Assembly: GCF_003790525.1 (NCBI RefSeq) | Contig: NZ_CP033635.1 | Origin: Escherichia coli | GTDB lineage: Bacteria; Pseudomonadota; Gammaproteobacteria; Enterobacterales; Enterobacteriaceae | Length of the DNA: 64,000 nt | Direction: 5' to 3' (one strand) | In this document: positions 1 through 64,000 of the stretch, piece after piece | Numbering within the stretch: position 1 is the stretch's first letter | Layout of the letters: each line of letters begins with the position of its first letter | Notes under the pieces: generated by a model | The model's database searches: none | What the model was told of the DNA's origin: nothing | What the model saw: only the letters and a program-made list of their open reading frames with translations | Made by a program: the position numbers and the translations under genes

Positions 1-1376
1 CATGGATTGATGTGGTAAACCCTGCAACAGAGGCTGTCATTTCCCGCATTCCCGATGGTCAGGCCGAGGATGTCCGTAAGGCAATCGATGCAGCAGAACG
101 TGCACAACCAGAATGGGAAGCGTTGCCTGCTATTGAACGCGCCAGTTGGTTGCGCAAAATCTCCGCCGGGATCCGCAAACGCGCCAGCGAAATCAGTGCG
201 CTGATTGTTGAAGAAGGGGGCAAGATCCAGCAGCTGGCTGAAGTCGAAGTGGCTTTTACTGCGGACTATATCGATTACATGGCGGAGTGGGCACGGCGTT
301 ATGAAGGCGAGATTATTCAAAGCGATCGTCCAGGAGAAAATATTCTTCTGTTTAAACGTGCGCTTGGCGTGACTACCGGCATTCTGCCGTGGAACTTCCC
401 GTTCTTCCTCATTGCCCGCAAAATGGCCCCCGCTCTTTTGACCGGTAATACCATCGTCATTAAACCCAGTGAATTTACGCCAAACAATGCGATTGCATTC
501 GCCAAAATTGTCGATGAAATAGGCCTTCCGCGCGGCGTGTTTAACCTTGTTCTGGGGCGTGGTGAAACCGTTGGGCAAGAACTGGCGGGTAACCCAAAGG
601 TCGCAATGGTCAGTATGACAGGCAGCGTCTCTGCAGGTGAAAAGATTATGGCGACTGCGGCGAAAAACATCACCAAAGTGTGCCTGGAATTGGGGGGTAA
701 AGCACCGGCTATCGTAATGGACGATGCCGATCTTGAACTGGCAGTCAAAGCCATCGTTGATTCACGCGTTATTAATAGTGGGCAAGTGTGTAACTGTGCA
801 GAACGTGTTTATGTACAGAAAGGCATTTATGATCAGTTTGTCAATCGGCTGGGTGAAGCGTTGCAGGCGGTTCAATTTGGTAACCCCGCTGAACGCAACG
901 ACATTGCGATGGGGCCGTTGATTAACGCCGCGGCGCTGGAAAGGGTCGAGCAAAAAGTGGCGCGCGCAGTAGAAGAAGGGGCGAGAGTGGCGTTGGGTGG
1001 CAAAGCGGTAGAGGGGAAAGGATATTATTATCCGCCGACATTGCTGCTGGATGTTCGCCAGGAAATGTCGATTATGCATGAGGAAACCTTTGGCCCGGTT
1101 CTGCCGGTGGTCGCATTTGATACGCTGGAAGAGGCTATCTCAATGGCGAATGATAGTGATTACGGCCTGACCTCATCAATCTATACCCAAAATCTGAACG
1201 TCGCGATGAAAGCCATTAACGGGCTGAAGTTTGGTGAAACTTACATCAACCGTGAAAACTTCGAAGCTATGCAAGGCTTCCACGCCGGATGGCGTAAATC
1301 TGGTATTGGCGGCGCAGATGGTAAACATGGCCTGCATGAATATCTGCAGACCCAGGTGGTTTATTTACAGTCTTAA
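1..1376 (+). CDS. aldA: Aldehyde dehydrogenase A (lactaldehyde/glycolaldehyde dehydrogenase), 3' portion; 5' end lies upstream of the window
   Basis: ORF 12..1376 translation matches AldA C-terminal ~455 aa (catalytic Cys/Glu region, ends VVYLQS); reading frame is open to window start. Confidence 0.95.
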   Translation, partial: WIDVVNPATEAVISRIPDGQAEDVRKAIDAAERAQPEWEALPAIERASWLRKISAGIRKRASEISALIVEEGGKIQQLAEVEVAFTADYIDYMAEWARRYEGEIIQSDRPGENILLFKRALGVTTGILPWNFPFFLIARKMAPALLTGNTIVIKPSEFTPNNAIAFAKIVDEIGLPRGVFNLVLGRGETVGQELAGNPKVAMVSMTGSVSAGEKIMATAAKNITKVCLELGGKAPAIVMDDADLELAVKAIVDSRVINSGQVCNCAERVYVQKGIYDQFVNRLGEALQAVQFGNPAERNDIAMGPLINAAALERVEQKVARAVEEGARVALGGKAVEGKGYYYPPTLLLDVRQEMSIMHEETFGPVLPVVAFDTLEEAISMANDSDYGLTSSIYTQNLNVAMKAINGLKFGETYINRENFEAMQGFHAGWRKSGIGGADGKHGLHEYLQTQVVYLQS

Positions 1377-1386
1377 TGAGTGGAAG

Positions 1387-1409
1387 AGGCGGAGGTTTTT
1401 CCTCCGCCT
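1387..1409. terminator. Hairpin shared by convergent aldA and gapC (aggcggagg-ttttt-cctccgcct)
   Basis: Perfect 9-bp inverted repeat with T5 loop/run located between the two converging stop codons. Confidence 0.6.
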
Positions 1410-1416
1410 GTGTGCG

Positions 1417-2418
1417 TCAGAGTTTAGCGAATTTTTCGAGGGTGCGAATGAGCTGTGTGACGAAGCCATATTCGTTATCGTACCAGGCGACCGTTTTCAC
1501 CAGTTGTAAATCGCCCACGGCGGTAATTTCCGTTTGCGTGGCATCAAACACCGAACCGAAATGGCTGCCAATGATATCGGAAGAGACTATTTCTTCATCG
1601 GTATAACCAAATGACTCGTTATTGGTGGTTGCTTGTTTAAGTGCGTTATTCACCTCTTCGGCAGTCACTTTTTTTCCGAGAATGGACACCAGCTCAGTGA
1701 CCGAACCTGTTTTCACCGGCACGCGTTGCGCATGACCTTTCAGTTTGCCGCTCAGTTCCGGGATCACCAGACCAATGGCTTTTGCCGCACCTGTAGTGTG
1801 GGGAATGATATTTTCTGCCGCTGCACGTGAAGCGCGTAGATCTTTACCTCGCGGACCATCCACCAGTGACTGAGTGCCGGTATAGGCATGAATGGTCGTC
1901 ATCGTGCCGACTTCTATTCCGAAACTGTCGTGCAAGGCTTTGGCCATCGGTGCAAGACAGTTAGTGGTGCATGACGCCACGGAAACAATGGTGTCGTTGC
2001 CATCCAGTGTGTCGTCATTGACGTTATAAACGATGGTTTTCATTTCACCGGCAGGGGCGGAAATCAACACCTTCTTCGCACCAGCATCAAGGTGCGCCTG
2101 CGATTTCTCGGCGGAGGTATAAAAGCCAGTACATTCGACAATGATTTCTGCGCCTTTCGCTTTCCATGGAATATTTTTAGCCTCTTTTTCGGCGTAAACC
2201 GCGATACTTTTTCCATCAACGATAAGTGAATCTTCCGTAAAATCAACGCTCCAGGGGAACGGTCCGTAGTTTGAATCATGTTTCAACAGGTAGGCGAGAA
2301 TTTTTGGGGAAGTGAGATCATTAATAGCAACAATGTCTATGTTGCTTTTGACTTCAAGTAATCGACGCAACACCAGTCGACCGATACGACCAAAACCGTT
2401 AATACCAACTTTACTCAT
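1417..2418 (-). CDS. gapC: Glyceraldehyde-3-phosphate dehydrogenase C, intact 333-aa reading frame
   Basis: ORF translation has GAPDH hallmarks (NGFGRIGR Rossmann motif, SCTTNCLAP active site); uninterrupted here. Confidence 0.9.
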
Positions 2419-2606
2419 GGTCTTCTCCTGTCAGGAACGTTCGGATGAAAATTGATCCTTTCCAGGCTTAGACCAGGATGGCGGGATGGGCAATCTACAT
2501 TCTTGCCGTGAAACGTAACGTACTGAAAACGGGTGAACAATATTTAATGAAATTTTAAGAAAAGCTCGTTATGTTAACGGAAAATTATGTTAAAGCAGGA
2601 AATGTT

Positions 2607-3137
2607 ATGGAAAGTAAATATTCAAGGTTACAAATCGGCATTCACTGGCTGGTCTTTTTGCTGGTTATCGCAGCGTATTGCGCAATGGAGTTTCGTGGTT
2701 TTTTCCCACGTGGCGATAGGCCGCTTATCAACATGATTCATGTTTCCTGTGGCATCTCAATTCTCGTGCTGATGGTTGTTCGTCTTTTGTTAAGGCTTAA
2801 ATACCCAACTCCGCCGATTGTACCTAAACCAAAACCGATGATGACGGGACTGGCGCATTTGGGACATTTGGTGATCTATCTCCTGTTTATTGCGCTGCCA
2901 GTGATTGGTTTGGTGATGATGTATAACCGGGGCAACCCGTGGTCTGCGTTTGGTATGACAATGCCTTATGCAGCAGAGGCCAATTTCGAACGGGTTGATA
3001 GCTTAAAGTGGTGGCATGAGACGCTGGCGAATCTGGGATATTTTGTCATCGGGTTGCACGCTGCGGCTGCACTGGCACACCACTATTTCTGGAAGGACAA
3101 CACACTTCTACGCATGATGCCGCGTAAACGTTCCTGA
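2607..3137 (+). CDS. cybB: Cytochrome b561
   Basis: ORF 2571..3137; internal start MESKYSRLQIGIHW at 2607 matches CybB N-terminus (176 aa, multi-TM haem protein). Confidence 0.92.
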   Translation: MESKYSRLQIGIHWLVFLLVIAAYCAMEFRGFFPRGDRPLINMIHVSCGISILVLMVVRLLLRLKYPTPPIVPKPKPMMTGLAHLGHLVIYLLFIALPVIGLVMMYNRGNPWSAFGMTMPYAAEANFERVDSLKWWHETLANLGYFVIGLHAAAALAHHYFWKDNTLLRMMPRKRS

Positions 3138-3147
3138 AGGATATTTA

Positions 3148-3211
3148 AAGAAAACGCCTGTACTAAAACCGACCCGTGGTACAGGCGAAGAATACGGGTC
3201 TACATCGGAAG
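3148..3211 (-). ncRNA. rydC: RydC small regulatory RNA (Hfq-dependent, pseudoknot)
   Basis: Reverse complement reads CTTCCGATGTAGACCCGTATTCTTCGCCTGTACCACGGGTCGGTTTTAGTACAGGCGTTTTCTT, the 64-nt RydC sequence as I recall it, in the cybB-ydcA intergenic region. Confidence 0.8.
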
Positions 3212-3381
3212 CGCCTATTATATTTATTTGTATGACAAATAAAACCATAATCCTGGTCCATACGTCCATCTGGCTTATCTTTAATCAATTCACCCGATCT
3301 TTGATCTCATCAACGGTATCAAAATAAACCAGCGTATAACGTTCAAATCGAACATAAGATTCGATAAACCATGGAGGTTAT

Positions 3382-3555
3382 ATGAAAAAACTGGCACTTA
3401 TCTTGGTTATAGGAGCGCTTGTTTCCTTTTATGCCGATGCCGGGCGCAAACCCTGTTCTGGTTCGAAAGGGGGGATCTCACACTGTACGGCAGGCGGCAA
3501 ATTTGTCTGTAATGATGGTTCTATTAGTGCATCGAAAAAAACATGCACTAACTGA
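3382..3555 (+). CDS. ydcA: Small secreted protein YdcA (57 aa, signal peptide)
   Basis: ATG at 3382 preceded by GGAGG; translation MKKLALILVIGALVSFYADAGRKPCSGSKGGISHCTAGGKFVCNDGSISASKKTCTN; below the 60-aa ORF-track cutoff. Confidence 0.85.
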   Translation: MKKLALILVIGALVSFYADAGRKPCSGSKGGISHCTAGGKFVCNDGSISASKKTCTN

Positions 3556-3600
3556 AGTGTAAAAGGGGTGCCATGAGAAAATGAATCTGCTAGTCAGATG

Positions 3601-3619
3601 CGCGGGGAAAATCCCCGCG
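3601..3619 (-). terminator. Hairpin downstream of hokB (cgcgggg-aaaa-tccccgcg)
   Basis: GC-rich inverted repeat 8 bp downstream of the hokB stop codon on the minus strand; no clear U-tract. Confidence 0.4.
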
Positions 3620-3626
3620 CTTGCCC

Positions 3627-3822
<196 letters not shown>

Positions 3823-3834
<12 letters not shown>

Positions 3835-3885
3835 TCGTTGGCCTCGGTTGATAGAAATATTGGTCGGGGCCTTCGTCTTTCTGAT
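3823..3885 (+). ncRNA. sokB: SokB antisense RNA (antitoxin of hokB/mokB); boundaries approximate
   Basis: Position antisense to the mokB RBS/start as in hok/sok loci; exact 5'/3' ends not determinable by eye. Confidence 0.35.
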
Positions 3886-4108
3886 TCCCGGTTAGCCTGA
3901 AAACAGAAAGTCTCAGGCACCCGTGAGCATCCTATGTGGTTTCCTTAAGGACGAAAATAATCACCTGACGAAATTGCGTGCTGTTTTCCAGAATTTTTCG
4001 TCATTCGGTTTAGCCAGTTTAATCATTCGTTACTCTCTTCATTCCAATGGCATTATTCTTCTCTGCCATAATTGTTGTAAAAATGTGACGCAAAGAGGTT
4101 TTTGGTCG

Positions 4109-4135
4109 TAAGAAATTACCGTCAAGTGCCGATGA
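4109..4135 (+). promoter_or_regulatory. Putative sigma-28 (FliA) promoter for trg: TAAG-N15-GCCGATGA
   Basis: Close match to flagellar class 3 consensus TAAA-N15-GCCGATAA, about 40 bp upstream of the trg start codon. Confidence 0.45.
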
Positions 4136-4174
4136 CTTTCTATCAGGAGTAAACCTGGAAGAGAGACAACGGTA

Positions 4175-5815
4175 ATGAATACAACTCCCTCACAGCGATT
4201 AGGTTTTTTGCATCACATCAGGCTGGTTCCGTTATTTGCCTGCATTCTTGGCGGTATCTTAGTTCTATTCGCATTAAGTTCTGCTCTGGCTGGCTATTTC
4301 CTCTGGCAGGCCGATCGCGATCAGCGTGATGTTACTGCGGAGATTGAGATTCGGACCGGGTTAGCGAACAGTTCAGATTTTTTGCGTTCAGCCCGGATCA
4401 ATATGATTCAGGCCGGGGCAGCGAGTCGTATTGCGGAAATGGAAGCAATGAAGCGAAATATTGCGCAAGCCGAATCGGAGATTAAACAGTCGCAGCAAGG
4501 TTATCGTGCTTATCAGAATCGACCGGTGAAAACACCTGCTGATGAAGCCCTCGACACTGAATTAAATCAACGCTTCCAGGCTTATATCACGGGTATGCAA
4601 CCGATGTTGAAATATGCCAAAAATGGCATGTTTGAAGCGATTATCAATCATGAAAGTGAGCAGATCCGACCGCTGGATAATGCTTATACCGATATTTTGA
4701 ACAAAGCCGTTAAGATACGTAGCACCAGAGCCAACCAACTGGCGGAACTGGCCCATCAGCGCACCCGCCTGGGTGGGATGTTCATGATTGGCGCGTTTGT
4801 GCTTGCCCTGGTGATGACGCTGATAACATTTATGGTGCTACGTCGGATCGTCATTCGTCCACTGCAAAATGCCGCACAACGGATTGAAAAAATCGCCAGT
4901 GGCGATCTGACGATGAATGATGAACCGGCGGGTCGTAATGAAATCGGTCGCTTAAGTCGTCATTTACAGCAAATGCAGCATTCACTGGGGATGACTGTAG
5001 GGACCGTTCGACAGGGCGCGGAAGAGATTTATCGTGGCACCAGCGAAATTTCAGCTGGCAATGCGGACCTGTCATCTCGCACCGAAGAACAAGCGGCGGC
5101 TATCGAACAAACTGCCGCCAGCATGGAGCAACTCACTGCGACGGTGAAACAGAATGCGGATAACGCGCATCATGCCAGCAAACTGGCGCAGGAGGCTTCT
5201 ATTAAAGCCAGCGATGGCGGGCAGATGGTTTCCGGTGTAGTAAAAACGATGGGCGCTATCTCCACGAGTTCGAAGAAAATTTCTGAGATCACCGCCGTCA
5301 TCAACAGTATTGCTTTCCAGACGAATATTCTGGCACTGAATGCTGCCGTTGAAGCCGCGCGAGCGGGTGAGCAAGGACGTGGATTTGCCGTTGTCGCCAG
5401 CGAAGTACGGACACTCGCAAGCCGCAGCGCTCAGGCGGCGAAAGAGATTGAAGGCTTGATCAGTGAATCAGTCAGGTTAATTGACCTGGGGTCGGATGAG
5501 GTGGCAACGGCAGGGAAAACCATGAGCACTATTGTTGATGCCGTCGCGAGTGTCACACATATCATGCAGGAAATCGCCGCCGCCTCGGATGAACAAAGTA
5601 GAGGCATAACGCAGGTTAGCCAGGCGATTTCTGAAATGGATAAGGTGACGCAACAGAATGCTTCTCTGGTAGAAGAGGCCTCAGCGGCGGCGGTGTCCCT
5701 TGAAGAACAGGCGGCACGATTAACTGAGGCGGTGGACGTATTCCGTCTGAACAAACATTCTGTGTCGGCAGAACCTCGCGGAGCGGGTGAACCAGTTAGT
5801 TTCGCTACGGTGTGA
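4175..5815 (+). CDS. trg: Methyl-accepting chemotaxis protein III (ribose/galactose sensor)
   Basis: 546-aa ORF with two TM segments, HAMP domain and conserved MCP signalling domain ([34 protein letters not shown]). Confidence 0.95.
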
Positions 5816-5825
5816 AAATGTTCAA

Positions 5826-5852
5826 GGAAGGGATCGACAGATCCCTTCACCT
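5826..5852 (+). terminator. Terminator hairpin after trg (aagggatc-gaca-gatccctt)
   Basis: 8-bp perfect stem 11 bp after the trg stop, between convergent trg and ydcI. Confidence 0.55.
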
Positions 5853-5853
5853 T

Positions 5854-6777
5854 TCAGAACGGCATTGATTTTCGAATAGCGTTAATCATCAACTGGCAAC
5901 CAGAAGAGAACGTCGCATCTACGCGGGTCAGTATTCCAATCGGTTCGCCTGCACCATGTCCCGGAACAGGCAGGGCCACCAGCGTGGCATGACGCAGGTC
6001 GTCTTTTACAGCGCCAGAAGGGACAAACCACACGTAGTCGTATTCAACCGTAAGTTGACGAGATAGCGAAGCAGACAGCGTTTCGATACAACCCGAAGGA
6101 ATTTTACATCCCTGGCTCTGCACTAATGCATCTGAATGCTGGCGTGGCGCAGTGCCTTCTGGTGATACAACGACCGGCCATTCCAGCACCCGGCTTAGCG
6201 TTACGTTCTCCTGAAGTAGCGGATGATTGGGGCGGACAACCAGCTTCAGCGATTCAAGAAACAGCAGTTCGTAATTAAGCCCGGTCATCAGTTCAGGATC
6301 TGACATCCGACCAATGCCGATATCGATTTCCCCGGTTTTTAAACCCGCCAGAATCATAGGGTTACTCATTGTCGCAACTTGCAAGGTCGTCTCTTTTTGT
6401 TGCTGATGAAACTGACCTATAACCGAAGGTAATATCCCCAGTGCCGCAGTAGGTAGTGCACCAACCCTGACGATATCATTATTAAGACCTTCTTTACGAT
6501 GAAGCGACTGTCCAGCAGTGTTGATGGCGTCAAGAACTCTGACTGCATGCGTTAAAAATTGTTCGCCGGGTAAGGTAAGTTGCGCCCCCTGACGACCACG
6601 CTCAAACAAGCGAGCGCCCGTCAGCTGCTCCAGTTCATTCAATGTCTTAGAGAGCGCAGGTTGACTCAAATTAAGGGTTTCAGCCGCGCGCCCCAAAGTT
6701 CCTTGTTGTGCGACAGCTACGAATGTATGAAGGTGGCGCAAACGGATGCGCTGACTAAACAGACTATTTTTTTCCAT
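5854..6777 (-). CDS. ydcI: LysR-family transcriptional regulator
   Basis: ORF 5854..6918; start chosen at MEKNSLFSQRIRLRHLHTFVAVAQQG (307 aa); N-terminal HTH plus LysR substrate-binding domain. Confidence 0.88.
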   Translation of the reverse strand: MEKNSLFSQRIRLRHLHTFVAVAQQGTLGRAAETLNLSQPALSKTLNELEQLTGARLFERGRQGAQLTLPGEQFLTHAVRVLDAINTAGQSLHRKEGLNNDIVRVGALPTAALGILPSVIGQFHQQQKETTLQVATMSNPMILAGLKTGEIDIGIGRMSDPELMTGLNYELLFLESLKLVVRPNHPLLQENVTLSRVLEWPVVVSPEGTAPRQHSDALVQSQGCKIPSGCIETLSASLSRQLTVEYDYVWFVPSGAVKDDLRHATLVALPVPGHGAGEPIGILTRVDATFSSGCQLMINAIRKSMPF

Positions 6778-6993
6778 AAGCGATGTTAAAAACGAAGCGG
6801 TGTCGCTGACAAGTGAAGTTGTTTGATTATGATAACTTGATTGCAAAATATTATTAACAATTAAAGCAATTATGTTACAGCAAAATGGATAATATTGATG
6901 TTTTCGCGGCGAGATCACAGTTTGTAAATTCTTCCCGCCGGAGTGAATGCGGTTACCTACACTCCAGATTACTGACCACTGGAGGCAGACACT

Positions 6994-8337
6994 ATGGCGA
7001 ACAGCATCACGGCGGATGAGATTCGGGAACAGTTTTCGCAGGCAATGTCAGCCATGTACCAGCAAGAAGTTCCGCAGTACGGCACGCTGCTGGAACTGGT
7101 AGCTGATGTGAATCTGGCTGTGCTGGAAAACAATCCTCAACTGCACGAAAAAATGGTAAATGCAGACGAGCTGGCGCGACTGAATGTTGAACGTCATGGG
7201 GCGATTCGTGTTGGGACTGCACAAGAGCTTGCTACTCTTCGGCGGATGTTTGCCATTATGGGGATGTACCCGGTGAGCTATTACGATCTCTCGCAGGCGG
7301 GAGTGCCGGTACATTCCACAGCATTTCGGCCCATTGATGATGCTTCTCTGGCGCGTAATCCCTTCCGCGTTTTTACCTCATTACTCCGCCTTGAGCTTAT
7401 CGAGAACGAATTTTTGCGCCAGAAAGCGGCGGAGATTCTGCGTCAGCGCGATATCTTCACCCCACGTTGTCGACAACTGTTAGAGGAGTATGAGCAGCGG
7501 GGCGGTTTTAACGAAACACAGGCACAGGAGTTTGTGCAGGAAGCCCTGGAAACGTTTCGTTGGCACCAGTCAGCAACGGTAGATGAAGAAACCTATCGCG
7601 CCTTGCACAACGAACATCGGTTGATTGCTGATGTGGTCTGTTTTCCTGGATGCCATATCAACCACCTGACGCCACGTACGCTGGATATTGACCGGGTGCA
7701 GTCGATGATGCCTGAATGCGGGATTGAACCCAAAATTCTGATCGAAGGGCCGCCGCGCCGCGAGGTATCTATTTTACTACGCCAGACCAGCTTTAAAGCA
7801 CTGGAAGAGACGGTGTTGTTTGCAGGGCAGAAACAGGGCACGCATACCGCGCGCTTTGGTGAAATAGAGCAGCGTGGCGTGGCATTAACGCCGAAAGGAC
7901 GACAACTGTATGATGATCTACTGCGGAACGCTGGAACCGGGCAGGATAATCTCACTCACCAAATGCATTTACAGGAAACCTTCCGCACTTTTCCTGACAG
8001 TGAGTTTTTAATGCGTCAGCAAGGGTTGGCATGGTTCCGGTACCGTCTGACGCCTTCAGGTGAGGCGCATCGTCAGGCGATTCATCCCGGAGACGATCCA
8101 CAGCCCTTAATTGAACGTGGTTGGGTAGTGGCGCAACCCATTACCTATGAAGATTTCTTGCCTGTTAGCGCGGCGGGGATCTTCCAGTCAAATCTGGGTA
8201 ATGAAACGCAGGCACGCAGTCACGGTAATGCCAGTCGCGAAGCATTTGAGCAGGCGTTGGGCTGCCCGGTTTTGGATGAGTTCCAGCTTTATCAGGAAGC
8301 GGAAGAACGCAGTAAACGTCGCTGTGGTTTGCTTTAA
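6994..8337 (+). CDS. ydcJ: Uncharacterized protein YdcJ (DUF1338)
   Basis: 447-aa ORF at the K-12 position between ydcI and opgD. Confidence 0.88.
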   Translation: MANSITADEIREQFSQAMSAMYQQEVPQYGTLLELVADVNLAVLENNPQLHEKMVNADELARLNVERHGAIRVGTAQELATLRRMFAIMGMYPVSYYDLSQAGVPVHSTAFRPIDDASLARNPFRVFTSLLRLELIENEFLRQKAAEILRQRDIFTPRCRQLLEEYEQRGGFNETQAQEFVQEALETFRWHQSATVDEETYRALHNEHRLIADVVCFPGCHINHLTPRTLDIDRVQSMMPECGIEPKILIEGPPRREVSILLRQTSFKALEETVLFAGQKQGTHTARFGEIEQRGVALTPKGRQLYDDLLRNAGTGQDNLTHQMHLQETFRTFPDSEFLMRQQGLAWFRYRLTPSGEAHRQAIHPGDDPQPLIERGWVVAQPITYEDFLPVSAAGIFQSNLGNETQARSHGNASREAFEQALGCPVLDEFQLYQEAEERSKRRCGLL

Positions 8338-8561
8338 ATTCTGACCATCCGCCTTTGCAAAAATTTGCCTGATTTTACAAACGAATCAGGCTCATCCCAT
8401 CGACATAAAAAAATTGCCGATTTATGCATATTCTCTCAGTTCAACAATTGGATTATTAATAAATATTGTCTAGAGTGAGCGGTCATAAATAAGCACTTTC
8501 TTGCCGCTGAAAACGTTCAGCGCGGGACCATTCACAACACCAGAAGGACTCACTTTCAGGT

Positions 8562-10217
8562 ATGGATCGTAGACGATTTATTAAAGGTTCAATGGCTATG
8601 GCCGCCGTGTGCGGTACCAGCGGCATTGCTTCTCTTTTTTCTCAGGCGGCATTCGCGGCAGATTCTGATATTGCCGACGGGCAAACCCAGCGTTTTGACT
8701 TCTCCATTCTACAGTCAATGGCGCACGACTTAGCGCAAACAGCGTGGCGTGGTGCGCCGCGTCCGTTACCTGACACTCTGGCGACAATGACGCCGCAGGC
8801 TTATAACAGTATTCAATACGACGCCGAAAAATCGCTCTGGCATAACGTTGAGAACCGTCAACTGGACGCTCAGTTCTTCCATATGGGAATGGGATTCCGT
8901 CGCCGCGTTCGTATGTTTTCTGTAGATCCCGCAACACATCTGGCGCGTGAAATTCACTTTCGCCCGGAGTTGTTCAAATACAACGATGCGGGTGTTGATA
9001 CCAAACAATTAGAAGGGCAAAGCGATCTCGGTTTTGCCGGTTTTCGCGTGTTTAAAGCCCCCGAACTGGCGCGCCGTGATGTCGTATCATTCCTCGGTGC
9101 GAGTTATTTCCGCGCCGTTGACGACACATATCAATACGGTCTATCGGCTCGCGGCCTGGCGATCGACACTTACACCGACAGTAAAGAAGAGTTCCCCGAC
9201 TTTACCGCCTTCTGGTTTGATACGGTAAAACCGGGGGCAACCACCTTTACCGTTTATGCGTTGCTCGATAGCGCCAGCATTACTGGTGCCTATAAGTTCA
9301 CTATCCATTGCGAGAAAAGTCAGGTGATTATGGATGTGGAAAATCACCTGTATGCGCGCAAAGACATTAAACAGCTGGGCATTGCGCCGATGACCAGTAT
9401 GTTCAGCTGCGGTACTAATGAACGTCGGATGTGCGACACCATTCATCCGCAAATCCATGACTCTGATCGTTTGTCCATGTGGCGGGGCAACGGCGAGTGG
9501 ATTTGTCGTCCGCTGAACAATCCGCAAAAATTGCAGTTCAATGCTTACACCGACAACAACCCGAAAGGGTTTGGTTTATTGCAACTGGATCGTGATTTCT
9601 CCCATTATCAGGACATTATGGGCTGGTATAACAAACGCCCAAGTCTGTGGGTGGAACCGCGTAACAAGTGGGGTAAGGGCACCATCGGCCTGATGGAAAT
9701 CCCAACAACGGGCGAAACGCTGGATAACATTGTCTGCTTCTGGCAGCCAGAAAAAGCTGTAAAAGCGGGTGATGAGTTTGCATTCCAGTATCGTCTGTAC
9801 TGGAGTGCGCAACCGCCTGTTCATTGCCCATTAGCGCGCGTTATGGCGACGCGTACCGGCATGGGTGGTTTCCCGGAAGGTTGGGCTCCAGGTGAACACT
9901 ATCCCGAAAAATGGGCGCGTCGTTTTGCCGTCGATTTCGTTGGTGGTGATCTGAAAGCTGCCGCGCCAAAAGGCATTGAGCCGGTGATTACGCTTTCCAG
10001 TGGGGAAGCGAAGCAAATCGAAATTCTCTATATTGAACCCATTGATGGTTATCGTATTCAGTTTGACTGGTATCCGACTTCGGACTCCACTGATCCGGTC
10101 GATATGCGGATGTATCTGCGTTGTCAGGGCGACGCTATCAGTGAAACATGGCTGTATCAGTATTTCCCGCCAGCGCCCGATAAACGTCAGTATGTTGACG
10201 ACCGCGTGATGAGTTAA
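8562..10217 (+). CDS. opgD: Glucans biosynthesis protein D (periplasmic, Tat signal RRRFIKGS)
   Basis: 551-aa ORF with twin-arginine signal peptide and MdoG/MdoD-family sequence. Confidence 0.93.
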
Positions 10218-10356
10218 TCGTTTTTTCTTCGGCACCTTCTTCGGGAGGTGCCGTCTGGTTAAACACGATCCCGCTCGCATTTTTCCCTAAGTTAAATGAG
10301 TAATCTGATGGTGTGTATTTCAGATACACCTTGTCAGCCACTAACAGGGAGTGCGT

Positions 10357-10581
10357 ATGTTTCCAGAATATCGAGATTTAATATCCCGTCTGAAAAACGA
10401 AAATCCTCGCTTTATGTCCTTGTTCGATAAACACAATAAACTTGATCATGAAATTGCCAGAAAGGAAGGTTCCGACGGTCGAGGGTACAATGCGGAAGTG
10501 GTCCGCATGAAAAAACAAAAGCTACAGTTAAAAGATGAGATGCTCAAAATCCTGCAGCAGGAGAGCGTCAAAGAGGTGTAA
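10357..10581 (+). CDS. ydcH: Small protein YdcH (DUF465); ORF track starts 6 nt earlier at GTG 10351
   Basis: MFPEYRDLISRLKNENPRFMSLFDKHNKLDHEIARKEG...; AGGGA RBS 8 nt upstream of ATG 10357. Confidence 0.85.
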   Translation: MFPEYRDLISRLKNENPRFMSLFDKHNKLDHEIARKEGSDGRGYNAEVVRMKKQKLQLKDEMLKILQQESVKEV

Positions 10582-10589
10582 ACTTTCCT

Positions 10590-10615
10590 AAGCCGCCAGC
10601 TAGGCGGCTTTTTTA
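10590..10615 (+). terminator. Rho-independent terminator after ydcH (agccgcc-agct-aggcggct + T5)
   Basis: GC stem followed by a T-run immediately after the ydcH stop. Confidence 0.7.
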
Positions 10616-10643
10616 ACAACTGCATGGAGTGACTGGAGATAAG

Positions 10644-11183
10644 ATGACCGAAACGATAAAAGTAAGTGAATCACTTGAATTACATGCTGTTGCAGAAAGT
10701 CATGTCACACCTCTTTATCAGTTAATCTGTAAAAATAGAACCTGGCTACAGCAGTCGCTAAACTGGCCGCAGTTTGTTCAAAGTGAAGAGGACACGCGAA
10801 AAACGGTGCAGGGCAATGTAATGTTGCATCAACGCGGATATGCCAAAATGTTCATGATTTTCAAAGAAGATGAACTTATCGGCGTTATCTCGTTTAATCG
10901 TATTGAACCACTGAATAAAACCGCTGAAATCGGCTACTGGCTGGACGAATCTCATCAGGGGCAGGGGATCATTTCTCAGGCGCTGCAGGCATTGATTCAT
11001 CATTACGCTCAGTCTGGTGAACTTAGACGCTTCGTGATCAAATGTCGGGTGGACAATCCGCAAAGCAACCAGGTCGCTTTGCGCAATGGTTTTATCCTTG
11101 AAGGTTGCCTGAAACAGGCTGAGTTTCTGAATGATGCCTATGATGATGTGAACTTATACGCGCGTATTATCGATTCACAATAA
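10644..11183 (+). CDS. rimL: Ribosomal-protein-L7/L12 serine N-acetyltransferase
   Basis: 179-aa GNAT acetyltransferase starting [16 protein letters not shown]; GGAG RBS. Confidence 0.9.
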
Positions 11184-12155
11184 CCCTGCCAGCGGCGTTC
11201 GCGTAATGCGCTCCTCGCCGTTAATGACTTTTGGACCACGGACATGAACCGTGTCGCCATCAAAGGCTTCAACGACGGCGTGGTCGGTTAACTCCACATG
11301 GTTTTCAATTATCACCGCACCTGTAATACGGCTCTCACCTTGTATGACAACGTGCTCGTCGAGCAGAATCGGTCCGCCACGTACCACGGCATTTCCGCCA
11401 ATCAAGACATGATGTTTTAACACACAATTACCTTCCACAATGGCATATTCCGCCACCTGCGAACTGTAATGAATCGTCGGAATGGCATCTTCTTCTATGC
11501 CAGCTTTCACCTGCGCGTGACCGTAGACTTTAGCACAATCGCATAGCCAGACGTTGTTCTCTTCATTACCCTCAATACTGGCAAAATCAAAAACTTCGGC
11601 GCGATGTTCAATAAAAGCATACCGGACGACGGCATCGCCATAAATTTGTGCCTGGTGGACAATCCGCGAGGCGCTAACCCTCGCGCGATCATAAATTTGT
11701 AGCAGGAGTTGATGGTCGGGCGTTAAGCCTTGTGCGGCGACGATCATAGAATGTTGATCAATTAAGGCGTGACCAAATATTCTACATTGACCGCAAACTA
11801 ATGAGTCACTAATGGTGACACTGTCACTTATATATGCACCCTGGCTGATTTCACTATTATCGATCCAGACATTATCCGTTGCGTAAACCTCTCCCCACAG
11901 CACGCTGGTGCCGGTGATACGCGTATTCCCGGAAATCACCGTTCCGCCGAACGCAATAGCATTCTGGTCGTAAATCCAGCAATTTCCTTCCTGTGCTAAC
12001 ACCGTTTCGCGATCGATCCAGCCGCCAGCGGTTCCTGCTATCACATCGTTAAAATCGCTAATGGCGATAATCTGCCGTAATAACACATTTTTTTTAGTGC
12101 CATCTTCCTGATAACTAAAGGCTCGCTGTTCTTCACTTAGACGATATTTGCGCAT
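11175..12155 (-). CDS. ydcK: Hexapeptide-repeat (left-handed beta-helix) putative acyltransferase YdcK
   Basis: 326-aa ORF with repeated [IVL]G-x-x-x-x hexapeptide pattern; 3' end overlaps rimL by 9 bp. Confidence 0.85.
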
Positions 12156-12278
12156 AGCGTTTTCCCACAGGTGACTTACTATAACCGTAGCAAATTCTGC
12201 GGCTCTGGCTATGCTCGAGAAAATTCCATAAAATGCATTTCAAATATACTTTATAAATTAAACAAAATGAGTAAGAAG

Positions 12279-13271
12279 ATGCAGAGCGATAAAGTGCTCA
12301 ATTTGCCGGCAGGCTACTTTGGTATTGTGTTGGGGACGATAGGGATGGGATTTGCCTGGCGCTATGCCAGCCAGGTTTGGCAGGTCAGCCACTGGTTGGG
12401 GGATGGGCTGGTGATTCTGGCGATGATCATCTGGGGATTATTGACTGGCGCATTTATTACCCGACTCATACGCTTTCCGCATAGCGTGCTGGCAGAAGTG
12501 CGCCATCCAGTGCTGAGCAGTTTTGTGAGTTTGTTTCCGGCAACGACGATGCTGGTGGCGATTGGTTTTGTTCCGTGGTTTCGCCCACTGGCGGTGTGCC
12601 TGTTCAGTTTTGGTGTCGTGGTTCAGTTGGCTTATGCCGCCTGGCAAACTGCGGGATTATGGCGCGGATCTCACCCTGAAGAAGCTACCACGCCTGGACT
12701 GTATCTGCCGACAGTTGCCAACAACTTTATCAGCGCAATGGCCTGTGGTGCGTTGGGCTACACCGACGCCGGTCTGGTGTTTTTAGGCGCAGGCGTTTTC
12801 TCATGGCTAAGCCTGGAACCGGTGATCTTGCAGCGTCTGCGCAGTTCGGGAGAATTACCCACGGCACTGAGGACATCACTCGGCATTCAGCTCGCTCCTG
12901 CGCTGGTGGCCTGTAGTGCCTGGCTGAGCGTCAACGGCGGCGAGGGTGACACGCTGGCGAAAATGCTTTTCGGTTATGGACTGCTGCAACTGCTGTTTAT
13001 GCTACGTCTGATGCCATGGTATCTCTCCCAGCCATTTAATGCTTCATTCTGGAGTTTCTCGTTCGGCGTATCTGCACTGGCAACCACCGGTTTGCATCTG
13101 GGGAGTGGCAGCGATAATGGATTTTTCCATACGCTGGCGGTGCCGCTGTTTATCTTTACCAATTTTATTATTGCAATACTGCTCATCCGTACTTTTGCGC
13201 TTCTGATGCAGGGAAAATTGTTAGTCAGAACCGAGCGCGCCGTTTTAATGAAAGCAGAGGACAAAGAATGA
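12279..13271 (+). CDS. tehA: Tellurite resistance / dicarboxylate-type anion transporter TehA
   Basis: ORF 12171..13271; start at [19 protein letters not shown] (330 aa), 10-TM protein. Confidence 0.92.
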
Positions 13272-13861
13272 TCATTCGTGACGAAAACTATTTTACTGAT
13301 AAATATGAATTAACCCGCACACACTCTGAAGTGCTGGAAGCGGTGAAAGTGGTTAAACCGGGTAAAACGCTGGATCTGGGCTGTGGCAATGGTCGTAACA
13401 GTCTTTACCTGGCAGCCAATGGTTATGATGTTGACGCATGGGATAAAAATGCCATGAGTATCGCCAACGTCGAGCGCATTAAGTCCATTGAAAATCTGGA
13501 TAATTTACACACCCGGGTCGTTGATCTGAATAACCTCACATTTGATGGACAGTACGATTTTATTCTTTCGACTGTGGTGCTGATGTTCCTTGAGGCTAAA
13601 ACCATCCCAGGGCTGATTGCCAATATGCAACGTTGCACTAAACCTGGCGGTTACAACCTGATTGTGGCGGCGATGGATACCGCTGATTATCCATGTACCG
13701 TCGGCTTCCCGTTTGCCTTCAAAGAGGGAGAATTACGTCGATATTACGAAGGCTGGGAGAGGGTGAAATACAATGAGGACGTCGGCGAGCTGCACCGCAC
13801 CGACGCCAACGGTAATCGTATTAAACTGCGTTTCGCCACGATGCTGGCACGTAAAAAATGA
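13268..13861 (+). CDS. tehB: Tellurite methyltransferase TehB (SAM-dependent)
   Basis: 197-aa ORF with SAM motif [15 protein letters not shown]; start overlaps the tehA stop (ATGA). Confidence 0.93.
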
Positions 13862-14163
13862 TCCGGTAAGAACAAAGCGCGTGAAAATTCCCCACGCTGA
13901 GATGGTTTACTGTTCTTCTTTTCGGTAAGCATATTTTTAATCAAAAGGATGTGAAATTAATCACAGTAGTCGAAGTTTTTCATCAGATTAACGCACTGAT
14001 ATTTAACTACTGATGATTGACTTAGCCCCTTTTTCGGCATTGACTATGTCGTCTGTAAAGGGGCTGAAAAATTTATTTTCACCAACACTTTTTTTGCCAC
14101 AACACGAAGCGGCGCTTTTTGCTATAACTTAAAAAGTAATATAATCATCTCAGGAAACTATTC

Positions 14164-14832
14164 ATGCGTACCACATCATTTGCGAAAGTTGCAGCTTTAT
14201 GCGGCTTGTTGGCTCTGTCTGGTTGTGCCTCTAAAATCACCCAGCCAGATAAATATTCTGGTTTTTTAAACAATTACTCTGATTTAAAAGAAACAACCTC
14301 AGCAACAGGTAAACCTGTTTTACGTTGGGTAGACCCGAGTTTTGATCAAAGCAAATATGACAGCATCGTCTGGAACCCAATCACTTATTATCCGGTACCA
14401 AAACCTTCTACCCAGGTAGGGCAGAAAGTTCTGGATAAAATTTTGAACTATACCAACACCGAAATGAAAGAAGCGATAGCGCAGCGTAAACCACTGGTTA
14501 CCACCGCTGGGCCGCGTAGTCTGATTTTCCGTGGGGCCATTACCGGTGTAGATACCAGCAAAGAAGGGCTGCAATTCTATGAAGTGGTTCCTGTTGCATT
14601 AGTGGTTGCGGGGACGCAAATGGCTACAGGCCACCGTACCATGGATACTCGCTTGTATTTTGAAGGTGAGCTGATTGATGCAGCGACTAATAAACCGGTT
14701 ATCAAAGTCGTTCGTCAGGGCGAAGGTAAAGACCTGAATAACGAAAGTACGCCAATGGCTTTCGAAAATATTAAACAAGTTATTGATGACATGGCGACCG
14801 ATGCCACCATGTTTGACGTTAACAAAAAGTAG
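14164..14832 (+). CDS. ydcL: Lipoprotein YdcL (DUF3313)
   Basis: 222-aa ORF with lipoprotein signal peptide (LLALSGC lipobox). Confidence 0.88.
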   Translation: MRTTSFAKVAALCGLLALSGCASKITQPDKYSGFLNNYSDLKETTSATGKPVLRWVDPSFDQSKYDSIVWNPITYYPVPKPSTQVGQKVLDKILNYTNTEMKEAIAQRKPLVTTAGPRSLIFRGAITGVDTSKEGLQFYEVVPVALVVAGTQMATGHRTMDTRLYFEGELIDAATNKPVIKVVRQGEGKDLNNESTPMAFENIKQVIDDMATDATMFDVNKK

Positions 14833-14840
14833 TTCCAGAC

Positions 14841-14866
14841 GCGCCATCGTTAGATGGCGCTTTTTA
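14841..14866. terminator. Bidirectional terminator between ydcL and the ydcO 3' end (gcgccatc-gtta-gatggcgc + T5)
   Basis: 8-bp perfect stem plus T-run 9 bp after the ydcL stop. Confidence 0.7.
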
Positions 14867-15168
14867 TTATCGGTTTCTGTCAGCGATTAAATTCAACACC
14901 ACGTAACAAACGCCTCCGGCAATTAATCCCCAAAACGCAGAACCAATCCCGACCAGCGTCAATCCACTTGCCGTTACCAGAAATGCCACCACCGCCGCGT
15001 CGCGCTCACGCTCATTATGCAGCGCCTGATACAAACTGCCGCCAATGGTACTCAACAGCGCCAGACCTGCCAGCATCTGGATCCAACTTACGGGCAGGGT
15101 AGTCATCATCCCGGTAATGGCACTACCAAACAGACCTGCGAGCAAATAGAAAATGCCTGCAACGGCAG
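14867..15168 (-). pseudogene. ydcO: ydcO (BenE-family benzoate transporter) C-terminal fragment, separated from the rest of the gene by IS4
   Basis: Minus-strand frame ...LIGITAVAGIFYLLAGLFGSAITGMMTTLPVSWIQMLAGLALL...NLIADRNR* is open up to the IS4 left end; hydrophobic transporter C-terminus. Confidence 0.8.
15157..15168. repeat. IS4 target-site duplication, left copy (CTGCAACGGCAG)
   Basis: Identical 12-mer directly abuts both IS4 termini (second copy 16594..16605). Confidence 0.85.
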
Positions 15169-16593
15169 TAATGCCGATCAGTTAAGGATCAGTTGACCGA
15201 TCCAGTGGCTGTGTAAGAATCCGGAAACGCTCACTTGTTTCCGGATTTTTTATGCACATTGGACAGGCTCTTGATCTGGTATCCCGTTACGATTCTCTGC
15301 GTAACCCACTGACTTCTCTGGGGGATTACCTCGACCCCGAACTCATCTCTCGTTGCCTTGCCGAATCAGGTACTGTAACGCTACGCAAGCGCCGTCTTCC
15401 CCTCGAAATGATGGTCTGGTGTATTGTTGGCATGGCGCTTGAGCGTAAAGAACCTCTTCACCAGATTGTGAATCGCCTGGACATCATGCTGCCGGGCAAT
15501 CGCCCCTTCGTTGCCCCCAGTGCCGTTATTCAGGCCCGCCAGCGCCTGGGAAGTGAGGCTGTCCGCCGCGTGTTCACGAAAACAGCGCAGCTCTGGCATA
15601 ACGCCACGCCGCATCCGCACTGGTGCGGCCTGACCCTGCTGGCCATCGATGGTGTGTTCTGGCGCACACCGGATACACCAGAGAACGATGCAGCCTTCCC
15701 CCGCCAGACACATGCCGGGAACCCGGCGCTCTACCCGCAGGTCAAAATGGTCTGCCAGATGGAACTGACCAGCCATCTGCTGACGGCTGCAGCCTTCGGC
15801 ACGATGAAGAACAGCGAAAATGAGCTTGCTGAGCAACTTATAGAACAAACCGGCGATAACACTCTGACGTTAATGGATAAAGGTTATTACTCACTGGGAC
15901 TGTTAAATGCCTGGAGCCTGGCGGGAGAACACCGCCACTGGATGATACCTCTCAGAAAGGGAGCGCAATATGAAGAGATCAGAAAACTGGGTAAAGGCGA
16001 TCATCTGGTGAAGCTGAAAACCAGCCCGCAGGCACGAAAAAAGTGGCCGGGACTGGGAAATGAAGTGACAGCCCGCCTGCTGACCGTGACGCGCAAAGGA
16101 AAAGTCTGCCATCTGCTGACGTCGATGACGGACGCCATGCGCTTCCCCGGAGGAGAAATGGCGGATCTGTACAGTCATCGCTGGGAAATCGAACTGGGAT
16201 ACAGGGAGATAAAACAGACGATGCAACTGAGCAGGCTGACGCTGAGAAGTAAAAAACCGGAGCTTGTGGAGCAAGAGCTGTGGGGTGTCTTACTGGCTTA
16301 TAATCTGGTGAGATATCAGATGATTAAAATGGCAGAACATCTGAAAGGTTACTGGCCGAATCAACTGAGTTTCTCAGAATCATGTGGAATGGTGATGAGA
16401 ATGCTGATGACATTGCAGGGCGCTTCACCGGGACGTATACCGGAGCTGATGCGCGATCTTGCAAGTATGGGACAACTTGTGAAATTACCGACAAGAAGGG
16501 AAAGGGCCTTCCCGAGAGTGGTAAAGGAGAGGCCCTGGAAATACCCCACAGCCCCGAAAAAGAGCCAGTCAGTTGCTTAACTGACTGGCATTA
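15169..16593 (+). mobile_element. IS4 insertion sequence (1425 bp) with 18-bp imperfect terminal inverted repeats
   Basis: Left end TAATGCCGATCAGTTAAG, right end CTTAACTGACTGGCATTA; encodes a 442-aa IS4-family transposase; flanked by 12-bp direct repeats. Confidence 0.9.
15252..16580 (+). CDS. insG: IS4 transposase (DDE; Y-x2-R-x3-E-x6-K signature [16 protein letters not shown])
   Basis: 442-aa ORF beginning [28 protein letters not shown], which I recognise as IS4 InsG. Confidence 0.9.
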
Positions 16594-16605
16594 CTGCAAC
16601 GGCAG
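16594..16605. repeat. IS4 target-site duplication, right copy (CTGCAACGGCAG)
   Basis: Identical to 15157..15168. Confidence 0.85.
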
Positions 16606-17476
16606 CGGCCAGCCAACGTTGATCTTTATCCGGATGCGCTTCCGGGCTTTGGCAAATAGCCGCGGTGATTGCCGCAATACCGACGGAATAAACGCCGAAA
16701 GGGGAAAAAACCAGTGCCAGCAATCCAGTAAATACAATTAATGGCGAAACAGGAGCCGAATATCCGGCTGCTTTCATTGCTGCGATACCCGGTGCGTTTT
16801 GCGATGCCATCGTCACCAGAAAAAGGGGGAGTGCAACGCTCAGGCTGTGAGCAAACGAAAAATCAGGGCTAATATAAGTGGGGAGAACGGGTTTAAAGAC
16901 AACATCAGTTGTGACAATGTCACCTTGCGCGATAACGATCACGACCCCAATAATCATCGCGGCAATTACCGCATAGCGCGGCGCAACGGCCCTGGTTGCC
17001 AGCCATACCAGCAACATACTGCCACACAACGTAAATTGACCATCCAGGCTCGCAAACGCCTGTAAACCAAAGCGTAATAAAATCCCGGCAAGCATTGCCG
17101 CCGCAAGCGAGTGCGGAATAATGCGCATCAGATGAGCAAAGAGTCCCGTTATGCCGCAGAGGACTATTAACGCGTTGGTGACAATAAAAACGCCGATGGT
17201 TTCGTTAAGTGTTAGTCCCTGCAATCCGGTGACCAACAAAGCCGCGCCAGGCGTTGACCATGCGGTGAGAACAGGTACGCGATACCATAATGTCAGAGCC
17301 AGCGTACTGACGCCCATTGCCAGCCCCAGCGCCGTCATCCAGCCAGAGATTTGTGCAGTGGTGGCTCCGGCGACAATCGCTGCTTGCCAGATTATTGCCG
17401 CTGAACTGGCGTAGCCAATTAATACCGCCAGAAACCCCGCCAGTAGCGTGGGTGGAGGAATAGAAAACAGACGCAT
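16594..17476 (-). pseudogene. ydcO: ydcO (BenE-family transporter) N-terminal portion, truncated by IS4
   Basis: Start MRLFSIPPPTLLAGFLAVLIGYASS with GAGG RBS; the frame runs into the IS4 right end and stops inside it; joining with 14867..15168 after removing one 12-bp repeat restores a ~391-codon gene. Confidence 0.8.
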
Positions 17477-17567
17477 AGTCACCTCGTGCGTTATAGCGTA
17501 CAGGCACCGTAGCATTTGTCCGTTATAACGCACAAGTGATAAACTTCCGTTTTGCCGGAGGAGTCGC

Positions 17568-18104
17568 ATGGAAAATCTCGCTCGCTTTTTATCCACCACA
17601 CTTAAACAACTACGCCAGCAGCGCGGCTGGAGTCTTTCGCGACTGGCCGAAGCGACGGGCGTTTCTAAAGCAATGTTAGGGCAGATTGAGCGTAATGAAT
17701 CCAGCCCGACGGTCGCGACATTATGGAAAATTGCCACCGGGTTGAACGTACCATTTTCAACATTTATTTCTCCGCCGCAGTCCGCTACACCTTCAGTTTA
17801 TGATCCACAACAGCAGGCGATGGTGATCACTTCGCTGTTTCCTTATGATCCACAACTCTGCTTTGAACACTTCTCGATTCAGATGGCATCTGGTGCAATA
17901 AGCGAATCGACGCCCCATGAGAAGGGGGTAATCGAACATGTCGTCGTCATTGATGGACAACTTGATCTGTGCGTTGATGGTGAATGGCAGAGCCTTAATT
18001 GTGGGGAAGGCGTTCGATTTGCTGCAGACGTCACGCATATCTATCGTAATGGTGGGGAGCAAACCGTACATTTTCATTCCCTCATCCATTACCCGCGCAG
18101 TTAA
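17568..18104 (+). CDS. sutR: HTH-XRE plus cupin-domain transcriptional regulator
   Basis: 178-aa ORF with N-terminal XRE helix-turn-helix (LGQIERNESSPTVATLWKIATGL). Confidence 0.88.
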   Translation: MENLARFLSTTLKQLRQQRGWSLSRLAEATGVSKAMLGQIERNESSPTVATLWKIATGLNVPFSTFISPPQSATPSVYDPQQQAMVITSLFPYDPQLCFEHFSIQMASGAISESTPHEKGVIEHVVVIDGQLDLCVDGEWQSLNCGEGVRFAADVTHIYRNGGEQTVHFHSLIHYPRS

Positions 18105-18176
18105 GCGGGAAAACTATTTCGCAACGTCGCGCTTGTGGCTAAAATAGCAGCCATTTTTCAGCTACTGGATAAGAAT

Positions 18177-20138
18177 GTGACCGTATCTTCTCATCGACTT
18201 GAACTGTTAAGCCCGGCACGCGATGCCGCCATTGCCCGCGAAGCTATTTTGCACGGTGCCGATGCTGTTTATATCGGCGGACCTGGTTTTGGTGCCCGTC
18301 ATAATGCCAGTAATAGCCTGAAAGATATTGCCGAGTTGGTGCCGTTTGCCCATCGTTATGGTGCAAAAATTTTCGTCACGCTTAACACCATTTTGCATGA
18401 TGATGAGCTGGAACCCGCACAACGGCTGATTACCGACCTCTATCAGACCGGCGTCGATGCGCTGATTGTTCAGGATATGGGGATTCTGGAACTTGATATT
18501 CCGCCGATTGAACTGCACGCCAGTACGCAGTGCGACATTCGTACAGTAGAAAAAGCGAAGTTCCTCTCTGATGTTGGCTTCACGCAGATTGTGCTGGCGC
18601 GAGAGCTGAATCTTGAGCAGATCCGCGCGATTCACCAGGCCACGGACGCGACCATTGAATTCTTTATTCATGGCGCACTGTGCGTGGCCTATTCGGGTCA
18701 GTGCTACATTTCTCATGCGCAAACAGGGCGTAGCGCCAACCGTGGCGATTGCTCGCAGGCGTGCCGTTTGCCATACACATTGAAAGACGATCAGGGGCGG
18801 GTGGTTTCCTATGAAAAACATCTGCTGTCGATGAAAGATAACGATCAGACTGCCAACCTCGGCGCGCTGATTGATGCTGGCGTACGCTCCTTCAAGATTG
18901 AAGGGCGTTACAAAGATATGAGCTACGTGAAGAATATCACCGCCCATTATCGTCAGATGCTGGATGCCATTATTGAAGAACGTGGCGATCTAGCGCGCGC
19001 TTCATCAGGTCGTACTGAACATTTCTTTGTTCCATCGACGGAAAAGACTTTCCACCGTGGTAGCACAGATTATTTTGTGAATGCCCGTAAAGGCGATATT
19101 GGCGCGTTCGATTCGCCGAAATTTATCGGCCTGCCGGTGGGTGAAGTATTGAAAGTGGCGAAAGATCATCTCGATGTTGCCGTTTCCGAACCACTGGCAA
19201 ATGGCGATGGCCTGAACGTGATGATTAAACGTGAAGTCGTCGGTTTTCGTGCCAATACGGTAGAGAAAACCGGAGAAAATCAGTACCGCGTCTGGCCCAA
19301 TGAAATGCCAGCAGAGTTGCACAAAATTCGCCCGCATCACCCACTAAACCGTAATCTTGATCATGACTGGCAGCAGGCACTGACAAAAACCTCTAGCGAA
19401 CGTCGGGTGGCGGTAGACATTGAACTGGGCGGCTGGCAGGAACAACTGATTCTGACCCTCACCAGTGAAGAGGGTGTCAGCATCACGCATACGCTGGACG
19501 GGCAGTTCGACGAAGCCAATAACGCCGAAAAAGCAATGAACAATCTAAAGGATGGTCTGGCAAAACTGGGGCAAACCATCTATTACGCCCGCGATGTGCA
19601 AATTAATTTGCCGGGTGCGCTGTTTGTACCAAACAGTCTGCTAAACCAGTTCCGCCGTGAAGCCGCCGATATGCTTGATGCTGCGCGTCTTGCCAGTTAC
19701 CAGCGCGGCAGCCGTAAACCGGTTGCTGATCCTGCGCCGGTTTATCCGCAAACGCATCTGAGTTTCCTCGCGAACGTATACAACCAGAAAGCGCGTGAAT
19801 TTTATCATCGCTATGGTGTGCAACTGATTGACGCGGCGTATGAGGCACATGAAGAGAAGGGCGAAGTCCCGGTGATGATCACCAAGCATTGTCTGCGCTT
19901 TGCCTTCAATCTGTGCCCGAAACAGGCGAAAGGCAATATCAAAAGCTGGAAGGCAACGCCAATGCAACTGGTTAACGGTGATGAAGTGTTAACGCTGAAA
20001 TTTGATTGCCGCCCATGCGAGATGCACGTCATTGGCAAAATCAAAAATCACATACTGAAAATGCCGTTACCGGGAAGCGTAGTGGCATCCGTAAGTCCGG
20101 ATGATCTGCTGAAAACATTGCCGAAGCGAAAAGGGTAA
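18177..20138 (+). CDS. ydcP: Peptidase U32-family protein YdcP
   Basis: ORF 18135..20138; probable GTG start at 18177 (653 aa); U32 collagenase-like family. Confidence 0.85.
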   Translation: MTVSSHRLELLSPARDAAIAREAILHGADAVYIGGPGFGARHNASNSLKDIAELVPFAHRYGAKIFVTLNTILHDDELEPAQRLITDLYQTGVDALIVQDMGILELDIPPIELHASTQCDIRTVEKAKFLSDVGFTQIVLARELNLEQIRAIHQATDATIEFFIHGALCVAYSGQCYISHAQTGRSANRGDCSQACRLPYTLKDDQGRVVSYEKHLLSMKDNDQTANLGALIDAGVRSFKIEGRYKDMSYVKNITAHYRQMLDAIIEERGDLARASSGRTEHFFVPSTEKTFHRGSTDYFVNARKGDIGAFDSPKFIGLPVGEVLKVAKDHLDVAVSEPLANGDGLNVMIKREVVGFRANTVEKTGENQYRVWPNEMPAELHKIRPHHPLNRNLDHDWQQALTKTSSERRVAVDIELGGWQEQLILTLTSEEGVSITHTLDGQFDEANNAEKAMNNLKDGLAKLGQTIYYARDVQINLPGALFVPNSLLNQFRREAADMLDAARLASYQRGSRKPVADPAPVYPQTHLSFLANVYNQKAREFYHRYGVQLIDAAYEAHEEKGEVPVMITKHCLRFAFNLCPKQAKGNIKSWKATPMQLVNGDEVLTLKFDCRPCEMHVIGKIKNHILKMPLPGSVVASVSPDDLLKTLPKRKG

Positions 20139-20186
20139 AACGTCAGTTTTCGGGTTACTCACCACTCATCAAATCTGCATGATATT

Positions 20187-20222
20187 GCCTGGCGGGTAAG
20201 GCGTCATGCCGCATCCGGCAAC
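20187..20222. repeat. REP (repetitive extragenic palindromic) element
   Basis: GCCTGGCGGGTAAGGCGTCATGCCGCATCCGGCA, REP-like palindrome between convergent ydcP and yncJ. Confidence 0.6.
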
Positions 20223-20229
20223 AAATGAC

Positions 20230-20460
20230 TCAACGCTGTCCCGCTTCTGGTTTGCGCGATTTTTGCCAGTAAAAATGCTCGCGCAAACCTTCCGCCGACT
20301 CTTCCGCCACAGCACGCAATTCATCGCTGTCCGCTTCATGACGCAGCTGATGATCCACATTCTTTACCCACATAAATTCATGTCCTTTGTGCCCTGCCAT
20401 GAGTTGTCCTGAGAACAGTGCACACGTTAATAAGACAACCGATAACGCCTTCGAAAACAT
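20230..20460 (-). CDS. yncJ: Small exported protein YncJ (DUF2554)
   Basis: 76-aa ORF with signal peptide MFSKALSVVLLTCALFSGQLMA. Confidence 0.85.
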   Translation of the reverse strand: MFSKALSVVLLTCALFSGQLMAGHKGHEFMWVKNVDHQLRHEADSDELRAVAEESAEGLREHFYWQKSRKPEAGQR

Positions 20461-20681
20461 CCCGCCACCTTTTTCTAACCTTTTGCCGCTATGATGCCAA
20501 TCGTTTCTTGAGGTTATTATTCAGTTTTGCAAATTAGCGCAAAGAAATTCTGGAATCTTCCTTCCTGATTTTGCATTGCATTCTGCCGTTGCGGCGATTT
20601 AGTGCTATTTTCGAGCAAATTACACACGGAGGTAAACACTAATGTTTACTTTGTTGATATACTCAGCGGCAGGGAGGCGAT

Positions 20682-20858
20682 GTGAAACAAAGCGAGTTCA
20701 GACGTTGGCTCGAATCTCAGGGCGTCGATGTAGCGAATGGCAGCAACCATTTAAAACTGAGGTTTCATGGGAGGCGCAGTGTCATGCCGCGTCACCCCTG
20801 CGATGAGATTAAAGAACCATTGCGTAAAGCAATCCTGAAACAACTCGGTTTGAGTTAA
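20682..20858 (+). CDS. hicA: Type II toxin HicA (mRNA interferase), GTG start
   Basis: 58-codon frame MKQSEFRRWLESQGVDVANGSNHLKLRFHGRRSVMPRHPCDEIKEPLRKAILKQLGLS; below ORF-track cutoff; immediately upstream of hicB. Confidence 0.88.
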   Translation: MKQSEFRRWLESQGVDVANGSNHLKLRFHGRRSVMPRHPCDEIKEPLRKAILKQLGLS

Positions 20859-20882
20859 TCGCCAATTAAAAAGGTTAATGAC

Positions 20883-21320
<438 letters not shown>

Positions 21321-21398
21321 TAACAGTTAATGAAAAGTTGTCATTTTTAACAACTGATATAGACTGCCGAATCACCTGCACATAATAACGATTCGATA

Positions 21399-22805
21399 AT
21401 GAAAAAATACCAGCAGCTTGCAGAACAATTACGCGAGCAGATTGCGTCGGGTATCTGGCAACCCGGAGATCGTTTGCCTTCGTTGCGTGACCAGGTGGCA
21501 CTTTCTGGCATGAGCTTTATGACCGTGAGCCATGCCTATCAGTTGCTCGAAAGTCAGGGATATATTATCGCACGACCGCAGTCGGGTTATTACGTTGCGC
21601 CACAGGCAATAAAAATGCCGAAAGCGCCAGTCATTCCAGTCACTCGAGATGAAGCAGTCGATATCAACACTTATATTTTTGATATGTTGCAGGCCAGTCG
21701 CGATCCGTCGGTCGTTCCGTTTGCCTCGGCCTTTCCCGACCCGCGACTTTTCCCCCTCCAACAACTAAACCGCTCGCTGGCGCAGGTAAGCAAAACCGCC
21801 ACAGCGATGAGCGTGATTGAAAACTTACCGCCAGGAAACGCAGAACTGCGTCAGGCTATTGCTCGTCGCTATGCCTTACAGGGCATCACTATTTCTCCAG
21901 ATGAAATTGCCATTACCGCCGGGGCGTTAGAGGCATTAAACCTCAGTTTGCAAGTGGTAACTGAACCGGGCGATTGGGTGATAGTAGAGAATCCTTGTTT
22001 CTACGGCGCTTTGCAGGCGCTGGAGCGGTTACGGCTGAAGGCGTTATCGGTGGCGACGGACGTTAAAGAAGGGATCGATCTTCAGGCGCTGGAACTGGCG
22101 TTGCAGGAGTATCCGGTGAAAGCGTGCTGGCTGATGACTAATAGCCAGAATCCACTCGGATTTACCTTAACACCGCAAAAAAAAGCACAACTGGTGGCGT
22201 TGCTCAATCAGTACAACGTAACGCTGATTGAAGATGACGTTTACAGCGAACTTTATTTTGGACGGGAAAAACCGCTGCCTGCGAAAGCGTGGGATCACCA
22301 CGATGGTGTTTTGCATTGCTCTTCGTTTTCGAAATGTCTGGTGCCTGGTTTTCGTATTGGTTGGGTCGCCGCCGGAAAACATGCACGTAAAATTCAACGC
22401 TTGCAGTTGATGAGTACGCTTTCCACCAGCTCACCGATGCAGCTTGCGCTGGTGGATTACCTTTCTACTCGCCGATACGATGCTCATCTTCGTCGTCTGC
22501 GTCGCCAGCTTGCGGAACGTAAACAACGCGCCTGGCAGGCTTTGCTGCGTTATCTGCCTGCGGAAGTCAAAATTCATCACAATGACAGCGGTTATTTTCT
22601 CTGGCTGGAGCTCCCCGAGCCGTTAGATGCAGGAGAATTAAGCCTGGTGGCACTGACGCATCATATCAGTATTGCGCCGGGTAAAATGTTTTCTACCGGT
22701 GAAAACTGGTCACGTTTTTTTCGTTTTAATACCGCGTGGCAGTGGGGAGAACGTGAAGAACAGGCGGTAAAACAATTAGGCAAACTTATTCAAGAACGGC
22801 TGTAA
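21399..22805 (+). CDS. ydcR: MocR/GntR-family regulator with aminotransferase (PLP) domain
   Basis: 468-aa ORF: N-terminal GntR HTH (LPSLRDQVALSGMSFMTV) plus class I aminotransferase-like domain. Confidence 0.88.
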   Translation: MKKYQQLAEQLREQIASGIWQPGDRLPSLRDQVALSGMSFMTVSHAYQLLESQGYIIARPQSGYYVAPQAIKMPKAPVIPVTRDEAVDINTYIFDMLQASRDPSVVPFASAFPDPRLFPLQQLNRSLAQVSKTATAMSVIENLPPGNAELRQAIARRYALQGITISPDEIAITAGALEALNLSLQVVTEPGDWVIVENPCFYGALQALERLRLKALSVATDVKEGIDLQALELALQEYPVKACWLMTNSQNPLGFTLTPQKKAQLVALLNQYNVTLIEDDVYSELYFGREKPLPAKAWDHHDGVLHCSSFSKCLVPGFRIGWVAAGKHARKIQRLQLMSTLSTSSPMQLALVDYLSTRRYDAHLRRLRRQLAERKQRAWQALLRYLPAEVKIHHNDSGYFLWLELPEPLDAGELSLVALTHHISIAPGKMFSTGENWSRFFRFNTAWQWGEREEQAVKQLGKLIQERL

Positions 22806-23049
22806 TAGCGTTTAATTTAATTCCTCTCAGGATGGGTAATATGAATTTCGAATAGCAGTCATATTTCCTAACTCCTTGTCTATACTCCAGAATATAACCT
22901 TACAGAGGGCATAATGCGCGGTAGCTCACAACCTGATTAAATTTTCTCAGGGGCGAAGGTGTGCCTGCTAGCCGCCGTCTATGGTTAAACAAGGAGATAT
23001 TTTTACGGCACGGCGGCTGAACAATTAATTACGACAGGAGTAAGACCTT

Positions 23050-24195
23050 ATGAGCAAGATTTTTGCCCGCAGCAGCCTGTGTGCGCTCACCATGACAATA
23101 ATGACCGCTCACGCCGCCGAACCGCCTACCAATTTAGATAAACCGGAAGGGCGACTGGATATTATCGCCTGGCCGGGATACATCGAACGCGGACAAACTG
23201 ATAATCAATACGACTGGGTAACGCAATTCGAAAAAGAGACAGGCTGCGCGGTGAATGTGAAAACCGCCGCGACTTCCGATGAAATGGTCAGTCTGATGAC
23301 CAAAGGGGGTTACGATCTGGTTACGGCATCCGGCGATGCCTCGCTGCGCCTGATTATGGGCAAACGCGTGCAGCCGATTAATACCGCATTGATTCCCAAC
23401 TGGAAAGCGCTCGATCCGCGCGTGGTTAAAGGCGACTGGTTTAACGTTGGCGGCAAAGTTTACGGCACACCTTACCAATGGGGGCCGAACCTGCTGATGT
23501 ACAACACTAAAACCTTCCCGACGCCGCCGAATAGCTGGCAAGTGGTTTTTGTTGAGCAGAATCTGCCGGACGGCAAGAGCAATAAAGGCCGCGTTCAGGC
23601 TTATGATGGCCCTATCTACATTGCGGACGCTGCGTTGTTCGTTAAAGCCACTCAGCCGCAGTTGGGCATCAGCGATCCGTATCAACTCACCGAAGAACAG
23701 TACCAGGCGGTGCTGAAAGTGCTGCGCGATCAACATAGTTTGATCCATCGCTACTGGCATGACACTACCGTGCAAATGAGCGATTTCAAAAACGAGGGTG
23801 TAGTTGCTTCCAGTGCATGGCCCTATCAGGCCAACGCCCTGAAAGCCGAAGGCCAGCCTGTCGCTACCGTTTTCCCGAAAGAGGGCGTTACCGGTTGGGC
23901 TGACACCACCATGCTACATAGCGAAGCGAAACATCCGGTTTGCGCCTACAAATGGATGAACTGGTCATTAACCCCAAAAGTGCAGGGCGATGTGGCGGCC
24001 TGGTTTGGCTCGCTACCAGTAGTGCCGCAAGGGTGTAAAGCCAGTCCGTTATTAGGCGAGAAAGGTTGTGAAACAAACGGTTTTAACTATTTCGATAAAA
24101 TCGCCTTCTGGAAAACGCCTATAGCAGAAGGGGGCAAGTTTGTTCCCTACAGTCGCTGGACGCAGGATTACATTGCCATTATGGGTGGTCGCTAA
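23050..24195 (+). CDS. ydcS: ABC transporter periplasmic binding protein (polyamine type)
   Basis: 381-aa ORF with signal peptide, PotD/PotF-like; first gene of ydcSTUV-patD cluster. Confidence 0.9.
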   Translation: MSKIFARSSLCALTMTIMTAHAAEPPTNLDKPEGRLDIIAWPGYIERGQTDNQYDWVTQFEKETGCAVNVKTAATSDEMVSLMTKGGYDLVTASGDASLRLIMGKRVQPINTALIPNWKALDPRVVKGDWFNVGGKVYGTPYQWGPNLLMYNTKTFPTPPNSWQVVFVEQNLPDGKSNKGRVQAYDGPIYIADAALFVKATQPQLGISDPYQLTEEQYQAVLKVLRDQHSLIHRYWHDTTVQMSDFKNEGVVASSAWPYQANALKAEGQPVATVFPKEGVTGWADTTMLHSEAKHPVCAYKWMNWSLTPKVQGDVAAWFGSLPVVPQGCKASPLLGEKGCETNGFNYFDKIAFWKTPIAEGGKFVPYSRWTQDYIAIMGGR

Positions 24196-24212
24196 CTTCG
24201 CTGGGGTGTTTT

Positions 24213-25226
24213 ATGACGTACGCAGTGGAGTTTGACAACGTCTCACGGTTGTACGGTGACGTGCGCGCAGTAGATGGCGTCAGTATTGCGATAAAAGATG
24301 GTGAGTTCTTCTCTATGCTGGGGCCGTCCGGTTCCGGCAAAACCACCTGCCTGCGCCTGATTGCTGGATTCGAACAACTTTCCGGCGGGGCTATCTCTAT
24401 CTTTGGTAAACCCGCCAGCAATCTGCCACCGTGGGAGCGGGACGTGAATACTGTCTTCCAGGACTACGCGCTATTTCCGCATATGTCGATTCTTGACAAC
24501 GTCGCCTACGGGCTGATGGTCAAAGGCGTGGATAAAAAACAGCGGCATGCGATGGCGCAAGAGGCGCTGGAGAAAGTGGCGCTGGGTTTTGTTCAGCAAC
24601 GTAAACCGTCACAACTTTCTGGTGGTCAGCGCCAGCGGGTTGCTATCGCCAGAGCACTGGTGAATGAACCGCGCGTATTGCTGTTGGATGAACCGCTCGG
24701 CGCACTGGATCTCAAATTGCGTGAGCAGATGCAGCTGGAACTGAAAAAACTGCAACAGTCTCTCGGTATCACTTTTATCTTCGTTACCCACGATCAGGGC
24801 GAAGCGTTATCGATGTCCGATCGTGTGGCGGTTTTCAATAATGGACGCATTGAGCAGGTCGATTCCCCGCGCGATCTCTATATGCGCCCGCGCACGCCGT
24901 TTGTTGCCGGGTTCGTTGGTACATCGAATGTTTTTGATGGACTGATGGCAGAGAAACTTTGTGGCATGACGGGAAGCTTCGCCCTGCGACCGGAACATAT
25001 CCGCCTCAACACCCCTGGTGAACTGCAGGCCAATGGCACGATCCAGGCGGTGCAATATCAGGGCGCGGCAACTCGTTTTGAACTGAAATTGAACGGCGGT
25101 GAAAAACTGCTTGTGAGTCAGGCCAATATGACAGGCGAAGAACTGCCTGCCACGCTCACGCCCGGACAACAGGTGATGGTTTCCTGGTCGCGTGATGTGA
25201 TGGTGCCGCTGGTTGAGGAGAGGTGA
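24213..25226 (+). CDS. ydcT: ABC transporter ATP-binding protein
   Basis: 337-aa ORF with Walker A GPSGSGKTT, ABC signature LSGGQRQR, Walker B LLLDEP. Confidence 0.92.
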   Translation: MTYAVEFDNVSRLYGDVRAVDGVSIAIKDGEFFSMLGPSGSGKTTCLRLIAGFEQLSGGAISIFGKPASNLPPWERDVNTVFQDYALFPHMSILDNVAYGLMVKGVDKKQRHAMAQEALEKVALGFVQQRKPSQLSGGQRQRVAIARALVNEPRVLLLDEPLGALDLKLREQMQLELKKLQQSLGITFIFVTHDQGEALSMSDRVAVFNNGRIEQVDSPRDLYMRPRTPFVAGFVGTSNVFDGLMAEKLCGMTGSFALRPEHIRLNTPGELQANGTIQAVQYQGAATRFELKLNGGEKLLVSQANMTGEELPATLTPGQQVMVSWSRDVMVPLVEER

Positions 25227-26168
25227 ATGGCGATGAATGTATTGCAATCACCTTCACGTCCAGGTCTGGGTAAGGTGTCCTGTTTCTTCTGGCGTAATCC
25301 GGGGCTGGGGCTGTTTTTACTGCTGCTTGGCCCGCTAATGTGGTTTGGCATTGTCTATTTCGGCTCGCTGCTGACGCTGTTATGGCAGGGCTTTTATACC
25401 TTTGACGATTTCACCATGTCGGTAACGCCGGAACTGACGCTGGCGAATATCCGTGCGCTGTTTAATCCGGCGAATTACGACATCATTCTCCGCACGCTGA
25501 CTATGGCTGTGGCAGTCACTATCGCCAGCGCCATTCTGGCTTTTCCAATGGCGTGGTATATGGCGCGCTATACCAGCGGGAAAATGAAAGCGTTTTTTTA
25601 TATTGCGGTAATGTTGCCGATGTGGGCGAGCTACATTGTTAAAGCCTATGCCTGGACGTTATTGCTGGCAAAAGATGGCGTGGCTCAGTGGTTTTTACAA
25701 CATCTTGGGCTGGAACCACTGCTGACTGCGTTCCTTACATTACCTGCGGTGGGCGGCAATACGCTGTCAACTTCCGGGCTGGGGCGCTTTCTGGTGTTTC
25801 TCTATATCTGGCTGCCGTTCATGATCCTCCCGGTGCAGGCGGCGCTTGAGCGTTTGCCGCCGTCATTGTTGCAGGCGTCAGCTGATCTCGGCGCACGTCC
25901 ACGACAAACCTTTCGCTATGTGGTGCTGCCGCTGGCGATCCCGGGTATTGCCGCTGGCTCTATCTTTACCTTCTCACTCACACTGGGCGATTTTATCGTC
26001 CCGCAGCTGGTTGGCCCGCCAGGATATTTTATCGGCAATATGGTTTATTCCCAGCAGGGGGCGATTGGCAATATGCCGATGGCGGCGGCATTCACCCTGG
26101 TGCCGATTGTTCTCATCGCACTGTACCTGGCGTTCGTGAAACGTCTGGGAGCGTTCGATGCACTCTGA
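25227..26168 (+). CDS. ydcU: ABC transporter permease
   Basis: 313-aa multi-TM ORF starting directly after the ydcT stop. Confidence 0.9.
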
Positions 26169-26952
26169 ACGCGCACCGTTTTTCCTTAAACTGGCGGCCT
26201 GGGGCGGCGTGGTTTTCCTACATTTTCCCATCCTGATTATCGCCGCTTATGCGTTTAACACTGAAGATGCGGCGTTTAGTTTTCCACCGCAAGGCCTGAC
26301 GTTGCGCTGGTTTAGCGTGGCAGCACAGCGTAGTGACATTCTTGATGCCGTGACACTGTCACTTAAGGTGGCGACGCTGGCGACATTAATCGCGCTGGTG
26401 TTAGGGACGCTGGCTGCTGCCGCACTATGGCGACGAGACTTTTTCGGTAAAAACGCCATTTCGTTGTTACTGCTGCTGCCCATTGCGCTGCCGGGCATTG
26501 TCACTGGTCTGGCGCTATTAACCGCTTTTAAAACCATCAATCTGGATCCGGGATTTTTCACCATCGTGGTCGGTCATGCGACTTTTTGCGTAGTGGTGGT
26601 GTTTAACAATGTCATCGCCCGTTTTCGCCGCACCTCGTGGAGTCTGGTTGAGGCGTCAATGGATCTTGGGGCTAATGGGTGGCAAACCTTCCGCTACGTA
26701 GTGTTGCCGAATCTCAGTTCGGCGCTACTGGCAGGAGGAATGCTGGCATTTGCCTTGTCGTTCGATGAAATCATCGTGACGACCTTTACGGCAGGTCATG
26801 AACGAACGTTACCGTTGTGGTTGCTCAATCAGCTTGGGCGACCGCGTGATGTACCGGTAACCAACGTGGTGGCACTGCTGGTTATGTTGGTAACAACCTT
26901 GCCGATCCTGGGGGCCTGGTGGCTAACCCGCGAAGGCGACAATGGTCAATAA
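26158..26952 (+). CDS. ydcV: ABC transporter permease
   Basis: 264-aa multi-TM ORF overlapping the ydcU stop by 11 bp. Confidence 0.9.
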
Positions 26953-26973
26953 CCACTGATACAGGAATATGCT

Positions 26974-28398
26974 ATGCAACATAAGTTACTGATTAACGGA
27001 GAACTGGTTAGCGGCGAAGGGGAAAAACAGCCTGTCTATAATCCGGCAACGGGGGACGTTTTACTGGAGATTGCCGAGGCATCCGCAGAACAGGTGGATG
27101 CTGCTGTTCGCGCGGCAGATGCAGCATTTGCCGAATGGGGGCAAACCACGCCAAAAGCGCGTGCGGAATGCCTGCTGAAACTGGCGGATGTTATCGAAGA
27201 AAATGGTCAGGTTTTTGCCGAACTGGAATCCCGTAATTGTGGCAAACCGCTGCATAGTGCGTTCAATGATGAAATTCCGGCGATTGTCGATGTTTTTCGC
27301 TTTTTCGCGGGTGCGGCGCGCTGTCTGAATGGTCTGGCGGCAGGTGAATATCTTGAAGGTCATACTTCGATGATCCGTCGCGATCCGTTGGGGGTTGTGG
27401 CTTCTATCGCACCGTGGAATTATCCGCTGATGATGGCAGCGTGGAAACTGGCTCCGGCGCTGGCGGCAGGGAACTGCGTAGTGCTTAAACCATCAGAAAT
27501 TACCCCGCTGACCGCGTTGAAGTTGGCTGAGCTGGCGAAAGATATCTTCCCGGCAGGCGTGATTAACGTACTGTTTGGCAGAGGCAAAACGGTGGGCGAT
27601 CCGCTGACCGGACATCCCAAAGTGCGGATGGTGTCGTTGACGGGCTCTATCGCCACCGGCGAGCACATCATCAGCCATACCGCGCCGTCCATTAAGCGTA
27701 CTCATATGGAACTTGGTGGTAAAGCGCCAGTGATTGTTTTTGATGATGCGGATATTGAAGCAGTGGTCGAAGGTGTACGTACTTTTGGCTATTACAATGC
27801 TGGACAGGATTGTACTGCGGCTTGTCGGATCTACGCGCAAAAAGGCATTTACGATACGCTGGTGGAAAAACTCGGTGCTGCGGTGGCAACGTTAAAATCT
27901 GGTGCACCGGATGACGACTCTACGGAGCTTGGACCTTTAAGCTCGCTGGCGCATCTCGAACGCGTCAGCAAGGCGGTAGAAGAGGCGAAAGCGACAGGGC
28001 ACATCAAAGTGATCACTGGCGGTGAAAAGCGCAAGGGTAATGGCTATTACTATGCGCCGACGCTGCTGGCTGGCGCATTACAGGACGATGCCATCGTGCA
28101 AAAAGAGGTATTTGGTCCGGTAGTGAGTGTTACGCTCTTCGACAACGAAGAACAGGTGGTGAACTGGGCAAATGACAGCCAGTACGGACTTGCATCCTCG
28201 GTATGGACGAAAGATGTGGGCAGGGCGCATCGCGTCAGCGCGCGGCTGCAATATGGTTGTACCTGGGTCAATACCCATTTCATGCTGGTAAGTGAAATGC
28301 CGCACGGTGGGCAGAAACTTTCTGGTTACGGCAAGGATATGTCACTTTATGGGCTGGAGGATTACACCGTCGTCCGCCACGTCATGGTTAAACATTAA
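26974..28398 (+). CDS. patD: Gamma-aminobutyraldehyde dehydrogenase
   Basis: 474-aa aldehyde dehydrogenase (ELGGKAP, catalytic Cys in GQDCTAA context). Confidence 0.92.
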
Positions 28399-28438
28399 GG
28401 ATAATATTGCAGATCGTAATAGTATGAGATGATCTTGC

Positions 28439-28471
28439 GTACTGTCAGAGCACTGATTTCTCTGACAGTAC
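28439..28471. terminator. Perfect hairpin (gtactgtcagag-N9-ctctgacagtac) between convergent patD and yncL
   Basis: 12-bp perfect inverted repeat; no U-tract on either strand, so terminator function is uncertain. Confidence 0.35.
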
Positions 28472-28494
28472 GTGCTGCGTGCAAAATCACTACA

Positions 28495-28590
28495 TCAAAT
28501 AAACCAGCCAAATCTCATAGAGATAAGAGTAAATAAACCAACAGCAGCAAAGACATTTATCAGTACTACAGTTCTACTGGAAACATTCAT
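28495..28590 (-). CDS. yncL: Small membrane protein YncL (31 aa)
   Basis: Minus-strand frame MNVSSRTVVLINVFAAVGLFTLISMRFGWFI*, single TM; below ORF-track cutoff. Confidence 0.75.
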   Translation of the reverse strand: MNVSSRTVVLINVFAAVGLFTLISMRFGWFI

Positions 28591-28784
28591 TTTTGCCACC
28601 TTTTATCATTGCCCCTATGTGTATAGTACGGGTTCAGAAAATCCGCAATAATACTCATTCTGAAGATGGATAAGGGCAAGTTGCTGTTAGATGATTTTTT
28701 CTCAAACGGGTGAAAAAACTTGATGCACGTCAAAAAATGACGCATATTTGCGCGCGTTTTATTCATCTGGCTGGACGCCCGTAC

Positions 28785-28958
28785 ATGTCTCTCTATCAAC
28801 ACATGCTTGTTTTTTATGCGGTTATGGCAGCAATCGCATTTCTTATCACCTGGTTTCTTTCTCACGATAAGAAACGCATCCGTTTCTTAAGCGCCTTTCT
28901 GGTGGGGGCAACATGGCCGATGAGTTTCCCGGTGGCGCTGTTGTTTTCACTGTTTTAA
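28785..28958 (+). CDS. ortT: Orphan toxin OrtT (YdcX; 57-aa membrane peptide)
   Basis: Internal start of ORF 28710..28958: MSLYQHMLVFYAVMAAIAFLITWFLSHDKKRIRFLSAFLVGATWPMSFPVALLFSLF. Confidence 0.8.
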   Translation: MSLYQHMLVFYAVMAAIAFLITWFLSHDKKRIRFLSAFLVGATWPMSFPVALLFSLF

Positions 28959-29043
28959 ATCTTACTCACTGGCTTGACGGCACCACGCAGACTTATATCA
29001 TTTGGATGAATCGATAAATTTCACAAGTGGCTAAGGAGAAAGT

Positions 29044-29277
29044 ATGTCGCATCTGGATGAAGTCATCGCGCGCGTGGATGCCGCGATTGAAGAGAGCGTC
29101 ATTGCCCATATGAACGAATTATTAATCGCCCTGAGCGATGACGCGGAGTTAAGTCGGGAAGATCGCTACACCCAGCAGCAGCGTTTGCGCACAGCGATCG
29201 CCCATCACGGTCGCAAGCATAAAGAAGATATGGAAGCGCGCCATGAACAGTTAACCAAAGGCGGCACCATCCTGTGA
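29044..29277 (+). CDS. ydcY: Small protein YdcY (DUF2526)
   Basis: 77-aa ORF at the conserved position. Confidence 0.85.
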   Translation: MSHLDEVIARVDAAIEESVIAHMNELLIALSDDAELSREDRYTQQQRLRTAIAHHGRKHKEDMEARHEQLTKGGTIL

Positions 29278-29727
29278 TTAAAATGAGCGTCTGGCTACCA
29301 ACCAGGCGCCAACCACAAGTAAAATTGCGCCACAAATTGGGCCGAACAACGCCCGTAGTGGTACGCCATGACTGCGGAAGATATCCAGAACCAGACCGCC
29401 AATCAGCTGGCTGGCGACCAGTACTGCAATAGTTGTCGCCGCTCCCACATTCTGATATCCGCTGATACTGGCGAAGACAAAAAACGATCCCAGCAAGCCA
29501 GGTATAAGTGTCCACCAGCGCACGCTGGACACCAGTTCGCCAAACCCCGCCATACCTTGTTTAAACCATAAAATAGAAACAAAGAGCACAATCCCCACCA
29601 GTGAGTTCAGCAACATGGCGATGAGAATGGTAGAGGAGGTCTGGGTGATGCGCACCATCAGCGTGTTTTGCACCACCAGACCAATTCCGGCGGCAATCAA
29701 AAAGGCAAGGGTGAGCGACTGATTCAT
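29278..29727 (-). CDS. ydcZ: Inner-membrane protein YdcZ (DMT-like, DUF606)
   Basis: 149-aa 4-5 TM ORF; overlaps the mnaT stop by 4 bp. Confidence 0.85.
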   Translation of the reverse strand: MNQSLTLAFLIAAGIGLVVQNTLMVRITQTSSTILIAMLLNSLVGIVLFVSILWFKQGMAGFGELVSSVRWWTLIPGLLGSFFVFASISGYQNVGAATTIAVLVASQLIGGLVLDIFRSHGVPLRALFGPICGAILLVVGAWLVARRSF

Positions 29728-30242
29728 CCAATCGCGTCCGGTTCACTGCGTTCGTCGAGTTGCAACTGCATAAATGTCAGATCCAGCCAGCGCCCAAATT
29801 TAGTGCCCACCTGCGGCATTTGCGCGGTGACGACAAATCCCAGCGACTGGTGCAGATGCAAAGACGCCTGATTTTGCGATTCGATCCCGGCGACCATGAC
29901 ATGCTTCCCGCAATCCCTCGCTTCATCAATCAATCGGCTTAACAATTTACGCCCAAGACCTTTGCCCTGATGATCGGGATGGACATAAATCGAATGTTCC
30001 ACGGTATGGCGAAAACCATCGAAACTACGCCAGTCGCCAAACGAGGCATATCCCGTCACTACGCCATCTTGTTCACTCACCAGCACCGGATAACCAGCTA
30101 AAGTCCGCGCTTCAAACCAGGCAATGCGATTATCTGCATCCACCGTTTGGTCATTCCAGATAGCCGCCGTATACAACACGGCGTGGTTATAAATTTCCGC
30201 AATGGCAGCACAGTCGGCTTTGCGGGCAAAACGGATGGACAT
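29724..30242 (-). CDS. mnaT: L-amino acid N-acyltransferase MnaT (GNAT)
   Basis: ORF 29724..30476; start chosen at MSIRFARKADCAAIAEIYNHAV (172 aa). Confidence 0.88.
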   Translation of the reverse strand: MSIRFARKADCAAIAEIYNHAVLYTAAIWNDQTVDADNRIAWFEARTLAGYPVLVSEQDGVVTGYASFGDWRSFDGFRHTVEHSIYVHPDHQGKGLGRKLLSRLIDEARDCGKHVMVAGIESQNQASLHLHQSLGFVVTAQMPQVGTKFGRWLDLTFMQLQLDERSEPDAIG

Positions 30243-30422
30243 GTCTGGCCTCGATAAAATAATGATGATGATGTTATCAATACTATCGAAAACAGCCCGA
30301 AGCAACGGATTCCTCGATGAAATTATTGCGTGTTGCAGAGGGGATGTGACGGCTGCAAACAAAACCAATCCCGTGAGCCTGCTACTATTGATGGATTCAT
30401 GCCAAAAGCACAGGAGAGCACT

Positions 30423-31460
30423 ATGGGGCAACAAAAGCAGCGTAACCGCCGTTGGGTTCTGGCCTCGCGTCCGCATGGCGCGCCGGTTCCGGAGAATTTC
30501 CGTCTTGAAGAAGATGATGTCGCCACACCGGGTGAAGGTCAGGTGTTACTGCGCACAGTTTATTTGTCACTGGACCCGTATATGCGTGGACGTATGAGCG
30601 ATGAGCCATCTTATTCACCGCCGGTTGATATTGGCGGCGTGATGGTCGGCGGTACGGTGAGCCGTGTCGTGGAGTCGAATCATCCTGATTATCAGCCTGG
30701 CGACTGGGTGCTGGGCTACAGTGGATGGCAGGACTATGACATATCCAGTGGTGATGATCTGGTGAAACTTGGCGATCATCCGCAAAATCCATCGTGGTCG
30801 CTGGGTGTGCTGGGGATGCCAGGCTTTACCGCTTATATGGGGCTGCTGGATATCGGTCAGCCTAAAGAGGGCGAAACGCTGGTGGTAGCTGCGGCGACAG
30901 GACCAGTGGGGGCGACGGTGGGGCAAATCGGCAAACTTAAAGGTTGCAGGGTGGTGGGGGTTGCCGGTGGCGCGGAAAAATGCCGCCATGCCACCGAAGT
31001 GCTGGGTTTTGATGTTTGCCTTGACCATCACGCGGATGATTTTGCCGAACAACTGGCGAAAGCGTGCCCAAAAGGTATTGATATCTATTATGAAAACGTT
31101 GGTGGTAAGGTATTTGATGCGGTGCTACCGTTACTCAATACATCTGCGCGCATTCCCGTCTGCGGCTTAGTGAGCAGCTATAACGCTACAGAGCTACCAC
31201 CCGGTCCGGATCGTTTACCCCTGTTGATGGCTACGGTGCTGAAAAAACGCATTCGATTACAAGGGTTTATTATTGGTCAGGATTATGGTCACCGTATCCA
31301 TGAGTTTCAGCAGGAGATGGGACAATGGGTGAAAGAGGGGAAAATTCACTATCGTGAACAAATTACCAACGGTTTGGAGAACGCCCCACAGACGTTTATT
31401 GGCCTGCTGAACGGCAAAAACTTCGGTAAAGTTGTTATTCGCGTCGCGGATGATGATTAA
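30423..31460 (+). CDS. curA: NADPH-dependent curcumin/dihydrocurcumin reductase (MDR superfamily)
   Basis: ORF 30330..31460; start at MGQQKQRNRRWVLASRPHG with AGGAGA RBS (345 aa). Confidence 0.9.
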   Translation: MGQQKQRNRRWVLASRPHGAPVPENFRLEEDDVATPGEGQVLLRTVYLSLDPYMRGRMSDEPSYSPPVDIGGVMVGGTVSRVVESNHPDYQPGDWVLGYSGWQDYDISSGDDLVKLGDHPQNPSWSLGVLGMPGFTAYMGLLDIGQPKEGETLVVAAATGPVGATVGQIGKLKGCRVVGVAGGAEKCRHATEVLGFDVCLDHHADDFAEQLAKACPKGIDIYYENVGGKVFDAVLPLLNTSARIPVCGLVSSYNATELPPGPDRLPLLMATVLKKRIRLQGFIIGQDYGHRIHEFQQEMGQWVKEGKIHYREQITNGLENAPQTFIGLLNGKNFGKVVIRVADDD

Positions 31461-31658
31461 AGATACGACGGCGGCATAAAGCCGCCATAAAAATCCAGGC
31501 AAAAATCTTTTTTCCAGCTTTAATTAACTTACCACTTCTCTGTTCTGTAGCTAATAACAATAAAGGTGAGTGGATAATGATTATTCAGCTTCATACGCCA
31601 GGTAAACGACTTCTGCTGTGCTGGCAGAGTTGGAACGAAAACACCTGAAGGAAATAAC

Positions 31659-32324
31659 ATGCCTGGAACGGAAAAAATACCGCATATCAGTTTAACTATG
31701 CAGGTTGAGAACGACCTGAAACATCAGCTTAGTATTGGCGCACTAAAACCTGGCGCACGCCTGATTACTAAAAATCTGGCGGAGCAATTAGGTATGAGTA
31801 TTACACCCGTGCGTGAAGCATTATTACGTCTGGTTTCGGTGAATGCGCTTTCTGTCGCACCAGCGCAAGCATTTACAGTTCCGGAAGTGGGGAAATGTCA
31901 ATTAGACGAAATCAATCGGATCCGCTACGAACTGGAATTAATGGCAGTTGCTCTGGCTGTTGAAAACCTCACCCCGCAAGACCTGGCGGAATTCCATGAT
32001 TTACTCGAGAAATTACAGCAGGCGCAAGAAAAGGGCGACATGGAACAAATCATTAATGCGAACAGACTATTTCGCTTAGCGATTTATCATCGCTCAAATA
32101 TGCCCATCCTGTGTGAAATGATTGAGCAACTGTGGGTCAGGATGGGACCTGGTTTACATTATCTCTATGAAACGATTAATCCAGCGGAATTACGGGAGCG
32201 TATAGAAAACTATCATCTATTACTCGCCGCGTTAAAAGCAAAAGACAAAGAGGGATGCAGACATTGTCTTGCTGAAATTATGCAACAAAATATTGCTATT
32301 TTATATCAGCAATACAATCGTTAA
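31659..32324 (+). CDS. mcbR: GntR/FadR-family transcriptional regulator
   Basis: 221-aa ORF with N-terminal GntR HTH (ITKNLAEQLGMSITPVREALLRL) and FCD domain. Confidence 0.88.
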   Translation: MPGTEKIPHISLTMQVENDLKHQLSIGALKPGARLITKNLAEQLGMSITPVREALLRLVSVNALSVAPAQAFTVPEVGKCQLDEINRIRYELELMAVALAVENLTPQDLAEFHDLLEKLQQAQEKGDMEQIINANRLFRLAIYHRSNMPILCEMIEQLWVRMGPGLHYLYETINPAELRERIENYHLLLAALKAKDKEGCRHCLAEIMQQNIAILYQQYNR

Positions 32325-32359
32325 AGTAAATGCCCGGCAAATACCGGGCATCAAGGTAA

Positions 32360-34462
32360 TTACTCAAATCGCCACGCAATATTCATGCCGACACCATAAT
32401 TTCGCCCGGGCGCAGGTTCGTAATATCGACCGTTTGACTCATTGACAATGACAGAACCAACGTATCCTTTATCGAATAAATTATCGACACGACCAAATAA
32501 ATCCACAGTCAAATTGTGGTAATTGTATTTATACCCGGTGAATAAGCCGACGAGAGTATAAGACGGCGCTTTGGCCGTATTTTCATCATCTGCCATAATA
32601 TCGCCCATATATCGCGCTTCCGTGCCTGCATACCAGCCTTCTTCCGGTACATAACCTATCGATGCAAAGCCCATATTACGGGCGATCCCTGGCATCCGGT
32701 TACCGTTACAATCCTGTTCATTGCACACATTGCTGCGATAGGTCGCATCAAGCCAGGTCCAGGACGCTTTTACGCGAAAATCTCCCGCGAAACGTTGATC
32801 CCATGCCAGTTCAGCGCCTTGACGACGGGTCTTTCCGGCATTTTTATATGTGGTACGCCCACCGCTACTGCTATCGACAACAATTTCATCATCGGTGTCG
32901 GTCTGGAACAATGCGAGACTCAGCAGCCCATCACCAATACGCGTTTTACTGCCGATCTCAATTGTATCGTTGGTAGATGGTTTTAAACCAAAGTTCATAC
33001 CGCTTTGCCCATCAGCGCGATAAGACAGTTCATTAATCGTCGGCGTTTCAAAACCACGCCCGGCTGCCAGATAGATATTCCAGGCATCGTTCATTGCATA
33101 TTTTAACGAACCGGCAGGTAGCCATTTGTGATAACTGGCATCACCGCTGTCATCGCCGTTACCCGGAGTAACGTAATGGTCGTTGGAATCAAACCATACG
33201 GAGCTGTAGCGCACGCCAGCATCCAGCGACAGTTTTTCGCTCAGCTGCCACTGTGTCTGTAAATAGGGATCGACATTCCACATCAGATTGCGTTCGTCGC
33301 GACGTAACTCACCTTTTTGCCCGTATTCCGGCACGCCGCTATTCAGGCGGAAGTTATTGTAGCCCTTGCGGTTTTCACTCATGTTTTCGTAGTTCAGGCC
33401 AGTAGTGAACGTGACCGGAACACCCAGCTCGCCATGGTGTGTCCAGCGGCTGTCTATCCCCTGATAATGGCGTTGCAGAGTAATCACGCCGCCCGCATGC
33501 GACGGATTAAGTTGAGGGGCCATCGGGATTGACTGGTACTGGGTCGTTTCTCGCTCTCCGGCATACATCATTACACTCATATCATCTTGCGCGCTCAGGC
33601 TACGTTCATAGCGCAACCCAGCCTGAGTTTGCTTGATGGTTTTTCGCGTGTCGTACTGTTCAGCGCGTGGCGCTTGTTGCGGATTCGCCTTCCATTCTGC
33701 TTCGGTTAGCCCACCTGGGTCATCTGCTTTGATATCCACACTATTGAAAATCAGGCTTAATTTGCTGGCTTCATCAATGCGAACGCCCAGTTTGGCATTG
33801 GCTAAATTTTTCTGTGCGCCACTATGGTCACGATAGCCGTGGGTCGTAAAACGCGTGGTTGAGACGGTGTAATCGACATCGCCAGGCTGTGTGCCGTCGC
33901 CCGTTGCGCCTGTTGCTTTCAGCCCATAGCGCCAGCTGCCAAAACTGCCGTAGTAACTACTGGCTTCAATGGTTGGTGGCTGTTGTCCGGTCTGGGTGAT
34001 GACATTCATTACACCGCCAGACGCGTTGCCATACAGAGCAGAGAAGGGGCCACGCAGCACTTCCACATTTTGCACACTGCTTAAATCGATGTTGGATGTT
34101 TGCCCTTGCCCGTCGGGCATGGTGGCGGGAATACCGTCCACATACAGGCGAATACCGCGAATTCCGTAAGTGGAGCGGGAGCCAAATCCGCGAATCGACA
34201 GCTGTAAATCTTGCGCATAGTTCTGCCGGTTTTGTACCTGCAAACCAGGCACGCCAGTCAGTGATTCAGACAAGTTAATGCGCGGTGTTGCCAGGCGCAT
34301 CTCCTCGCCATCCACCACGCTTACTGCTGCTGGCGTATCCAGTTCTGAAACCACCTGCGGCGCGGCACTGACAATCATGGTCTGTTCATCAGCGGCAAAA
34401 ACAACGGGGGAAAGGACAAGCAGTGCGGGCAAAACGGTCTGTCGGACGGAAAAAATCTTCAT
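32360..34462 (-). CDS. yncD: TonB-dependent outer-membrane receptor
   Basis: 700-aa ORF with signal peptide, TonB box (DEQTMIVSA), plug domain and C-terminal aromatic residue. Confidence 0.9.
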   Translation of the reverse strand: MKIFSVRQTVLPALLVLSPVVFAADEQTMIVSAAPQVVSELDTPAAVSVVDGEEMRLATPRINLSESLTGVPGLQVQNRQNYAQDLQLSIRGFGSRSTYGIRGIRLYVDGIPATMPDGQGQTSNIDLSSVQNVEVLRGPFSALYGNASGGVMNVITQTGQQPPTIEASSYYGSFGSWRYGLKATGATGDGTQPGDVDYTVSTTRFTTHGYRDHSGAQKNLANAKLGVRIDEASKLSLIFNSVDIKADDPGGLTEAEWKANPQQAPRAEQYDTRKTIKQTQAGLRYERSLSAQDDMSVMMYAGERETTQYQSIPMAPQLNPSHAGGVITLQRHYQGIDSRWTHHGELGVPVTFTTGLNYENMSENRKGYNNFRLNSGVPEYGQKGELRRDERNLMWNVDPYLQTQWQLSEKLSLDAGVRYSSVWFDSNDHYVTPGNGDDSGDASYHKWLPAGSLKYAMNDAWNIYLAAGRGFETPTINELSYRADGQSGMNFGLKPSTNDTIEIGSKTRIGDGLLSLALFQTDTDDEIVVDSSSGGRTTYKNAGKTRRQGAELAWDQRFAGDFRVKASWTWLDATYRSNVCNEQDCNGNRMPGIARNMGFASIGYVPEEGWYAGTEARYMGDIMADDENTAKAPSYTLVGLFTGYKYNYHNLTVDLFGRVDNLFDKGYVGSVIVNESNGRYYEPAPGRNYGVGMNIAWRFE

Positions 34463-34703
34463 GAAAAAAGCCAGGTTAAGAATGGGAAAACGCCGTCATG
34501 GTAATAAAATTGTAAATTTATGGAAAACGAAACGGCACGATACGTTAAGTAATTGAGAGAATTGTAGTCGTAACGGCAAGAAATGCTCCACATTTGAGAA
34601 AATAATGATTACCATTCCCATTTATAACAAGAGCGTAACGATGATTACGCTTAGCGAAGCATTGTGAAGCAGCAAAAATATCGGTTCATCAAAGGGAGTC
34701 GTC

Positions 34704-35765
34704 ATGCATTTACGTCATCTGTTTTCATCGCGCCTGCGTGGTTCATTACTGTTAGGTTCATTGCTTGTTGCTTCATCATTCAGTACGCAGGCCGCAGAAG
34801 AAATGCTGCGTAAAGCGGTAGGTAAAGGTGCCTACGAAATGGCTTATAGCCAGCAAGAAAACGCGCTGTGGCTCGCCACTTCGCAAAGCCGCAAACTGGA
34901 TAAAGGCGGCGTGGTTTATCGTCTTGATCCGGTTACTCTGGAAGTGACGCAGGCGATCCATAACGATCTCAAGCCGTTTGGTGCCACCATCAATAACACG
35001 ACTCAGACGTTGTGGTTTGGTAACACTGTAAACAGCGCGGTCACGGCGATAGATGCCAAAACGGGCGAAGTGAAAGGACGTCTGGTGCTTGATGAGCGTA
35101 AACGTACCGAAGAAGTGCGTCCGTTGCAGCCGCGTGAGCTGGTAGCTGATGATGCCACGAACACCGTTTACATCAGTGGTATTGGTAAAGAGAGCGTGAT
35201 TTGGGTCGTTGATGGCGAGAATATCAAACTGAAAACCGCCATCCAGAACACCGGTAAAATGAGTACCGGTTTAGCGCTGGATAGCAAAGGCAAACGTCTT
35301 TACACCACTAACGCTGACGGCGAATTGATTACCATCGACACCGCCGACAATAAAATCCTCAGCCGTAAAAAGCTGCTGGATGACGACAAAGAGCACTTCT
35401 TTATCAACATCAGCCTTGATACCACCAATCAGCGTGCATTTATCACCGATTCTAAAGCGGCAGAAGTGTTAGTGGTTGATACCCGTAATGGCAATATTCT
35501 TGCGAAGGTTGCGGCACCGGAATCACTGGCTGTGCTGTTTAACCCAGCGCGTAATGAAGCCTACGTGACGCATCGTCAGGCAGGTAAAGTCAGTGTGATT
35601 GACGCGAAAAGCTATAAAGTGGTGAAAACGTTCGATACGCCGACTCATCCGAACAGCCTGGCGCTGTCTGCAGATGGCAAAACGCTGTATGTCAGTGTGA
35701 AACAAAAATCCACTAAACAGCAGGAAGCTACCCAGCCGGACGATGTGATTCGTATTGCGCTGTAA
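34704..35765 (+). CDS. yncE: Periplasmic beta-propeller protein YncE
   Basis: 353-aa ORF with signal peptide and repeated beta-propeller blades. Confidence 0.9.
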   Translation: MHLRHLFSSRLRGSLLLGSLLVASSFSTQAAEEMLRKAVGKGAYEMAYSQQENALWLATSQSRKLDKGGVVYRLDPVTLEVTQAIHNDLKPFGATINNTTQTLWFGNTVNSAVTAIDAKTGEVKGRLVLDERKRTEEVRPLQPRELVADDATNTVYISGIGKESVIWVVDGENIKLKTAIQNTGKMSTGLALDSKGKRLYTTNADGELITIDTADNKILSRKKLLDDDKEHFFINISLDTTNQRAFITDSKAAEVLVVDTRNGNILAKVAAPESLAVLFNPARNEAYVTHRQAGKVSVIDAKSYKVVKTFDTPTHPNSLALSADGKTLYVSVKQKSTKQQEATQPDDVIRIAL

Positions 35766-35846
35766 TAGATATGGCGAGGGTGAAAACGGAGAGACTTGCC
35801 TGACTTTTATCACGCCGTATCCGGCACCTTCGTCAGTAATTTGAAT

Positions 35847-35873
35847 TTGCCCGGCACGTAGCCGGGCAATTTT
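35847..35873 (+). terminator. Rho-independent terminator after yncE (ttgcccggc-acgta-gccgggcaa + T4)
   Basis: 9-bp perfect stem followed by TTTT in the yncE-ansP convergent gap. Confidence 0.7.
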
Positions 35874-35877
35874 GCAA

Positions 35878-37377
35878 TTAACTCGCCGTTTCAGGCTTAA
35901 ACACAATTTCCTGTTGTTCTTCATCTTCCTCGACGACTGGCGCAGTGCTGTGAATTTCAGCAACGCGTTTGCGCACACCAAACCAGCCTATAACCAGCAG
36001 AATACCGATAATCGGTAGCGCCGCGATAGTATAAGTCCCGTTCGGGTAATCGAACGCCATCAGCACCAGAACACTCAGTAAAAACAGTAATGTCAGCCAG
36101 GAAGTGAAGGGCGCGCCAGGCAGTTTAAAACTGACATCCGCTGCTTTGCCTTCTTTAATCGCTTTACGCAGGCGCATCTGGCACACGATGATAAACGCCC
36201 ATGAAGCGATGATTCCCAGCGACGCGAAGTTCAACACAATCTCAAATACGCGCGACGGCACCAGATAGTTGAGGAATACGCCGACGACATACACAACCAG
36301 TGTCGCCAGAATCCCGGCATACGGCACATGCTGACGACTCATTTTCGCCATAAAACTCGGTGCGGAACCGCCCATCGCCATTGAGCGCAGAATGCGTCCG
36401 GTGCAGTACAGACCTGAATTCAGGCTGGAGAGGGCAGCGGTCAGCACCACAATGTTCATAATGCTGCCGATATATGGCACACCCAGTTTAGAGAAAAACG
36501 TCACGAACGGACTTTGCCCCGCCTGATACGCGCTCCACGGCAATAGCATAACCAGCAACACCACGGAGCCGACGTAAAACAGGCCAATACGCCAAATCAC
36601 ACTGTTAATCGCTTTAGGCACCATGGTCTGCGGATCTTTACATTCTCCGGCCGCTGTACCCACCATTTCAATAGAGGCAAAAGCAAACACTACGCCCTGA
36701 ATCAACACCAGCGCAGGCAGCAAACCGTGGGGGAAGAAGCCGCCATTATCGGTAATTAAATGAAAGCCAGTGGTGTTGCCATCCAGCGGCTGACCGCTAC
36801 CGAGGAACACTGTACCCACGACCAAAAAGGTCACGATGGCGAGCACTTTAATAAGCGCAAACCAGAACTCCATCTCCGCAAACCATTTCACACCAATCAT
36901 ATTCATGGTGCCAACGATGGTCAGCGCAGCGAGCGCAAAGACCCACTGCGGCACGCCGCCAAACGCACCCCAGTAATGCATATACAGAGCGACGGCGGTG
37001 ATATCGACAATCCCTGTCATCGCCCAGTTGATGAAGTACATCCAGCCTGCAACGTAAGCGGCTTTCTCTCCTAAAAACTCACGGGCATAAGAGACAAAAC
37101 TGCCACTGGAAGGGCGGTGTAGCACCAGCTCACCCAATGCACGCAGAATAAAAAATGAAAACAGGCCGCAGATTAAATAGACCAGTGCCAGTGCTGGCCC
37201 CGCCATTTGCAGTCGGGCTCCTGCACCTAAAAACAAGCCGGTGCCAATCGCGCCGCCAATGGCGATCATCTGAACCTGGCGATTGCCCATCGCTTTGTGA
37301 TACCCCTCTTCGTGGGCATTAAGCCAGCGGCGTTTCGCGGCGTGCTGATCTGAAGTGTCGGTGTCGTGTTTACTCAT
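35878..37377 (-). CDS. ansP: L-asparagine permease (APC family)
   Basis: ORF 35878..37428; start at MSKHDTDTSDQHAAKRRWLN (499 aa), 12-TM amino-acid permease. Confidence 0.92.
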   Translation of the reverse strand: MSKHDTDTSDQHAAKRRWLNAHEEGYHKAMGNRQVQMIAIGGAIGTGLFLGAGARLQMAGPALALVYLICGLFSFFILRALGELVLHRPSSGSFVSYAREFLGEKAAYVAGWMYFINWAMTGIVDITAVALYMHYWGAFGGVPQWVFALAALTIVGTMNMIGVKWFAEMEFWFALIKVLAIVTFLVVGTVFLGSGQPLDGNTTGFHLITDNGGFFPHGLLPALVLIQGVVFAFASIEMVGTAAGECKDPQTMVPKAINSVIWRIGLFYVGSVVLLVMLLPWSAYQAGQSPFVTFFSKLGVPYIGSIMNIVVLTAALSSLNSGLYCTGRILRSMAMGGSAPSFMAKMSRQHVPYAGILATLVVYVVGVFLNYLVPSRVFEIVLNFASLGIIASWAFIIVCQMRLRKAIKEGKAADVSFKLPGAPFTSWLTLLFLLSVLVLMAFDYPNGTYTIAALPIIGILLVIGWFGVRKRVAEIHSTAPVVEEDEEQQEIVFKPETAS

Positions 37378-37643
37378 TGCTCTCCCTGATTGCTTTAATG
37401 AAAAAGTCATATAAGTTGCCATGAACAATGTTTATTCATCCTGGCGATGATAGTTATCACCATTATTCTTTATGGGTATAAAACTATCGGCGCAGCATCC
37501 TACCCGTTATCGATAAACGATGCAAAACATCCCCTTACAATCCTGAAGGGGAATAATACAACTGACGAAAAAATGACAAATCCTTTTGCTGGTTAACCTG
37601 TGTACTGTCCTACACTTAATCTTTAAAAGATTGTGAGGGGCAT

Positions 37644-38261
37644 ATGATTAAGGTGTATGGCGTACCCGGCTGGGGCTCTACAATCAGTGAGCTGATGCTA
37701 ACACTGGCTGATATTCCTTATCAGTTCGTTGATGTCAGTGGTTTTGACCGCGAGGGAACTTCACGCGAGTTATTGAAAACCCTGAACCCGTTGTGTCAGA
37801 TTCCGACACTGGCGCTGGAAAATGACGAGATTATGACGGAGACAGCGGCGATTGCATTGATGGTTCTCGATCGTCGCCCGGACCTTGCGCCACCGCTTGG
37901 GCGCGTCGAACGTCAGCAGTTTCAACAGTTATTGGTCTGGCTGGTTGCTAATGTCTATCCAACATTCACTTTCGCCGATTACCCTGAGCGTTGGGCTCCT
38001 GACGCACCCGAACAGTTAAAGAATAATGTTATTGAATATCGTAAATCGCTTTATATCTGGCTGAATTCACAATTGACCGCTGAACCGTATGTGTTTGGAG
38101 AGCAACTAACGCTGGTGGACTGTTATCTCTGCACCATGCGCACATGGGGACCGGGACACGAATGGTTTCAGGATAATGCCCCGAACATCAATGCGATTGC
38201 TGATGCTGTATGTCAGATACCAAAGCTAAAAGGGATACTAAAGAGGAATGGAATCATTTAA
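37644..38261 (+). CDS. yncG: Glutathione S-transferase homolog YncG
   Basis: 205-aa ORF with GST N/C-domain pattern. Confidence 0.88.
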   Translation: MIKVYGVPGWGSTISELMLTLADIPYQFVDVSGFDREGTSRELLKTLNPLCQIPTLALENDEIMTETAAIALMVLDRRPDLAPPLGRVERQQFQQLLVWLVANVYPTFTFADYPERWAPDAPEQLKNNVIEYRKSLYIWLNSQLTAEPYVFGEQLTLVDCYLCTMRTWGPGHEWFQDNAPNINAIADAVCQIPKLKGILKRNGII

Positions 38262-38853
38262 TTATTTTTCCCATCGATTTCGCCCACTTTCTTTCGCCCG
38301 GTATAACGCAGCGTCGGCATCTGAAATAATTTGTTCAGCCGTTTTTGCGGGAGCAGAACAGGTAATCCCCTGACTAACCGTAACGAATGCATTAACAGCA
38401 GATGCCTGATGCGGGATAGCTGCCAGTTTAAGTTCTTGCTTCACTCTGGCTGCTACCGTCTCTGCTTCCGGCAATGTTGCATTAAAAAGTATGATGACAA
38501 ACTCTTCGCCACCATAACGGACAACAACATCCTCCGACTGGCGAGTTGAACGCTGTAGAGCGTCGGCAACTTGTATTAGACAACGATCCCCAGCAGGATG
38601 CCCGTAAGTGTCGTTGTAACGTTTAAAAAAATCGACATCCAGCATAATAAGAGCAAATGACCCGCCGTTATCTATCGCGTCGTGTAAGATACTGTTCATT
38701 GCACGTCGGTTTGCTATCCCAGTTAAAGGATCACGATGTGCTAATGCATCAAGGCGATTAATTAACTGGTTGTTATAACTGTTTTGTACCCATGCTTCTT
38801 CAAACCAACGTAACAAAATGAGTCGCCCACCATATAGCGCCAGTGAAAAAATA
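38262..38853 (-). pseudogene. Diguanylate cyclase (GGDEF domain, RYGGEEF active site), C-terminal part separated from its N-terminus by IS1
   Basis: Minus-strand frame ...SLALYGGRLILLRWFEEAW...DPLTGIANRRAM...RYGGEEFVIIL...LYRAKESGRNRWEK*; the apparent TTG start in the ORF track lies inside the IS1 inverted repeat. Confidence 0.8.
38846..38853. repeat. IS1 target-site duplication, left copy (AAAAAATA)
   Basis: Same 8-mer directly flanks the other IS1 end at 39622..39629. Confidence 0.7.
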
Positions 38854-38868
38854 GGTAATGACTCCAAC

Positions 38869-39372
38869 TTATTGATAGTGTTTTATGTTCAGATAATGCC
38901 CGATGACTTTGTCATGCAGCTCCACCGATTTTGAGAACGACAGCGACTTCCGTCCCAGCCGTGCCAGGTGCTGCCTCAGATTCAGGTTATGCCGCTCAAT
39001 TCGCTGCGTATATCGCTTGCTGATTACGTGCAGCTTTCCCTTCAGGCGGGATTCATACAGCGGCCAGCCATCCGTCATCCATATCACCACGTCAAAGGGT
39101 GACAGCAGGCTCATAAGACGCCCCAGCGTCGCCATCGTGCGTTCACCGAATACGTGCGCAACAACCGTCTTCCGGAGCCTGTCATACGCGTAAAACAGCC
39201 AGCGCTGGCGCGATTTAGCCCCGACATAGCCCCACTGTTCGTCCATTTCCGCACAGACGATGACGTCACTGCCCGGCTGTATGCGCGAGGTTACCGACTG
39301 CGGCCTGAGTTTTTTAAGTGACGTAAAATCGTGTTGAGGCCAACGCCCATAATGCGGGCTGTTGCCCGGCAT
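38869..39372 (-). CDS. insB: IS1 InsB (transposase catalytic part, expressed by -1 frameshift as InsAB')
   Basis: 167-aa [28 protein letters not shown]... recognised as IS1 InsB. Confidence 0.9.
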
Positions 39373-39566
39373 CCAACGCCATTCATGGCCATATCAATGA
39401 TTTTCTGGTGCGTACCGGGTTGAGAAGCGGTGTAAGTGAACTGCAGTTGCCATGTTTTACGGCAGTGAGAGCAGAGATAGCGCTGATGTCCGGCGGTGCT
39501 TTTGCCGTTACGCACCACCCCGTCAGTAGCTGAACAGGAGGGACAGCTGATAGAAACAGAAGCCAC
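39291..39566 (-). CDS. insA: IS1 InsA (zinc-finger repressor / transposase N-terminal part)
   Basis: 91-aa [46 protein letters not shown]... Confidence 0.9.
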
Positions 39567-39621
39567 TGGAGCACCTCAAAAACACCATCATATACTAAAT
39601 CAGTAAGTTGGCAGCATCACC

Positions 39622-40135
39622 AAAAAATACACCATACAACAGCAAAATGAATATTGATCTGTTGATTAAGCATAAGACTCGCTATTGGAGTGGTGAACCA
39701 TAAGGGAATGACAAATGCGAGCAATGATGGGGTATGGAAATAAAGTGCGATAACGCCACTAAGCATTAATAATACACATAGTGGATAAGCAAACTGCAGC
39801 GTCCAGTACGCAATAAAGTGATAACTACACCATGACCATAGCAGGCTCAGGGCAACTAATAGCACCTGGATAGGTAATGTTTTTTGCCGAGGGATGAGTA
39901 GTAAACCACTGCAAATCAGCAGAATACCCGTTGCAGATATATCAATAGAATGTATAAGGCTTTTTTCATTTAACCAGGGTGGAGTAAGGTCATTAAACAG
40001 AACACGGCGCAGCAAAATTATCAATGCAAAACTGACATTGATAAAAGCAAACCATGGCAAACTAATCGTCATGCCGCGAATAACCATATCGCGGCGGGTT
40101 TTCCATGAGTGATGCGTTTTTCTTCGTTCAGCCAT
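39622..40135 (-). pseudogene. Diguanylate cyclase N-terminal membrane-sensor portion (about 5 TM helices), truncated by IS1
   Basis: Frame MAERRKTHHSW...QINIHFAVVWCIF runs into the IS1 inverted repeat and stops there; in phase with 38262..38853 once IS1 and one 8-bp repeat are removed (about 366 aa). Confidence 0.75.
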
Positions 40136-40142
40136 TTTTTAA

Positions 40143-40167
40143 CCAAAAAAGGGCAGGATACCTGCCC
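40143..40167 (-). terminator. Rho-independent terminator of the alkylsulfatase gene (gggcagg-ata-cctgccc + T6 on minus strand)
   Basis: Perfect 7-bp stem followed by TTTTTT on the coding strand, 15 bp after the stop. Confidence 0.7.
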
Positions 40168-40181
40168 GGTATGCAGTAAAT

Positions 40182-42158
40182 TTATGGTGTCACTATATTG
40201 AACCAAAATTCAAAATTATCCATATAACCTAACAGCTCGTTGAGTTTTTCCGCATTGCCAGTAATTTTGACATCTTCTTTGGCCGTGGCTTCTTTCAGCG
40301 TCTCTTCTTTCAGTACAATTTTGTTCAATACATCACGAGACAGAGTGATAGTGGCATCAGCATCCGAAGCCTCTACACCAGCGGTATGATTGAGAACACC
40401 ATTTTCAAGCTCCACTTTATAGGTGCCGCCATCTTCACCAAAATCGAAATTCAACACGGTTTTGGCATCTGCCGCTTTCTCACCATTAATATGGACGGCA
40501 AGATAATCAAAGAACATCTCCGGCGTCATCGCACGCACGGTGTCTGGGCTGGCAGTATTTGGTGTTGGTAATTTTTGTACGCCATTACGCAATTCCTGTG
40601 CGCCAGTGAGATAGAAATTACGCCACGGCCCAGATTCAGCCTGATAGCCTAACTGCTCAAGCGCATCAGCTTCCAGATTTCTCGCTGCCTGGTTGTTTGG
40701 ATCGGTAAACACCACCTTACTAACAACTTGGGCAACCCAGCGGAAATTACCCTGGTCATAATCCTGTTTGGCTTTCTGTAAAATGGCATCAGCACCGCCC
40801 ATATACTCGACGAATTTTTTTGCGCCTTCTTCTGGCGGCAGTTCATCAAGCGTCGCGGGGTTACCATCAAACCAGCCGAGATAAAGCACGTAAGTTGCTT
40901 TCACGTCATGACTTACCGAACCGTAATAGCCGCGATTCGCCCAGGTATTAGCCAGTGAAGAGGGCAGTTTAAAGTTTGCGGCAATTTCATCACGGGTCAT
41001 CCCTTGATTTGCCATACGCAGAGTTTGATCATTGATGTAACGATACAAATCACGCTGGCTTTTAAGCAGTTTGACCACGTTATCGTTGCCCCAGGTTGGC
41101 CAGTGATGTTGAGCGAGAATAATCTCGGCTTTATCTCCCCATAAATTGAGAGCTTCGTTAATATATTTTGACCACGGCAGCGGTTGGCGAATTTTAGCCC
41201 CACGCAGCGAATAGGTGTTATGAAGGGTGTGCGTGACATCTTCAGCGGTTTCGATCAGTTTCTTTTCTTCAATAAACCACAGCATTTCAGAAGGCGCTTC
41301 AGAGCCTGGCGCCATCAAGAAATCATAGGTCAACCCGTCAATAGTTTCTTTTTGTCCGGTTTTGGTGATGTAGTTAGTAGGAGCAATCAACGTGACCGTT
41401 CCTGCTGAAGTGGTTGTTCCCAGTCCCGCGCCAACCTGGCCTTTAACATCAGGTTTCAATAAGTTGCCATACATATAACTGGCTCGTCGGCTCATCACAT
41501 TGCCAGCCATAATATTTTCGGAAACGGCTTCCTCCAAAAATCCGGCTGGCGCGTAGATTTTAACTTTGCCTGATTTAACGTCAGCTTCATCAATTACGCC
41601 GCGAACACCACCGTAGTGATCGACATGACTGTGTGTGTAGATAACCGCTACTACCGGTTTTTTGTCGCGATTTTTGTAATAGAGATCCATACCCACTTTG
41701 GCTGTTTCTGCTGAAACAAGGGGATCAACGATGGTAATACCCTCTTTGCCTTCAATGATGGTCATATTTGATAGATCGAGATTGCGAATCTGATAGACAC
41801 CTTCAGTTACTTCGAATAACCCGCTGATATTTATCAGTTGCGCCTGACGCCATAAACTTGGATTCACCGTATCAGGGGCTTTATCACCTTCTTTAATAAA
41901 AGCGTATTGTTGTGGATCCCAGATAACATTTCCTTTTTCGCCCTTAATCACGTCTTGAGGGATAGGGGCAACAAAACCTTTATGGGCATCAGTAAAGTCA
42001 GTGTTATCAGAAAACGGCAACTGGTTGTAGAGTAAATTGTTTGCTTGTTGCGTGGCTGCGGTGGCGTCTTTAGGGGCTTCCGCCGCGAGGAGTGGCAAAG
42101 AACTGGTGGTGAATAATCCCGTTATTAGCAGACTTTTAACAATATGATTAAGCTGCAT
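40182..42158 (-). CDS. Secreted metallo-beta-lactamase-fold alkyl/aryl-sulfatase (SdsA1/YjcS family)
   Basis: 658-aa ORF with signal peptide (LPLLAAEAP), MBL zinc motif YTHSHVDHYGG, size and layout typical of SdsA1-like alkylsulfatases. Confidence 0.8.
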   Translation of the reverse strand: MQLNHIVKSLLITGLFTTSSLPLLAAEAPKDATAATQQANNLLYNQLPFSDNTDFTDAHKGFVAPIPQDVIKGEKGNVIWDPQQYAFIKEGDKAPDTVNPSLWRQAQLINISGLFEVTEGVYQIRNLDLSNMTIIEGKEGITIVDPLVSAETAKVGMDLYYKNRDKKPVVAVIYTHSHVDHYGGVRGVIDEADVKSGKVKIYAPAGFLEEAVSENIMAGNVMSRRASYMYGNLLKPDVKGQVGAGLGTTTSAGTVTLIAPTNYITKTGQKETIDGLTYDFLMAPGSEAPSEMLWFIEEKKLIETAEDVTHTLHNTYSLRGAKIRQPLPWSKYINEALNLWGDKAEIILAQHHWPTWGNDNVVKLLKSQRDLYRYINDQTLRMANQGMTRDEIAANFKLPSSLANTWANRGYYGSVSHDVKATYVLYLGWFDGNPATLDELPPEEGAKKFVEYMGGADAILQKAKQDYDQGNFRWVAQVVSKVVFTDPNNQAARNLEADALEQLGYQAESGPWRNFYLTGAQELRNGVQKLPTPNTASPDTVRAMTPEMFFDYLAVHINGEKAADAKTVLNFDFGEDGGTYKVELENGVLNHTAGVEASDADATITLSRDVLNKIVLKEETLKEATAKEDVKITGNAEKLNELLGYMDNFEFWFNIVTP

Positions 42159-42462
42159 CTTAAGCGTCTCCAGAATGGACTTTTATTGGGGGTAATTACG
42201 GATGAAAATTTTTGTGAGGGCAAGAATAACTATAATGGGCGTTAATAAATTGGCAAGCCGGGAACTTGATGTTTTCTTAATGGCATGTTGGCGAAGAATA
42301 TATTCTGCAAGTTGACGTTTTTGTTGGCGCTTTATTTAAAAGGGTGTAGTACAAATCTGTACAAATTCAAGTAGGCATTATTGCCGTAAAAAAGCATCAC
42401 CGGACACATAACATTCACAACGTGTGTTAATTTTACTGACATCTTTCAAAAGGAGCACAATC

Positions 42463-42690
42463 ATGCCGCACATAGACATTAAATGTTTTCCACGTGAACT
42501 GGACGAACAACAAAAAGCAGCACTTGCTGCAGATATTACCGACGTTATTATTCGCCATCTGAACAGTAAAGACAGTTCGATAAGCATTGCTCTACAGCAG
42601 ATTCAACCAGAATCATGGCAAGCTATCTGGGACACCGAAATTGCGCCCCAAATGGAGACGCTGATAAAGAAACCTGGTTACAGCATGTAA
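42463..42690 (+). CDS. pptA: Tautomerase PptA (4-oxalocrotonate tautomerase family)
   Basis: Internal start [33 protein letters not shown] of ORF 42424..42690; catalytic Pro2; AAGGAG RBS. Confidence 0.88.
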
Positions 42691-42693
42691 TGC

Positions 42694-43263
42694 TTAACCT
42701 GCCGTAACACGCTTGCCGCTGGTAACAAACGTGCCAGCGCCTAAATGATGCAACGTATTGAGCTTATCATCATCAAACTGCCAGCGGCCTTCGACAAATA
42801 CCCGTACGTCTGCCGCTGCAGATACCACTTCGCCAAATAGCGAATCGTATTTTTCTTGCGCGGAAGTTGCAGGTAGCAGGCGACACTCCATCCACGCCAG
42901 ACATTTTTCCTCGACCAGCGGCAAACCAAGCACCGGGCCTTTCACAACCGGAATACCATAGCAATTAAACTTATCTTCATCACGCCCCGACACACTTCCC
43001 ACCGCCCACGTCCAGTTAGTTGCTGCAACGCCCGGGATAACGATGCCAAATTTACCGTTACGTTCAATCAACTCCCTGGTCCATGTCGATTTATCTACCA
43101 CAATCGCGACGCGTGGCGGTTCAAACTCCACCGGCATTGACCAGGCTGCAGCCATAATGTTACGCCGCTGGGATTGCTCATCGAAACTGGTGATCATGAC
43201 AGTTGGGCCATGATTTAACAGACGGCTGGCATGGTGTAATTCGACGGGGATGAATCGGCTCAC
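42694..43263 (-). CDS. yddH: Flavin reductase-like protein YddH
   Basis: 189-aa ORF adjacent to pptA. Confidence 0.85.
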   Translation of the reverse strand: MSRFIPVELHHASRLLNHGPTVMITSFDEQSQRRNIMAAAWSMPVEFEPPRVAIVVDKSTWTRELIERNGKFGIVIPGVAATNWTWAVGSVSGRDEDKFNCYGIPVVKGPVLGLPLVEEKCLAWMECRLLPATSAQEKYDSLFGEVVSAAADVRVFVEGRWQFDDDKLNTLHHLGAGTFVTSGKRVTAG

Positions 43264-43437
43264 GGTATCGCCTCGCTAAGAAGGGTGTTTTAAAAGCGTA
43301 GCTCGTAACGCTATAAGTAACGAAATTAACGGGATTGGCGATTTGCGAACGTGATGCATGTCCGCGATCGCACAAAATAGCCGGTGCAGCGTCTATTCCA
43401 GGTTATAAGTTGAGAAAACCACTAAGGGAAACGCCTG

Positions 43438-44283
43438 ATGACGCCCATTCTGAATCATTATTTTGCCCGTATTAACTGGTCGGGAGCTGCTGCGGCCAAT
43501 ATTGATACGCTGCGTGCATTGCACCTGAAACACAATTGCACCATTCCATTTGAAAACCTCGACGTTTTGCTGCCAAGGGAAATACAGCTTGATGATCAAT
43601 CGCTGGAAGAGAAACTGGTGACAGCCCGTCGTGGCGGTTACTGTTTTGAGCAGAATGGCGTGTTTGAGCGTGTGTTACGCGAGCTGGGGTTTAACGTTCG
43701 CAGCTTGTTAGGGCGCGTAGTGTTATCAAATCCGCCAGCATTACCGCCGCGCACCCATCGTTTGTTGTTGGTGGAACTGGAAGGGGAAAAATGGATTGCT
43801 GATGTCGGTTTCGGTGGACAGACGCTAACCGCGCCGATTCGGTTAGTTCCCGAGCTCGTGCAGACCACGCCACACGGAGAGTATCGGTTGTTGCAGGAGG
43901 GTGATGATTGGGTGTTGCAGTTTAATCATCATCAGCACTGGCAGTCGATGTACCGTTTTGATCTCTGCGAGCAGCAACAAAGCGATTATGTGATGGGCAA
44001 TTTCTGGTCGGCGCATTGGCCGCAGTCGCATTTTCGCCATCATTTGCTGATGTGCCGCCATTTACCGGACGGCGGCAAGCTGACACTGACCAATTTTCAT
44101 TTTACCCATTATGAAAATGGGCACGCAGTTGAGCAGCGAAATCTACCAGATGTGGCGTCGTTATATGCCGTGATGCAGGAACAGTTTGGTCTGGGCGTAG
44201 ATGATGCGAAACATGGCTTTACTGTGGATGAGTTAGCGCTGGTGATGGCGGCGTTTGATACGCACCCGGAGGCGGGAAAATAA
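43438..44283 (+). CDS. nhoA: Arylamine N-acetyltransferase / N-hydroxyarylamine O-acetyltransferase
   Basis: 281-aa ORF with NAT catalytic Cys context (RRGGYCFEQN). Confidence 0.92.
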   Translation: MTPILNHYFARINWSGAAAANIDTLRALHLKHNCTIPFENLDVLLPREIQLDDQSLEEKLVTARRGGYCFEQNGVFERVLRELGFNVRSLLGRVVLSNPPALPPRTHRLLLVELEGEKWIADVGFGGQTLTAPIRLVPELVQTTPHGEYRLLQEGDDWVLQFNHHQHWQSMYRFDLCEQQQSDYVMGNFWSAHWPQSHFRHHLLMCRHLPDGGKLTLTNFHFTHYENGHAVEQRNLPDVASLYAVMQEQFGLGVDDAKHGFTVDELALVMAAFDTHPEAGK

Positions 44284-44294
44284 TTTATGTCAGG

Positions 44295-44372
44295 TTGCCG
44301 GATGTGGCGTAAATGCCTAATCCGGCATACATTAGTCCGGTTGTAGGCCTGATAAGCGAAGCGCATCAGGCA
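44295..44372. repeat. BIME: two REP elements in the nhoA-yddE intergenic region
   Basis: TGCCGGATGTGGCGTAAATGCCTAATCCGGCATAC and GTAGGCCTGATAAGCGAAGCGCATCAGGCA, classic REP palindromes. Confidence 0.75.
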
Positions 44373-44378
44373 ACGGTT

Positions 44379-45272
44379 TCAGAGTTTAATTGCCCATTCG
44401 GCATGAAACAAAATCACCGCCGTGCCAGAAATGGTGACTTTCTCCGGTTGGTTATCACGAATTGTCACCGTCACTTCAATCACGCCGTCACGCCCTAATG
44501 CGCGCCCCTGATGGCCTTTAACACGCAACACGTTGCCATCGTGTGGCAATACGTTGTGATGTACTAACTATGCACCCATCGGGCCATTGGCATTGCCAGT
44601 CACCGGATCTTCCACAATACCAATCGCAGGCGAGAACATGCGACCATCGGTTTCGTTTTTGCCTGGGCGGATCTGGAACGGGAAGAAACCATTGCAGCCA
44701 ATCTGTTTGCTGATTGTGGTCAGCGCAGCAAGGTCAGGCGAAAGGGCGTCGATATCCACTTCCGGCTTCAGTGGAATCATCACTTTTGAGTGTCCTGTGG
44801 TAGCCACCTGGATTGGCAAGCCTTGCAAAATATCGTCTTCAGTGAGATGAAGCGCGTTGATAATCGCTGCACGTGTTTCACCTTCCAGCGGTGGTTCAAA
44901 GCCCGGCGTACCTTGCTCCAGCGAAATACGATAATCATCATTTTGCTTTTCGATAGTCACACGATGTTTTCCTGCCAGCGACGTTTGCCAGACGGTGCAA
45001 TTTCCTAAACCTAACACCTTTGCACGTACATAGTGCGCAGCTACTGTCGCGTGACCACAAATCGGAACTTCAACCGTTGGCGTAAAGTAGCGGATGCGCA
45101 CATCGCTGTCGTCGCTGTGCAGCAGAAAAGCAGTTTCCGAATGACCTAACTCGCGGGCGATAAGCTGCATTTGCGCTTCGCTAAGATTATCGGCGGGGAA
45201 AACAACACCGGCAGAATTGCCGCGAAACGGTTGAGAGGTAAAAGCATCGACGTGGTAAACCTGCGGTTTCAT
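44379..45272 (-). pseudogene. yddE: PhzF-family isomerase yddE carrying an in-frame amber (TAG) codon at codon 235; full frame would be 297 codons
   Basis: Frame MKPQVYHVDAF...GNANGPMGA-TAG-LVHHNVLPHDGNVLRVKGHQGRALG...HAEWAIKL*; the only interruption is the TAG at 44568..44570, where I recall W in K-12 YddE. Confidence 0.8.
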
Positions 45273-45351
45273 TAATGTTCTCCTGTGGCTGGAGAACTAT
45301 CATAGCCTGCAAGTGGCCGGAGAGCGAAGAGCTATCCGGCCCGCGAGAGAA

Positions 45352-46032
45352 TTAACGCCGCGAACGCACAATCTGATACCGACGAGTAAAGTACTCAAAC
45401 GGCGCGCTCCAGACATGCACCAGTCGGGTGAACGGGAAGAGCAGAAAGATGGTCATTCCAAGCACCAGATGAACGCGGAATATAAAGGCGACACCATCAA
45501 GATGCGTAGATGCACCGCCCTGGAAAGTGACAATGCTTTGCGCCCAGCCCACCAGCTTCATCATTTCACTGCCGTCCGGATGTTGTGCTGAAAAAGGAAT
45601 GGTGGTTAACCCAAGAATGCACTGAATTAACAAAATGGCGAGGATCAGGATATCCGCACCAGAAGACGTCGCCCTGATACGCGGATTTGTTAAACGACGC
45701 ACCAGTAGCCCCGCACCGCCAATCAGCGTCAATACCCCGCATATTCCGCCGAGGATCATCGCCATCTGCTGTTTTACCGCCACCGGCAGAAACCACGCGT
45801 ACATCCAGTGCGGTGTTAACATGCCGAACAGGTGCCCGAAGAAAATCCCCAAAATGCCAATATGGAACAGATTCGACCATATCACCATCCCGCGTTTATC
45901 GAGCATTTGACTTGAGGAGGCGCGCCAGGTGTACTGCCCGTAGTCATAGCGCAGCCAGCTGCCAAGGAAAAACACCGTCGCACAAATGTACGGGTAGATA
46001 TCGTAAAAAAAGACGTTCAGATACTGAATCAT
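45352..46032 (-). CDS. narV: Nitrate reductase Z gamma subunit (cytochrome b)
   Basis: 226-aa multi-TM ORF, last gene of the narZYWV cluster. Confidence 0.93.
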
Positions 46033-46724
46033 TTCCCACCTCCCGCACTGATGTCGACATATTGCGGCGCGACATCCTGGCTAAAGCGTCGCTGATATTG
46101 ATTAAGCGGCGAGCTGTCACACGCCGTGGCGTTATCTTCAATAAACTTCACCTGTTCCTCTTCCCACACCGCATCCAGTGCCTGGCGGGTGTCATCGCGC
46201 TCCTCACTGTTCACCTGTTTTGTGACACTGTCACTTGAAAGTGTACTTCCTGCCAGTTGCAACAGGGTGTCAAATAACGCGTACCACGGTGCCTCGCGTT
46301 GTTTTAAGCGTCCGCCAAGCAGGGCGAGGATCGGCGCAACGTTGAGCAAGCCTTCTTTCGCCTGATCGTCCGGCAGTACGCTTAAGTACTCCAGATACAG
46401 CGGTAGATAATCGGGCAGTTCTCGACAATCCAACTGCAGGCCGACCTTTTCATACTCCGCCAGCAGGTCCACCATTGCCTGGCCGCGATCGCGGGACTCG
46501 GCATGAACATGTTCGAACAGCAGCAGCGATGTGGTACGTCCACGGTCAAACACTTCGCACCATTCGGCCTGTTTATCCAGCAGCGGCGCGTTAAGCAGGT
46601 TGCGGGTAAAATCCGTAAGCATCGGTGCGTCGCGGCGGATCAACGCCAGCGCGTCCTCCTTACATTCCCACAACAGCTCGTCCGGATACTCCATCAACAG
46701 GCCGATCACTTTGAGGATCTGCAT
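46029..46724 (-). CDS. narW: Nitrate reductase Z assembly chaperone
   Basis: 231-aa ORF (NarJ family) between narY and narV, 4-bp overlaps. Confidence 0.93.
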
Positions 46725-48268
46725 TATTCGCCCTCCGCTTTGTCGCGCACTTCGGTGATGTTGATGGCATCGATACGGCTACTGTTGAACAGGTTGAATT
46801 TGCTGTCCGAGCCGTGGCAACCGTCGCCAAAGGTAAAACCGCAGCCGTTGCGTTCTGCGAAGGCATCGCCCGCCATTTCCCGATGGCTTGTCGGGATGAC
46901 AAAACGGTCTTCATAGTTGGCAATGGCGAGGTAACGATACATCTCTTCGACCTGGGCGACGCTCAGACCTACTTCGTCGATGGCACGAGTATCAGTAACG
47001 CCTTCCACGGTTTGTGAACGCATATAGTGGCGCATCGCCATCATCCGTTTCAGCGCCCGCAGTACCGGACCGGTATCACCGGCACTCAACATATTGGCGA
47101 GATATTGCACCGGAATACGCAGGCTTTCGATGGCGGGCAGCACGCCTTCGCTTTTCGGCAAACCTCCCGCATCAGCGTAGGACTGAATCGGTGACAGCGG
47201 CGGAACGTACCAGACCATCGGCAGGGTGCGGTATTCAGGGTGCAGCGGTAGCGCCAGTTTCCAGTCCATTGCCATTTTGTAGACTGGCGAACGCTGGGCA
47301 GCGTCAATCACGTTTTGTGGAATACCTTGTTTCAGGGCTTCCTCGATCACCGAGGGATCGTGCGGATCGAGGAACACTTCGCACTGGCGTTCATAGAGGT
47401 CAACTTCGCGCTCGGTGCTCGCCGCTTCCTCGATGCGGTCGGCGTCGTAAAGCAGCACGCCCAGATATCGGATGCGACCCACGCAGGTTTCTGAGCACAC
47501 GGTGGGTTGGCCTGACTCAATTCGTGGGTAACAGAAGATGCATTTTTCTGACTTGCCGCTTTTCCAGTTGAAGTAGATTTTTTTGTACGGACAACCGCTA
47601 ATGCACAAACGCCAGCCACGGCATTTATCCTGATCAATCAGCACAATGCCGTCTTCTTCACGTTTGTAGATAGCACCGCTTGGGCAGGTCGCCACGCAGC
47701 TGGGATTGAGGCAGTGTTCGCACAGGCGCGGCAGGTACATCATGAACGTGTTTTCAAACTGCCCGTACATCTCCTTTTGCATGGCCTCGAAGTTGCGGTC
47801 GCGGGCGCGTTTTTCAAATTCGCCGCCCAACAATTCTTCCCAGTTTGGCCCCCAGATCACTTTGTCCATCCGTTTGCCGTCAATCAGTGAACGCGGGCGC
47901 GCAGTAGGAATATGTTTACCTTCTGGCGCGCTATGCAAATGTTCGTAGTCGAAGGTGAAAGGTTCGTAGTAATCATCAATCTGCGGCACCACCGGGTTGG
48001 CGAAGATTTTGGTAATCACGCCCATCTTGCTGCCCAGACGCGGGCGGATCTTGCCATTCACATCACGCACCCAGCCGCCTTGCCACTCTTCCTGATCTTC
48101 CCAGTTTTTCGGATAACCAATGCCCGGTTTGGTTTCGACGTTGTTAAACCATGCGTACTCCATGCCTTCGCGTCCGGTCCAGACGTTTTTACAGGTCACC
48201 GAACAGGTATGGCAGCCGATACATTTATCGAGGTTAAGCACCATGCCGACTTGCGAACGTATTTTCAT
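46724..48268 (-). CDS. narY: Nitrate reductase Z beta subunit (Fe-S)
   Basis: 514-aa ORF with four Cys clusters (CIGCHTCSVTC..., CEHCLNPSCVATCP...). Confidence 0.95.
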   Translation of the reverse strand: MKIRSQVGMVLNLDKCIGCHTCSVTCKNVWTGREGMEYAWFNNVETKPGIGYPKNWEDQEEWQGGWVRDVNGKIRPRLGSKMGVITKIFANPVVPQIDDYYEPFTFDYEHLHSAPEGKHIPTARPRSLIDGKRMDKVIWGPNWEELLGGEFEKRARDRNFEAMQKEMYGQFENTFMMYLPRLCEHCLNPSCVATCPSGAIYKREEDGIVLIDQDKCRGWRLCISGCPYKKIYFNWKSGKSEKCIFCYPRIESGQPTVCSETCVGRIRYLGVLLYDADRIEEAASTEREVDLYERQCEVFLDPHDPSVIEEALKQGIPQNVIDAAQRSPVYKMAMDWKLALPLHPEYRTLPMVWYVPPLSPIQSYADAGGLPKSEGVLPAIESLRIPVQYLANMLSAGDTGPVLRALKRMMAMRHYMRSQTVEGVTDTRAIDEVGLSVAQVEEMYRYLAIANYEDRFVIPTSHREMAGDAFAERNGCGFTFGDGCHGSDSKFNLFNSSRIDAINITEVRDKAEGE

Positions 48269-51200
48269 TTTTTCGCCTCCTGAACCTGATCGCGACCTTC
48301 ATCATCCAGCCAGTTAACGTTCTTCATCTTGCGGATCATGATGAATTCGTCGCGGTTCGAGCCGACGGTGCCGTAGTAGTTAAAGCCCCAGGCCAGCTGC
48401 GCGTAACCGCCAATCATATGCGTTGGTTTCGGACAAACGCGGGTGACCGAGTTATGAATGCCGCCGCGCATGCCAGTTACTTCCGAACCAGGAATATTCA
48501 TAATGCGTTCCTGGGCGTGATACATCATGGTCATACCCGGCGGTACACGTTGGCTGACCACCGCGCGGGCAGTCAGCGCGCCGTTGGCGTTAAACACTTC
48601 CACCCAGTCGTTATCGACAATGGTCAGTTCACGGGCATCGGTTTCGCTGATCCAGACAATTGGTCCACCGCGAGAGAGCGTCAGCATTAGCAGGTTTTCA
48701 CTGTAGGTTGAGTGAATGCCCCATTTCTGGTGCGGCGTCAGGAAGTTAAGTGCTTTTTCCGGGAAGCCGTTTGGCGGTATCTGGCGCATTTCACTGACGC
48801 TACGGGTGTCGATAGGCGGGCGATAAGCCACCAGGCTTTCACCAAAAGCACGCATCCACGGATGATCCTGATAGAGCTGCTGGCGTCCCGACAGCGTGCG
48901 CCACGGAATTAACTCATGAACGTTGGTGTATCCCGCGTTATAGGAAACGTGATCGCTTTCCAGACCGGACCATGTGGGGCTGGAGATAATTTTACGTGGC
49001 TGCGCCTGAATATCGCGAAAGCGAATCTTCTCGTCCTCTTTGTGCAGCGCCAGATGGGTATGTTCGCGTCCGGTGATCTCGCCCAGCGCCTGCCACGCTT
49101 TGACTGCAACATGACCGTTGGTTTCCGGTGCCAGCGCCAGAATCACTTCTGATGCGTCAATGGCGGTGTCAATCAGCGGACGCCCCTGTGCCGGGCCTTC
49201 ACGCTTGGTGTAGTTGAGTTTGCCGAGGAAATCGATTTCATCCTGGGTATTCCACGAAATCCCTTTACCGCCGTTGCCAAGTTTGTCCATCAATGGCCCG
49301 AGCGAGGTAAAGCGTTCATAGGTAGCAGGGTAGTCGCGTTCCACCGCCACAATATTGGGCGCGGTTTTACCCGGGATCAGATCGCATTCGCCTTTGCGCC
49401 AGTCGAGCACTTCACACGGCTGGGAGAGTTCTGCCGGAGAGTCATGTAGCAGTGGTTGTAATACCACGTCGGTTTCTTTGCCAAGATGACCCACGCACAG
49501 TTGCGAAAATGCTTTGGCGATACCTTTGTAGATTTCCCAGTCGCTGCGTGATTCCCACGCCGGATCGACCGCCGCAGAAAGCGGATGAATAAACGGATGC
49601 ATATCCGAGGTGTTCATATCGTCTTTTTCGTACCAGGTGGCGGTGGGCAGAACGATATCGGAGAACAGGCAGGTACTGGACATACGGAAGTCGAGCGTCA
49701 CCAGCAGGTCGAGCTTGCCTTCAATCGCCGCAGTTTGCCACTCGACTTCTTCCGGTTTGATCCCGTCGCTGGCACCGAGTTCCTCGCCCTGAATCCCGCT
49801 TTCGGTCCCCAGCAGATACTTCTGCATATACTCGTGGCCTTTGCCGGAGGAACCAAGCAGGTTAGAACGCCAGACAAACAAATTACGCGGATGATTGCTG
49901 CCGCTATCGGGTTGTTCGCAGGCCATACGTAAATCGCCCGATTTCAACGCCTGGGCGGTGAATTCTGTGGGAGATAATCCGGCCTTGTCGGCTTCAGCTT
50001 TAATCCCGAGCGGATTACGCCCCAACTGCGGCGCAGAAGGTAGCCAGCCCATACGTTCGGCGCGAACGTTGAAATCAATCAGATGACCGCTGTACTTACT
50101 GGCATCGGCAAGCGGTGAAAGTAACTCCTGAGCAGAGACTTTTTCATAGCGCCATTGGCTGGAATGATTGTAGAAAAACGAGGTGCTGTTCATCTGGCGC
50201 GGTGGTCGGTTCCAGTCGAGCGCAAAGGCCAGAGGCAGCCAGCCGGTTTGCGGGCGCAGTTTTTCCTGACCGACATAGTGTGCCCAGCCGCCACCGCTTT
50301 GCCCGACACAACCGCAGAAGATCAGCATGTTGATCATCCCACGGTAGTTCATGTCCATGTGATACCAATGGTTGACGCCAGCACCGAGGATAATCATCGA
50401 ACGCCCATGCGTTTTATGGGCGGTATCGGCAAATTCACGGGCGATGGTTTCAATATACTGGCGCGGCACGCCGGTAATTTGCTCACCCCAGGCTGGGGTG
50501 TACGGTTTGATTTCAGCGTAATCTTTCGCGCTGTTTTCATCTTCCAGCCCGCGATCGAGGCCATAATTCGCCAGTACCAAATCATAAACGCTGACGACCG
50601 GACAGGTGTTGCCATCGGCTAATGTCAGGTTTTTAACGGGCAATTGGCGCACCAGGACCGGATTGTGTTTTACGCGGCGAAAATGCGGATTTTCAATGCC
50701 GCCAAAGTAGGGGAAGGCCACGCCTGCAACGGCATCATGTTGACCGAGCAGAGTTAACGACAATTCGGTTTCCGTACCGGCGGCAATGGATTCCAGATTC
50801 CATTTGCCTTTTTCTCCCCAGCGAAAACCAATCGAACCGTTCGGCACCACCAGTTCACCTGCGGTATTAACTGCCACGGTTTTCCACTGCGGATTATTGC
50901 TTTCGCCCAGTCCATCCACCAGGTCAGATGCGCGGACCATGCGCCCGGGAACGTAGCTGCCGTCGTCGCGAGGTTCCAGCATTACCAGCATCGGCATGTC
51001 GCTGTAGCGGCGGCAGTAGTTGATAAAGTAGTCGCTGGGATTATCGAGATGAAACTCTTTTAAAATGACATGGCCCATTGCCATTGCCAGGGCACTATCA
51101 GTGCCTTGTTTCGGTGCCAGCCACTGGTCGCACAATTTGGCCACTTCAGAGTAGTCAGGGGTAATGGCGATGGTTTTAGTGCCTTTGTAGCGTACTTCGG

Positions 51201-52005
51201 TAAAGAAATGGGCGTCCGGCGTACGTGTCTGCGGTACGTTAGACCCCCAGGCGATGATGTAACTGGAGTTATACCAGTCGGCAGATTCCGGTACGTCGGT
51301 TTGCTCGCCCCAGGTCATCGGCGAGGCGGGCGGCAGGTCGCAATACCAGTCGTAGAAGCTTAAACAGGTGCCACCTAACAGCGACAGATAACGTGTTCCG
51401 GCGGCGTAAGAAACCATCGACATCGCCGGGATCGGCGAGAAACCGGCAACGCGATCCGGGCCGTAAGTTTTGATGGTCCAGACGTTAGCAGCGGCAATCA
51501 GCTGGTTTAGCTCCTGCCAGTTGGAGCGGATAAAGCCGCCGCGTCCACGTACTTGTTTGTAGCTCAGGCACTTTTGCGGATCGTTCATAATTGATGCCCA
51601 CGCCAGTACCGGATCGCTGTGTTGCTTGAGGGCTTCGCGCCACAGTTCAATCAGTCGTTTACGAATGAGCGGGTATTTCAGGCGGTTAGCGCTGTAGAGA
51701 TACCAGGAGTAACTTGCGCCACGCGGGCAGCCGCGAGGTTCGTGATTTGGCAGGTCAGGGCGAGTGCGCGGGTAGTCGGTCTGTTGGATTTCCCAGGTCA
51801 CCAGACCATTTTTAACGTAGATTTTCCAGCTACAGGAGCCTGTACAGTTAACACCGTGGGTGGAACGCACGATTTTGTCGAACTGCCAACGCTGGCGATA
51901 GCTGTCCTCCCAGTCGCGGTTGCTATGCATCACCTGTCCGTGACCATCGGCAAAGGTATCGCCCTTTTGTTTGAAGTAGCGAAAGCGATCCAAAAGTTTA
52001 CTCAT
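48265..52005 (-). CDS. narZ: Nitrate reductase Z alpha subunit (molybdopterin)
   Basis: ORF 48265..52128; start chosen at MSKLLDRFRYFKQKGDTFADGHGQ (1246 aa). Confidence 0.95.
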   Translation of the reverse strand: MSKLLDRFRYFKQKGDTFADGHGQVMHSNRDWEDSYRQRWQFDKIVRSTHGVNCTGSCSWKIYVKNGLVTWEIQQTDYPRTRPDLPNHEPRGCPRGASYSWYLYSANRLKYPLIRKRLIELWREALKQHSDPVLAWASIMNDPQKCLSYKQVRGRGGFIRSNWQELNQLIAAANVWTIKTYGPDRVAGFSPIPAMSMVSYAAGTRYLSLLGGTCLSFYDWYCDLPPASPMTWGEQTDVPESADWYNSSYIIAWGSNVPQTRTPDAHFFTEVRYKGTKTIAITPDYSEVAKLCDQWLAPKQGTDSALAMAMGHVILKEFHLDNPSDYFINYCRRYSDMPMLVMLEPRDDGSYVPGRMVRASDLVDGLGESNNPQWKTVAVNTAGELVVPNGSIGFRWGEKGKWNLESIAAGTETELSLTLLGQHDAVAGVAFPYFGGIENPHFRRVKHNPVLVRQLPVKNLTLADGNTCPVVSVYDLVLANYGLDRGLEDENSAKDYAEIKPYTPAWGEQITGVPRQYIETIAREFADTAHKTHGRSMIILGAGVNHWYHMDMNYRGMINMLIFCGCVGQSGGGWAHYVGQEKLRPQTGWLPLAFALDWNRPPRQMNSTSFFYNHSSQWRYEKVSAQELLSPLADASKYSGHLIDFNVRAERMGWLPSAPQLGRNPLGIKAEADKAGLSPTEFTAQALKSGDLRMACEQPDSGSNHPRNLFVWRSNLLGSSGKGHEYMQKYLLGTESGIQGEELGASDGIKPEEVEWQTAAIEGKLDLLVTLDFRMSSTCLFSDIVLPTATWYEKDDMNTSDMHPFIHPLSAAVDPAWESRSDWEIYKGIAKAFSQLCVGHLGKETDVVLQPLLHDSPAELSQPCEVLDWRKGECDLIPGKTAPNIVAVERDYPATYERFTSLGPLMDKLGNGGKGISWNTQDEIDFLGKLNYTKREGPAQGRPLIDTAIDASEVILALAPETNGHVAVKAWQALGEITGREHTHLALHKEDEKIRFRDIQAQPRKIISSPTWSGLESDHVSYNAGYTNVHELIPWRTLSGRQQLYQDHPWMRAFGESLVAYRPPIDTRSVSEMRQIPPNGFPEKALNFLTPHQKWGIHSTYSENLLMLTLSRGGPIVWISETDARELTIVDNDWVEVFNANGALTARAVVSQRVPPGMTMMYHAQERIMNIPGSEVTGMRGGIHNSVTRVCPKPTHMIGGYAQLAWGFNYYGTVGSNRDEFIMIRKMKNVNWLDDEGRDQVQEAKK

Positions 52006-52099
52006 GACATAACTCCTGCTCCAGGAATGAATTGGGATCTGATGCTTTGTCGGGTGCGACACGGTTGTAGCCTGATAAGACGTGTCAGGCATCGATCTC

Positions 52100-53488
52100 T
52101 TATTTTTGGCTGAACTTCCGCCGACCATAAACCAGCCAGGTCAGCAGCACACAAACGATGTAGAAGATTAAAAACACTTTCATCGCGCCCACCGGAGAGC
52201 CGGTCATATTGAGCGACATGCCAAACGCCTGCGGAATAAAAAAGCCGCCCACTGCGCCAATGGCTGAGATAAAGCCCAGAGCGGCTGCCGTTTCGGTGAC
52301 GGCTTCTCTTTGAGCTTGCTCATCACTACCGCCTTTCATCTTCACCCGATAAATGGTTATCTGGCGAAAGATGACGGCGATCATCTGGAAAGTAGAACCA
52401 CTTCCCAGACCCGCGGTCAGAAACAGCCCCATAAATACGGCGTAAAATGCGATGAAATTACCGGAGCCTGTGCCCGGTAAGGTAAGGAACAGCAGGGCGC
52501 TGAAAATCGCCATAAAAATGAAGTTGATCAACGTCACCCGCACGCCGCCGAATTTATCGGAAATAGCACCACCAAGCGATCGCGCGATGGCACCGATAAA
52601 TGGGCCAAAGAACGCCAGGCGCAGAATATTCACATCCGGGAACTGAGTTTTCGCCAGCATGGCAAAACCCGCAGAAAAACCGATAAACGAACCGAAGGTG
52701 GCAAGGTAAAGCAGGCTCAGCAGCCAGAGATGCAGGCGTTGTAACACTGGCAGCTGGTCGGCAATTGACGCGCGTGAACTGGCGATATCATTCATCCCTG
52801 ACCAGGCGGCGATCGTGGCAATCGCCAGTAATGGCACCCAAATCCATGCGGCATTCGCCAGCGACATTACCGAACCGTCGGCCTGCGGTACGCCATTGAC
52901 GCCGAGAAAGGCAAATACGGGTACAAAAATGACCAGCGGTGCAACCAGCTGCATCACACTTACACCTAAGTTTCCTAATCCGCCATTAATCCCAAGTGCG
53001 CTCCCTTGTTTGGCTTTTGGGAAGAAGAAACTGATATTGCCCATGCTCGAAGCAAAGTTCGCACCTGCAAAACCGCATAGCAAAGCGATAACGATAAATA
53101 TCCCAAAAGGAGTATTCGGATTCTGCACGGCAATTCCGAGCCAGACGCAAGGAATAATCAGGATTGCAGTACTAAAAACCGTCCATCGGCGTCCACCGAA
53201 TATAGGCACCATAAAGGAGTAGGGGACACGCAATAATGCGCCAGAAACGGAGGGTAATGCGGTTAATAAAAAGAGTTGATCGGTAGTGAAATTAAAACCG
53301 ATTTTATTGAGATTAACAGTAACTGCGCTAAATAGCATCCAGACACAGAAGGCAAGAAGTAGACAACTGACTGATATCCAGAGGTTTCTTCGTGCAATAT
53401 GTTTTCCTTTATTTTCCCAGAAGGCCGGATTTTCTGGTTTCCAGTCGCGTAAAAGATAACGACTATTTTTCTCATTTTGCAGTGCCAT
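52100..53488 (-). CDS. narU: Nitrate/nitrite transporter (MFS, NNP family)
   Basis: ORF 52100..53530; start at MALQNEKNSRYLLRDWKPENPAFWENKGK (462 aa). Confidence 0.93.
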   Translation of the reverse strand: MALQNEKNSRYLLRDWKPENPAFWENKGKHIARRNLWISVSCLLLAFCVWMLFSAVTVNLNKIGFNFTTDQLFLLTALPSVSGALLRVPYSFMVPIFGGRRWTVFSTAILIIPCVWLGIAVQNPNTPFGIFIVIALLCGFAGANFASSMGNISFFFPKAKQGSALGINGGLGNLGVSVMQLVAPLVIFVPVFAFLGVNGVPQADGSVMSLANAAWIWVPLLAIATIAAWSGMNDIASSRASIADQLPVLQRLHLWLLSLLYLATFGSFIGFSAGFAMLAKTQFPDVNILRLAFFGPFIGAIARSLGGAISDKFGGVRVTLINFIFMAIFSALLFLTLPGTGSGNFIAFYAVFMGLFLTAGLGSGSTFQMIAVIFRQITIYRVKMKGGSDEQAQREAVTETAAALGFISAIGAVGGFFIPQAFGMSLNMTGSPVGAMKVFLIFYIVCVLLTWLVYGRRKFSQK

Positions 53489-53797
53489 ATTGTTCCTCAC
53501 ATGCACACATTGGTAATGAAAAAAAGACAAAACAGGAGGTAAGGCGCAATAGCCAGTTATTAGAATTAAGGATGAATCAGGTGAAGTGCTGATTAGAAGA
53601 ATAGATAAGAAAGCGTAACTGCGGGGGCAGAATGTGGATTAGACAGACAGATATGTGTTACTAAATGTAACCATTAAACGGGGGTTAATCTTTGAACGTA
53701 TGTCATGTTTCAACCCTTCAGATCGTGAATCTAAAGGGTTGCATATTAACTATATTCTCAACAAGACCAGACACTTATAGAATTAGTGATGATTTAT

Positions 53798-64000: not shown

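Follow-up and report, generated by a model that had tools for sequence, protein, structure and literature searches.

An intact gapC in an Escherichia coli of the SMS-3-5 lineage, probably encoding an accessory glyceraldehyde-3-phosphate dehydrogenase, and its young natural null allele in K-12

The stretch of Escherichia coli DNA considered here, 64,000 nucleotides long and referred to throughout as the window, carries near its beginning the gene gapC, which converges with aldA on one side and diverges from cybB on the other (Table 1). The order aldA, gapC, cybB, rydC, hokB/sokB, trg is the same in the window and in MG1655 K-12, where the orthologous locus, flanked by the same genes, holds the gapC pseudogene (b4493, formerly gapC_1/gapC_2). 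Both the position between aldA and cybB and the high DNA identity to K-12 gapC (29 differences in 1002 nt) identify the gene as the E. coli gapC orthologue. An intact gapC of 333 amino acids had been proposed at this place in a first-pass annotation of the DNA, and the list of open reading frames returns exactly its coordinates and length, on the minus strand; in our own translation the sole stop is codon 334. A hidden frameshift or premature stop was sought in the open reading frame list, in the translation and in an alignment to the solved structure PDB 7C5F, and none was found. Since that alignment is gapless from residue 1 to residue 333 (residues 20–352 of 7C5F) and identical at 332 of 333 positions, the single difference being I29V, no frameshift is concealed in the gene, which disposes of the subtle missed frameshift that the first-pass annotation had itself named as a possible refutation.

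Table 1. Features of the window, with coordinates counted from its first letter.
Feature	Coordinates	Strand	Remarks
aldA	12..1376	plus	3′ end convergent with gapC
GC-rich hairpin	1387..1409		9-bp stem AGGCGGAGG / CCUCCGCCU, 5-nt loop; separates the stop codons of the convergent genes aldA and gapC
gapC	1417..2418	minus	uninterrupted open reading frame; ATG start, 333 codons, TGA stop
A-run, codons 246–248	1675..1681 (gene nt 738–744)	minus	A7 in the window; A6 in K-12, frame shifted (codon 248)
K39stop site	2304 (gene nt 115)	minus	A in the window (AAA, Lys39); T in K-12 (TAA)
gapC–cybB divergent intergenic region	2419..2606	minus	188 bp; presumed gapC promoter region
Putative Shine–Dalgarno, AGGAG	2425..2429	minus	from consensus; 6 nt upstream of the gapC ATG, ...CCTGACAGGAGAAGACC ATG
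Weak sigma-70-like site	2613..2584	minus	TTTCCA-18-CATAAT
cybB	2607..3137	plus	divergent from gapC
RydC sRNA	3148..3211		beyond cybB as in K-12; 92.5 bits
sok antitoxin RNA	3771..3922		hokB/sokB type I toxin–antitoxin locus; beyond cybB as in K-12; 105 bits
trg	4175..5815		beyond hokB/sok
ydcO (BenE family), split	~14867..17515		two pseudogene fragments
IS4 transposase	~15252..16580		within ydcO
GGDEF-domain gene, split	38262..38867 and 39617..40135		diguanylate cyclase
IS1	38854..39621		768 bp; 8-bp junction overlap
InsB open reading frame	38869..39372	minus	in IS1
InsA open reading frame	39291..39566	minus	in IS1
Leucine-rich-repeat protein	53798..55054	minus	418 aa, intact; between narU and yddG
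421-aa open reading frame	55117..56382	minus	narU–yddG interval
OmpC-like porin	56546..57646	minus	366 aa, intact; between narU and yddG

The first 25 kb of the window are 100% identical to strain SMS-3-5 (NC_010498.1) and to several human, surface-water, pangolin and chicken isolates, and over the whole 64 kb two SNPs and one extra IS1 are the sole differences from SMS-3-5. That IS1 splits a GGDEF-domain gene which is uninterrupted in SMS-3-5, so the window derives from a sub-line or very near relative of SMS-3-5 and not from the sequenced record itself; the IS4 that splits ydcO, by comparison, is common to both. In strain 2016C-3878, whose gapC allele is the same, an IS150 lies between trg and hokB, a position at which the window has none. 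Farther along, the interval between narU and yddG holds genes for a leucine-rich-repeat protein and an OmpC-like porin, and between them a 421-aa open reading frame that overlaps a partial leucine-rich-repeat pseudogene of the SMS-3-5 annotation. The K-12 counterparts of the genes in this interval (yddK, yddL) are presumably pseudogenes or fragments, and these genes may represent another case of degradation in K-12.

Against the NCBIfam equivalog model for type I glyceraldehyde-3-phosphate dehydrogenase (GAPDH), TIGR01534, GapC scores 446.7 bits where the cut-off is 367.2, its residues 3–325 aligning to positions 1–330 of the 330 in the model; with such a score gapC is a real conserved gene and not a chance open reading frame. 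The complete catalytic motif set claimed in the first-pass annotation could be located residue by residue. The NAD-binding motif GFGRIG lies at 8–13 (the GxGxxG of the Rossmann fold) and N33-D34, with Asp34 inside VAINDL, follows it, both of them aligned with their GapA equivalents; the active site comprises S149-C150-T-T-N together with the catalytic H177, and TTGAAKA (208–214), R232 in QRVP and WYDNE near the C-terminus complete the set. Aspartate at position 34 is typical of NAD-specific GAPDHs.

The closest characterised relative is the E. coli GapC described as EcGAPDH1 (7C5F, with mutants 7C5G–7C5R; WP_000048667.1-type), which comes from the same locus and has the same length, Cys150 and His177. 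It has valine at residue 29, as do all the other alleles sampled, whereas the window protein has isoleucine (WP_000048646.1, common to SMS-3-5 and 2016C-3878), a conservative change. The purified enzyme is active on D-glyceraldehyde 3-phosphate, as followed by NADH formation, with a Km of 0.73 mM, and it loses its activity in the C150A mutant and drops 10^3- to 10^4-fold in C150S and H177A (PMC8615399). The housekeeping enzyme GapA (b1779) shares the fold, chemistry and motifs of the window GapC and aligns with it over the full length, but it is only 47% identical and is encoded at another locus. All but one of the 5426 complete E. coli genomes carry gapA (5425), which makes gapC truly a second GAPDH gene; in 5424 of them gapA shows at least 99% conservation, against a divergence among gapC alleles that reaches about 4–10%.

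By analogy with GapA, the window enzyme would oxidise and phosphorylate glyceraldehyde 3-phosphate to 1,3-bisphosphoglycerate in an NAD-dependent reaction, in which a thioacyl intermediate would form on Cys150, with His177 acting as the base, before attack by phosphate; the usual tetramer is expected. That gapC in the window encodes a second functional GAPDH, raised as a possibility in the first-pass annotation, is now a well-supported prediction, given an active enzyme of the 7C5F type that differs by I29V only, the strong sequence constraint described below (dN/dS of 0.01–0.04) and the near-universality of gapA.

How, then, does this allele relate to the one in K-12? The MG1655 gene is annotated as a 1001-bp pseudogene, and copies of the K-12 type are labelled "frameshifted; internal stop" by PGAP. 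In a global alignment, the window and K-12 genes differ at 29 positions, 25 of them synonymous (97.1% DNA identity), with R18G and I29V as the missense changes. The same pairwise comparison, which had been proposed as a check on the first reading, places the K-12 lesions at nt 115 and nt 738–744, neither of them in the window. The statement in the first-pass annotation that K-12 gapC is a frameshifted pseudogene was therefore correct as to the 1-nt deletion in the A-run and incomplete as to the rest, a nonsense codon being present at position 39 as well; the window gene is free of all three K-12 changes (K39stop, A7 to A6, and R18G). Compared with LD39-1, the nearest intact allele sampled, the K-12 haplotype shows only C52G (R18G), A115T (K39stop) and the deletion of A744, with no synonymous change, and it recurs base for base in a chicken isolate. 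These three lesions, the lack of synonymous change and the identical chicken-isolate copy establish the K-12 null allele as young, clonal and natural, a polymorphism of the species rather than a laboratory artefact. A literature summary (PMC2949598), in the passage that concerns gapC, implies instead that the loss originated in laboratory domestication.

The distribution of the two states was followed across 5426 complete E. coli genomes. The 1002-bp window gene finds a match in 5417 of them, 5409 of which align to 80% or more of the query, and no match in nine; 87 genomes reach 99% DNA identity to it or more. In a sample of 39 full-length matches taken at even steps, 32 span 1002 bp and seven span 1001 or 1000 bp. 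All six of the 1002-bp alleles that were fetched (96.1–97.9% identity, O157:H7 included) are intact and annotated as intact. Two shorter alleles, one in a chicken isolate from Korea and the other in a pig isolate from the UK, share precisely the lesions of K-12, to which the pig isolate (HCP30S3_I2) adds one deletion at nt 988. A 41-mer probe centred on codon 39, which seeds only when the central base agrees, reads AAA in 3715 genomes and the K-12 TAA in 1155, with 547 of the 5417 unresolved. Exact matches to probes for the A-run (64–65-mers) number 2675 for A7 and 1037 for A6, about 1,500 genomes having matched neither probe and some 170–190 of those matched being exact to neither. The K-12 null allele is thus present in about 19–21% of complete genomes (1037–1155 of 5426), figures which are lower bounds because nearby SNPs break the 28-nt seed, and an intact gapC is the usual state, found in about four of five. 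Among 40 sampled carriers of TAA, roughly 30 come from a host or the environment, namely human, pig, chicken, dog, cattle, housefly, bullfrog, sea water and sediment.

Further independent losses of gapC exist and look rare. In the raw-milk isolate SCPM-O-B-7615 (NZ_CP144926.1, 2501..4678), an IS1A has taken the place of the 3′ four-fifths of gapC and of the aldA 3′ end, an independent case in which an insertion sequence accompanies the loss of both genes. Records labelled as plasmids account for five of the 5429 matches to gapC and for two of those to gapA; these records may be mis-assigned replicons or plasmids with chromosomal segments.

The signals around the gene offer a partial view of its expression. 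The intergenic region shared with cybB is identical to K-12 at 180 of 188 positions and differs from other alleles at 3–9 positions. A scan for the sigma-70 consensus upstream of gapC returned one weak site against a mean of 1.9 in shuffled sequence; since shuffled DNA does just as well, the position of the promoter does not follow from the sequence. Experimental reports are more informative. In MG1655, a ChIP-seq peak of sigma-S RNA polymerase lies between gapC_1 and cybB (PMC4447067), and gapC transcripts have been measured in EPEC, where mutation of csrA reduces their level (PMC6333774). According to a passage in PMC2949598, the gapC promoter is environmentally activated even in laboratory strains; the same passage cites Espinosa-Urgel & Kolter (1998) for an intact gapC in environmental isolates and a preference for expression in fresh water, work that is also among the citations in PMC1796617. 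At the other end of the gene, the hairpin between the aldA and gapC stops folds at −18.2 kcal/mol (z = −4.8 against 200 shuffles) and is plausible as a candidate bidirectional terminator; the consensus terminator scan passed it over because its T-tail is weak.

The coding sequence bears a clear mark of selection. Between the window allele and eight others plus K-12, Nei–Gojobori counts give 19–35 synonymous and 1–5 non-synonymous changes and a dN/dS of 0.011–0.042, which indicates strong purifying selection across the species. Neither the intact state nor the enzyme is new in itself: an intact gapC was published in 1998 and appears in RefSeq annotation, and both the structure and the activity of the enzyme have been determined. 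The exact window allele is an intact CDS in the SMS-3-5 RefSeq record ("gap", type I glyceraldehyde-3-phosphate dehydrogenase, WP_000048646.1) and the gene is likewise annotated as intact in 2016C-3878, so that the gapC of the window is already in public annotation. The addition made here concerns K-12, whose null allele is a natural haplotype of recent origin, borne by roughly one in five complete genomes, many of them those of wild isolates.

We consider it highly probable that the window holds an ordinary intact E. coli allele of gapC, encoding a conventional GAPDH that is likely an accessory, condition-specific isozyme. Several other explanations deserve weighing against it. That the intactness is an artefact, through an overlooked frameshift, an assembly error or a chance open reading frame, is scarcely credible: a search for support of this explanation found none, the protein aligns without gaps and over its full length to a solved structure, the 1002 bp are 100% identical in the independent complete genome of 2016C-3878, and the surrounding 25 kb are 100% identical in several more independent assemblies, including SMS-3-5, where the gene is an intact CDS. 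It is also very unlikely that GapC is a non-glycolytic paralogue, whether an erythrose-4-phosphate (E4P) dehydrogenase like Epd (GapB), an ArsJ-associated enzyme or an NADP-dependent one. Such paralogues do exist in the GAPDH superfamily, to which Epd and GapC both belong, and GapC gives sub-threshold matches to their models. These matches, however, fall far below the cut-offs, at 276.5 bits against 530.55 for the Epd model TIGR01532, 279.8 against 539 for its counterpart NF010058, and 307.3 against 450 for the ArsJ-associated model NF033735, and among the models scored only TIGR01534 is passed. Both identities were accordingly rejected, as was membership of the type II GAPDH family, on curated cut-offs. 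The neighbours of gapC are moreover aldA and cybB rather than arsJ, Asp34 is present, and an enzyme one residue away oxidises glyceraldehyde 3-phosphate with formation of NADH.

Somewhat more weight, though still little, attaches to the idea that gapC is intact yet effectively silent, a cryptic gene that makes no physiological contribution and is decaying towards the pseudogene state seen in K-12. The poor consensus match of the promoter region would fit, as would the null allele in 1037–1155 of 5426 genomes with its many wild hosts, the other independent losses (the IS1-associated truncation in SCPM-O-B-7615 and the further deletion in HCP30S3_I2) and a GapA that is universal and at least 99% conserved. 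Yet a gene long free of selection would not show a dN/dS of 0.01–0.04, gapC is kept in 5417 of 5426 genomes, and promoter activity and transcripts have been reported in the literature. Since the K-12 null differs from its nearest sampled intact relative by three lesions only, the loss is recent and limited to a lineage rather than general. We therefore regard the silent gene as improbable and retain the accessory, condition-specific isozyme, for which we infer, as regards expression and role in this strain, that, with GapA carrying the bulk glycolytic flux, GapC would most likely serve under particular conditions, such as fresh water and probably, via sigma-S, stationary phase or stress. The window, as a member of the SMS-3-5 lineage, would then keep the ancestral functional gene.

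The presence of the null in about a fifth of genomes, wild isolates included, indicates that gapC is dispensable in at least some niches. A young null haplotype spread over some 20% of genomes, from humans, livestock and insects to sea water and sediment, amid purifying selection elsewhere, suggests a more specific and more tentative proposal, namely that gapC is a niche-specific fitness gene (e.g., for survival in cold or fresh water outside the host, a suggestion of the 1998 work) whose loss in one successful lineage was neutral or favoured in the gut. The window's own lineage includes a surface-water isolate, strain SBF22, and SMS-3-5 itself is an environmental isolate. If this proposal, which we put forward only as one possibility, were true, an environmental lineage such as that of the window would be expected to need gapC.

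The K-12 gapC lesion is a natural lineage marker, and the occasional description of it as a result of domestication in the laboratory does not hold. More broadly, the case of gapC guards against taking K-12 as the norm for E. coli, and metabolic models and gapA-knockout designs based on K-12 are not automatically transferable to strains with an intact gapC.

Follow-up and report, generated by a model that had tools for sequence, protein, structure and literature searches.

RydC, an Hfq-dependent pseudoknot sRNA, and a likely YieP operator in the cybB–ydcA spacer of an Escherichia coli strain

The 64-mer CUUCCGAUGUAGACCCGUAUUCUUCGCCUGUACCACGGGUCGGUUUUAGUACAGGCGUUUUCUU, found on the minus strand at positions 3148–3211 of a 64-kb stretch of Escherichia coli DNA (the window, meaning the whole stretch that was analysed), is RydC, an already known Hfq-dependent sRNA which folds as a pseudoknot. 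Through RydC, membrane stress is linked to acid resistance and to the synthesis of cyclopropane fatty acids. The best explanation of the locus as a whole comprises a rydC gene with its promoter, repression by YieP, a terminator belonging to the RNA, a pseudoknot fold and targeting of cfa, and we put its probability at about 97%. Identity, family, synteny, pairing with compensatory changes, terminator orientation, promoter, motif match and target site come from the present analysis; expression, Hfq dependence, cfa activation and YieP repression are taken from the K-12 literature on the identical sequence. Nothing was found that contradicts the RydC explanation. The features of the locus are collected in Table 1.

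Table 1. Features of rydC and its surroundings, in window coordinates
Feature	Position	Strand	Remark
RydC sRNA, 64 nt	3148–3211	−	RF00505 match, K-12 identity, single copy in E. coli
5′ single-stranded seed, RydC nt 1–13	3199–3211	−	nt 2–13 pair with cfa mRNA
S I 5′ arm, nt 12–18	3194–3200	−	7 Watson–Crick pairs, G12–C41 to U18–A35
S I 3′ arm, nt 35–41	3171–3177	−	contains G37 and G39
S II/terminator stem 5′ arm, nt 25–33	3179–3187	−	9 pairs, C25–G57 to C33–G49
S II/terminator stem 3′ arm, nt 49–57	3155–3163	−	partner of nt 25–33
U23/U24 step	3188–3189	−	present; invariant in 9 alleles
U46/U47 step	3165–3166	−	present; invariant in 9 alleles
3′ U-rich tail UUUUCUU	3148–3154	−	terminator tail, follows S II
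−10 box, perfect TATAAT	3217–3222	−	read from the sequence; 5 nt upstream of C3211
Candidate YieP operator ATTTGTATGACAAAT (15-bp near-palindrome)	3226–3240	both	15/15 motif match
cybB (cytochrome b561/superoxide oxidase)	2607–3137	+	convergent with rydC; stop codon 10 nt from RydC 3′ end
ydcA (57-aa predicted periplasmic protein)	3382–3555	+	divergent from rydC; 170 nt from RydC 5′ end

Identity, position and annotation

An earlier note, written from the letters of this DNA, had recognised the 64-mer as RydC, placed it in the spacer between cybB and ydcA and named an Rfam scan as a way of checking it. When the whole 64-kb window was scanned with Rfam 15 at gathering thresholds, three matches were returned, among them a full-length match to RydC (RF00505; minus strand, 3211–3148; model positions 1–64 of 64; 92.5 bits; E = 5.2e-17). 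The score is about twice the gathering score of the family (48 bits), which places the match far beyond chance. The 64-mer is also identical at 64 of 64 positions to the curated ncRNA rydC (b4597) of K-12 MG1655, which lies on the minus strand at 1491442–1491506 in the gap between cybB (b1418) and ydcA (b1419). The K-12 feature is 65 nt long, corresponding to window positions 3148–3212, and carries one 5′ G more than the Rfam and published 64-mer. Base-by-base alignment over 300 nt revealed only four differences from K-12, all of them upstream, at −24, −43, −45 and −67 relative to G3212. The likeness to K-12 rydC thus covers the 64-nt sequence, the strand, the cybB–ydcA gap, the TATAAT element and the terminator. 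The two differ at −24, a change which gives the window a 15/15 match to the YieP motif against 14/15 in K-12.

The proposed placement was borne out as well. cybB is convergent with rydC at its 3′ side and ydcA lies at its 5′ side, as in E. coli and Shigella. Searches of relatives by tblastn identified cybB as the conserved 3′ neighbour of rydC, and published synteny describes cybB as conserved at the 3′ side with a 5′ neighbour that differs among species (PMC11340327).

Of 5426 complete E. coli genomes, 5415 contain the 451-nt stretch around rydC, which is 100% identical between the window and E. coli SMS-3-5 (NC_010498.1). The RNA itself occurs as a single copy in 5411 of these 5426 genomes, the 64-mer being identical in 4063. 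Of the some 5400 matches to the region, five fall on plasmid-labelled records; these could be chromosomal replicons assigned to the wrong class, or plasmids that contain large pieces of chromosome.

The gene was expected to be invisible to ORF-based annotation, and so it proves: rydC, annotated in K-12, has no feature at its position in the RefSeq/PGAP record of SMS-3-5, and no annotated feature underlies the 64-mer in any sampled E. coli RefSeq record. The omission of this near-universal E. coli sRNA from RefSeq looks like a systematic annotation gap. Another sRNA, rprA, is annotated by PGAP in SMS-3-5 (locus L004, 7385–7492), while rydC is absent from the same annotation.

Pseudoknot fold and Hfq-contact elements

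An explicit helix check found two interleaved helices, S I of 7 bp and S II of 9 bp, in which all pairs are perfect; A11 and G42 are unpaired in E. coli RydC. S I encloses the 5′ arm of S II in its loop, an arrangement which defines an H-type pseudoknot and leaves nucleotides 1–11 free. The Rfam consensus structure of RF00505 includes the S I helix. At the level of pairing, the window 64-mer would therefore adopt the RydC architecture, with interleaved S I and S II and a single-stranded 5′ end. The pseudoknot has been established experimentally for RydC. Shuffling that preserved dinucleotides produced an interleaved helix pair of this kind only 7 times in 5000. The nested minimum free energy fold of the 64-mer recovered S II alone and was no better than that of shuffled sequences (z = −0.48), a result that is uninformative here, nested folding being unable to represent the native pseudoknot.

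The elements through which RydC contacts Hfq, namely the U23/U24 and U46/U47 steps and the U-rich tail after the terminator hairpin, are all present in the sequence. In the crystal structure that shows RydC bound to Hfq the two UU steps touch the lateral rim of Hfq, whilst the U-rich 3′ tail of RydC binds the proximal face; mutation of G37 or G39 destabilises the RNA (PMC4337610). Both Hfq binding and Hfq-dependent stability have been published for the identical RydC sequence (PMC4337610).

Variation among alleles and relatives

Two collection scans and a search of E. coli genomes yielded 103 copies of RydC representing nine distinct alleles, a small set drawn mostly from E. coli. The metagenome scan used flexible spacers. 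The seed and the outer bases of S II were prescribed in the scan patterns, and invariance at these positions arises by construction. Across the nine alleles 95.1% of cells are paired, as against 26–44% when the partners are slid by one to three columns. Two S II pairs are changed on both sides among the nine alleles; the changes in S I are one-sided wobbles. Natural S I variants keep their pairing, A13G giving a G·U pair and A35G a U·G pair, and G42U in E. albertii adds an A11–U42 pair, as in the Rfam consensus.

The double changes come from two 66-nt enterobacterial metagenome alleles, L038 and L076, in which U31–A51 is replaced by C–G and A32–U50 by G–C. A third swap in the same two alleles, of C33–G49 to U–A, falls out of register when the alleles are aligned. 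The RydC scores of the two alleles are 73 and 83 bits, within the 73–91 bits scored by RydC relatives adjoining cybB. The cybB homologue beside L076 shows 84% amino-acid identity over the full protein, and that beside L038 shows 91% amino-acid identity over a 45-residue fragment at a contig end. The covariation is real but thin, and is supportive of the pseudoknot rather than an independent proof of it.

The RydC loci of E. albertii (L007), Escherichia sp. (L011) and the two metagenome alleles, together with the Salmonella RydC of the literature, have in common the seed, the pseudoknot architecture, cybB as 3′ neighbour and, upstream, a TATAAT element with a 15-bp palindrome of YieP type. They differ from the window RydC by A13G, A35G and G42U and, in L038 and L076, by the swapped inner S II pairs and two extra nucleotides. 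A contig scan with a fixed 11-nt spacer returned only E. albertii, Escherichia sp. MOD1-EC7003 and four matches from unrelated phyla; the last four were treated as chance occurrences, stem complementarity being absent from them. The same rigid scan returned no representative of Salmonella, Klebsiella, Shigella, E. fergusonii or E. coli. The E. coli representative was missed although the scan pattern fits the E. coli RydC sequence; perhaps RydC in the GTDB representative is a variant, or else the scan was incomplete.

Two other Hfq-dependent sRNAs, the activator ArrS and the repressor CpxQ, share with RydC the long cfa mRNA isoform as their target, and the ArrS site overlaps that of RydC on cfa and blocks RNase E (PMC6755755). 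Both are unrelated to RydC in sequence, locus and fold, RydC alone having a pseudoknot and a seed at the extreme 5′ end. Neither ArrS nor CpxQ lies in the 64-kb window.

Promoter and candidate YieP operator

The region upstream of the RNA contains a perfect TATAAT as the −10 box of a sigma-70 promoter and lacks a −35 box, and a consensus promoter scan requiring both hexamers finds nothing at rydC. The rydC promoter has been published in the same terms, with a perfect −10 and no obvious −35 (PMC11340327). In K-12, rydC is repressed about 20-fold by YieP, a member of the GntR/FadR family, and genetic repression has also been found in Salmonella (PMC11340327). The main text of that study contains no YieP operator, EMSA or footprint for rydC. 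Its authors found no known YieP sites in RegulonDB, and noted that the YieP ChIP-exo regulon does not include rydC (PMC11340327).

The published YieP ChIP-exo motif is atTTGTaTGAcaAAT (PMC7642389). Positions 3226–3240, read on the plus strand, match this motif at 15 of 15 positions, and this is the sole exact match in the 64 kb. The site spans −14 to −28 relative to G3212, nearly the whole of the spacer between the −10 box and a would-be −35, so a bound YieP dimer would be expected to exclude RNA polymerase. Exact copies of the site were found in 90 of 111 fetched loci, including those of E. albertii, Escherichia sp., L038 and L076, and the arrangement TTTTATTTGTCATACAAATAA(A/G)TATAAT is kept even in the latter two. 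K-12 has T for C at 3236 (plus strand), a low-information position of the motif, which reduces its match to 14/15. A 50-nt query over the site found the window allele exactly in 3945 of 5415 genomes (~73%) and the K-12 allele in 1237 (~23%).

It is likely, judging from motif and placement, that 3226–3240 is the YieP operator which represses rydC, through direct binding. To the fuller proposal, that the 15-bp palindrome is a direct YieP operator silencing rydC and that the G/A polymorphism at −24 makes the strength of repression strain-dependent, we would give even odds.

The seed and its cfa target

The conserved 5′ seed CUUCCGAUGU is present in the window RydC. The cfa gene lies outside the window; the SMS-3-5 copy is at 35299–36447 of locus L004, on the minus strand, and its 5′ UTR is identical to that of K-12 from −300 to +30 except at −144. 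Nucleotides 2–13 of RydC pair with the SMS-3-5 cfa mRNA at about −110 to −99 (UCUACGUCGGA), with one G·U pair. In E. coli, RNase E cuts the cfa mRNA between G−100 and A−99, within GG|AUUAU (PMC6755755), and the edge of the RydC–cfa duplex coincides with this published cut. The energy of the duplex is not significant, 111 of 1000 shuffled seeds being as good; since it is unexceptional, the support for the pairing lies in its position at the mapped RNase E site. Activation of cfa by RydC has been published for the identical K-12 sequence.

Nucleotides 7–12 of RydC (3200–3205, minus strand) form an AUG followed directly by UAG, a start–stop pair with no visible Shine–Dalgarno sequence. The pair sits in the most conserved part of RydC and is probably meaningless.

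Terminator orientation and alternative readings

The earlier note had remarked that RydC overlaps an inverted repeat which would otherwise look like a terminator of cybB. The repeat is real and does overlap RydC, its arms being those of S II, but it does not qualify as a canonical terminator of cybB. The S II hairpin is followed on the minus strand by UUUUCUUUA, with seven U in nine, whereas on the cybB-sense plus strand the same hairpin is followed by AAGAATACG (AAGAAUACG), with one U in nine; the U-tract occurs on the minus strand only, and the repeat is thus oriented as RydC's own terminator. A terminator scan reported a minus-strand site at 3186–3172, which reflects a weak alternative pairing (G26–U40 to U31–A35) and was rejected as the real one. 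The loop of the real RydC terminator is 15 nt, above the limit of that scan. The reading that the repeat is simply an intrinsic or bidirectional terminator of cybB, with the RydC match incidental, can appeal to its start 17 nt beyond the cybB stop codon, to the failure of the scan to find any other plus-strand terminator-like site in 2900–3600, and to an A-rich run, AAAGAAAA, ahead of the plus-strand stem, a feature of some bidirectional terminators. Set against it are the single U of the cybB-sense strand and the fact that a bare terminator leaves unexplained the invariant seed, the second helix, the TATAAT element, the YieP motif and the Rfam score, and we consider this reading very unlikely. 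A partial role of the hairpin in stopping cybB transcripts is possible, as an addition to the RydC terminator rather than as an alternative to it. Transcripts of cybB probably either continue through rydC in antisense orientation or terminate there with low efficiency. As cybB has no canonical sense-strand terminator before rydC (3138–3260, plus strand), read-through RNA would form a perfect antisense to RydC and could titrate it in a cis-antisense or sponge-like interplay.

Two further readings concern what the region produces. It might encode a small protein, either from a 53-codon ORF at 3108–3269 or from a 41-codon ORF at 3163–3288, both on the minus strand. Both frames exist mechanically, and K-12 and one further E. 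coli have the longer one intact. In E. albertii, however, this longer frame has GAG as its start and stops short; in Escherichia sp. L011 its start is ATA with a stop after it; and in L038 and L076 it is interrupted by internal stops. The RNA is nevertheless conserved. The ATG of the frame, at 3269, also lies upstream of the sole promoter element, and the ORF extends, in antisense, into the coding sequence of cybB. The 53-codon ORF was rejected as a coding gene, its frame not being conserved while the RNA is, and a protein-coding reading of the region has next to no probability. The sequence might instead be a silent relic, present but unexpressed or non-functional in the window strain. In wild-type K-12 grown under standard conditions RydC is undetectable, or barely detectable unless yieP is deleted (PMC11340327), such that rydC may be silent under most conditions, and the perfect 15/15 operator candidate of the window may repress more tightly than the K-12 allele. 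Tight repression, however, is regulation and not loss; the RNA, the −10 box, the terminator and the cfa target site are intact and identical to their functional K-12 versions, and the near-universal single copy (5411 genomes) argues for selection. A relic is accordingly improbable, to much the same degree as a bare cybB terminator, and a functional rydC gene remains the preferred reading.

Proposed mode of action

On this preferred reading, a sigma-70 promoter with a perfect TATAAT and no −35 would drive rydC transcription on the minus strand. YieP would normally hold this promoter off, most likely by way of the 15-bp palindrome in the spacer. Transcription would stop at the S II hairpin and the UUUUCUU that follows it, and the resulting 64-nt RNA is predicted to fold into an H-type pseudoknot (S I of 7 bp, S II of 9 bp) with nucleotides 1–11 free. 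Hfq would bind the U-tail and the two UU steps, as published for the identical sequence. The free seed would then pair with the long isoform of the cfa mRNA, which has a 212-nt 5′ UTR, at about −110 to −99. This pairing would mask the RNase E site at −100/−99, stabilise the cfa mRNA and thereby raise the level of cyclopropane fatty acid synthase.

Other features of the window

The gapC gene (1417–2418, minus strand) is intact and codes for a type I glyceraldehyde-3-phosphate dehydrogenase of 333 aa. The SMS-3-5 annotation lists it as a functional 'gap' CDS, whereas in K-12 MG1655 it is a pseudogene (b4493). A match to the Rfam 'sok antitoxin' model (RF01794; 3771–3922, minus strand; 105 bits; 152 nt) falls on the strand that is sense for hokB/mokB, whereas sokB as curated in K-12 is 57 nt long and comes from the opposite, plus strand, at about 3825–3881 of the window. 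Here the RF01794 model seems to have picked up the strand of the hok leader and not the antisense RNA. A full-length SECIS_3 selenocysteine insertion element is found at 59599–59657 on the plus strand (84.3 bits; cut-off 63), presumably within a formate dehydrogenase gene, which we take by map position to be fdnG.

Implications

As a further instance of RydC in another E. coli strain, the locus teaches no new mechanism. What is new is the assignment of a likely operator, with its split between alleles, and the gap in RefSeq. Although over 99% of complete E. coli genomes contain the gene, RefSeq/PGAP leaves it unannotated, an example of a gene missed by ORF-centred annotation. Two published data sets, taken together with the window sequence, pinpoint the probable operator of rydC, and K-12, in which the experiments were done, carries the minority, imperfect allele of it.

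Follow-up and report, generated by a model that had tools for sequence, protein, structure and literature searches.

Positions 4109-4135 of the window (the whole stretch of Escherichia coli DNA that was analysed, 64,000 nucleotides in length) almost certainly form the core of the trg promoter, which is recognised by RNA polymerase containing FliA (sigma-28), with transcription starting at A4142 and being boosted by CRP from a site at 4081-4102. The trg promoter has already been characterised and catalogued in K-12, and there is nothing new about it in this window. The gene itself (4175-5815, plus strand) is a 546-codon open reading frame which is annotated in RefSeq and matches the methyl-accepting chemotaxis protein family; its product is the ribose/galactose chemoreceptor. 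The trg region was found to be 100% identical to that of E. coli SMS-3-5 (NC_010498.1), where it carries the RefSeq label 'methyl-accepting chemotaxis protein Trg', with hokB lying upstream of it and ydcI downstream.

Core promoter and adjacent CRP site

Read directly from the sequence, the motif consists of TAAG (4109-4112), the 15 nucleotides AAATTACCGTCAAGT (4113-4127) and GCCGATGA (4128-4135), and is situated 39 nucleotides from the trg ATG in the correct orientation. It also satisfies the two-octamer geometry of sigma-28 promoters, in the form TAAGAAAT-N11-GCCGATGA, all on the plus strand: the -35 element TAAGAAAT (4109-4116; consensus TAAAGTTT) occupies -33 to -26 relative to the start, the -10 element GCCGATGA (4128-4135; consensus GCCGATAA) occupies -14 to -7, and the two octamers are separated by an 11-nucleotide spacer (4117-4127) which is fixed in length and not conserved in sequence.

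The exact pattern TAAG-N15-GCCGATGA occurred once in the 64-kb window, compared to 0.02 occurrences expected from shuffles, and 10 of the 12 specified positions of TAAA-N15-GCCGATAA were matched by the trg site. A relaxed search for that consensus, allowing up to two mismatches, returned 14 matches in the window against 5.9 expected and was dropped as evidence owing to this lack of specificity. A FliA weight matrix of 28 columns was built from the ChIP-seq sites listed by Fitzgerald 2014 (Table 2), with trg omitted to guard against circularity. The highest score among 127,946 window positions (both strands) fell at 4109-4136, at 16.1 bits with the matrix from all 51 sites and 16.4 bits with that from the 24 strong sites; the same score was attained somewhere in 19 of 100 (51-site matrix) and 9 of 100 (24-site matrix) shuffled windows. 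At the 64-kb scale, the sequence by itself is only suggestive of a FliA site, and the trg site stands above chance because of its position and orientation, its conservation at orthologous loci and the published experiments in K-12.

The first-pass annotation had reported a TAAG-N15-octamer at 4109-4135 and called it a near-consensus FliA promoter. The motif is present exactly as reported and its identity as a FliA promoter is supported by the K-12 data and by conservation, although resemblance to the consensus alone is weak evidence; the reading was also incomplete, in that a sigma-28 promoter was recognised but the adjacent CRP site at 4081-4102 was overlooked.

Elsewhere in the window, the weak FliA ChIP-seq motif GCTGGGAATAAACCATATTGCCGATAAA reported within ydcU of K-12 (fold-above-threshold score 3) recurs without change on the minus strand at 26028-26055; this copy scored only 3.2 bits with the strong-site matrix.

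The wet-lab evidence for the trg promoter comes entirely from K-12. The upstream region of trg in K-12 MG1655 shares 97% identity with the window over a 321-nucleotide alignment containing no indels, and the two are the same in the CRP 22-mer, the -35 tetramer, the -10 octamer, the start region and the leader. Near the core, K-12 has A in place of G4108, just upstream of the -35 element, and T in place of A4113; the latter falls in the 15-nucleotide gap between TAAG and the -10 octamer, within the less conserved part of the -35 octamer, and is the only K-12 difference inside the motif. Further substitutions between K-12 and the window lie upstream of the CRP site. Given this degree of identity, the K-12 findings would be expected to transfer to SMS-3-5.

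The CRP binding site, AAATGTGACGCAAAGAGGTTTT (4081-4102, plus strand), is a 22-mer identical in K-12 and spans -61 to -40 from the start at 4142, its centre being at -50.5 relative to A4142, or at -49.5 when numbered after aer, as Hollands et al. did. It matches the consensus AAATGTGATCTAGATCACATTT at 13 of 22 positions, with a perfect left half (AAATGTGA) and a right half that is poor apart from its T-tract. The TGTGA of the site lies at 4084-4088 and, when checked on the sequences, TG(T/C)GA was found to begin 25 nucleotides upstream of the -35 element in trg and in K-12 aer alike. Hollands 2010 (PMC2859248) reported that CRP shifts a K-12 trg fragment, that a trg::lacZ fusion is activated by CRP (comparing crp-plus and crp-minus cells), and that trg has its CRP site, -35 and -10 elements spaced exactly as in aer, where CRP acts from -49.5. 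Window positions 4081-4102 are the CRP site described by Hollands et al.

It is conceivable, though unlikely, that the FliA promoter is real while the TGTGA/T-tract block does not function as a CRP site here, being instead an UP-like element, for instance, or a sequence bound by some other factor. Such a reading would accommodate the poor right half-site and the overall match of 13 of 22, as well as the placement of TGTGA 1 bp farther from the -35 element in most other genera than in Escherichia, CRP position being critical at aer (Hollands et al.). It fits less well with the 22-mer being that of K-12, for which CRP binding to the fragment and activation of the fusion have both been demonstrated, and with a spacing to the -35 element that equals that of aer. 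Moreover, 71 of the 78 orthologue loci carry TGTGA at 25-26 nucleotides before the FliA motif, far above the background of 0.006, with a conserved T-tract next to it.

A sigma-70-like site on the minus strand (4081-4052; TTTACA-18-AATAAT, 10/12), which overlaps the CRP site, was weighed as a candidate divergent promoter but not retained. The window and K-12 differ in its -10 region, no mapped start corresponds to it in the data of Kim 2012 or Cho 2014, and it is probably a chance match.

Sigma factor use, transcription start and leader

In K-12, a FliA ChIP-seq peak at trg is listed in Table 2 of Fitzgerald 2014 (PMC4183435) with the motif TAAGTAATTACCGTCAAGTGCCGATGAC, a fold-above-threshold score of 23 and a motif centre at 1490443 in NC_000913.2. 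The same study gives trg RNA-seq values of 108 for motile MG1655 but 4 once fliA is deleted, a 27-fold difference marked significant; the published correction to that paper changed no more than a footnote. A full-text literature search for a printed sequence of the promoter returned only Fitzgerald 2014 and its correction. By microarray, Zhao 2007 found trg to be down 2-fold in a fliA mutant and up 2.2-fold upon sigma-F induction, and Hollands 2010 (PMC2859248), testing fliA-deleted cells that did or did not receive FliA from a plasmid, found trg::lacZ to be sigma-28-dependent. The ChIP-seq peak, the loss of trg RNA in the fliA deletion and the sigma-28-dependent fusion bear out the earlier assignment of trg to the FliA-dependent class 3 genes.

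A transcription start for trg was mapped in K-12 by Cho et al. 2014 (PMC3923258), using 5'-triphosphate enrichment, 5' RACE and deep sequencing. Their supplementary tables 4 and 6 place it at 1490461 (plus strand) in NC_000913.2, with 8 reads in stationary phase, and give the upstream 51-mer as AAAGAGGTTTTTGGTCATAAGTAATTACCGTCAAGTGCCGATGACTTTCTA, which ends in GCCGATGACTTTCTA. Coordinates were converted by equating the K-12 trg ATG (1490494 in NC_000913.2) with window position 4175, and the 51-mers were verified to end on the start base itself with the sokB row, which ends at window position 3824, the annotated sokB 5' end. The K-12 start thereby corresponds to A4142 on the plus strand, giving a leader of 33 nucleotides, and is the seventh base after GCCGATGA (8 reads, one condition). 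The first-pass annotation had proposed that a mapped start should lie 5-10 bp past the -10 element, and the K-12 start was found 7 bp downstream of it. The spacing determined at aer by primer extension predicts a trg start at 4141, one base from 4142.

Other start datasets were also searched. The Cappable-seq supplements contained no trg start at these coordinates, the Kim 2012 data held only a 4-read start 586 nucleotides upstream, in the hokB/yncP region, and the ROSE in vitro study was without trg data. The silence of the Cappable-seq and Kim 2012 data at trg may possibly reflect the use of poorly motile strains.

It is very improbable that sigma-70 or sigma-38 polymerase accounts for most of the initiation at 4142, with the FliA dependence being indirect. 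In its favour, the network table of Cho 2014 (PMC3923258), which assigns this start to the trg transcription unit, lists both of these factors by ChIP-chip in the region (sigma binding D/S/F, motif S/H/F) and assigns the start to both S and F. The motif calls in this table are permissive, F being listed at many starts. However, a sigma-70 scan of the plus strand near 4142 revealed no promoter-like site, the only plus-strand match (3788-3816) being one that fits sokB, and the hokB and sokB promoters, both within approximately 300 bp, could explain a ChIP-chip signal of low resolution. In addition, trg RNA is almost gone without fliA, and trg::lacZ was reported by Hollands et al. to be sigma-28-dependent.

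The sigma-70-like promoter at 3788-3816 (plus strand; TTGCCG-17-TATGAT) is followed by a terminator-like hairpin at 3840-3871, and together these fit sokB (region 3788-3880), the antitoxin RNA of the hokB/mokB/sokB type I toxin-antitoxin locus. Both the K-12 sokB 5' end and the start at 1490143 of Cho et al. convert to window position 3824.

Within the trg leader, a purine-rich ribosome-binding region, AAGAGAG (4159-4165, plus strand), ends 9 nucleotides before the ATG, and its GAGAG was the same in every one of the 53 leaders aligned across genera. A putative hairpin, CAGG-AGTAAA-CCTG (4144-4157, plus strand; leader +3 to +16), appeared in both the minimum-free-energy and the centroid folds. 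The E. coli leader folded no better than its shuffles (z = 0.62), and in other genera this part of the leader is occupied by a different short stem, GGCGT...ACGCC (alignment columns 7-12 with 18-23). Explicit pair counting across the alignment gave 77% of cells paired and changes on both sides in only 6 cells, which is weak covariation, while RNAalifold on the aligned trg leaders returned no consensus structure. Due to the lack of an RNAalifold consensus, the weak covariation and the z value, the hairpin is not claimed as a functional element.

An antisense RNA 3' end inside trg has been reported in K-12 by Adams and colleagues (bioRxiv 10.1101/2020.07.18.207399), and is the sole trg entry there. 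If the K-12 position 1493371 is taken as referring to NC_000913.3, this 3' end falls at approximately window position 5076 on the minus strand.

Conservation of the promoter across genera and its loss in E. coli

The Trg-specific N-terminal 200 residues were searched against species-representative genomes, giving 80 loci with 55-88% identity, and the 250 nucleotides upstream of each start were scored with the trg-free matrix. The loci came from Escherichia, Citrobacter, Enterobacter, Lelliottia, Leclercia, Kluyvera, Kosakonia, Trabulsiella, Phytobacter, Pluralibacter, Pseudocitrobacter and Mangrovibacter, among others; none of the 80 loci returned was from Salmonella.

TAAx-N15-GCCGAT was present on the correct strand at 78 of the 80 loci. 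The two exceptions are uninformative and do not constitute contrary evidence: locus L049 (Enterobacter mori) keeps the FliA motif (13.4 bits), displaced from the gene by an insertion of approximately 200 bp, and at locus L060 the promoter position falls in an NN assembly gap. With L049 counted and L060 excluded, the motif was found at all 79 evaluable loci. The median best upstream score was 14.3 bits, with 62 loci scoring at least 12 bits, compared to a median of 1.8 bits and no locus at or above 12 bits for the opposite-strand control, and a median of 1.3 bits and a single locus at or above 12 bits for the coding control (the first 250 nucleotides).

The -10 element was GCCGATGA in 61 of 78 loci and contained GCCGAT in 77, with the non-consensus G at position 7 in 72. 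TAA of the -35 element was near-invariant, while its fourth base was G (47 loci), T (22), C (7) or A (1). The spacer kept its length of 11 nucleotides among genera and varied freely in sequence. Such a pattern of constraint is that expected of a working promoter.

There is next to no likelihood that the FliA match is a chance resemblance with no role in trg transcription: the excess of two-mismatch matches in the window and the recurrence of the matrix score in 9-19% of shuffled windows are outweighed by the presence of the motif upstream of trg at every evaluable locus while spacer and flanks diverge, and by the FliA ChIP-seq peak, the 27-fold FliA dependence and the start 7 bp downstream at the K-12 site.

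The insertion in Enterobacter mori (L049:760-1000) separates the trg start codon from the FliA promoter (L049:724-751) and would lengthen the trg leader greatly in that species. It has what we take to be a resemblance to an ERIC (enterobacterial repetitive intergenic consensus) element. A further locus, L037 (CACSKA010000003.1), is titled 'Chryseobacterium sp. 18061' and carries an enterobacterial trg with 71% identity, whose promoter site is exactly the one found in L079 (Citrobacter sp. 18056); the L037 assembly is probably mislabelled or contaminated.

Among complete E. coli genomes, the trg promoter region was present in 4,499 of 5,426, leaving approximately 17% without it. The deletion, the junction of which was mapped in the urine isolate NZ_CP056114.1, corresponds to window positions 4038-5370 (1,333 bp) and removes both the CRP site and the promoter, along with roughly the first 1.2 kb of trg. 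The deleted segment is that of the known phylogroup B2 trg truncation, the remnant of which encodes the flagellar regulator Tls (PMC12623472). Unlike the B2-type deletion, the trg gene of the window is intact.

Proposed mechanism and comparison with other sigma-28 promoters

In the mechanism proposed here, region 4 of FliA would recognise TAAGAAAT and regions 2/3 would recognise GCCGATGA, across the fixed 11-nucleotide spacer, and transcription from A4142 would produce the 33-nucleotide leader ahead of the trg ATG. Trg would be made only when the flagellar cascade (FlhDC, followed by FliA once freed from FlgM) arrives at its final tier. A cAMP-CRP dimer at 4081-4102, directly upstream of the -35 element, would recruit polymerase and give a higher output, as at aer. 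With a FliA core and a CRP site together, trg would be predicted to require FliA and to gain expression when glucose is scarce. In this strain, as in K-12, trg would be tied to the last flagellar tier and to catabolite control, which matters mainly for annotation.

The conserved non-consensus bases may keep the trg promoter weak enough for it to respond to CRP. We tentatively extend this idea, while considering it somewhat more doubtful than probable, to suggest that the imperfections of the promoter are under selection, such that trg would be a weak sigma-28 promoter acting as a FliA AND cAMP-CRP gate across the Enterobacteriaceae, to which the leader hairpin might add a post-transcriptional layer. 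The suggestion draws on the scarcity of A as the fourth base of the -35 element (1 of 78 loci), on the frequency of G at base 7 of the -10 element and on a CRP half-site fixed 25-26 nucleotides upstream, alongside a spacer that drifts freely.

When compared to the class 3 promoters of tar, motA, fliC, flgM and tsr (TAAAGTTT-N11-GCCGATAA), trg shares the sigma factor, the two-octamer geometry, the GCCGAT core and the position in the cascade, but departs from their consensus in having G at position 4 of the -35 element (4112) and G at position 7 of the -10 element (4134). By matrix score, the trg site ranked 27th-32nd of 52 FliA ChIP sites. Direct activation by CRP also sets trg apart from six other well-characterised sigma-28 promoters, for which it was not observed (Hollands 2010, PMC2859248).

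A close parallel is with K-12 aer, which has the same layout as trg: a CRP 22-mer, 6 nucleotides, the -35 octamer, 11 nucleotides and the -10 octamer. Both promoters have non-consensus core elements, although those of aer (TAAAGATA and GCCGACAT) are unlike those of trg, and the CRP site of aer matches the consensus at 17 of 22 positions compared to 13 of 22 for trg. Transcription starts at the sixth base after the -10 octamer in aer (primer extension) and at the seventh in trg. The footprint observed across genera lends support to the published view of trg and aer as a special, CRP-boosted subset of sigma-28 promoters.

What the first reader, a model, noticed from the sequence alone, without database searches (positions are those of the whole stretch)
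14867..17476. IS4 insertion with perfect 12-bp target duplication disrupts the BenE-family transporter gene ydcO
A complete IS4 (1425 bp, 18-bp terminal repeats, 442-aa transposase) is flanked by an identical 12-mer (CTGCAACGGCAG). The minus-strand ydcO frame is open on both sides and rejoins in phase when the element and one repeat copy are removed. The perfect duplication and intact reading frames indicate a recent transposition. As I recall, K-12 has an IS609-type insQ gene near this locus instead, so the mobile content differs.
Basis: seen in the sequence. Interest (0 to 1): 0.45.

Follow-up and report, generated by a model that had tools for sequence, protein, structure and literature searches.

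The report
IS4 insertion splitting the ydcO gene
A well-known E. coli jumping gene (IS4) sits inside the putative transporter gene ydcO and inactivates it. The same insertion is inherited by a whole clone of E. coli (the SMS-3-5 / ST354 type) and is already annotated in public genomes, so it is real but ordinary.

Summary
A 1425-bp IS4 lies at 15169-16593. It has 18-bp terminal repeats (16/18 matching) and an intact 442-aa DDE transposase. It is flanked by the exact 12-mer CTGCAACGGCAG, which occurs nowhere else in the window. Removing the element and one repeat copy restores a 390-aa, full-length BenE-family YdcO.

The window matches E. coli SMS-3-5 (ST354, phylogroup F), where RefSeq already annotates this as two ydcO pseudogene halves around an IS4. 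The same insertion occurs in 24 of 5426 complete E. coli genomes. All 24 have flanks identical over 3 kb and nearly identical over 24 kb. The nearest genomes with an empty site are only 99.2% identical there and carry IS609 (insQ) between ydcL and ydcO, as K-12 does. So this is one ancestral event fixed in a widespread clone, not a strain-specific recent jump.

In 22 IS4 sites I compared, IS4 prefers terminator-like palindromes (A-run, GC-rich hairpin, T-run). The ydcO site has the A-run arm and a palindromic core but no T-run.

Hairpins followed by U-rich tracts at both IS4 ends should stop incoming transcription; the right-end one should stop the ydcO transcript. No outward promoter was found. 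Interest is low; this is already known.

The parts
15169..16593 (+). IS4 insertion sequence, 1425 bp
   Evidence: 7 differences from K-12 IS4 (1426 bp), namely one T missing in a T-run at about 15245 and 6 substitutions. The boundaries match the K-12 annotation..
15157..15168 (.). Left copy of the 12-bp target-site duplication CTGCAACGGCAG
   Evidence: There are only two copies in the window. K-12 ydcO has a single copy.
16594..16605 (.). Right copy of the 12-bp target-site duplication CTGCAACGGCAG
15169..15186 (+). IS4 left terminal inverted repeat (IRL), 18 bp
   Evidence: 16/18 complementary to IRR.
16576..16593 (-). IS4 right terminal inverted repeat (IRR), 18 bp
15252..16580 (+). IS4 transposase gene, 442 aa, intact
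   Evidence: One search gives the ORF. Nterm_IS4 (E = 3e-33) and DDE_Tnp_1 (E = 8.7e-32); 2 aa differences from K-12 InsG. The motif [15 protein letters not shown], which fits Y(2)R(3)E(6)K, is visible in the translation; the exact protein is indexed in 6926 blocks of the public assembly collection.
15193..15220 (+). Promoter-like site upstream of the transposase gene (TTGACC, 16-nt spacer, TG-AAGAAT)
   Evidence: This is a consensus match only; its function is inferred.
15215..15250 (+). 14-bp hairpin followed by a U-run, directly upstream of the transposase ATG
   Evidence: (I4) and 59: the 94-nt leader folds at -34.1 kcal/mol, z = -4.7. Inferred to stop or sequester transcripts that enter from outside the element.
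16564..16589 (-). Inward-facing terminator-like hairpin in the right end of IS4 (11 pairs, then UCUUUUU)
   Evidence: It lies in the path of the ydcO transcript and is inferred to terminate it about 30 nt inside the element.
16594..17476 (-). ydcO 5' fragment (codons 1-294 plus 1 nt)
   Evidence: RefSeq lists it as a ydcO pseudogene 'missing C-terminus'.
16577..17476 (-). Truncated reading frame left by the insertion: 294 native residues, then VMPVS, then a stop inside IS4 (299 aa)
14867..15168 (-). ydcO 3' fragment (residues 291-390 and the stop; the first 12 bp are the duplicated target)
   Evidence: RefSeq lists it as a ydcO pseudogene 'missing N-terminus'. No promoter or start codon of its own was identified.
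14841..14869 (.). Terminator hairpin shared by ydcL and ydcO, plus the ydcO stop codon. The site where K-12 carries IS609 (between 14867 and 14868) is empty and seamless here.

Best explanation
A single copy of IS4 transposed once into codon 291-294 of ydcO in an ancestor of the E. coli clone that includes SMS-3-5 (ST354, phylogroup F). Every sampled member of that clone has inherited it vertically.

Mechanism. This part is inferred from what is established for the IS4 family, not shown here. The DDE transposase cuts the element out of a donor site. It joins the two 3'-OH ends to target strands 12 bp apart, and gap repair creates the 12-bp direct repeat.

Site choice (shown by comparison with other IS4 copies). 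The site resembles IS4's preferred target. It has an A-run 3 bp to the left of a small GC-rich palindrome (CTGC..GCAG). It lacks the usual T-run on the right.

Consequence (inferred from sequence). ydcO is a null pseudogene. Its transcript enters the right end of IS4 and meets a hairpin followed by a U-rich tract. Its frame stops after 294 native residues plus 5 foreign ones, and 96 C-terminal residues are lost. ydcO is monocistronic and converges on ydcL, so no polar effect on neighbouring genes is expected. The element itself looks transposition-competent, with an intact transposase and intact ends.
For: Structure of the insertion:
- The anatomy and the in-phase rejoining are shown.
- Window 8867-23476 is identical to SMS-3-5 NC_010498.1. 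There PGAP (NCBI's annotation pipeline) annotates two ydcO pseudogene halves flanking an 'IS4-like element IS4 family transposase'.
- SMS-3-5 is ST354 (PMC9174282), and ST354 is listed under phylogroup F (PMC12817139).

A single ancestral event:
- 24 of 5426 complete genomes carry the full 2610-bp structure at 99.9-100% identity.
- The same 24 genomes, and only those, have 100% identical 3-kb flanks. The next-best genomes are 99.2% identical, with intact ydcO and IS609 next to it.
- Over 24.2 kb of right flank, bit scores imply 13 genomes with no differences from the window's flank and the rest with about 1-5. The nearest non-carrier is 98.5% identical.
- Strain 23CRST013 differs by 1 SNP in 28 kb of flank.

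Target preference, from 22 distinct IS4 sites (frequencies are over 23 aligned rows, one site being represented twice):
- A at position -18 in 22 of 23 rows.
- T at position +18 in 20 of 23 rows.
- The duplicated segment is usually CAGC..GCTG.
- The ydcO site has AAA at -19..-17 but AGC at +18..+20.

Other points:
- Hairpins at both IS ends.
- IS4 still transposes in K-12 mutation-accumulation lines, with 8 new insertions (PMC5009759).
Against: - No expression data are available. Loss of function, transcript termination and the absence of neighbour effects are all inferred from sequence.
- A truncated 299-aa YdcO could conceivably keep or gain some activity.
- The sample is complete genomes only. 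Clone members with an empty site could exist among draft genomes.
- ST354 membership was confirmed from the literature for SMS-3-5 only. It was not confirmed for the other 23 carriers or for the window's own strain.
- The window's strain is not the SMS-3-5 reference itself. It has an extra IS1 at 38854-39621.
Confidence: 0.93

Rival explanations
1. The 24 carriers acquired IS4 in ydcO independently, because the site is an IS4 hot spot. The shared insertion would then be homoplasy rather than common descent.
For: IS4 does have hot spots. The eno, bamD and typA terminators carry IS4 in both orientations, or with different repeat lengths, in different genomes.
Against: All carriers share the same orientation, the same 12-bp repeat and 100% identical 3-kb flanks. 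No genome outside this flank-identical group has the insertion, although the 12-mer target is conserved in K-12 and ydcO is present in about 5400 genomes. The ydcO site also lacks the T-run arm found at most sites, so it is not a strong hot spot.
Confidence: 0.03
2. The insertion is a very recent event specific to this strain. This is the literal reading of the first-stage comment.
For: The repeats are perfect, both ydcO fragments are undecayed and the transposase is intact.
Against: The same insertion is present in 24 independently assembled complete genomes. Their hosts are human, chicken, dog, pangolin and water. Among those I fetched, the countries are Ecuador, China and Japan. SMS-3-5 itself was published in 2008 (reference 34 of PMC12817139).
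Confidence: 0.02
3. The insertion was selected rather than neutral. Either loss of YdcO, or read-through from IS4 into sutR on the + strand, changed the SutR sulfur-utilisation regulon and benefited the clone. This is compatible with the best explanation and adds a fitness claim to it.
For: The insertion is fixed in every sampled clone member. SutR binds the ydcO/ydcN spacer in genomic SELEX, a genome-wide in vitro binding screen (PMC5934670). The + strand hairpin at the right end of IS4 is not followed by a T-run, and only one weak terminator-like site (16754-16769) lies on the + strand between IS4 and sutR.
Against: Fixation in a clone is equally expected from neutral hitch-hiking. No outward promoter-like site was found at the IS ends. 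The function of YdcO is uncharacterised, and I found no E. coli phenotype for it in 16 papers.
Confidence: 0.1

Closest known systems
The ydcO::IS4 allele of E. coli SMS-3-5 as annotated in RefSeq NC_010498.1 (ECSMS35_RS08800 / RS08795 / RS08790)
   Same: It is identical base for base over window 8867-23476. The IS4, the repeats and the two ydcO pseudogene halves are the same.
   Different: Nothing differs at this locus. Elsewhere the window's strain differs from the reference by an IS1 at 38854-39621.
IS4 of E. coli K-12 (insG, NC_000913.3 4502090-4503515, 1426 bp)
   Same: The termini are the same and the duplication is also 12 bp (CAGAACCAAGAT in K-12). Both have a 442-aa transposase. The elements are 99.5% identical.
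   Different: The chromosomal site is different. The window copy has one T fewer in the leader T-run and 6 substitutions, which give 2 amino-acid changes (A304 and L326 here, G and R in K-12).
The K-12 arrangement ydcL-IS609(insQ)-ydcO
   Same: The gene neighbourhood is the same: tehAB-ydcL-ydcO-sutR-rlhA.
   Different: K-12 has an intact ydcO with IS609 inserted inside its stop codon (TAA becomes TAT-TGA, giving 391 aa). The window has a seamless empty IS609 site, a 390-aa frame and IS4 inside the gene instead.
Classical polar IS4 insertions in galT and the pheST attenuator (Klaer et al. 1981; Mayaux et al. 1984; from my own knowledge, papers not held)
   Same: They also interrupt genes with duplications of 11-13 bp and are strongly polar. 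As I recall it, the target rule is AAA-N20-TTT. It fits K-12's own site and most of the 22 sites compared here.
   Different: The ydcO site satisfies only the AAA half of that rule.

Membership tests
IS4 (the element IS4; IS4 family, IS4 subgroup) | Length of about 1426 bp and near-identity to reference IS4 | tested here: met
   1425 bp, with 7 differences from K-12 IS4.
IS4 (the element IS4; IS4 family, IS4 subgroup) | 18-bp imperfect terminal inverted repeats beginning TAATGCC | tested here: met
   16/18 complementary and identical to the K-12 termini.
IS4 (the element IS4; IS4 family, IS4 subgroup) | A single ORF encoding a DDE transposase with the IS4 N-terminal domain | tested here: met
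   Pfam PF13006 (114 bits) and PF01609 (111 bits), both above the curated cut-offs.
IS4 (the element IS4; IS4 family, IS4 subgroup) | Y(2)R(3)E(6)K motif (family hallmark given in PMC2266710) | tested here: met
   [15 protein letters not shown] is read directly in the translation.
IS4 (the element IS4; IS4 family, IS4 subgroup) | Target duplication of about one helix turn (11-13 bp for IS4) | tested here: met
   An exact 12-bp repeat. Other IS4 copies examined had repeats of 11-14 bp.
IS4 (the element IS4; IS4 family, IS4 subgroup) | [quoted passage not shown] | tested here: inconclusive
   The left arm (AAA at -19..-17) and a palindromic core are present. The right-arm T-run is absent (AGC at +18..+20).
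IS4 (the element IS4; IS4 family, IS4 subgroup) | Transposition activity of this copy | not testable with these tools
   The intact ends and ORF suggest competence. Activity would need a mating-out or papillation assay.
BenE-family transporter YdcO | Full-length match to the BenE profile after the gene is reconstructed | tested here: met
   PF03594, E = 1.6e-159, profile positions 3-378 of 378.
BenE-family transporter YdcO | Orthology to K-12 ydcO by sequence and synteny | tested here: met
   381 of 390 residues are identical to K-12 YdcO, and the gene lies between ydcL and sutR.
BenE-family transporter YdcO | Benzoate (or other substrate) transport activity | not testable with these tools
   The papers found describe it only as a 'predicted benzoate transporter' (PMC5493296).

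The most novel reading that the evidence does not exclude
The fixed ydcO::IS4 allele is not neutral. On this reading, loss of YdcO, or IS4-originated read-through into the divergently arranged regulator gene sutR, rewired sulfur-utilisation control and contributed to the success of the globally spread ST354 clone. Nothing in my evidence excludes this, but nothing supports it beyond fixation in the clone.
Probability: 0.05. Interest if true: 0.4.

Novelty: already known. Interest (0 to 1): 0.1.

Why it matters
It matters little beyond housekeeping.

- The allele is a clean, PCR-typable marker for the SMS-3-5 / ST354-like clone. It was present in 24 of 24 clone members and absent from the other roughly 5400 complete genomes.
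- It shows that ydcO is dispensable in a lineage found in humans, poultry, dogs and water.
- The side analysis of 22 IS4 sites illustrates the element's marked preference for bidirectional-terminator-like palindromes. This explains why most IS4 copies sit harmlessly between convergent genes, and why an intragenic hit such as ydcO is an atypical half-site event.

Tried and rejected
The consensus scan found only the transposase promoter-like site and sites inside ydcO that exist in all E. coli. I rejected it as unsupported. Driving ydcL in sense is geometrically impossible.
- AAA-N20-TTT as a full description of this site. It fits K-12's IS4 site, but the ydcO site has only the AAA half.
- Motif rarity. 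AAANNNCWGCNNNNGCWG matches only twice in the window, at the occupied ydcO site and at 42512-42529, against 0.23 expected. The test is partly circular because the motif was derived partly from this site.
- Literature. The SMS-3-5 genome paper (PMC2566207) is not held. A search for IS4/galT target papers found nothing. Sixteen papers mentioning ydcO gave no E. coli phenotype.
- The first non-ydcO hits (L005-L007) were selected by flank similarity and are therefore biased. I added 8 sites chosen from a ranking by IS4 identity alone, plus 10 copies from one multi-copy genome, to obtain a sample not chosen by flank similarity.
- Technical point. L003, L006, L007, L009, L010 and L020 could therefore not be analysed by script. 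L006 and L007 were read with get_sequence and aligned with DNA alignment instead. For L009 and L010 the bit scores stood in for a direct comparison. Window positions 43101-64000 and 1-866 were not compared with SMS-3-5.
- Rfam scan of the window. It found only sok, RydC and the fdnG SECIS element, none related to the finding.

Full report
**1. Observation**

Reading 14500-17900 and a script show CTGCAACGGCAG at 15157-15168 and 16594-16605. These are the only two copies on either strand of the window. The neighbouring bases differ, so the repeat is exactly 12 bp.

The 1425 bp between them (15169-16593) start TAATGCCGATCAGTTAAG and end with the complement of TAATGCCAGTCAGTTAAG. These are 18-bp inverted repeats matching at 16 of 18 positions.

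The only long ORF is 15252-16580 on the + strand, 442 aa. It matches Pfam Nterm_IS4 and DDE_Tnp_1 in full. It contains [15 protein letters not shown], which fits the Y(2)R(3)E(6)K hallmark of the IS4 family (PMC2266710).

Against K-12 IS4 (annotated 4502090-4503515, 1426 bp), the element has one T fewer in the T-run just before the ATG and 6 substitutions. These give 2 amino-acid changes. This accounts for 1425 bp rather than 1426 bp.

**2. The interrupted gene**

Deleting the IS and one repeat gives a 1173-nt minus-strand ORF of 390 aa.

- It matches Pfam BenE over profile positions 3-378 of 378, E = 1.6e-159.
- It has 9 substitutions relative to K-12 YdcO.
- K-12 has the 12-mer once, in the identical context, so the second copy is a genuine target duplication.
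- As it stands, the frame from the ATG at 17476 runs 294 native codons, then VMPVS and a stop inside IS4 (299 aa).
- 96 C-terminal residues are lost. A crude hydropathy scan puts the break inside a hydrophobic segment (290-308).

**3. Where it comes from and who else has it**

Window 8867-23476 is identical to E. coli SMS-3-5 NC_010498.1. PGAP (NCBI's annotation pipeline) already annotates two ydcO pseudogene halves around an 'IS4-like element IS4 family transposase' there. SMS-3-5 is ST354 (PMC9174282), and ST354 is listed under phylogroup F (PMC12817139).

- The whole 2610-bp structure is present at 99.9-100% identity in 24 of 5426 complete genomes.
- A 3-kb reconstructed empty-site query is 100% identical, but split by the IS, in exactly those 24 genomes.
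- The next-best genomes are 99.2% identical. They have an intact ydcO and an IS609 (tnpA pseudogene plus insQ) between ydcL and ydcO.
- Over 24.2 kb of right flank, bit scores imply 13 genomes with no differences from the window's flank and the rest with about 1-5. The nearest non-carrier is 98.5% identical.
- Strain 23CRST013 differs by 1 SNP in 28 kb of flank.

The carriers therefore form one tight clone in which the insertion is fixed. The event predates the clone's common ancestor. About 0.75 differences per 24 kb, combined with a typical E. coli clock of 1-4e-7 per site per year (my own knowledge), suggests decades to a couple of centuries. That figure is a rough inference only. Carrier hosts are human, chicken, dog, pangolin and water. 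Among those I fetched, the countries are Ecuador, China and Japan.

**4. K-12 comparison**

K-12 annotates IS609 at 1503161-1504908, between ydcL and ydcO. Its junctions show that it sits inside the ydcO stop codon: TAA becomes TAT-TGA, which gives the 391-aa K-12 protein. The window has the seamless empty site ctttttat|tatcgg at 14867|14868.

**5. Why this site**

I compared 22 distinct IS4 insertion sites.

- Three were hits. They were chosen by flank similarity and are therefore biased.
- One was K-12's own copy.
- Eight were picked from a ranking by IS4 identity alone. One of these repeats K-12's site, and another sits in the eno terminator in the opposite orientation to one of the hits.
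- Ten were copies of the exact same transposase in one genome.

The aligned flanks (23 rows, because K-12's site appears twice) and the position table show:

- A at -18 in 22 of 23 rows;
- T at +18 in 20 of 23 rows;
- duplicated cores that are usually CAGC..GCTG;
- whole sites that read as bidirectional-terminator-like palindromes, for example eno AAAAATGC-CAGCCTTCGGGCTG-GCATTTTTT and bamD AAAACGG-CAGCCTTGAGCTG-CCGTTTTTTT.

The eno, bamD and typA sites are occupied in both orientations in different genomes, so real hot spots exist. [quoted passage not shown] It also agrees with the AAA-N20-TTT rule that I recall from Mayaux et al. 1984 (paper not held).

The ydcO site (AAAAtgc-CTGCAACGGCAG-cggccagc) has the A-run arm and a palindromic core, but AGC where the T-run should be. 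It is an atypical half-site.

**6. How it works**

Shown by the data:
- the anatomy of the element and the gene;
- the broken reading frame;
- clonal inheritance;
- the match to IS4's target pattern.

Inferred from family knowledge:
- cut-and-paste DDE transposition with cuts staggered by 12 bp.

Inferred from sequence:
- Hairpins followed by U-rich tracts face inward at both IS ends.
  - On the minus strand at 16589-16564 there are 11 pairs followed by UCUUUUU. This lies in the path of the ydcO transcript.
  - On the + strand at 15215-15250 there are 14 pairs followed by U6, directly before the transposase ATG. Its left arm overlaps the -10 of the promoter-like site at 15193-15220.
- These hairpins would stop or sequester transcripts that enter the element from outside, which fits the classical polarity of IS4.
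- ydcO is monocistronic and converges on ydcL at a shared hairpin (14841-14860), so no polar effect on neighbouring genes is expected.
- No outward promoter-like site was found.
- Only sutR lies in sense orientation downstream of the transposase gene, and no strong + strand terminator intervenes. Weak read-through into sutR cannot be excluded.

**7. Rivals**

- Recurrent hot-spot insertion is unlikely. All carriers share one orientation, one repeat and identical flanks, and no other lineage has the insertion.
- A strain-specific recent jump is contradicted by the 24 carriers.
- An adaptive or regulatory role is possible, but nothing supports it beyond fixation in the clone.

**8. Verdict**

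It is already annotated in public records. It is best described as a clone-marking IS4 pseudogenisation of ydcO. Novelty: already known. Interest: low.

Noticed in passing
window 38854-39621 (repeats at 38846-38853 and 39622-39629): A 768-bp IS1 with an 8-bp duplication (AAAAAATA) interrupts the GGDEF-domain gene between yncG and the alkyl/aryl-sulfatase gene. It is absent at this site from the SMS-3-5 reference and from all 24 ydcO::IS4 carriers. Its junction is found in none of the 5426 complete genomes. The window's strain is therefore a clone member other than the reference, and this IS1 hit is younger than the IS4 one.
   Followed up: yes
window 14867|14868; L002 (K-12) 4162-5909: In K-12, IS609 sits inside the ydcO stop codon (TAA becomes TAT-TGA), which lengthens YdcO to 391 aa. 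The window has the seamless empty site and a 390-aa frame. IS200/IS605 elements leave no duplication, so 'never inserted' and 'precisely excised' cannot be told apart.
   Followed up: yes
L005-L007, L012-L019, L021-L030 (IS4 flanks): IS4 copies lie overwhelmingly in bidirectional-terminator-like palindromes at gene 3' ends: eno, bamD, typA, rpoD-mug, degS-mdh, adhE-tdk and ravA-kup. Duplications are 11-14 bp. The eno, bamD and typA sites are hit in both orientations in different genomes, so they are independent events at hot spots.
   Followed up: partly
window 15169-15181 and 16581-16593, compared with target arms in L005, L007, L017, L024: The IS4 right end (TAATGCCAGTCAG) shares AATGCCAG with the left target arm plus core of several sites (AAATGCCAGC at the eno terminator and at the site downstream of dicB; AAATGCCTGC at ydcO). 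This may mean the transposase recognises targets that resemble its own ends, or it may be coincidence. It was not tested.
   Followed up: no
window ~15240-15251; L012-L019: The T-run before the transposase ATG is polymorphic, giving elements of 1425, 1426 and 1427 bp. In T7 copies PGAP calls a 448-aa product from an upstream TTG. In some T6 copies (Seattle 1946, MS8345) PGAP labels the gene 'frameshifted', although the 442-aa ATG frame is probably intact there as it is in this window (not translated for those two copies).
   Followed up: partly
L008 (23CRST013), corresponding to window 16166, 16334, 16385: This carrier differs from the window at 3 positions inside IS4 but at only 1 position in 28 kb of flank. 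Two of the three changes are the K-12 IS4 alleles, which suggests gene conversion between IS4 copies within a genome.
   Followed up: partly
L009 (strain CM2), IS4 in ydcO: In this carrier the IS4 transposase is annotated as frameshifted and the region is 2 bp longer. This is either real decay of the element or homopolymer sequencing error.
   Followed up: no
window 16595-17515 versus 16594-17476: RefSeq annotations disagree on the ydcO start. SMS-3-5 and two other carriers use a start 39 nt upstream (window 17515). K-12 and strain KFu014 use the ATG at 17476.
   Followed up: no
window 42512-42529: This is the only other match in the window to the loose IS4-target motif AAANNNCWGCNNNNGCWG (AAAAAGCAGCACTTGCTG, in the pptA region). 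It is unoccupied and has no T-run.
   Followed up: no
window 3148-3211, 3771-3922, 59599-59657: Rfam hits above the gathering score: the RydC sRNA, the sok antitoxin RNA (next to hokB) and the selenocysteine insertion element of fdnG. These are ordinary features of this chromosomal region.
   Followed up: no

Follow-up and report, generated by a model that had tools for sequence, protein, structure and literature searches.

A conserved stem-loop without a U-tract in the 3' untranslated region of Escherichia coli yncL, which probably defines the 3' end of the mature mRNA

In this study we analysed a 64,000-nucleotide stretch of Escherichia coli DNA (hereafter, the window), in which the spacer between the patD and yncL genes contains a perfect inverted repeat. 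We assign this palindrome to yncL, as a conserved RNA stem-loop in its 3' untranslated region (3' UTR) located directly upstream of a mapped RNA 3' end. It is probable that transcription of yncL passes through the hairpin and is terminated by Rho further downstream, and that exonucleases then trim the RNA back to the stem; the hairpin would thus define, and probably also stabilise, the mature 3' end. The element is an ordinary example of the known U-less 3' hairpins, and its 3' end has already been published under another label. The features of the region are collected in Table 1.

Table 1. Features of the patD-yncL region (positions refer to the window)
Feature	Position	Strand	Description and basis
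patD (gamma-aminobutyraldehyde dehydrogenase), convergent neighbour	26974..28398	+	39 nt separate its stop codon from the stem
Read-through zone antisense to the patD 3' end, Rho stop region	28149..28434	-	approximate borders; mildly C-rich, G-poor; bicyclomycin data
Mature yncL RNA 3' end	28435	-	3 nt past the stem (...GUACG-CAA-3'); K-12 Term-seq
yncL 3' UTR, 60 nt	28435..28494	-	22-nt spacer, hairpin and 3-nt tail; from the stop codon and the Term-seq end
Stem-loop in the yncL 3' UTR	28438..28472	-	13-bp perfect stem 28438-28450 (CGTACTGTCAGAG) / 28460-28472 (CTCTGACAGTACG), 9-nt loop 28451-28459; folding and homologue covariation
yncL CDS	28495..28590	-	31 aa, ATG 28590-28588, stop 28497-28495; small stress-response membrane protein; Pfam PF28073:YncL on orthologues

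An initial reading of the nucleotide sequence, made without any database search (the sequence-only reading), had noted the palindrome gtactgtcagag-N9-ctctgacagtac at positions 28439-28471. It is present exactly there, and the perfect repeat extends one pair further than had been noticed (Table 1). Seven of the 13 base pairs of the stem are G-C. Folded alone, the hairpin reaches -21.6 kcal/mol as minus-strand RNA (z = -5.2) and -22.5 kcal/mol as plus-strand RNA (z = -6.2), and none of 200 shuffled sequences folded equally well; the strong hairpin that had been predicted was therefore confirmed by its folding energy of about -21 kcal/mol. It is the sole strong structure in the spacer separating the two genes. 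The sequence-only reading had also pointed to a missing T-run, and we found none beside the stem on either strand. On the minus strand the stem is followed by the 10 nt CAAGAUCAUC, with two U residues among them, and on the plus strand by GUGCUGCGUG; the sequence preceding the stem is GCACGCAGCA, and neither strand has an A-tract or a U-tract. A terminator scan was silent at the hairpin and revealed no terminator-like site on either strand of the patD-yncL spacer, and hence no terminator of patD's own between the two genes in the window strain; the sites that it did report (28816-28839, plus strand; 28757-28740, minus strand) lie beyond yncL.

The repeat sequence by itself is just mildly improbable: dinucleotide shuffling of the 64-kb window yields a perfect 13-bp repeat with a loop of 3-40 nt in 4% of cases (on average 0.06 repeats per shuffle). 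We consider the palindrome a real feature because it is conserved with compensatory changes and because an RNA 3' end has been mapped beside it. Apart from one chance match (11/13) at position 17286, the window contains no other copy of the hairpin within 2 mismatches.

The palindrome had correctly been placed between patD and yncL, two converging genes separated by a 96-bp spacer, with neither strand nor owner assigned; our analysis identifies the minus strand and yncL, rather than patD. On this strand the hairpin begins 22 nt past the yncL stop codon, and the whole 3' UTR folds with an energy of -24.3 kcal/mol. To follow the element through related bacteria, yncL loci were gathered with PatD and OrtT as anchors. 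In E. coli, in three further lineages of Escherichia, in E. albertii, and in five Citrobacter and two Salmonella lineages, the hairpin follows the yncL stop codon at a distance of 21-32 nt. It is kept beside patD (E. coli, Salmonella, C. amalonaticus), but also where the C. freundii group has a gene for an AraC-type regulator and E. albertii an invasin-like gene, and in the about 22% of E. coli genomes in which the neighbour is a 1.3-kb insertion with a CatB-related acetyltransferase gene. Where patD occurs without adjacent yncL, a different hairpin of its own is located directly past its stop codon. Since the hairpin accompanies yncL whatever the neighbour, and patD alone has a different one, we conclude that the element belongs to yncL. 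The loci of Enterobacter and related bacteria recovered by the PatD scan carry neither yncL nor the hairpin, and in Intestinirhabdus yncL is present, followed by only weak structure.

Comparison of the homologous loci showed that it is the pairing that has been conserved. In an alignment of 12 distinct homologues, in which the helix was scored over 16 pairs, 85% of the cells are paired, compared with 34-49% when the partners are slid by 1-3 columns. Changes on both sides were observed in 10 of the 16 pairs, the observed values were reached by none of 500 shuffles, and RNAalifold independently predicts the same helix. The arms drift from ACUGUCAGAG through CUGGCAGAGAG to UUGGCGGGGAGG, and no constraint is seen on the loop. 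Of 5426 E. coli genomes, 5411 contain the 51-nt hairpin region, and the sole common variant allele (about 20%) differs in the loop only. This allele (window 28451-28453, plus-strand CAC to AGT) gives the stem an additional A-U pair and leaves a loop of 7 nt; it is carried by genomes that have the acetyltransferase island as well as by genomes that lack it.

A strand test based on counts of G-U versus A-C combinations (9 vs 9) favours neither strand, and the strand was assigned by synteny together with the Term-seq data described below. Taking into account these equal counts and the perfect palindrome, the hairpin may also play a role in the patD mRNA.

Two different insertions were found at one point of this region. 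In approximately 1,170 of 5,415 E. coli genomes, the 1.3-kb insertion, carrying the CatB-related O-acetyltransferase gene, is located exactly at the patD stop codon. In E. coli GN02270 it occupies positions 2674-4005 of the locus, and the corresponding junction in the window is at about 28389-28410; the near-repeats AAACATTAAG and AAATATTAAGGATAAT lie on its two sides, and patD receives from it a terminator-like hairpin (TAGTGGCTG...CGGCCACTATCGTTTT). The same point is occupied in the C. freundii group by a different insertion (encoding an AraC-type regulator and an MFS transporter), and a remnant of the patD 3' end, ACATATTAAGGATAAT, has been retained beside yncL. The presence of two different insertions at the same place suggests that the patD stop codon is a recurrent insertion site. 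A further rearrangement is seen in E. coli LAM_HS (locus 4100-5000), where IS1A follows directly after patD, and yncL and its hairpin are missing.

On the other side of yncL, a small hairpin with a T-run was identified upstream of ortT (window 28720-28769, plus strand; 28740-28757). Its sequence is ACGCATATTTGCGCGCGT TTTATT, and at the same place there are an "orphan" Term-seq 3' end (MG1655 1517357, plus strand, corresponding to about position 28753 of the window) and a sub-threshold Rfam match to the Salmonella RNA STnc320 (16.4 bits, E = 4.9). This structure could be a 5'-UTR attenuator or a short RNA encoded in the divergent yncL-ortT spacer.

Experimental support for the assignment to yncL comes from published Term-seq data for E. 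coli K-12 MG1655, which contain a minus-strand 3' end at position 1517039 with the flank ...CTCTGACAGTACGCAA (Adams et al. 2021, PMC7815308, supplementary file 1). We transferred this coordinate by means of the MG1655 record (patD ends at 1517002, yncL occupies 1517099-1517194), which places the end at position 28435 of the window. K-12 is a different strain from that of the window, and the two sequences are identical from the yncL stop codon to 14 nt past the 3' end. The end is listed in all three growth conditions, with 75,265 reads in LB at OD 0.4 (exponential phase) and 536,300 reads in LB at OD 2.0 (PMC7815308), i.e. its signal is about 7-fold stronger in stationary phase. This is in agreement with a strong RpoS-holoenzyme SELEX peak in the yncL promoter region, between yncL and ydcX, and with the sigma-S dependence of the Salmonella yncL orthologue, whose transcript was originally listed as an sRNA, STnc1110.

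Adams et al. labelled this end "antisense patD"; their "primary" class comprises ends at most 50 bp from a gene, and the end at 1517039 is 60 nt past the yncL stop codon (PMC7815308). Our results reassign it to the yncL mRNA and so complete the transcript model of a small stress-induced membrane protein, a result of little importance beyond annotation. The sequence-only reading had proposed 3'-end mapping as a check, and had named an absence of 3' ends at this site together with a lack of conservation as evidence against its proposal; the data revealed a strong minus-strand 3' end and a conserved palindrome.

The same study reports a minus-strand Rho termination region with its best position at MG1655 1516753, i.e. 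position 28149 of the window (Rho score 16.6, p = 5e-21; PMC7815308, supplementary file 2). The coverage upstream and downstream of it is 220 and 9, respectively, without bicyclomycin, and 106 and 72 with the inhibitor, as determined in 800-nt windows and therefore at coarse resolution (PMC7815308). The best position is located 286 nt downstream of the 3' end, inside antisense patD; windows of 800 nt fix neither the start of the read-through RNA at yncL nor the point of release. Measured in windows of 78 nt, the C/G ratio past the hairpin is 1.2-2.0; for the strand background the median is 1.05 and the 90th percentile 1.64, and the ratio past the hairpin stays below the 95th percentile. In E. 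coli the first 60 nt past the stem have a C:G ratio of 13:7, the ratio rises to as much as 22:7 in Citrobacter, and this segment is C-rich and G-poor in all of the U-less lineages. The lack of a U-tract, the dominant 3' end 3 nt past the stem, the Rho-dependent read-through and the compensatory substitutions across genera all support an RNA stability element, one of the two functions that the sequence-only reading had offered for the palindrome.

We therefore propose the following explanation. RNA polymerase would transcribe yncL and continue past the hairpin, where intrinsic release is unlikely, because there is no U-tract and the hybrid is not weakened. Rho would load on the untranslated RNA just past the hairpin, in which C prevails over G, and would terminate transcription within about 300 nt, antisense to the patD 3' end. 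The resulting heterogeneous tails would then be shortened by 3'-to-5' exonucleases as far as the base of the 13-bp stem, which would block these enzymes, so that the mRNA would be stabilised and would end precisely 3 nt past the stem. From the data at hand we infer the trimming and the stabilising effect, as well as an origin of the read-through RNA at the yncL promoter.

A more elaborate version of this proposal, to which we give little credence, is that the Rho-dependent end of yncL is conditional, with read-through antisense into patD when Rho is limiting, as in an excludon-type switch. If this were true, the very strongly sigma-S-driven yncL promoter would, in stationary phase or under stress, couple the small membrane protein to putrescine catabolism, and Salmonella, with an acquired U-tract, would have lost the yncL-patD coupling.

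It is also conceivable, although unlikely, that the hairpin is a U-less, non-canonical intrinsic terminator, maybe bidirectional for patD and yncL and possibly aided by head-on polymerase collisions, in which case the mapped end would be the site of release after slight trimming. The hairpin is indeed the sole stable one in the spacer and is as stable on one strand as on the other, the window strain offers patD no other terminator, ExcludonFinder lists patD-yncL as a convergent overlapping pair, and the Salmonella homologue, described below, resembles a genuine intrinsic terminator. Against this stand the two U residues in the 10 nt past the stem and the lack of an A-tract or U-tract on either strand, the position of the 3' end (3 nt from the stem, not 7-9 nt) and the strong increase in downstream coverage caused by bicyclomycin. 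Moreover, between MG1655 1516900 and 1517199 the published list has no 3' end on the plus strand (PMC7815308), and patD, when apart from yncL, has its own hairpin right after the stop codon.

In the Salmonella enterica homologue (locus 1130-1205, minus strand) the stem is extended (-30.4 kcal/mol) and is followed by CUAUUUUUU, so that a run of six U residues lies past the stem; the C:G ratio downstream is about 1:1, with no bias towards C. Judged by its sequence, this homologue looks like a genuine intrinsic terminator, which a simple terminator scan does not call because of an internal loop. The difference between Escherichia and Citrobacter on the one hand and Salmonella on the other may therefore represent an evolutionary switch between Rho-dependent and intrinsic 3'-end formation in one orthologous transcript, and the pair of U-less and U6 hairpins can be used for studying the evolution of the mode of termination.

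Endonucleolytic processing of a longer RNA, with the hairpin serving as a recognition or boundary element, seems improbable. RNase III might attack the hairpin itself, its E. coli-specific extension or a patD/yncL sense-antisense duplex; the other candidate, RNase E, would cleave just downstream. The E. coli stem can be extended across a bulge by 9 further pairs (outer helix 28430-28438 with 28482-28490), and a convergent overlap with patD has been reported. However, the outer helix is paired in 51% of cases across the homologues, shows no convincing covariation and has most of its 3' strand past the mapped end, and we therefore rejected it as a functional part of the element and regard it as incidental. 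Typical RNase III substrates are longer than the 13-bp stem, which also argues against this enzyme. The abundance of yncL mRNA is altered in RNase E or RNase III mutants (Stead et al. 2011), but that report, in the part accessible to us, gives no detail on which of the nucleases affects yncL.

A role at the DNA level (as an operator for a dimeric DNA-binding protein, a cruciform, or a recombination site left by a mobile element), to which the perfect palindrome, the LexA-like half-sites TACTGT/ACAGTA in its arms and the nearby insertions in some strains (the acetyltransferase island, IS1) might point, is scarcely credible, since the arms diverge between genera with their complementarity kept (ACTGTCAGAG, CTGGCAGAGAG, TTGGCGGGGAGG), which indicates a nucleic-acid structure rather than a protein recognition sequence and leaves the protein-binding palindrome, the other function offered by the sequence-only reading, unsupported, and since the element is present in a single copy per genome and the island is joined not at the hairpin but about 40 bp from it, at the patD stop codon. 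A LexA box was rejected specifically, as CTGT (28442-28445) and ACAG (28465-28468) are separated by N19 instead of the required N8.

Several known systems resemble the yncL hairpin in part. Like REP/BIME elements, which can stabilise the upstream mRNA, it is an extragenic palindrome at the 3' end of a gene; unlike them, it is a single-copy sequence without the REP consensus. A REP or another dispersed repeat was rejected, since each of 5411 E. coli genomes has the hairpin at a single locus, an apparent second place being a self-match on the opposite strand (41.9 bits, E of about 0.35). A search of Rfam 15 over the hairpin gave no family (the best hit, SNORD41, with 16.8 bits, E = 4.9 and a gathering score of 41, is a chance match), and no Rfam family was found in the orthologous loci of Salmonella, Citrobacter and E. 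albertii.

The other close inverted repeats of the window (15215-15250 and 63629-63656) are classic bidirectional terminators. They share with the yncL element a symmetric hairpin in a convergent spacer, but each is bordered by an A-run and, on the opposite side, a T-run (AAGAATCCGGAAAC/GTTTCCGGATTTTT and AAAATGGCGCTT/AAGCGCCATTTT, respectively), whereas the yncL hairpin has neither. With intrinsic terminators in general it has in common a G+C-containing stem-loop of typical size and energy, placed soon after a stop codon. It differs from them in the lack of a U-tract (about 5 or more U in 8 nt); besides, transcripts released at intrinsic terminators end 7-9 nt past the stem, within the U-tract, and independently of Rho, whereas the yncL RNA ends 3 nt past the stem and the read-through is Rho-sensitive.

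The closest likeness is to the 3' ends described by Dar and Sorek (2018). As in that class, a stable stem-loop immediately precedes a sharply defined steady-state 3' end, there is neither a U-rich tail nor an upstream A-tract, and read-through downstream depends on bicyclomycin (published data, 800-nt windows); an excess of C over G downstream may also be shared, the yncL bias being mild (C/G 1.2-2.0, strand median 1.05). Dar and Sorek (2018) explain such E. coli 3' ends by a protection against PNPase and RNase II, rut sites being located just past the structure. By analogy, the yncL hairpin is probably a member of this class, and its stem would act in the same way, as a block to exonucleases.

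Follow-up and report, generated by a model that had tools for sequence, protein, structure and literature searches.

Background

The small E. coli protein OrtT resembles GhoT, the toxin of the type V system GhoT/GhoS, with which it shares its Pfam family, length, two membrane helices, the conserved F38, membrane damage and loss of ATP. It is 63% identical to GhoT and of the same size, with helices predicted at residues 6-26 and 34-54 (PMC4344625). Production of OrtT brings about 99.99% lysis within 2 h, condenses the nucleoid, leaves 'hollow' cells and lowers ATP 27-fold; the toxicity is abolished by an ATG-to-ACG mutation of the start codon and lowered by F38R (PMC4344625). Unlike ghoT, ortT has no GhoS-type antitoxin gene adjacent to it. 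GhoS does not neutralise OrtT, and neither do YdcY, the flanking intergenic RNA or a genomic library of approximately 3-fold coverage (PMC4344625). The two toxins also differ in stress specificity, antifolates and the stringent response for OrtT versus carbenicillin for GhoT. Inducers of the ortT mRNA are TMP, RelA, mupirocin (MUP), SHX (~89-fold) and heat, and in the presence of trimethoprim or sulfamethoxazole a delta-ortT strain shows better metabolism and growth; there has been no direct detection of the protein to date (PMC4344625).

The protein YncL has been likened to YohP (27 aa), which is also single-pass and induced in stationary phase or under stress, likewise depolarises the membrane sublethally and condenses the nucleoid, and depends on sigma-S in Salmonella (PMC12542507, PMC5437024). 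YohP and YncL are named and studied as separate proteins from different loci, and the likeness is one of function. Cells producing YncL are sublethally depolarised, have condensed nucleoids and are hypersensitive to magainin-2 (PMC12542507). That YncL is translated and located in the membrane was reported by Hemm et al. 2008/2010 and Fontaine et al. 2011, as these papers are cited in PMC12542507 and PMC10470546, through which tagged protein in E. coli is also reported. Expression is higher in minimal medium, in stationary phase and upon heat shock according to Hemm et al., as cited in PMC12542507. For Salmonella, a translational yncL-lacZ fusion was found to be expressed and sigma-S-dependent, the transcript having earlier been called the sRNA STnc1110, and Flag-tagged YncL was not detected there (PMC5437024). 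Cleavage dependent on RseP was seen in three in vivo assays and not reproducibly in vitro (PMC10470546). HokB is another small inner-membrane toxin that dissipates proton-motive force and ATP, and it is an RseP substrate like YncL (PMC10470546). Nearly all functional data on OrtT and YncL come from plasmid overexpression.

Results and discussion

Identity and layout of the locus

The locus studied here occupies positions 28495-28958 of the window, which is the whole stretch of 64,000 nucleotides of E. coli DNA that was analysed, and extends from the stop codon of yncL to the stop codon of ortT. The two frames lie on opposite strands and are divergent, with a spacer of 194 bp between them (Table 1). 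The aldehyde dehydrogenase gene patD is convergent with yncL, 96 nt separating the end of patD from the yncL stop codon, and ydcY is found 3' of ortT. A 1-kb stretch around the two genes matches E. coli SMS-3-5 (NC_010498.1) at 100% identity, and for this genome the RefSeq annotation has yncL and ortT at exactly the same coordinates.

The K-12 MG1655 genes yncL (b4598; 1517099-1517194) and ortT (b1445; 1517389-1517562) are separated by a spacer of equal length. Five nucleotide differences from K-12 were found in the 464-bp interval, only one of them non-synonymous. It is located in yncL and gives V13 here and F13 in K-12, as the one substitution between two YncL proteins of 31 aa that otherwise have the same position, strand and ribosome-binding site. 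OrtT (YdcX) is identical to the K-12 protein over all 57 aa, and the flanking genes patD, yncL and ydcY are the same. A sequence-only reading of the window had named a yncL of 31 aa and an ortT of 57 aa and called both intact. ORFs, RefSeq and K-12 agree on this, and a comparison with the K-12 small-gene annotation, which that reading had proposed as a check, gave both genes in the same layout.

We are close to certain that the interval consists of two independent, divergently transcribed E. coli genes, both characterised before, whose products are small inner-membrane proteins, with a conserved control region of 194 bp between them. No observation speaks against this identification, and the reservations bear on mechanism. 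Both genes are already known, being annotated in K-12 and RefSeq and having dedicated experimental papers, and the observation is correct but ordinary. The present comparison adds support from conservation for the start codons, the location of candidate promoter blocks and of a covarying hairpin 3' of yncL, and an adjacency of yncL and ortT that is widespread but dispensable.

Table 1. Features of the yncL-ortT locus and of other small genes and RNA elements in the window.
Feature	Position	Strand	Remarks
yncL CDS	28495-28590	-	ATG start, 31 aa, MNVSSRTVVLINVFAAVGLFTLISMRFGWFI; stop codon 28495-28497; RefSeq WP_001303494.1 'stress response membrane protein YncL'
ortT (ydcX) CDS	28785-28958	+	ATG start, 57 aa, MSLYQHMLVFYAVMAAIAFLITWFLSHDKKRIRFLSAFLVGATWPMSFPVALLFSLF; RefSeq WP_000061178.1 'orphan toxin OrtT'
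yncL Shine-Dalgarno AAGGTGG	28596-28602	-	read from sequence; 5 nt upstream of ATG; kept in almost all orthologous loci
Candidate yncL promoter	28620-28648	-	TTGCGG (28648-28643), 17-nt gap, TATACA (28625-28620) preceded by C; putative
Candidate ortT promoter	28720-28756	+	(C)TTGATG 28720-28725, 17-nt gap, CATATT 28743-28748, then GCGCGCG; putative, conserved in 25 loci
Inverted repeat	28438-28472		perfect 13 bp, 9-nt loop; between convergent patD and yncL
ydcA-type gene	3382-3555	+	57 aa, signal-peptide-like N-terminus; WP_000731851.1; NCBIfam NF007462, 142.6 bits
yncP	3581-3649	+	22 aa, annotated; overlaps hokB 3' end on opposite strand
hokB	3627-3776	-	49 aa, type I toxin; RefSeq CDS; Pfam HOK_GEF, 83 bits
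mokB-like frame	3667-3834	-	55 aa, intact, overlaps hokB; unannotated in this RefSeq record
hicA	20682-20858	+	58 aa, type II toxin, GTG start; WP_000813794.1; Pfam HicA_toxin, 30.9 bits vs cutoff 27
sokB antitoxin RNA of hokB	3771-3922	-	Rfam RF01794, above gathering score
RydC sRNA	3148-3211	-	Rfam, above gathering score
SECIS element inside fdnG	59599-59657	+	Rfam, above gathering score

The two proteins

OrtT gave a full-length match to the Pfam family PF10753 Toxin_GhoT_OrtT, with a score of 96.9 bits against a cutoff of 22.1, residues 4-57 of 57 being aligned to profile positions 1-55 of 55. It has the features of this family, a length of about 57 aa and a pair of hydrophobic helices with a short basic loop between them: in the hydropathy profile, hydrophobic segments cover residues ~6-26 and 34-57, and the loop between them reads SHDKKRIR. 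The family match and the identity with the K-12 protein bear out the earlier designation of OrtT as a 57-aa orphan toxin. The term 'small membrane peptide', which had been applied to YncL and OrtT alike, is apt, except that OrtT has two predicted membrane helices and is not single-pass like YncL.

Membrane-damaging toxicity was shown for the identical K-12 protein (PMC4344625). In the picture drawn from the literature, the hairpin of two hydrophobic helices inserts into the inner membrane and damages it, and OrtT production collapses the proton-motive force, lowers ATP and, at high dose, lyses the cell. The toxin has no antitoxin, and low expression keeps it harmless. Stringent-response conditions and heat induce it, upon which it acts as a metabolic brake.

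YncL matched the NCBIfam equivalog NF000537 with 72.5 bits against a cutoff of 35, over profile positions 1-30 of 30. Peptides of this family measure about 30-31 aa, begin with MNVSS[RK], end with [RK]F.WF and have one hydrophobic helix; YncL shows all of these features. One hydrophobic segment, at residues ~7-25, was found, in accordance with the single transmembrane segment previously assigned to it. In the YncL alignment the residues M1, V3, S4, S5, N12, R26, F27, G28 and F30 are invariant, and this signature is kept in distant representatives. In an exhaustive profile search, only 47 representative clusters were recovered for the YncL family. No Pfam family was assigned to YncL by hmmscan, yet PF28073:YncL is given in precomputed annotations, evidently from a different Pfam version.

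YncL, according to the literature, is a single-pass membrane protein of 31 aa made in stationary phase, in minimal medium and upon heat shock. Its depolarising effect is milder and sublethal; it triggers a phage-shock response, reduces protein synthesis and condenses the nucleoid. At least in vivo, the intramembrane protease RseP removes YncL.

Association of yncL and ortT

A scan of species-representative genomes resulted in 80 ortT loci, from Escherichia, Citrobacter, Salmonella, Enterobacter, Kosakonia, Lelliottia, Leclercia, Phytobacter, Pantoea, Cedecea, Buttiauxella and other genera. ortT is an orphan at the present locus, where its neighbours are yncL and ydcY and no GhoS-family gene is nearby; patD is located upstream in 62 of the 80 species loci.

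The layout of the locus invites the reading that yncL and ortT form a functional pair, either as a co-regulated module for depolarisation or with YncL as the missing modulator or antitoxin of OrtT. The genes are adjacent, divergent and approximately 190 bp apart in 25 of the 80 loci, those with yncL upstream of ortT belonging to Escherichia, Citrobacter, Salmonella, Intestinirhabdus, Pluralibacter and a MAG labelled Raoultella, and the same layout occurs again with a YncL of only 47% identity (L093/L094). Strongly conserved blocks are present in the spacer, both genes are induced by heat, and overproduction of either protein leads to depolarisation or ATP loss and to nucleoid condensation. It also fits this reading that yncL was not present in full in the OrtT-UTR construct of Islam et al., whose insert was confined to the intergenic DNA. 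However, 55 of the 80 ortT loci have neither a yncL-like nor any other small hydrophobic ORF upstream. The surroundings of distant yncL genes are unrelated and include no gene of the OrtT family, and a distance of ~540 kb separates yncL from ortT on a single contig of Lelliottia sp. WAP21 (L037 vs L089; JAIWPG020000001.1). The screen of the genomic library gave no antitoxin (PMC4344625), and YncL is mildly toxic itself, not protective (PMC12542507). Taken with its evidence on both sides, a functional pair has a slim chance of being the right description.

The two genes adjoin each other in only part of the lineages, either can be found without the other, and they are probably not an obligate pair; their adjacency is old, although it can be dispensed with. 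A narrower version concerns the lineage of Escherichia, Citrobacter and Salmonella together with at least one diverged relative. In these, the two genes could make up a co-regulated stress module of graded potency, read divergently from one control region of 194 bp, in which YncL might tune or pre-empt OrtT. We regard this as quite improbable. If it were true, tuning by YncL would help to explain how an 'orphan' toxin is tolerated.

Diverged yncL homologs adjoin genes for yniD-like proteins, YoaK, Pmp3 and EAL/GGDEF (c-di-GMP enzyme) proteins, not ortT (L037, L085-L092), and genes for small membrane proteins appear to cluster in several of these loci. A GhoS-family gene located 3 kb from a distant yncL (L085/L092) was considered as a possible partner. 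It was judged coincidental, as there is no GhoT-family gene adjacent and four unrelated genes lie between; its place is presumably that of E. coli ydiZ, between pfkB and yniA.

Start codons and translation signals

For yncL, a 34-aa form starting at GTG was rejected, since the GTG at 28599 falls within AAGGTGG, the conserved ribosome-binding site that serves the ATG. The start codon given for yncL in PMC5437024 is the same ATG, three codons downstream of the GTG. An 82-aa form of ortT, also with a GTG start, was rejected as well, since 66 of the 80 orthologous loci have an in-frame stop codon within the 25 codons upstream of the ATG. The PF10753 model begins at residue 4 of the 57-aa form.

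In contrast to yncL with its AAGGTGG, no Shine-Dalgarno sequence can be recognised for ortT in the majority of the 80 species (positions 28765-28784 and the orthologous loci). Judged from the sequences, this may be a built-in way of keeping basal translation low for a toxin without antitoxin.

Candidate promoters, hairpin and RNA elements

The spacer between yncL and ortT is 70% identical across the 25 loci, compared to 41-55% for the outer spacers, and the conserved positions cluster in blocks. Of the non-coding blocks in the spacer, those of the candidate yncL promoter are conserved best in these 25 species loci. Transcription would start near 28613 (-) for yncL and near 28755 (+) for ortT. 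Its CTATACA is consistent with a sigma-S-like -10 element, which in turn is consistent with the sigma-S dependence of Salmonella yncL-lacZ (PMC5437024).

In the candidate ortT promoter, the putative -10 element is directly followed by an invariant GCGCGCG (28750-28756), which resembles a GC-rich discriminator. GC-rich discriminators are usually linked to negative stringent control. The block contrasts in this respect with the reported induction of ortT by the stringent response.

A simple scan with the sigma-70 consensus detected no promoter for yncL or ortT in the spacer; the only good match nearby, at 28974-29001, serves ydcY. The terminator scan gave only two terminator-like matches, which lie inside ortT or the spacer and correspond to chance frequency, and no canonical terminator for either gene.

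On the yncL-sense strand, the inverted repeat between patD and yncL folds into a predicted hairpin of -29.1 kcal/mol (z = -4.25). Of 24 distinct sequences, 23 retain a hairpin here, and the stems of Citrobacter and Salmonella differ by compensatory changes. The hairpin lacks a U-tract on both strands and in this departs from the classical intrinsic terminator. We consider it likely that the hairpin constitutes a shared 3' end or terminator of patD and yncL; it may also be a stability element, or part of a patD-yncL 'excludon'. patD-yncL is among the gene pairs with overlapping transcription (PMC12288877).

No Rfam family was found in the region at gathering thresholds, and up to an E-value of 10 only chance-level matches were obtained for 28350-29100. 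HokB has its cis-encoded antisense RNA antitoxin sokB, in contrast to ortT and yncL, for which this search of 28350-29100 gave no match to an antisense RNA family that could act as a type I antitoxin.

The patD/yncL junction (28389-28494) is a hot spot for insertions. The O103 strain and related strains carry ~1.3 kb at this position (L004 2688-4106), including a frameshifted gene for a CatB-related acetyltransferase, and across species the gap from patD to ortT varies from 177 to ~2950 nt.

Evidence that both frames are coding

The number of ORFs with an ATG start and at least 31 aa in the window is 340, compared to 353 +/- 17 in shuffled sequence. An open frame of 31 codons alone is no evidence for a gene, as it is not above chance. 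The status of yncL and ortT as genes therefore rests on the family models and on conservation.

Lack of conservation in other E. coli genomes had been named beforehand as the result that would speak against the two genes, and the opposite was observed. A match was found in 5404 of 5426 complete E. coli genomes, counting those that cover at least 80% of the 1-kb query at an identity of at least 95%. An O103 strain differs by 25 substitutions in 912 bp (2.7%); each gene has one synonymous change, and identical YncL and OrtT proteins with the same accessions are encoded.

In other species, ortT is intact at 57 codons in all 80 orthologs and yncL at 31 codons in all 24 clear orthologs. Measured against the window, yncL has a pN of 0.089 and a pS of 0.48, with a pooled dN/dS of 0.12, and ortT a pN of 0.12 and a pS of 0.76, the latter with synonymous sites saturated. 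The identities at codon positions 1, 2 and 3 are 0.89, 0.92 and 0.68 for yncL and 0.88, 0.96 and 0.57 for ortT. Conservation of both frames is far above chance. Both are present and intact, belong to their respective families and are under purifying selection.

These data bear on the reading that the yncL locus is mainly a non-coding small RNA, known as STnc1110 in Salmonella, in which the 31-codon frame is incidental. The Salmonella transcript was first catalogued as an sRNA, a conserved hairpin is found 3' of the ORF, and the yncL mRNA is present in RIL-seq/TRIC-seq interaction maps as a partner of RprA and KilS. In these maps, however, yncL is a target and not a regulator, and no Rfam model corresponding to STnc1110 matched the region. 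The selection seen in yncL acts at the protein level, as judged by the pooled dN/dS, the variation in third positions, the invariant length and the conserved AAGGTGG. In addition, the translational yncL-lacZ fusion is expressed (PMC5437024), and tagged protein has been reported in E. coli, as cited in PMC12542507 and PMC10470546. A mainly non-coding function of the locus is very unlikely, and we keep yncL as a protein-coding gene.

That yncL and ortT are chance open frames in intergenic DNA and not genes could be argued from 31-codon ORFs being equally common in shuffled sequence, but is contradicted by cross-species conservation of the frames, the family models and the published experiments, and has a negligible probability.

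Other small genes and features of the window

RefSeq annotates six genes below 60 aa in the window: the ydcA-type gene, yncP, hokB, hicA, yncL and ortT. The sequence-only reading had counted at least five real genes of this size and had listed ydcA (57 aa), hicA and hokB besides yncL and ortT. All of these are present and intact, and the count was a slight underestimate. yncL and ortT were correctly recognised from the sequence alone, even though they fall below the 60-aa cutoff applied to ORFs. Such a cutoff hides real genes, of which there are at least six in this window.

Around hokB (3581-3834) the small genes are densely packed. At ~53022-55009 there are genes for leucine-rich-repeat proteins, one intact and one truncated, which we take to be absent from K-12. 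The gene ydcO for a BenE-family transporter (~14867-17515) is split by IS4, the transposase CDS of which covers ~15252-16580.

Follow-up and report, generated by a model that had tools for sequence, protein, structure and literature searches.

Type III alkylsulfatases include SdsAP of Pseudomonas sp. S9 (PDB 4NUR), a primary alkylsulfatase whose relatives are SdsA1 (2CFU) and Pisa1 (2YHE). SDS is a substrate of SdsAP, of SdsA1 and of YjcS (PMC6107682), and two residues of SdsAP, Tyr246 and Gly263, are tied to the preference for primary alkyl sulfates such as SDS (PMC5426288). YjcS (4PDX), the 'linear primary-alkylsulfatase' of E. coli K-12, is encoded at the mdtN-alsK locus. Among the cyclases found in addition in some E. 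coli, a second membrane-associated protein was reportedly named DgcY by Povolotsky and Hengge in 2016. The strain-specific diguanylate cyclase DgcX has a MASE4-GGDEF architecture (PMC4287979). In P. aeruginosa, SDS triggers c-di-GMP-dependent aggregation through SiaA/D (PMC4768041).

We analyzed a stretch of 64,000 nucleotides of Escherichia coli (GCF_003790525.1, NZ_CP033635.1), hereafter the window, in which the interval between yncG and pptA holds an alkylsulfatase gene and a diguanylate cyclase gene. In K-12 the same interval contains yncH, rhsE', ydcD, yncI and ydcC; annotation here agrees with an earlier, sequence-only reading of the window, which had placed yncH, rhsE and H-repeat genes between yncG and pptA in that strain.

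The alkylsulfatase and the IS1-split cyclase

The interval, examined through ORFs and Pfam matches (37644-42462), runs in the order yncG (forward), cyclase (reverse, split by IS1), alkylsulfatase (reverse) and pptA (forward). Gene content and order are as the sequence-only reading had given them: an IS1-disrupted cyclase and a 658-residue, signal-peptide-bearing MBL-fold alkylsulfatase between the two flanks. The left core flank, yncG (37644..38261, plus strand), encodes a glutathione S-transferase family protein with Pfam GST_N domains, 92% identical in amino acids to K-12 YncG. K-12 homology on this side reaches 38259, and the yncG and cyclase stop codons adjoin with no intergenic space. The right core flank, pptA (42463..42690, plus strand), encodes a tautomerase (Pfam Tautomerase) and is annotated in RefSeq in both SMS-3-5 and K-12. 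The sulfatase and pptA genes diverge from an intergenic region of 37% GC (42159..42462), which includes a candidate sigma-70-like sulfatase promoter, TTGCCA-16-TATAGT (42229..42256, minus strand), a consensus match only, with 10 of 12 positions in agreement. The segment had also been described as more AT-rich than its flanks, and it is: GC content without IS1 is 44.0% versus 50.2% in flanking genes, and GC3 is 0.43 in the sulfatase and 0.37 in the cyclase versus 0.55-0.60 in nhoA and ansP. Equal AT-richness is found in pptA and the intergenic region.

The alkylsulfatase gene (40182..42158, minus strand) is intact. Its product of 658 amino acids, predicted to be periplasmic, is identical to RefSeq WP_001176575.1, annotated as an alkyl/aryl-sulfatase. 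Pfam matches comprise Lactamase_B (3.7e-19), Alkyl_sulf_dimr (2.2e-62), Alkyl_sulf_C (1.4e-44) and SCP2 (1.8e-06), and the HxHxDH motif reads HSHVDH at residues 176-181. Matches in the PDB are 7TL5, SdsAP, YjcS, Pisa1 and SdsA1. The closest solved structure, 7TL5 ('Lactamase_B domain-containing protein'), is 79% identical over 630 residues, and its entry, in the data used, states neither function nor organism. SdsAP is 69% identical over 633 residues without gaps; both proteins have a three-domain architecture (MBL, dimerisation, SCP2-like) and an N-terminal signal peptide, seen here as a signal-like sequence. Taking the SdsAP reference residues from PMC5426288, we found all seven zinc ligands to be identical (H176, H178, D180, H181, E287, E306 and H351, aligned with H192, H194, D196, H197, E303, E322 and H367), among them the two glutamates that set alkylsulfatases apart, and Y230 and G247 correspond to the substrate residues Tyr246 and Gly263. 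The enzyme described here differs from SdsAP in its enterobacterial host and in that its activity is a predicted one, and no SdsB-type LysR regulator gene adjoins it. YjcS shares the family, the architecture and the HxHxDH motif at 49% identity and is encoded at a different locus. The suggestion of a second alkylsulfatase besides yjcS is thereby borne out, the present gene being a distinct paralogue carried by about 8% of complete E. coli genomes. Judged by sequence, the protein is a type III (MBL-fold) alkylsulfatase with every hallmark of an SDS-type enzyme. It would be exported by a Sec-type signal peptide and, from homology, its two-zinc centre would hydrolyse SDS-type primary alkyl sulfate esters to alcohol and sulfate in the periplasm, a reaction that might serve sulfur scavenging or detergent removal.

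Each of the two genes had been credited with its own terminator, which holds for the sulfatase alone. A terminator scan detected an intrinsic-terminator-like hairpin and T-tract (40145..40167, minus strand) past the sulfatase stop codon and ahead of the cyclase start: GGGCAGG-TAT-CCTGCCC (40167-40151) is followed by six T residues, with a fold energy of -13.5 kcal/mol. No terminator is recognisable for the cyclase, whose stop codon abuts that of yncG.

Once IS1 is removed, the reconstructed cyclase exactly matches SMS-3-5 WP_000236738.1, annotated as a GGDEF protein; its protein cluster does not bear the name 'DgcY' in the databases. Translation likely starts at the ATG at 40135, while the RefSeq annotation uses the ATG at 40087, and the N-terminal extension is kept as coding sequence across genera. 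The membrane part shows hydrophobic segments in a Kyte-Doolittle scan, Pfam PF17178 (MASE5) matches both fragments of the gene, and homologues across Enterobacterales combine PF17178 with PF00990. In the reconstructed protein the active-site motif is intact, with GGEEF at residue 283. An RxxD I-site five residues upstream of GG(D/E)EF is typical of product-inhibited cyclases and is not required for membership; the corresponding position here reads QSED, with the arginine one residue out of register. The protein resembles strain-specific E. coli cyclases in its membrane sensor domain joined to GGDEF, its intact GGEEF and its presence in only a subset of E. coli. We considered and rejected an identity with DgcX, which differs in MASE domain, I-site and genomic setting: DgcX has MASE4, an RxxD I-site and a prophage link, whereas the present cyclase has MASE5, QSED and a core-genome locus.

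The cyclase gene is disrupted by IS1. Its 5' fragment (39622..40135, minus strand, codons 1-171) encodes the MASE5 membrane domain (Pfam 7.5e-29), and its 3' fragment (38262..38853, minus strand) encodes the end of the last TM helix and the GGDEF domain with GGEEF (Pfam 2.7e-49). The intervening element (38854..39621, minus strand) shows the defining features of IS1: a length of 768 bp, inverted repeats at its termini, where it reads GGTAATGACTCCAACTTATTGAT and ATCAGTAAGTTGGCAGCATCACC, insA (39291-39566) and insB (38869-39372) with Pfam hits to Zn_ribbon_InsA, HTH_Tnp_IS1 and DDE_Tnp_IS1, and a target duplication of 8 bp (8-9 bp is usual), AAAAAATA, whose left copy lies at 38846..38853 and whose right copy, from comparison with SMS-3-5, lies at 39622..39629. 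It is 99.5% identical to an IS1A copy in M21170. Only the removal of IS1 together with one 8-bp copy restores an exact match of 4271 bp to E. coli SMS-3-5, and not one of 5426 complete E. coli genomes has the IS1 junction of this genome. The reading frame is interrupted past codon 171, and the N-terminal ORF runs 5 nt into IS1 before it stops. With the membrane domain (MASE5) cut off from the catalytic one (GGDEF), the cyclase would have been inactivated recently.

Outgroup order and deletion end points

Full-length sulfatase genes are present in 439, and cyclase genes in 436, of the 5426 complete E. coli genomes (about 8%), in keeping with the earlier description of the interval as strain-variable. 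The direct yncG|cyclase junction observed here is restricted to 86 of the 5426. Roughly 350 of the pair-carrying genomes also contain an Rhs/VgrG/ISAs1 element; APEC O2-211 and M21170, for example, combine the sulfatase-cyclase pair with VgrG, Rhs and an ISAs1 fragment. The RhsE/H-repeat (ISAs1) region of K-12 occupies the same chromosomal interval, yncG-pptA, but is not an alternative cargo: the Rhs element adjoins the pair in many strains.

E. coli genomes without the pair show where it was truncated. The K-12 ISAs1 copy, ydcC, stops precisely at the point where ancestral sequence is cut off, 89 bp upstream of pptA. The same ISAs1 end is flush with ancestral sequence at window position 42374 in K-12 and 42089 in WB61, and other deletion end points were found at 42230, 42410 and 42413. 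These points lie in the sulfatase-pptA intergenic region or a little way into the 5' end of the sulfatase gene, and a 70-bp remnant of the sulfatase 5' end is kept in 88 genomes without the pair.

Outside E. coli, E. whittamii and a MAG have the same gene order as here, and an Escherichia lineage about 9% divergent displays the full pqqU-yncE-ansP-yncG-cyclase-sulfatase-pptA-yddH-nhoA synteny. Metagenomic relatives, with cyclases 76-80% identical, have yddH-pptA-sulfatase-cyclase or sulfatase-cyclase. In Citrobacter species the order is yddH-sulfatase-pptA(-yncG), with 77% DNA identity in the sulfatase and 72-74% in flanking genes, so that the sulfatase has diverged about as much as its core neighbours; there it lies across pptA and no cyclase is present, which makes the order seen here only the probable ancestral one. 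The best 80 of 349 loci include none from the GTDB representatives of some Escherichia species, and presence thus appears to vary within the genus.

The shared outgroup order and the deletion scars together argue that the pair is ancestral and was repeatedly deleted. Probably, then, the interval represents the ancestral Escherichia arrangement, not an acquired islet; most E. coli, including K-12, would have lost the pair, and in this genome IS1 broke the cyclase. Beside the cyclase would have stood an Rhs/VgrG element whose terminal part is an ISAs1 (H-repeat) copy, and deletions from that ISAs1 end would have removed the cyclase and sulfatase to differing extents; in this genome the Rhs element is absent and the sulfatase intact. 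Parsimony suggests this sequence of Rhs insertion and deletions.

Alternative readings of the pair

The sequence-only reading saw an islet in place of RhsE. Horizontal acquisition of a strain-specific islet at the site of the K-12 RhsE element would fit a GC content of 44% versus 50% in the flanks, a deviation that often marks foreign DNA, and carriage by only about 8% of complete genomes, both of which count against ancestry; it would also fit the different DNA found between yncG and pptA in K-12. Yet among the usual marks of an island only the deviant base composition is present. ORFs and Pfam hits of 37644-42462 include no integrase, tRNA, or flanking or boundary repeats, the private IS1 is the sole mobile DNA, no mobility genes or attachment site belong to the segment itself, and the pair is not absent from sister lineages: the order recurs in other Escherichia lineages, and the neighbourhood in Citrobacter. 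Coexistence of the pair and Rhs elements in most carriers, and the sulfatase remnants and several ISAs1-flush truncation points where the pair is missing, likewise speak against acquisition, which we consider very unlikely; the idea of a replacement of RhsE finds no support here. That reading had named beforehand what would speak against it, namely an ancestral arrangement of ubiquitous core genes with known function: the arrangement does appear to be ancestral, but the genes are not ubiquitous, and any function they have in E. coli is a predicted one. Survival of cyclase function despite IS1 may be weighed here as well. Read-out transcription from IS1 could express a truncated GGDEF protein from a TTG at 38867, as insAB and the cyclase gene are co-oriented and a 201-aa ORF beginning inside the IS1 end holds the entire GGDEF domain. 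This ORF, however, has no recognisable ribosome-binding site, and its product would be devoid of the membrane domain, the part through which dimerisation and signal input probably occur; we regard retained function as extremely improbable.

The adjacency of sulfatase and cyclase recurs in four genomic contexts across Enterobacteriaceae, an observation that may be new: yncG-pptA in Escherichia, tynA-feaB in Enterobacter, Lelliottia, Leclercia and Pseudenterobacter, a third context in Atlantibacter, and a divergent arrangement in Salmonella. This recurrence would fit a single functional module, in which the MASE5-GGDEF cyclase is expressed by read-through from the sulfatase promoter, senses alkyl-sulfate detergents or the alcohols formed from them and raises c-di-GMP. 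Further points in favour are that adjacency accompanies a cyclase only about 50% identical across these genera, versus 85-91% for the sulfatase; that a hairpin is kept at the same position between the genes in other genera, with differing stem sequences; and that in Escherichia a mere 9 nt or so separate the T-tract from the cyclase ATG, too little for the cyclase to have its own promoter. The SiaA/D response to SDS in P. aeruginosa (PMC4768041) is a precedent in logic only. Linkage is partial, however: a cyclase lies downstream in only 10 of 77 sulfatase loci, and four of the eight sampled cyclase homologues have no sulfatase nearby. Moreover, the terminator between the genes favours separate units, adjacency may be merely inherited, and the divergent genes of Salmonella mean that co-transcription cannot be general. 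We therefore regard a functional module as unlikely, and its fullest form, a conserved two-gene detergent-response module of Enterobacteriaceae with a leaky terminator, sensing of alkyl sulfates or the resulting alcohols by MASE5 and c-di-GMP-driven aggregation, as quite improbable. A module would be compatible with the ancestral arrangement preferred above; in this genome it would be broken by IS1.

Significance for Escherichia and for MASE5 cyclases

The finding is real but ordinary, and both proteins are identical to annotated RefSeq entries. The alkylsulfatase family has been characterised structurally and biochemically, and the extra cyclases of the E. coli pangenome have been catalogued. 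What changes is the evolutionary direction: the pair would be the ancestral state, and K-12 a derived one left by deletion at an Rhs/ISAs1 hot spot. About 8% of E. coli, including SMS-3-5-like, poultry and ExPEC isolates, have a second predicted periplasmic alkylsulfatase, which might help them to survive where detergents abound or to scavenge sulfur. No signal for the MASE5 domain was found in the literature searched, and the recurrent sulfatase-MASE5 cyclase adjacency offers a lead to one. If true, the module would give MASE5 its first candidate signal and would parallel in logic, among enterobacteria, the SiaA/D response of Pseudomonas to SDS.

Organization of the yncG-pptA interval

ORF listing and Pfam scans of the window gave the following gene order: pqqU/yncD (32360-34462, - strand), yncE (34704-35765, +), ansP (35878-37428, -), the GST gene yncG (37644-38261, +), a GGDEF fragment (38262-38853, -), IS1 (38854-39621, -), a MASE5 fragment (39622-40135, -), a gene for a 658-aa alkylsulfatase with Lactamase_B, Alkyl_sulf_dimr and Alkyl_sulf_C domains (40182-42158, -) and pptA (42463-42690, +), beyond which lie yddH, nhoA and narV. 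K-12 MG1655 has yncH, rhsE', ydcD, yncO, yncI and ydcC between yncG and pptA, in agreement with the RhsE region that the sequence-only reading had placed there. The impression of AT-richness is likewise borne out: without IS1 the segment has 44.0% GC versus 50.2% for the flanking genes, and GC3 is lower in the sulfatase (0.43) and cyclase (0.37) genes than in nhoA and ansP (0.55-0.60). The anatomy described is real and accurate, the second terminator excepted. For both genes, identical sequences are already annotated in RefSeq, and both families are well characterised.

Each gene had been credited with its own terminator, which holds for the sulfatase alone. A clear hairpin followed by a T-tract is found on its 3' side (40167-40145, - strand, -13.5 kcal/mol), and no cyclase terminator was detected at the scan threshold. 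The yncG and cyclase genes are convergent with contiguous stop codons (TAATTA, 38259-38264), leaving no terminator room for either; the same tight junction is observed in a divergent Escherichia lineage, L012. Upstream of the sulfatase we found a promoter-like TTGCCA-16-TATAGT (42256-42229). Because the N-terminus is conserved, the true cyclase start is predicted to be the upstream ATG at 40135. In Escherichia this codon is just 9 nt past the T-tract, so that promoter room is absent, and the stretch from the sulfatase terminator to the start of the cyclase gene yielded no promoter at the scan threshold.

Distribution and ancestry of the sulfatase-cyclase pair

Among 5426 complete E. coli genomes, 439 have a full-length sulfatase gene and 436 the cyclase gene, while in 88 the sulfatase coding sequence is reduced to its first 70 bp (42089-42158). 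One plasmid-labelled E. coli record has both genes. The direct yncG-cyclase junction of the window is present in 86 of the 5426 genomes; in the remaining carriers, about 350, homology ends at 38270, within the cyclase gene and 8 bp short of its 3' end. In APEC O2-211 and M21170, two strains of this class, VgrG, an Rhs core protein and an ISAs1 fragment lie to the left of this breakpoint. The pair and the Rhs element are therefore not alternatives, and the proposal that the pair stands in for RhsE is not supported. Between SMS-3-5-type loci (SMS-3-5 being an E. coli reference with an uninterrupted locus) and Rhs-bearing loci, the cyclase is at least 99.4% identical and the adjacent sulfatase only about 97.8%, a disparity that may point to recombination within the pair.

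K-12 matches the window up to 38259 and again from 42374, about 10 bp past the coding sequence of ydcC (ISAs1). In strain WB61 the match begins again at 42089, also about 10 bp past an ISAs1 coding sequence, and the 120 bp left of the K-12 and WB61 breakpoints are the same ISAs1 end. A probe of the region upstream of pptA revealed further end-point classes at 42230, 42410 and 42413, some of which adjoin annotated ISAs1 copies. Nested truncations anchored in this way at a single IS end are characteristic of IS-mediated adjacent deletion and not of an insertion of the pair. About 1300 of the 5426 genomes gave no megablast hit to a probe covering pptA and the region upstream of it (42059-42690), so a larger deletion or replacement of the pptA neighbourhood must exist in some lineages.

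For relatives of the sulfatase, we scanned one genome per species, retained the best 80 of 349 and placed neighbouring genes by tblastn. The order narV-yddE-nhoA-yddH-pptA-sulfatase-cyclase is found in both E. whittamii (L007) and a MAG (L006), and L012, at about 9% DNA divergence, has the complete order pqqU-yncE-ansP-yncG-cyclase-sulfatase-pptA-yddH-nhoA. The sulfatase match in L012 (NZ_JAATUR010000023.1, 10001-11973) spans 1973 nt versus 1974 and is in frame from residue ~60 onward only; this gene is probably a frameshifted pseudogene. The order yddH-pptA-sulfatase-cyclase recurs in metagenomic contigs with cyclases just 76-80% identical. In six Citrobacter genomes the cyclase is missing and the order is yddH-sulfatase-pptA(-yncG), with DNA identities of 77% for the sulfatase and 72-74% for yncG, pptA and yddH, which is the pattern one would expect under vertical descent. 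The order yddH-cyclase-yncG, without sulfatase or pptA, occurs in a relative whose cyclase is 63% identical. Most simply, the two genes would already have been part of the locus before the divergence of Escherichia, with piecemeal loss later. Outgroup gene order and the ISAs1-anchored truncations thus invert the earlier picture of an islet in the place of RhsE: the arrangement in the window probably represents the ancestral state and K-12 the deleted one.

IS1 insertion and identity of the cyclase

The IS1 copy is 768 bp long, with ends usual for IS1. Its removal together with exactly 8 bp (AAAAAATA) leaves 4271 bp that match SMS-3-5 exactly, from the start of yncG to the end of pptA; removing 7, 9 or 10 bp with IS1 does not restore the match. 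The element lies after codon 171 of the 365-codon cyclase gene, within the last hydrophobic MASE5 segment, and separates the sensor from the GGDEF domain; the N-terminal ORF ends 5 nt inside IS1. A 300-bp probe of the cyclase/IS1 junction was matched at 80% coverage or more in none of the 5426 complete genomes, hence the insertion is private and recent. In M21170 and CUVET16-394, the IS1 copies close to the locus occupy other positions. The IS1 knockout of the cyclase is the sole recent event at the window locus.

The pair is a repeated target of insertion sequences, as shown by independent insertions in two other strains. In M21170 (L002, NZ_CP133919.1), the sulfatase gene is interrupted at codons 2-5 by an IS1 (9109-9876); a 9-bp overlap, corresponding to window positions 42145-42153, points to a target duplication of this length. 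In 23CRST013 (NZ_AP045773.1, hit H24), the GGDEF gene is split by an ISVsa5 element.

The reconstructed cyclase combines MASE5 and GGDEF domains, with a GGEEF motif and QSED instead of RxxD at the I-site; homologues of this architecture are common in Enterobacterales. We rejected an assignment to DgcX, a prophage-linked MASE4-GGDEF protein with an RxxD site (PMC4287979, PMC10459773). NCBIfam offers no equivalog for the sulfatase or the cyclase, and its SiaD match to the latter is at domain level and below cut-off. Povolotsky and Hengge (2016; J Bacteriol 198:111) reportedly named a second membrane-associated extra E. coli cyclase DgcY, which we suspect to be the window cyclase. Full-text literature searches for MASE5 or DgcY returned nothing beyond tables for Enterobacter and Pantoea and papers on other subjects.

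The sulfatase and its recurrent association with the cyclase

The best PDB matches to the sulfatase are 7TL5 (79% identity, crystal structure), SdsAP 4NUR (69% identity), YjcS 4PDX, Pisa1 and SdsA1. At just 49% identity to K-12 YjcS, it is a distinct paralogue and, as had been proposed, a second alkylsulfatase. In SdsAP, zinc is bound by His192, His194, Asp196, His197, Glu303, Glu322 and His367, and mutation of Tyr246 or Gly263 abolishes SDS hydrolysis (PMC5426288). With an ungapped 16-residue offset, all nine positions are identical in our protein (H176, H178, D180, H181, E287, E306, H351, Y230 and G247). The alignment with mature SdsAP begins at residue 26, directly past LPLLA, consistent with removal of a Sec signal peptide. 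SDS is a substrate of SdsA, YjcS, SdsAP and SdsA1 (PMC6107682). Given residue conservation, the signal-peptide fit and the activity of these relatives, it is a well-founded prediction that the protein is a primary alkylsulfatase of the periplasm. In Raoultella, Kluyvera, Citrobacter and one other enterobacterium (L032, L038, L041, L052, L043, L045), two sulfatase genes, paralogues with about 85% and about 80% identity to the query, lie 1-8 kb apart.

A sulfatase gene followed on the same strand by a cyclase gene some 100-130 bp away is also found outside Escherichia. In Lelliottia, Enterobacter, Leclercia and Pseudenterobacter (L013, L019, L025, L033, L060, L079, L090) the pair lies between tynA (copper amine oxidase) and feaB/feaR, and in Atlantibacter the adjacency occurs in a different context. 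In Salmonella enterica (L083/L084, 2736-6128) an 85%-identical sulfatase gene and a MASE5-GGDEF gene are adjacent and divergent, with a Usp/small-MDR gene pair on one side and ttcA-dbpA-like genes on the other; this is a fourth context for the pair. At locus L091, a ParE-type toxin-antitoxin pair occupies the sulfatase position and the cyclase is retained.

This recurrent adjacency, together with the lack of promoter room before the cyclase and with a hairpin past the sulfatase stop whose position, but not stem sequence, is conserved beyond Escherichia, suggests that the two genes may be coupled in expression and function. However, inheritance of the adjacency is by itself a sufficient alternative, and the linkage is partial: among the matches listed, adjacency is seen at 10 of 77 sulfatase loci, and 4 of the 8 sampled cyclase homologues show it. 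In Pseudomonas, SDS acts via SiaA/D on c-di-GMP to cause aggregation (PMC4768041); the likeness to our pair is an analogy only. A literature search for a link between the sulfatase, the cyclase and pptA in E. coli gave no relevant result. The conserved pairing of an alkylsulfatase with a MASE5 cyclase is a modest, testable lead.

Follow-up and report, generated by a model that had tools for sequence, protein, structure and literature searches.

DgcX of EAEC O104:H4 is an extra membrane GGDEF cyclase, outside the K-12 set, with an intact active site (PMC4287979). Its N-terminal domain spans about 270 aa, has eight predicted helices and is of a type that YcdT and YeaI share; the protein carries an intact RxxD I-site, and its gene always adjoins lambdoid prophage DNA (PMC4287979). 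K-12 itself encodes DgcF (YneF), a small membrane GGDEF protein of 315 aa and thus of similar size to the protein studied here. One further non-K-12 cyclase besides DgcX, named DgcY, is reportedly described in Hengge et al. 2016 and in Povolotsky and Hengge 2016, and the MASE5-GGDEF gene studied here may be the one that bears this name in the nomenclature of the E. coli pangenome. In a full-text literature search, 'MASE5' was found solely in engineering papers without relation to this enzyme, and a literature search for 'DgcY' returned only Pseudomonas fluorescens, Halomonas and a Salmonella network resource, with no E. coli paper. The protein WP_000236738.1 of strain SMS-3-5, which also has the MASE5-GGDEF architecture, is encoded by a nucleotide-identical gene at the same locus; the difference is that the gene studied here is split by IS1. 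For this element, the target duplication per transposition is reported to be 8 or 9 bp, and the insB product is made only as the InsAB' transposase, via a -1 frameshift (PMC12428005).

In the window (the whole stretch of 64,000 nucleotides of E. coli DNA that was analysed), a complete IS1 separates the two parts of this cyclase gene. We hold it about 90% probable that IS1 transposed very recently into an accessory membrane cyclase gene, that the full-length enzyme can no longer be made and that the allele is most likely null. Each component belongs to a known type, hundreds of genomes carry the intact gene in annotated form, and public reads already contain the junction. The case is an ordinary strain-specific insertional inactivation and not a new kind of system.

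The sequence-only reading had proposed DgcX and DgcF for comparison with the reconstructed protein, which proved to be neither, DgcX by its described architecture and locus and DgcF by alignment. The likeness to DgcX is that both are non-K-12 membrane GGDEF cyclases with an intact active site. Identity with DgcX was rejected by the description of that enzyme, as the protein here has a six-helix MASE5 domain of about 200 aa, no RxxD and a locus that is not a prophage. Identity with DgcF was also rejected: only the GGDEF domain aligns, at 27% identity, the membrane parts share no similarity and the locus is another one.

The split gene and its IS1 element

Features of the locus are collected in Table 1. 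The 5' fragment encodes a basic N-terminus, membrane helices 1-5 of the MASE5 domain and the first third of helix 6, and the 3' fragment encodes the remainder of membrane helix 6, the signalling helix and the entire GGDEF domain with its RYGGEEF motif. The current 5' ORF (39617..40135, 172 aa) consists of 171 native residues followed by W-stop, read from the IS1 end. When IS1 and one copy of the repeat were removed in silico, a 1098-nt ORF of 365 aa resulted, in which ...VVWCIF is joined to SLALYGGRL.... This reconstructed ORF showed 100% DNA identity over 1098 nt to the intact annotated gene of SMS-3-5 and of many other strains. The break at residue 171/172 lies within the Pfam MASE5 domain (residues 25-206) and the sixth membrane helix, and not at a domain boundary.

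Table 1 Coordinates of the features at the split cyclase locus, numbered from the first letter of the window
Feature	Position	Strand	Basis or remark
yncG (GST family)	37644..38261	+	convergent neighbour; its stop abuts the cyclase stop
3' cyclase fragment, codons 172-365 and stop	38262..38853	-	100% identical to SMS-3-5
Target-site duplication copy AAAAAATA, IRR side of IS1	38846..38853	.	matches the other copy
Complete IS1 (IS1A-like), 768 bp	38854..39621	-	ends, ORFs and profile matches; co-oriented with the split gene
insB reading frame, 167 aa	38869..39372	-	NCBIfam NF033558 transpos_IS1 match
insA, 91 aa, zinc-finger/HTH repressor	39291..39566	-	NCBIfam NF033558 transpos_IS1 match
Target-site duplication copy AAAAAATA, IRL side of IS1	39622..39629	.	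matches the other copy
5' cyclase fragment, codons 1-171	39622..40135	-	100% identical to SMS-3-5
Terminator-like hairpin and T-run	40151..40167	-	3' of the alkyl/aryl-sulfatase gene; 16 nt separate it from the ATG of the longest ORF
Alkyl/aryl-sulfatase gene	40182..42158	-	intact upstream neighbour; absent from K-12 along with the cyclase gene

What had been read from the letters about this arrangement agreed with these results, with corrections of detail. The two fragments were taken to be parts of one gene joined in phase, and they are: they are neither out of phase nor parts of different genes, and the sequence rebuilt from them matches the uninterrupted gene of SMS-3-5 at every nucleotide. 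The complete 768-bp IS1 with its 8-bp duplication was confirmed by the ends, by insA and insB, by the frameshift site and by AAAAAATA on both sides. An in-frame join on excision was also borne out, but the product is exactly 365 aa long and not about 366 aa. The N-terminal sensor had been given about five membrane helices, which is right for the 5' fragment (five and a third of the sixth), but the whole sensor domain has six. The 3' fragment had been described as a GGDEF domain whose RYGGEEF motif is intact; the motif is as stated, but the last part of the sensor domain lies on this fragment too.

By direct reading of the window, the low-coordinate end of IS1 is the IRR-type GGTAATGACTCCAACTTATTGAT and the high-coordinate end is the reverse complement of the IRL-type GGTGATGCTGCCAACTTACTGAT. 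These terminal inverted repeats (GGTGATGCTGCCAACTTACTGAT / GGTAATGACTCCAACTTATTGAT) are about 23 bp long and imperfect, with 18 of the first 23 positions complementary. The A6C frameshift site TTAAAAAAC lies at IS1 position 305 (window about 39309-39317). The direct repeat around the element is exactly 8 bp, and repeats of 9 to 12 bp fail to match. The AT-rich target AAAAAATA is single-copy in SMS-3-5, and the two alignments between the window and SMS-3-5 share exactly these 8 bases. Compared with IS1 (IS1A-type) insertional inactivation as known from E. coli, the size, the repeats, insA and insB, the A6C site and the AT-rich 8-bp duplication are all shared, and there is no difference in kind.

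The IS1 copy differs from the IS1A of K-12 at 4 positions (99.5% identity). Identical copies of this variant are found mainly on plasmids of 96-175 kb and on a few chromosomes, in poultry, bird and human isolates, a distribution that hints at a possible plasmid source for the copy. No second IS1 copy was found in the 64-kb window, and with only one copy there an involvement of IS1-IS1 recombination was rejected.

The intact protein

Domain searches of the reconstructed protein identified MASE5 (PF17178, residues 25-206, 7.4e-44) and a GGDEF domain covering the full model (PF00990, residues 207-362, 1.7e-48) in Pfam. The generic GGDEF model of NCBIfam (TIGR00254) matched at 1.5e-46 and scored 158 bits, where the cut-off is 37; it was the only NCBIfam match, and no equivalog for a named cyclase, DgcN, DgcQ, DgcJ and AdrA included, reached its cut-off. 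The active-site motif RYGGEEF at residues 281-287 is intact. In an alignment of 31 homologues with 48-92% identity, GGEEF was invariant together with D241, D243, N249, D258, K356 and R360, whose roles we presume from what is known of PleD and WspR. Many cyclases, though not of necessity, carry an RxxD I site five residues ahead of GGDEF. Its canonical form is absent here (RQSED-VVVRY-GGEEF), with the Asp in the canonical place and the Arg one position too far away, and the resulting RxxxD spacing holds throughout the family in the same alignment. The uninterrupted protein would presumably be an active, expressed cyclase.

An AlphaFold model of the intact protein, based on 31 homologues, had a mean pLDDT of 82.9. 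It predicts six membrane helices (14-41, 58-80, 86-111, 116-131, 135-157 and 162-207) with short loops between them, and a hydropathy scan also counted six. The sixth helix (162-207) continues unbroken into the GGDEF domain in the model, and the GGDEF part superposes on that of WspR with 2.3-2.4 A rmsd over about 160 residues. Among solved structures, the diguanylate cyclase ImcA of P. aeruginosa PAO1 (PDB 8wcn) was the best sequence match in the PDB (3e-31) and the sole top fold match that spans nearly the full length (371 columns). At 24% identity and a TM-score of about 0.4, however, the membrane parts of the two proteins are not demonstrably homologous.

The start codon of the gene is ambiguous between M1 and M17. 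RefSeq starts the protein at M17, which gives the 349 aa of WP_000236738.1, and the longest ORF starts at M1 and gives 365 aa; both forms are found in the public protein collection. Position 11 is almost always Trp in distant homologues, and this speaks for the longer, M1 form. The ATG of M1 is not preceded by a Shine-Dalgarno sequence and directly follows the terminator.

Distribution and other lesions of the gene

The distribution of the gene was examined by megablast of the reconstructed 1098-nt gene against 5426 complete E. coli genomes. Results showed that 443 genomes carry the gene (full length in 436, with at least 99% identity in 434) and that it is absent from the other 4983. Seven of the 443 gene-bearing genomes have no single place covering at least 80% of the gene. 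Intact copies are annotated as "GGDEF domain-containing protein" or "diguanylate cyclase". Beyond E. coli, orthologues were found in Escherichia whittamii and other Escherichia species (80-93% identity), in Citrobacter koseri (63%), and in Enterobacter, Salmonella, Hafnia, Leclercia and Pantoea (about 50%). PF17178 and PF00990 occur together in all 120 of the homologues listed. From this distribution, it appears that the gene is old in enterobacteria and was lost from most E. coli lineages. The syntenic interval of K-12, between yncG and pptA, contains yncH, rhsE, ydcD, yncO, yncI and ydcC instead of the cyclase and sulfatase genes. With this difference, and with the resemblance to DgcF limited to the GGDEF domain, the earlier impression that the gene lies outside the K-12 set was upheld.

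Several strains carry other damage in the same gene. In OZ040295.1, an IS5-like element lies at nt 616-619 of the cyclase gene, and the neighbouring sulfatase gene contains an IS1. GCA_047963945.1 has a 1-nt deletion at nt 304. In SCU-124, the last 103 nt of the cyclase gene are replaced by the ISAs1-type element ydcC. The arrangement in K-12 is that of SCU-124 minus a segment of 3,233 bp, which comprises the sulfatase gene and the truncated cyclase gene, and this deletion stops exactly where ydcC ends, as is characteristic of deletions adjacent to an IS. Perhaps the same ISAs1-adjacent deletion as in K-12 removed the gene from the other strains without it. Across E. coli lineages, the locus documents how IS elements have removed a signalling gene step by step.

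These lesions raise the question of convergent loss, in which the IS1 hit would be one of several independent destructions of an enzyme selected against in some niches. A precedent for niche-linked selection against a trait is the loss of cellulose in ST95, as has been reported. If so, the IS1 allele, found in seven samples, would represent an adaptive change in c-di-GMP signalling and not neutral decay. We regard this as unlikely. The 7 genomes among 443 without a one-piece copy are not obviously above the background rate, and selection is therefore not claimed.

Age and consequence of the insertion

The whole window was aligned to positions 1,699,408-1,762,631 of the SMS-3-5 chromosome, a strain listed under phylogroup F (PMC5635171). 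Over 63 kb in total, there were no mismatches in window positions 1-38853 and 2 SNPs in 39622-64000. The two gene fragments that flank IS1 are free of mismatches. The insertion is therefore younger than the tiny divergence between the two chromosomes, and the recency claimed for it from the letters is established by this comparison.

The exact target duplication also bears on whether the junction exists at all. An assembly in which a repeat had been collapsed or misplaced into an intact gene might give a similar picture, in flanks that are otherwise essentially identical to SMS-3-5. In line with such an artefact, a search for the gene-IS1 junction in the 5426 complete E. coli genomes found no place with a query coverage of at least 80%, in output dominated by IS1 matches. 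A misassembly, however, would not perfectly duplicate 8 bp that occur only once in the reference. Moreover, the independent Logan contig SRR25608274_194, assembled from short reads and recorded identically for 7 samples, carries the same gene-to-IRL junction, with IS1 at the same site; it matches the window at 100% as far as the contig end, 30 nt inside the element. The junction is real, as this contig shows, and the allele is present in several sequenced samples; an artefact is extremely improbable. The contig was reached by look-up of the 156-aa fragment ORF. Look-up of the 145-aa fragment ORF led to other alleles with different damage, and the 172-, 151-, 201- and 184-aa fragment ORFs were absent from the protein collection by exact look-up.

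Our reading of the sequence of events is as follows. In the chromosome of a close relative of SMS-3-5, IS1 transposed into the AT-rich AAAAAATA. Judging from the general behaviour of GGDEF enzymes, the intact protein would sense a signal in the membrane and pass it along helix 6 to control the activity of a cytoplasmic GGDEF dimer. IS1 cuts helix 6 at 171/172, and the 5' fragment now ends two codons into the element. A sequence scan found no promoter-like site for the 3' fragment, and no Shine-Dalgarno sequence precedes its TTG or ATG start candidates. With a truncated 5' ORF and a 3' fragment that has neither promoter nor ribosome-binding site, the full-length enzyme cannot be made, and the allele is most likely null. 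The split allele would thus have lost its cyclase activity, and the strain one source of c-di-GMP.

Two other accounts of the consequence were weighed against this loss. The split gene might have acquired an altered function, by read-through and re-initiation at a TTG that a single base separates from the insB stop (TAA-G-TTG). This TTG is the start of an ORF of 201 aa (38262..38867) with half of helix 6, the signalling helix and the GGDEF domain. The product would be a soluble, unregulated cyclase freed from its membrane sensor. IS1 and the gene are co-oriented, so that the cyclase promoter or the IS1 promoter could drive the read-through, and the fragment would keep the whole GGDEF domain and about 35 helix residues that could still pair, in a family that lacks the canonical RxxD product-inhibition site. 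Against this, the TTG has no Shine-Dalgarno sequence, the IS1 promoter is extremely weak and repressed by InsA, and the end of insB is reached only after a frameshift that occurs at a rate of about 2% (PMC12428005). The hydrophobic half-helix at the N-terminus would also probably lead to aggregation or degradation, and we consider the altered function very unlikely, although traces of a soluble GGDEF protein are conceivable.

Equally slight is the chance that IS1 hit a pseudogene already dead or in decay, so that nothing functional was lost. The absence of the gene from most complete genomes and the independent damage in several strains would fit such a history. Yet the two fragments have exactly the sequence of an allele kept intact in 436 genomes, and the catalytic residues are invariant in orthologues across Escherichia, Citrobacter koseri, Enterobacter, Salmonella and Hafnia, which indicates long-term purifying selection. 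We therefore retain the recent inactivation of an intact cyclase gene as the preferred reading.

On this inactivation, the strain and the samples that share the junction contig are probably without one c-di-GMP synthase, which has little import beyond strain annotation; the balance between biofilm formation and motility could shift slightly. As a natural null allele, the split gene forms a convenient pair with its near-isogenic intact counterpart in SMS-3-5 (2 SNPs per 63 kb) for work on a widespread but uncharacterised MASE5-GGDEF enzyme. The locus order in SMS-3-5 (pptA, sulfatase, cyclase gene, yncG, ansP) is identical to that in the window. A polar effect of IS1 was also considered and rejected: the next gene, yncG, is convergent, and the element has no downstream gene on which to be polar.

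Lesions and loss of the cyclase gene in other strains

Damage to the MASE5-GGDEF diguanylate cyclase gene was found in several E. coli genomes besides the window strain. In K-12, the cyclase gene and the neighbouring alkyl/aryl-sulfatase gene are missing because of a 3,233-bp deletion, which lies flush with the end of the ISAs1-type element ydcC (K-12 locus L008, between 11963 and 11964; compared with 763-3995 of SCU-124 locus L013). In SCU-124, ydcC has taken the place of the cyclase gene's final 103 nt, and this arrangement is a preserved intermediate state on the way to K-12. OZ040295.1 carried an IS5-like element in the cyclase gene at gene nt 616-619 as well as an IS1 in the adjoining sulfatase gene, and GCA_047963945.1 showed a 1-nt deletion at cyclase gene nt 304 (near 3645 of its locus L002). 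The cyclase gene lesions of these last two genomes arose independently.

Source of the IS1 copy and start of the cyclase gene

The IS1 that splits the cyclase gene (window 38854-39621) differs from K-12 IS1A by 4 nt. Copies with 100% identity were found mainly on 96-175 kb plasmids and on a few chromosomes; the E. coli isolates that carry them came from poultry, birds and humans. The sequence of the element hints that a plasmid may have been its source.

At the other end of the gene, a terminator-like hairpin of the sulfatase gene stops 16 nt short of the ATG of the longest cyclase ORF (window 40135-40167), and this gap therefore leaves no space for a promoter. Even so, the residues ahead of the RefSeq start, M17, include a nearly invariant tryptophan.

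Differences from SMS-3-5 and other features of the window

Comparison with the near-identical reference strain SMS-3-5 revealed only two SNPs, one in yddE and one in fdnG. In yddE, codon 235 changes from TGG in SMS-3-5 to TAG here (window 44568-44570), thus shortening YddE from 297 to 234 aa in the window strain. The fdnG SNP (window 59214, plus strand) is non-synonymous, D66E. fdnG was read as two ORFs, and the break at window 59605 is the normal selenocysteine TGA.

Coordinates of features in the window and of lesions in OZ040295.1
Feature	Coordinates	Strand	Remark
RydC sRNA	3148-3211	minus	Rfam
sok antitoxin RNA of hokB locus	3771-3922	minus	Rfam
IS4 transposase ORF	15252..16580	plus	
yddE	44379..45272	minus	PhzF-family isomerase YddE
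Leucine-rich-repeat ORF, 418 aa	53798..55054	minus	tandem pair
Leucine-rich-repeat ORF, 421 aa	55117..56382	minus	tandem pair
SECIS element of fdnG	59599-59657	plus	
OZ040295.1 lesions	353-1120 and 2760-3956		on L003

An IS4 element interrupts ydcO, which encodes a BenE-family transporter (window about 14867-17515). This insertion is common to the window strain and SMS-3-5, and it is an older event; both ydcO pieces are labelled as pseudogene parts in SMS-3-5 RefSeq. The two leucine-rich-repeat proteins, whose ORFs are flanked by a porin gene and narU, share 29% identity with each other. The second ORF is open in the window, although SMS-3-5 RefSeq lists it only as a partial pseudogene. The RydC and sok RNAs are ordinary E. 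coli features.
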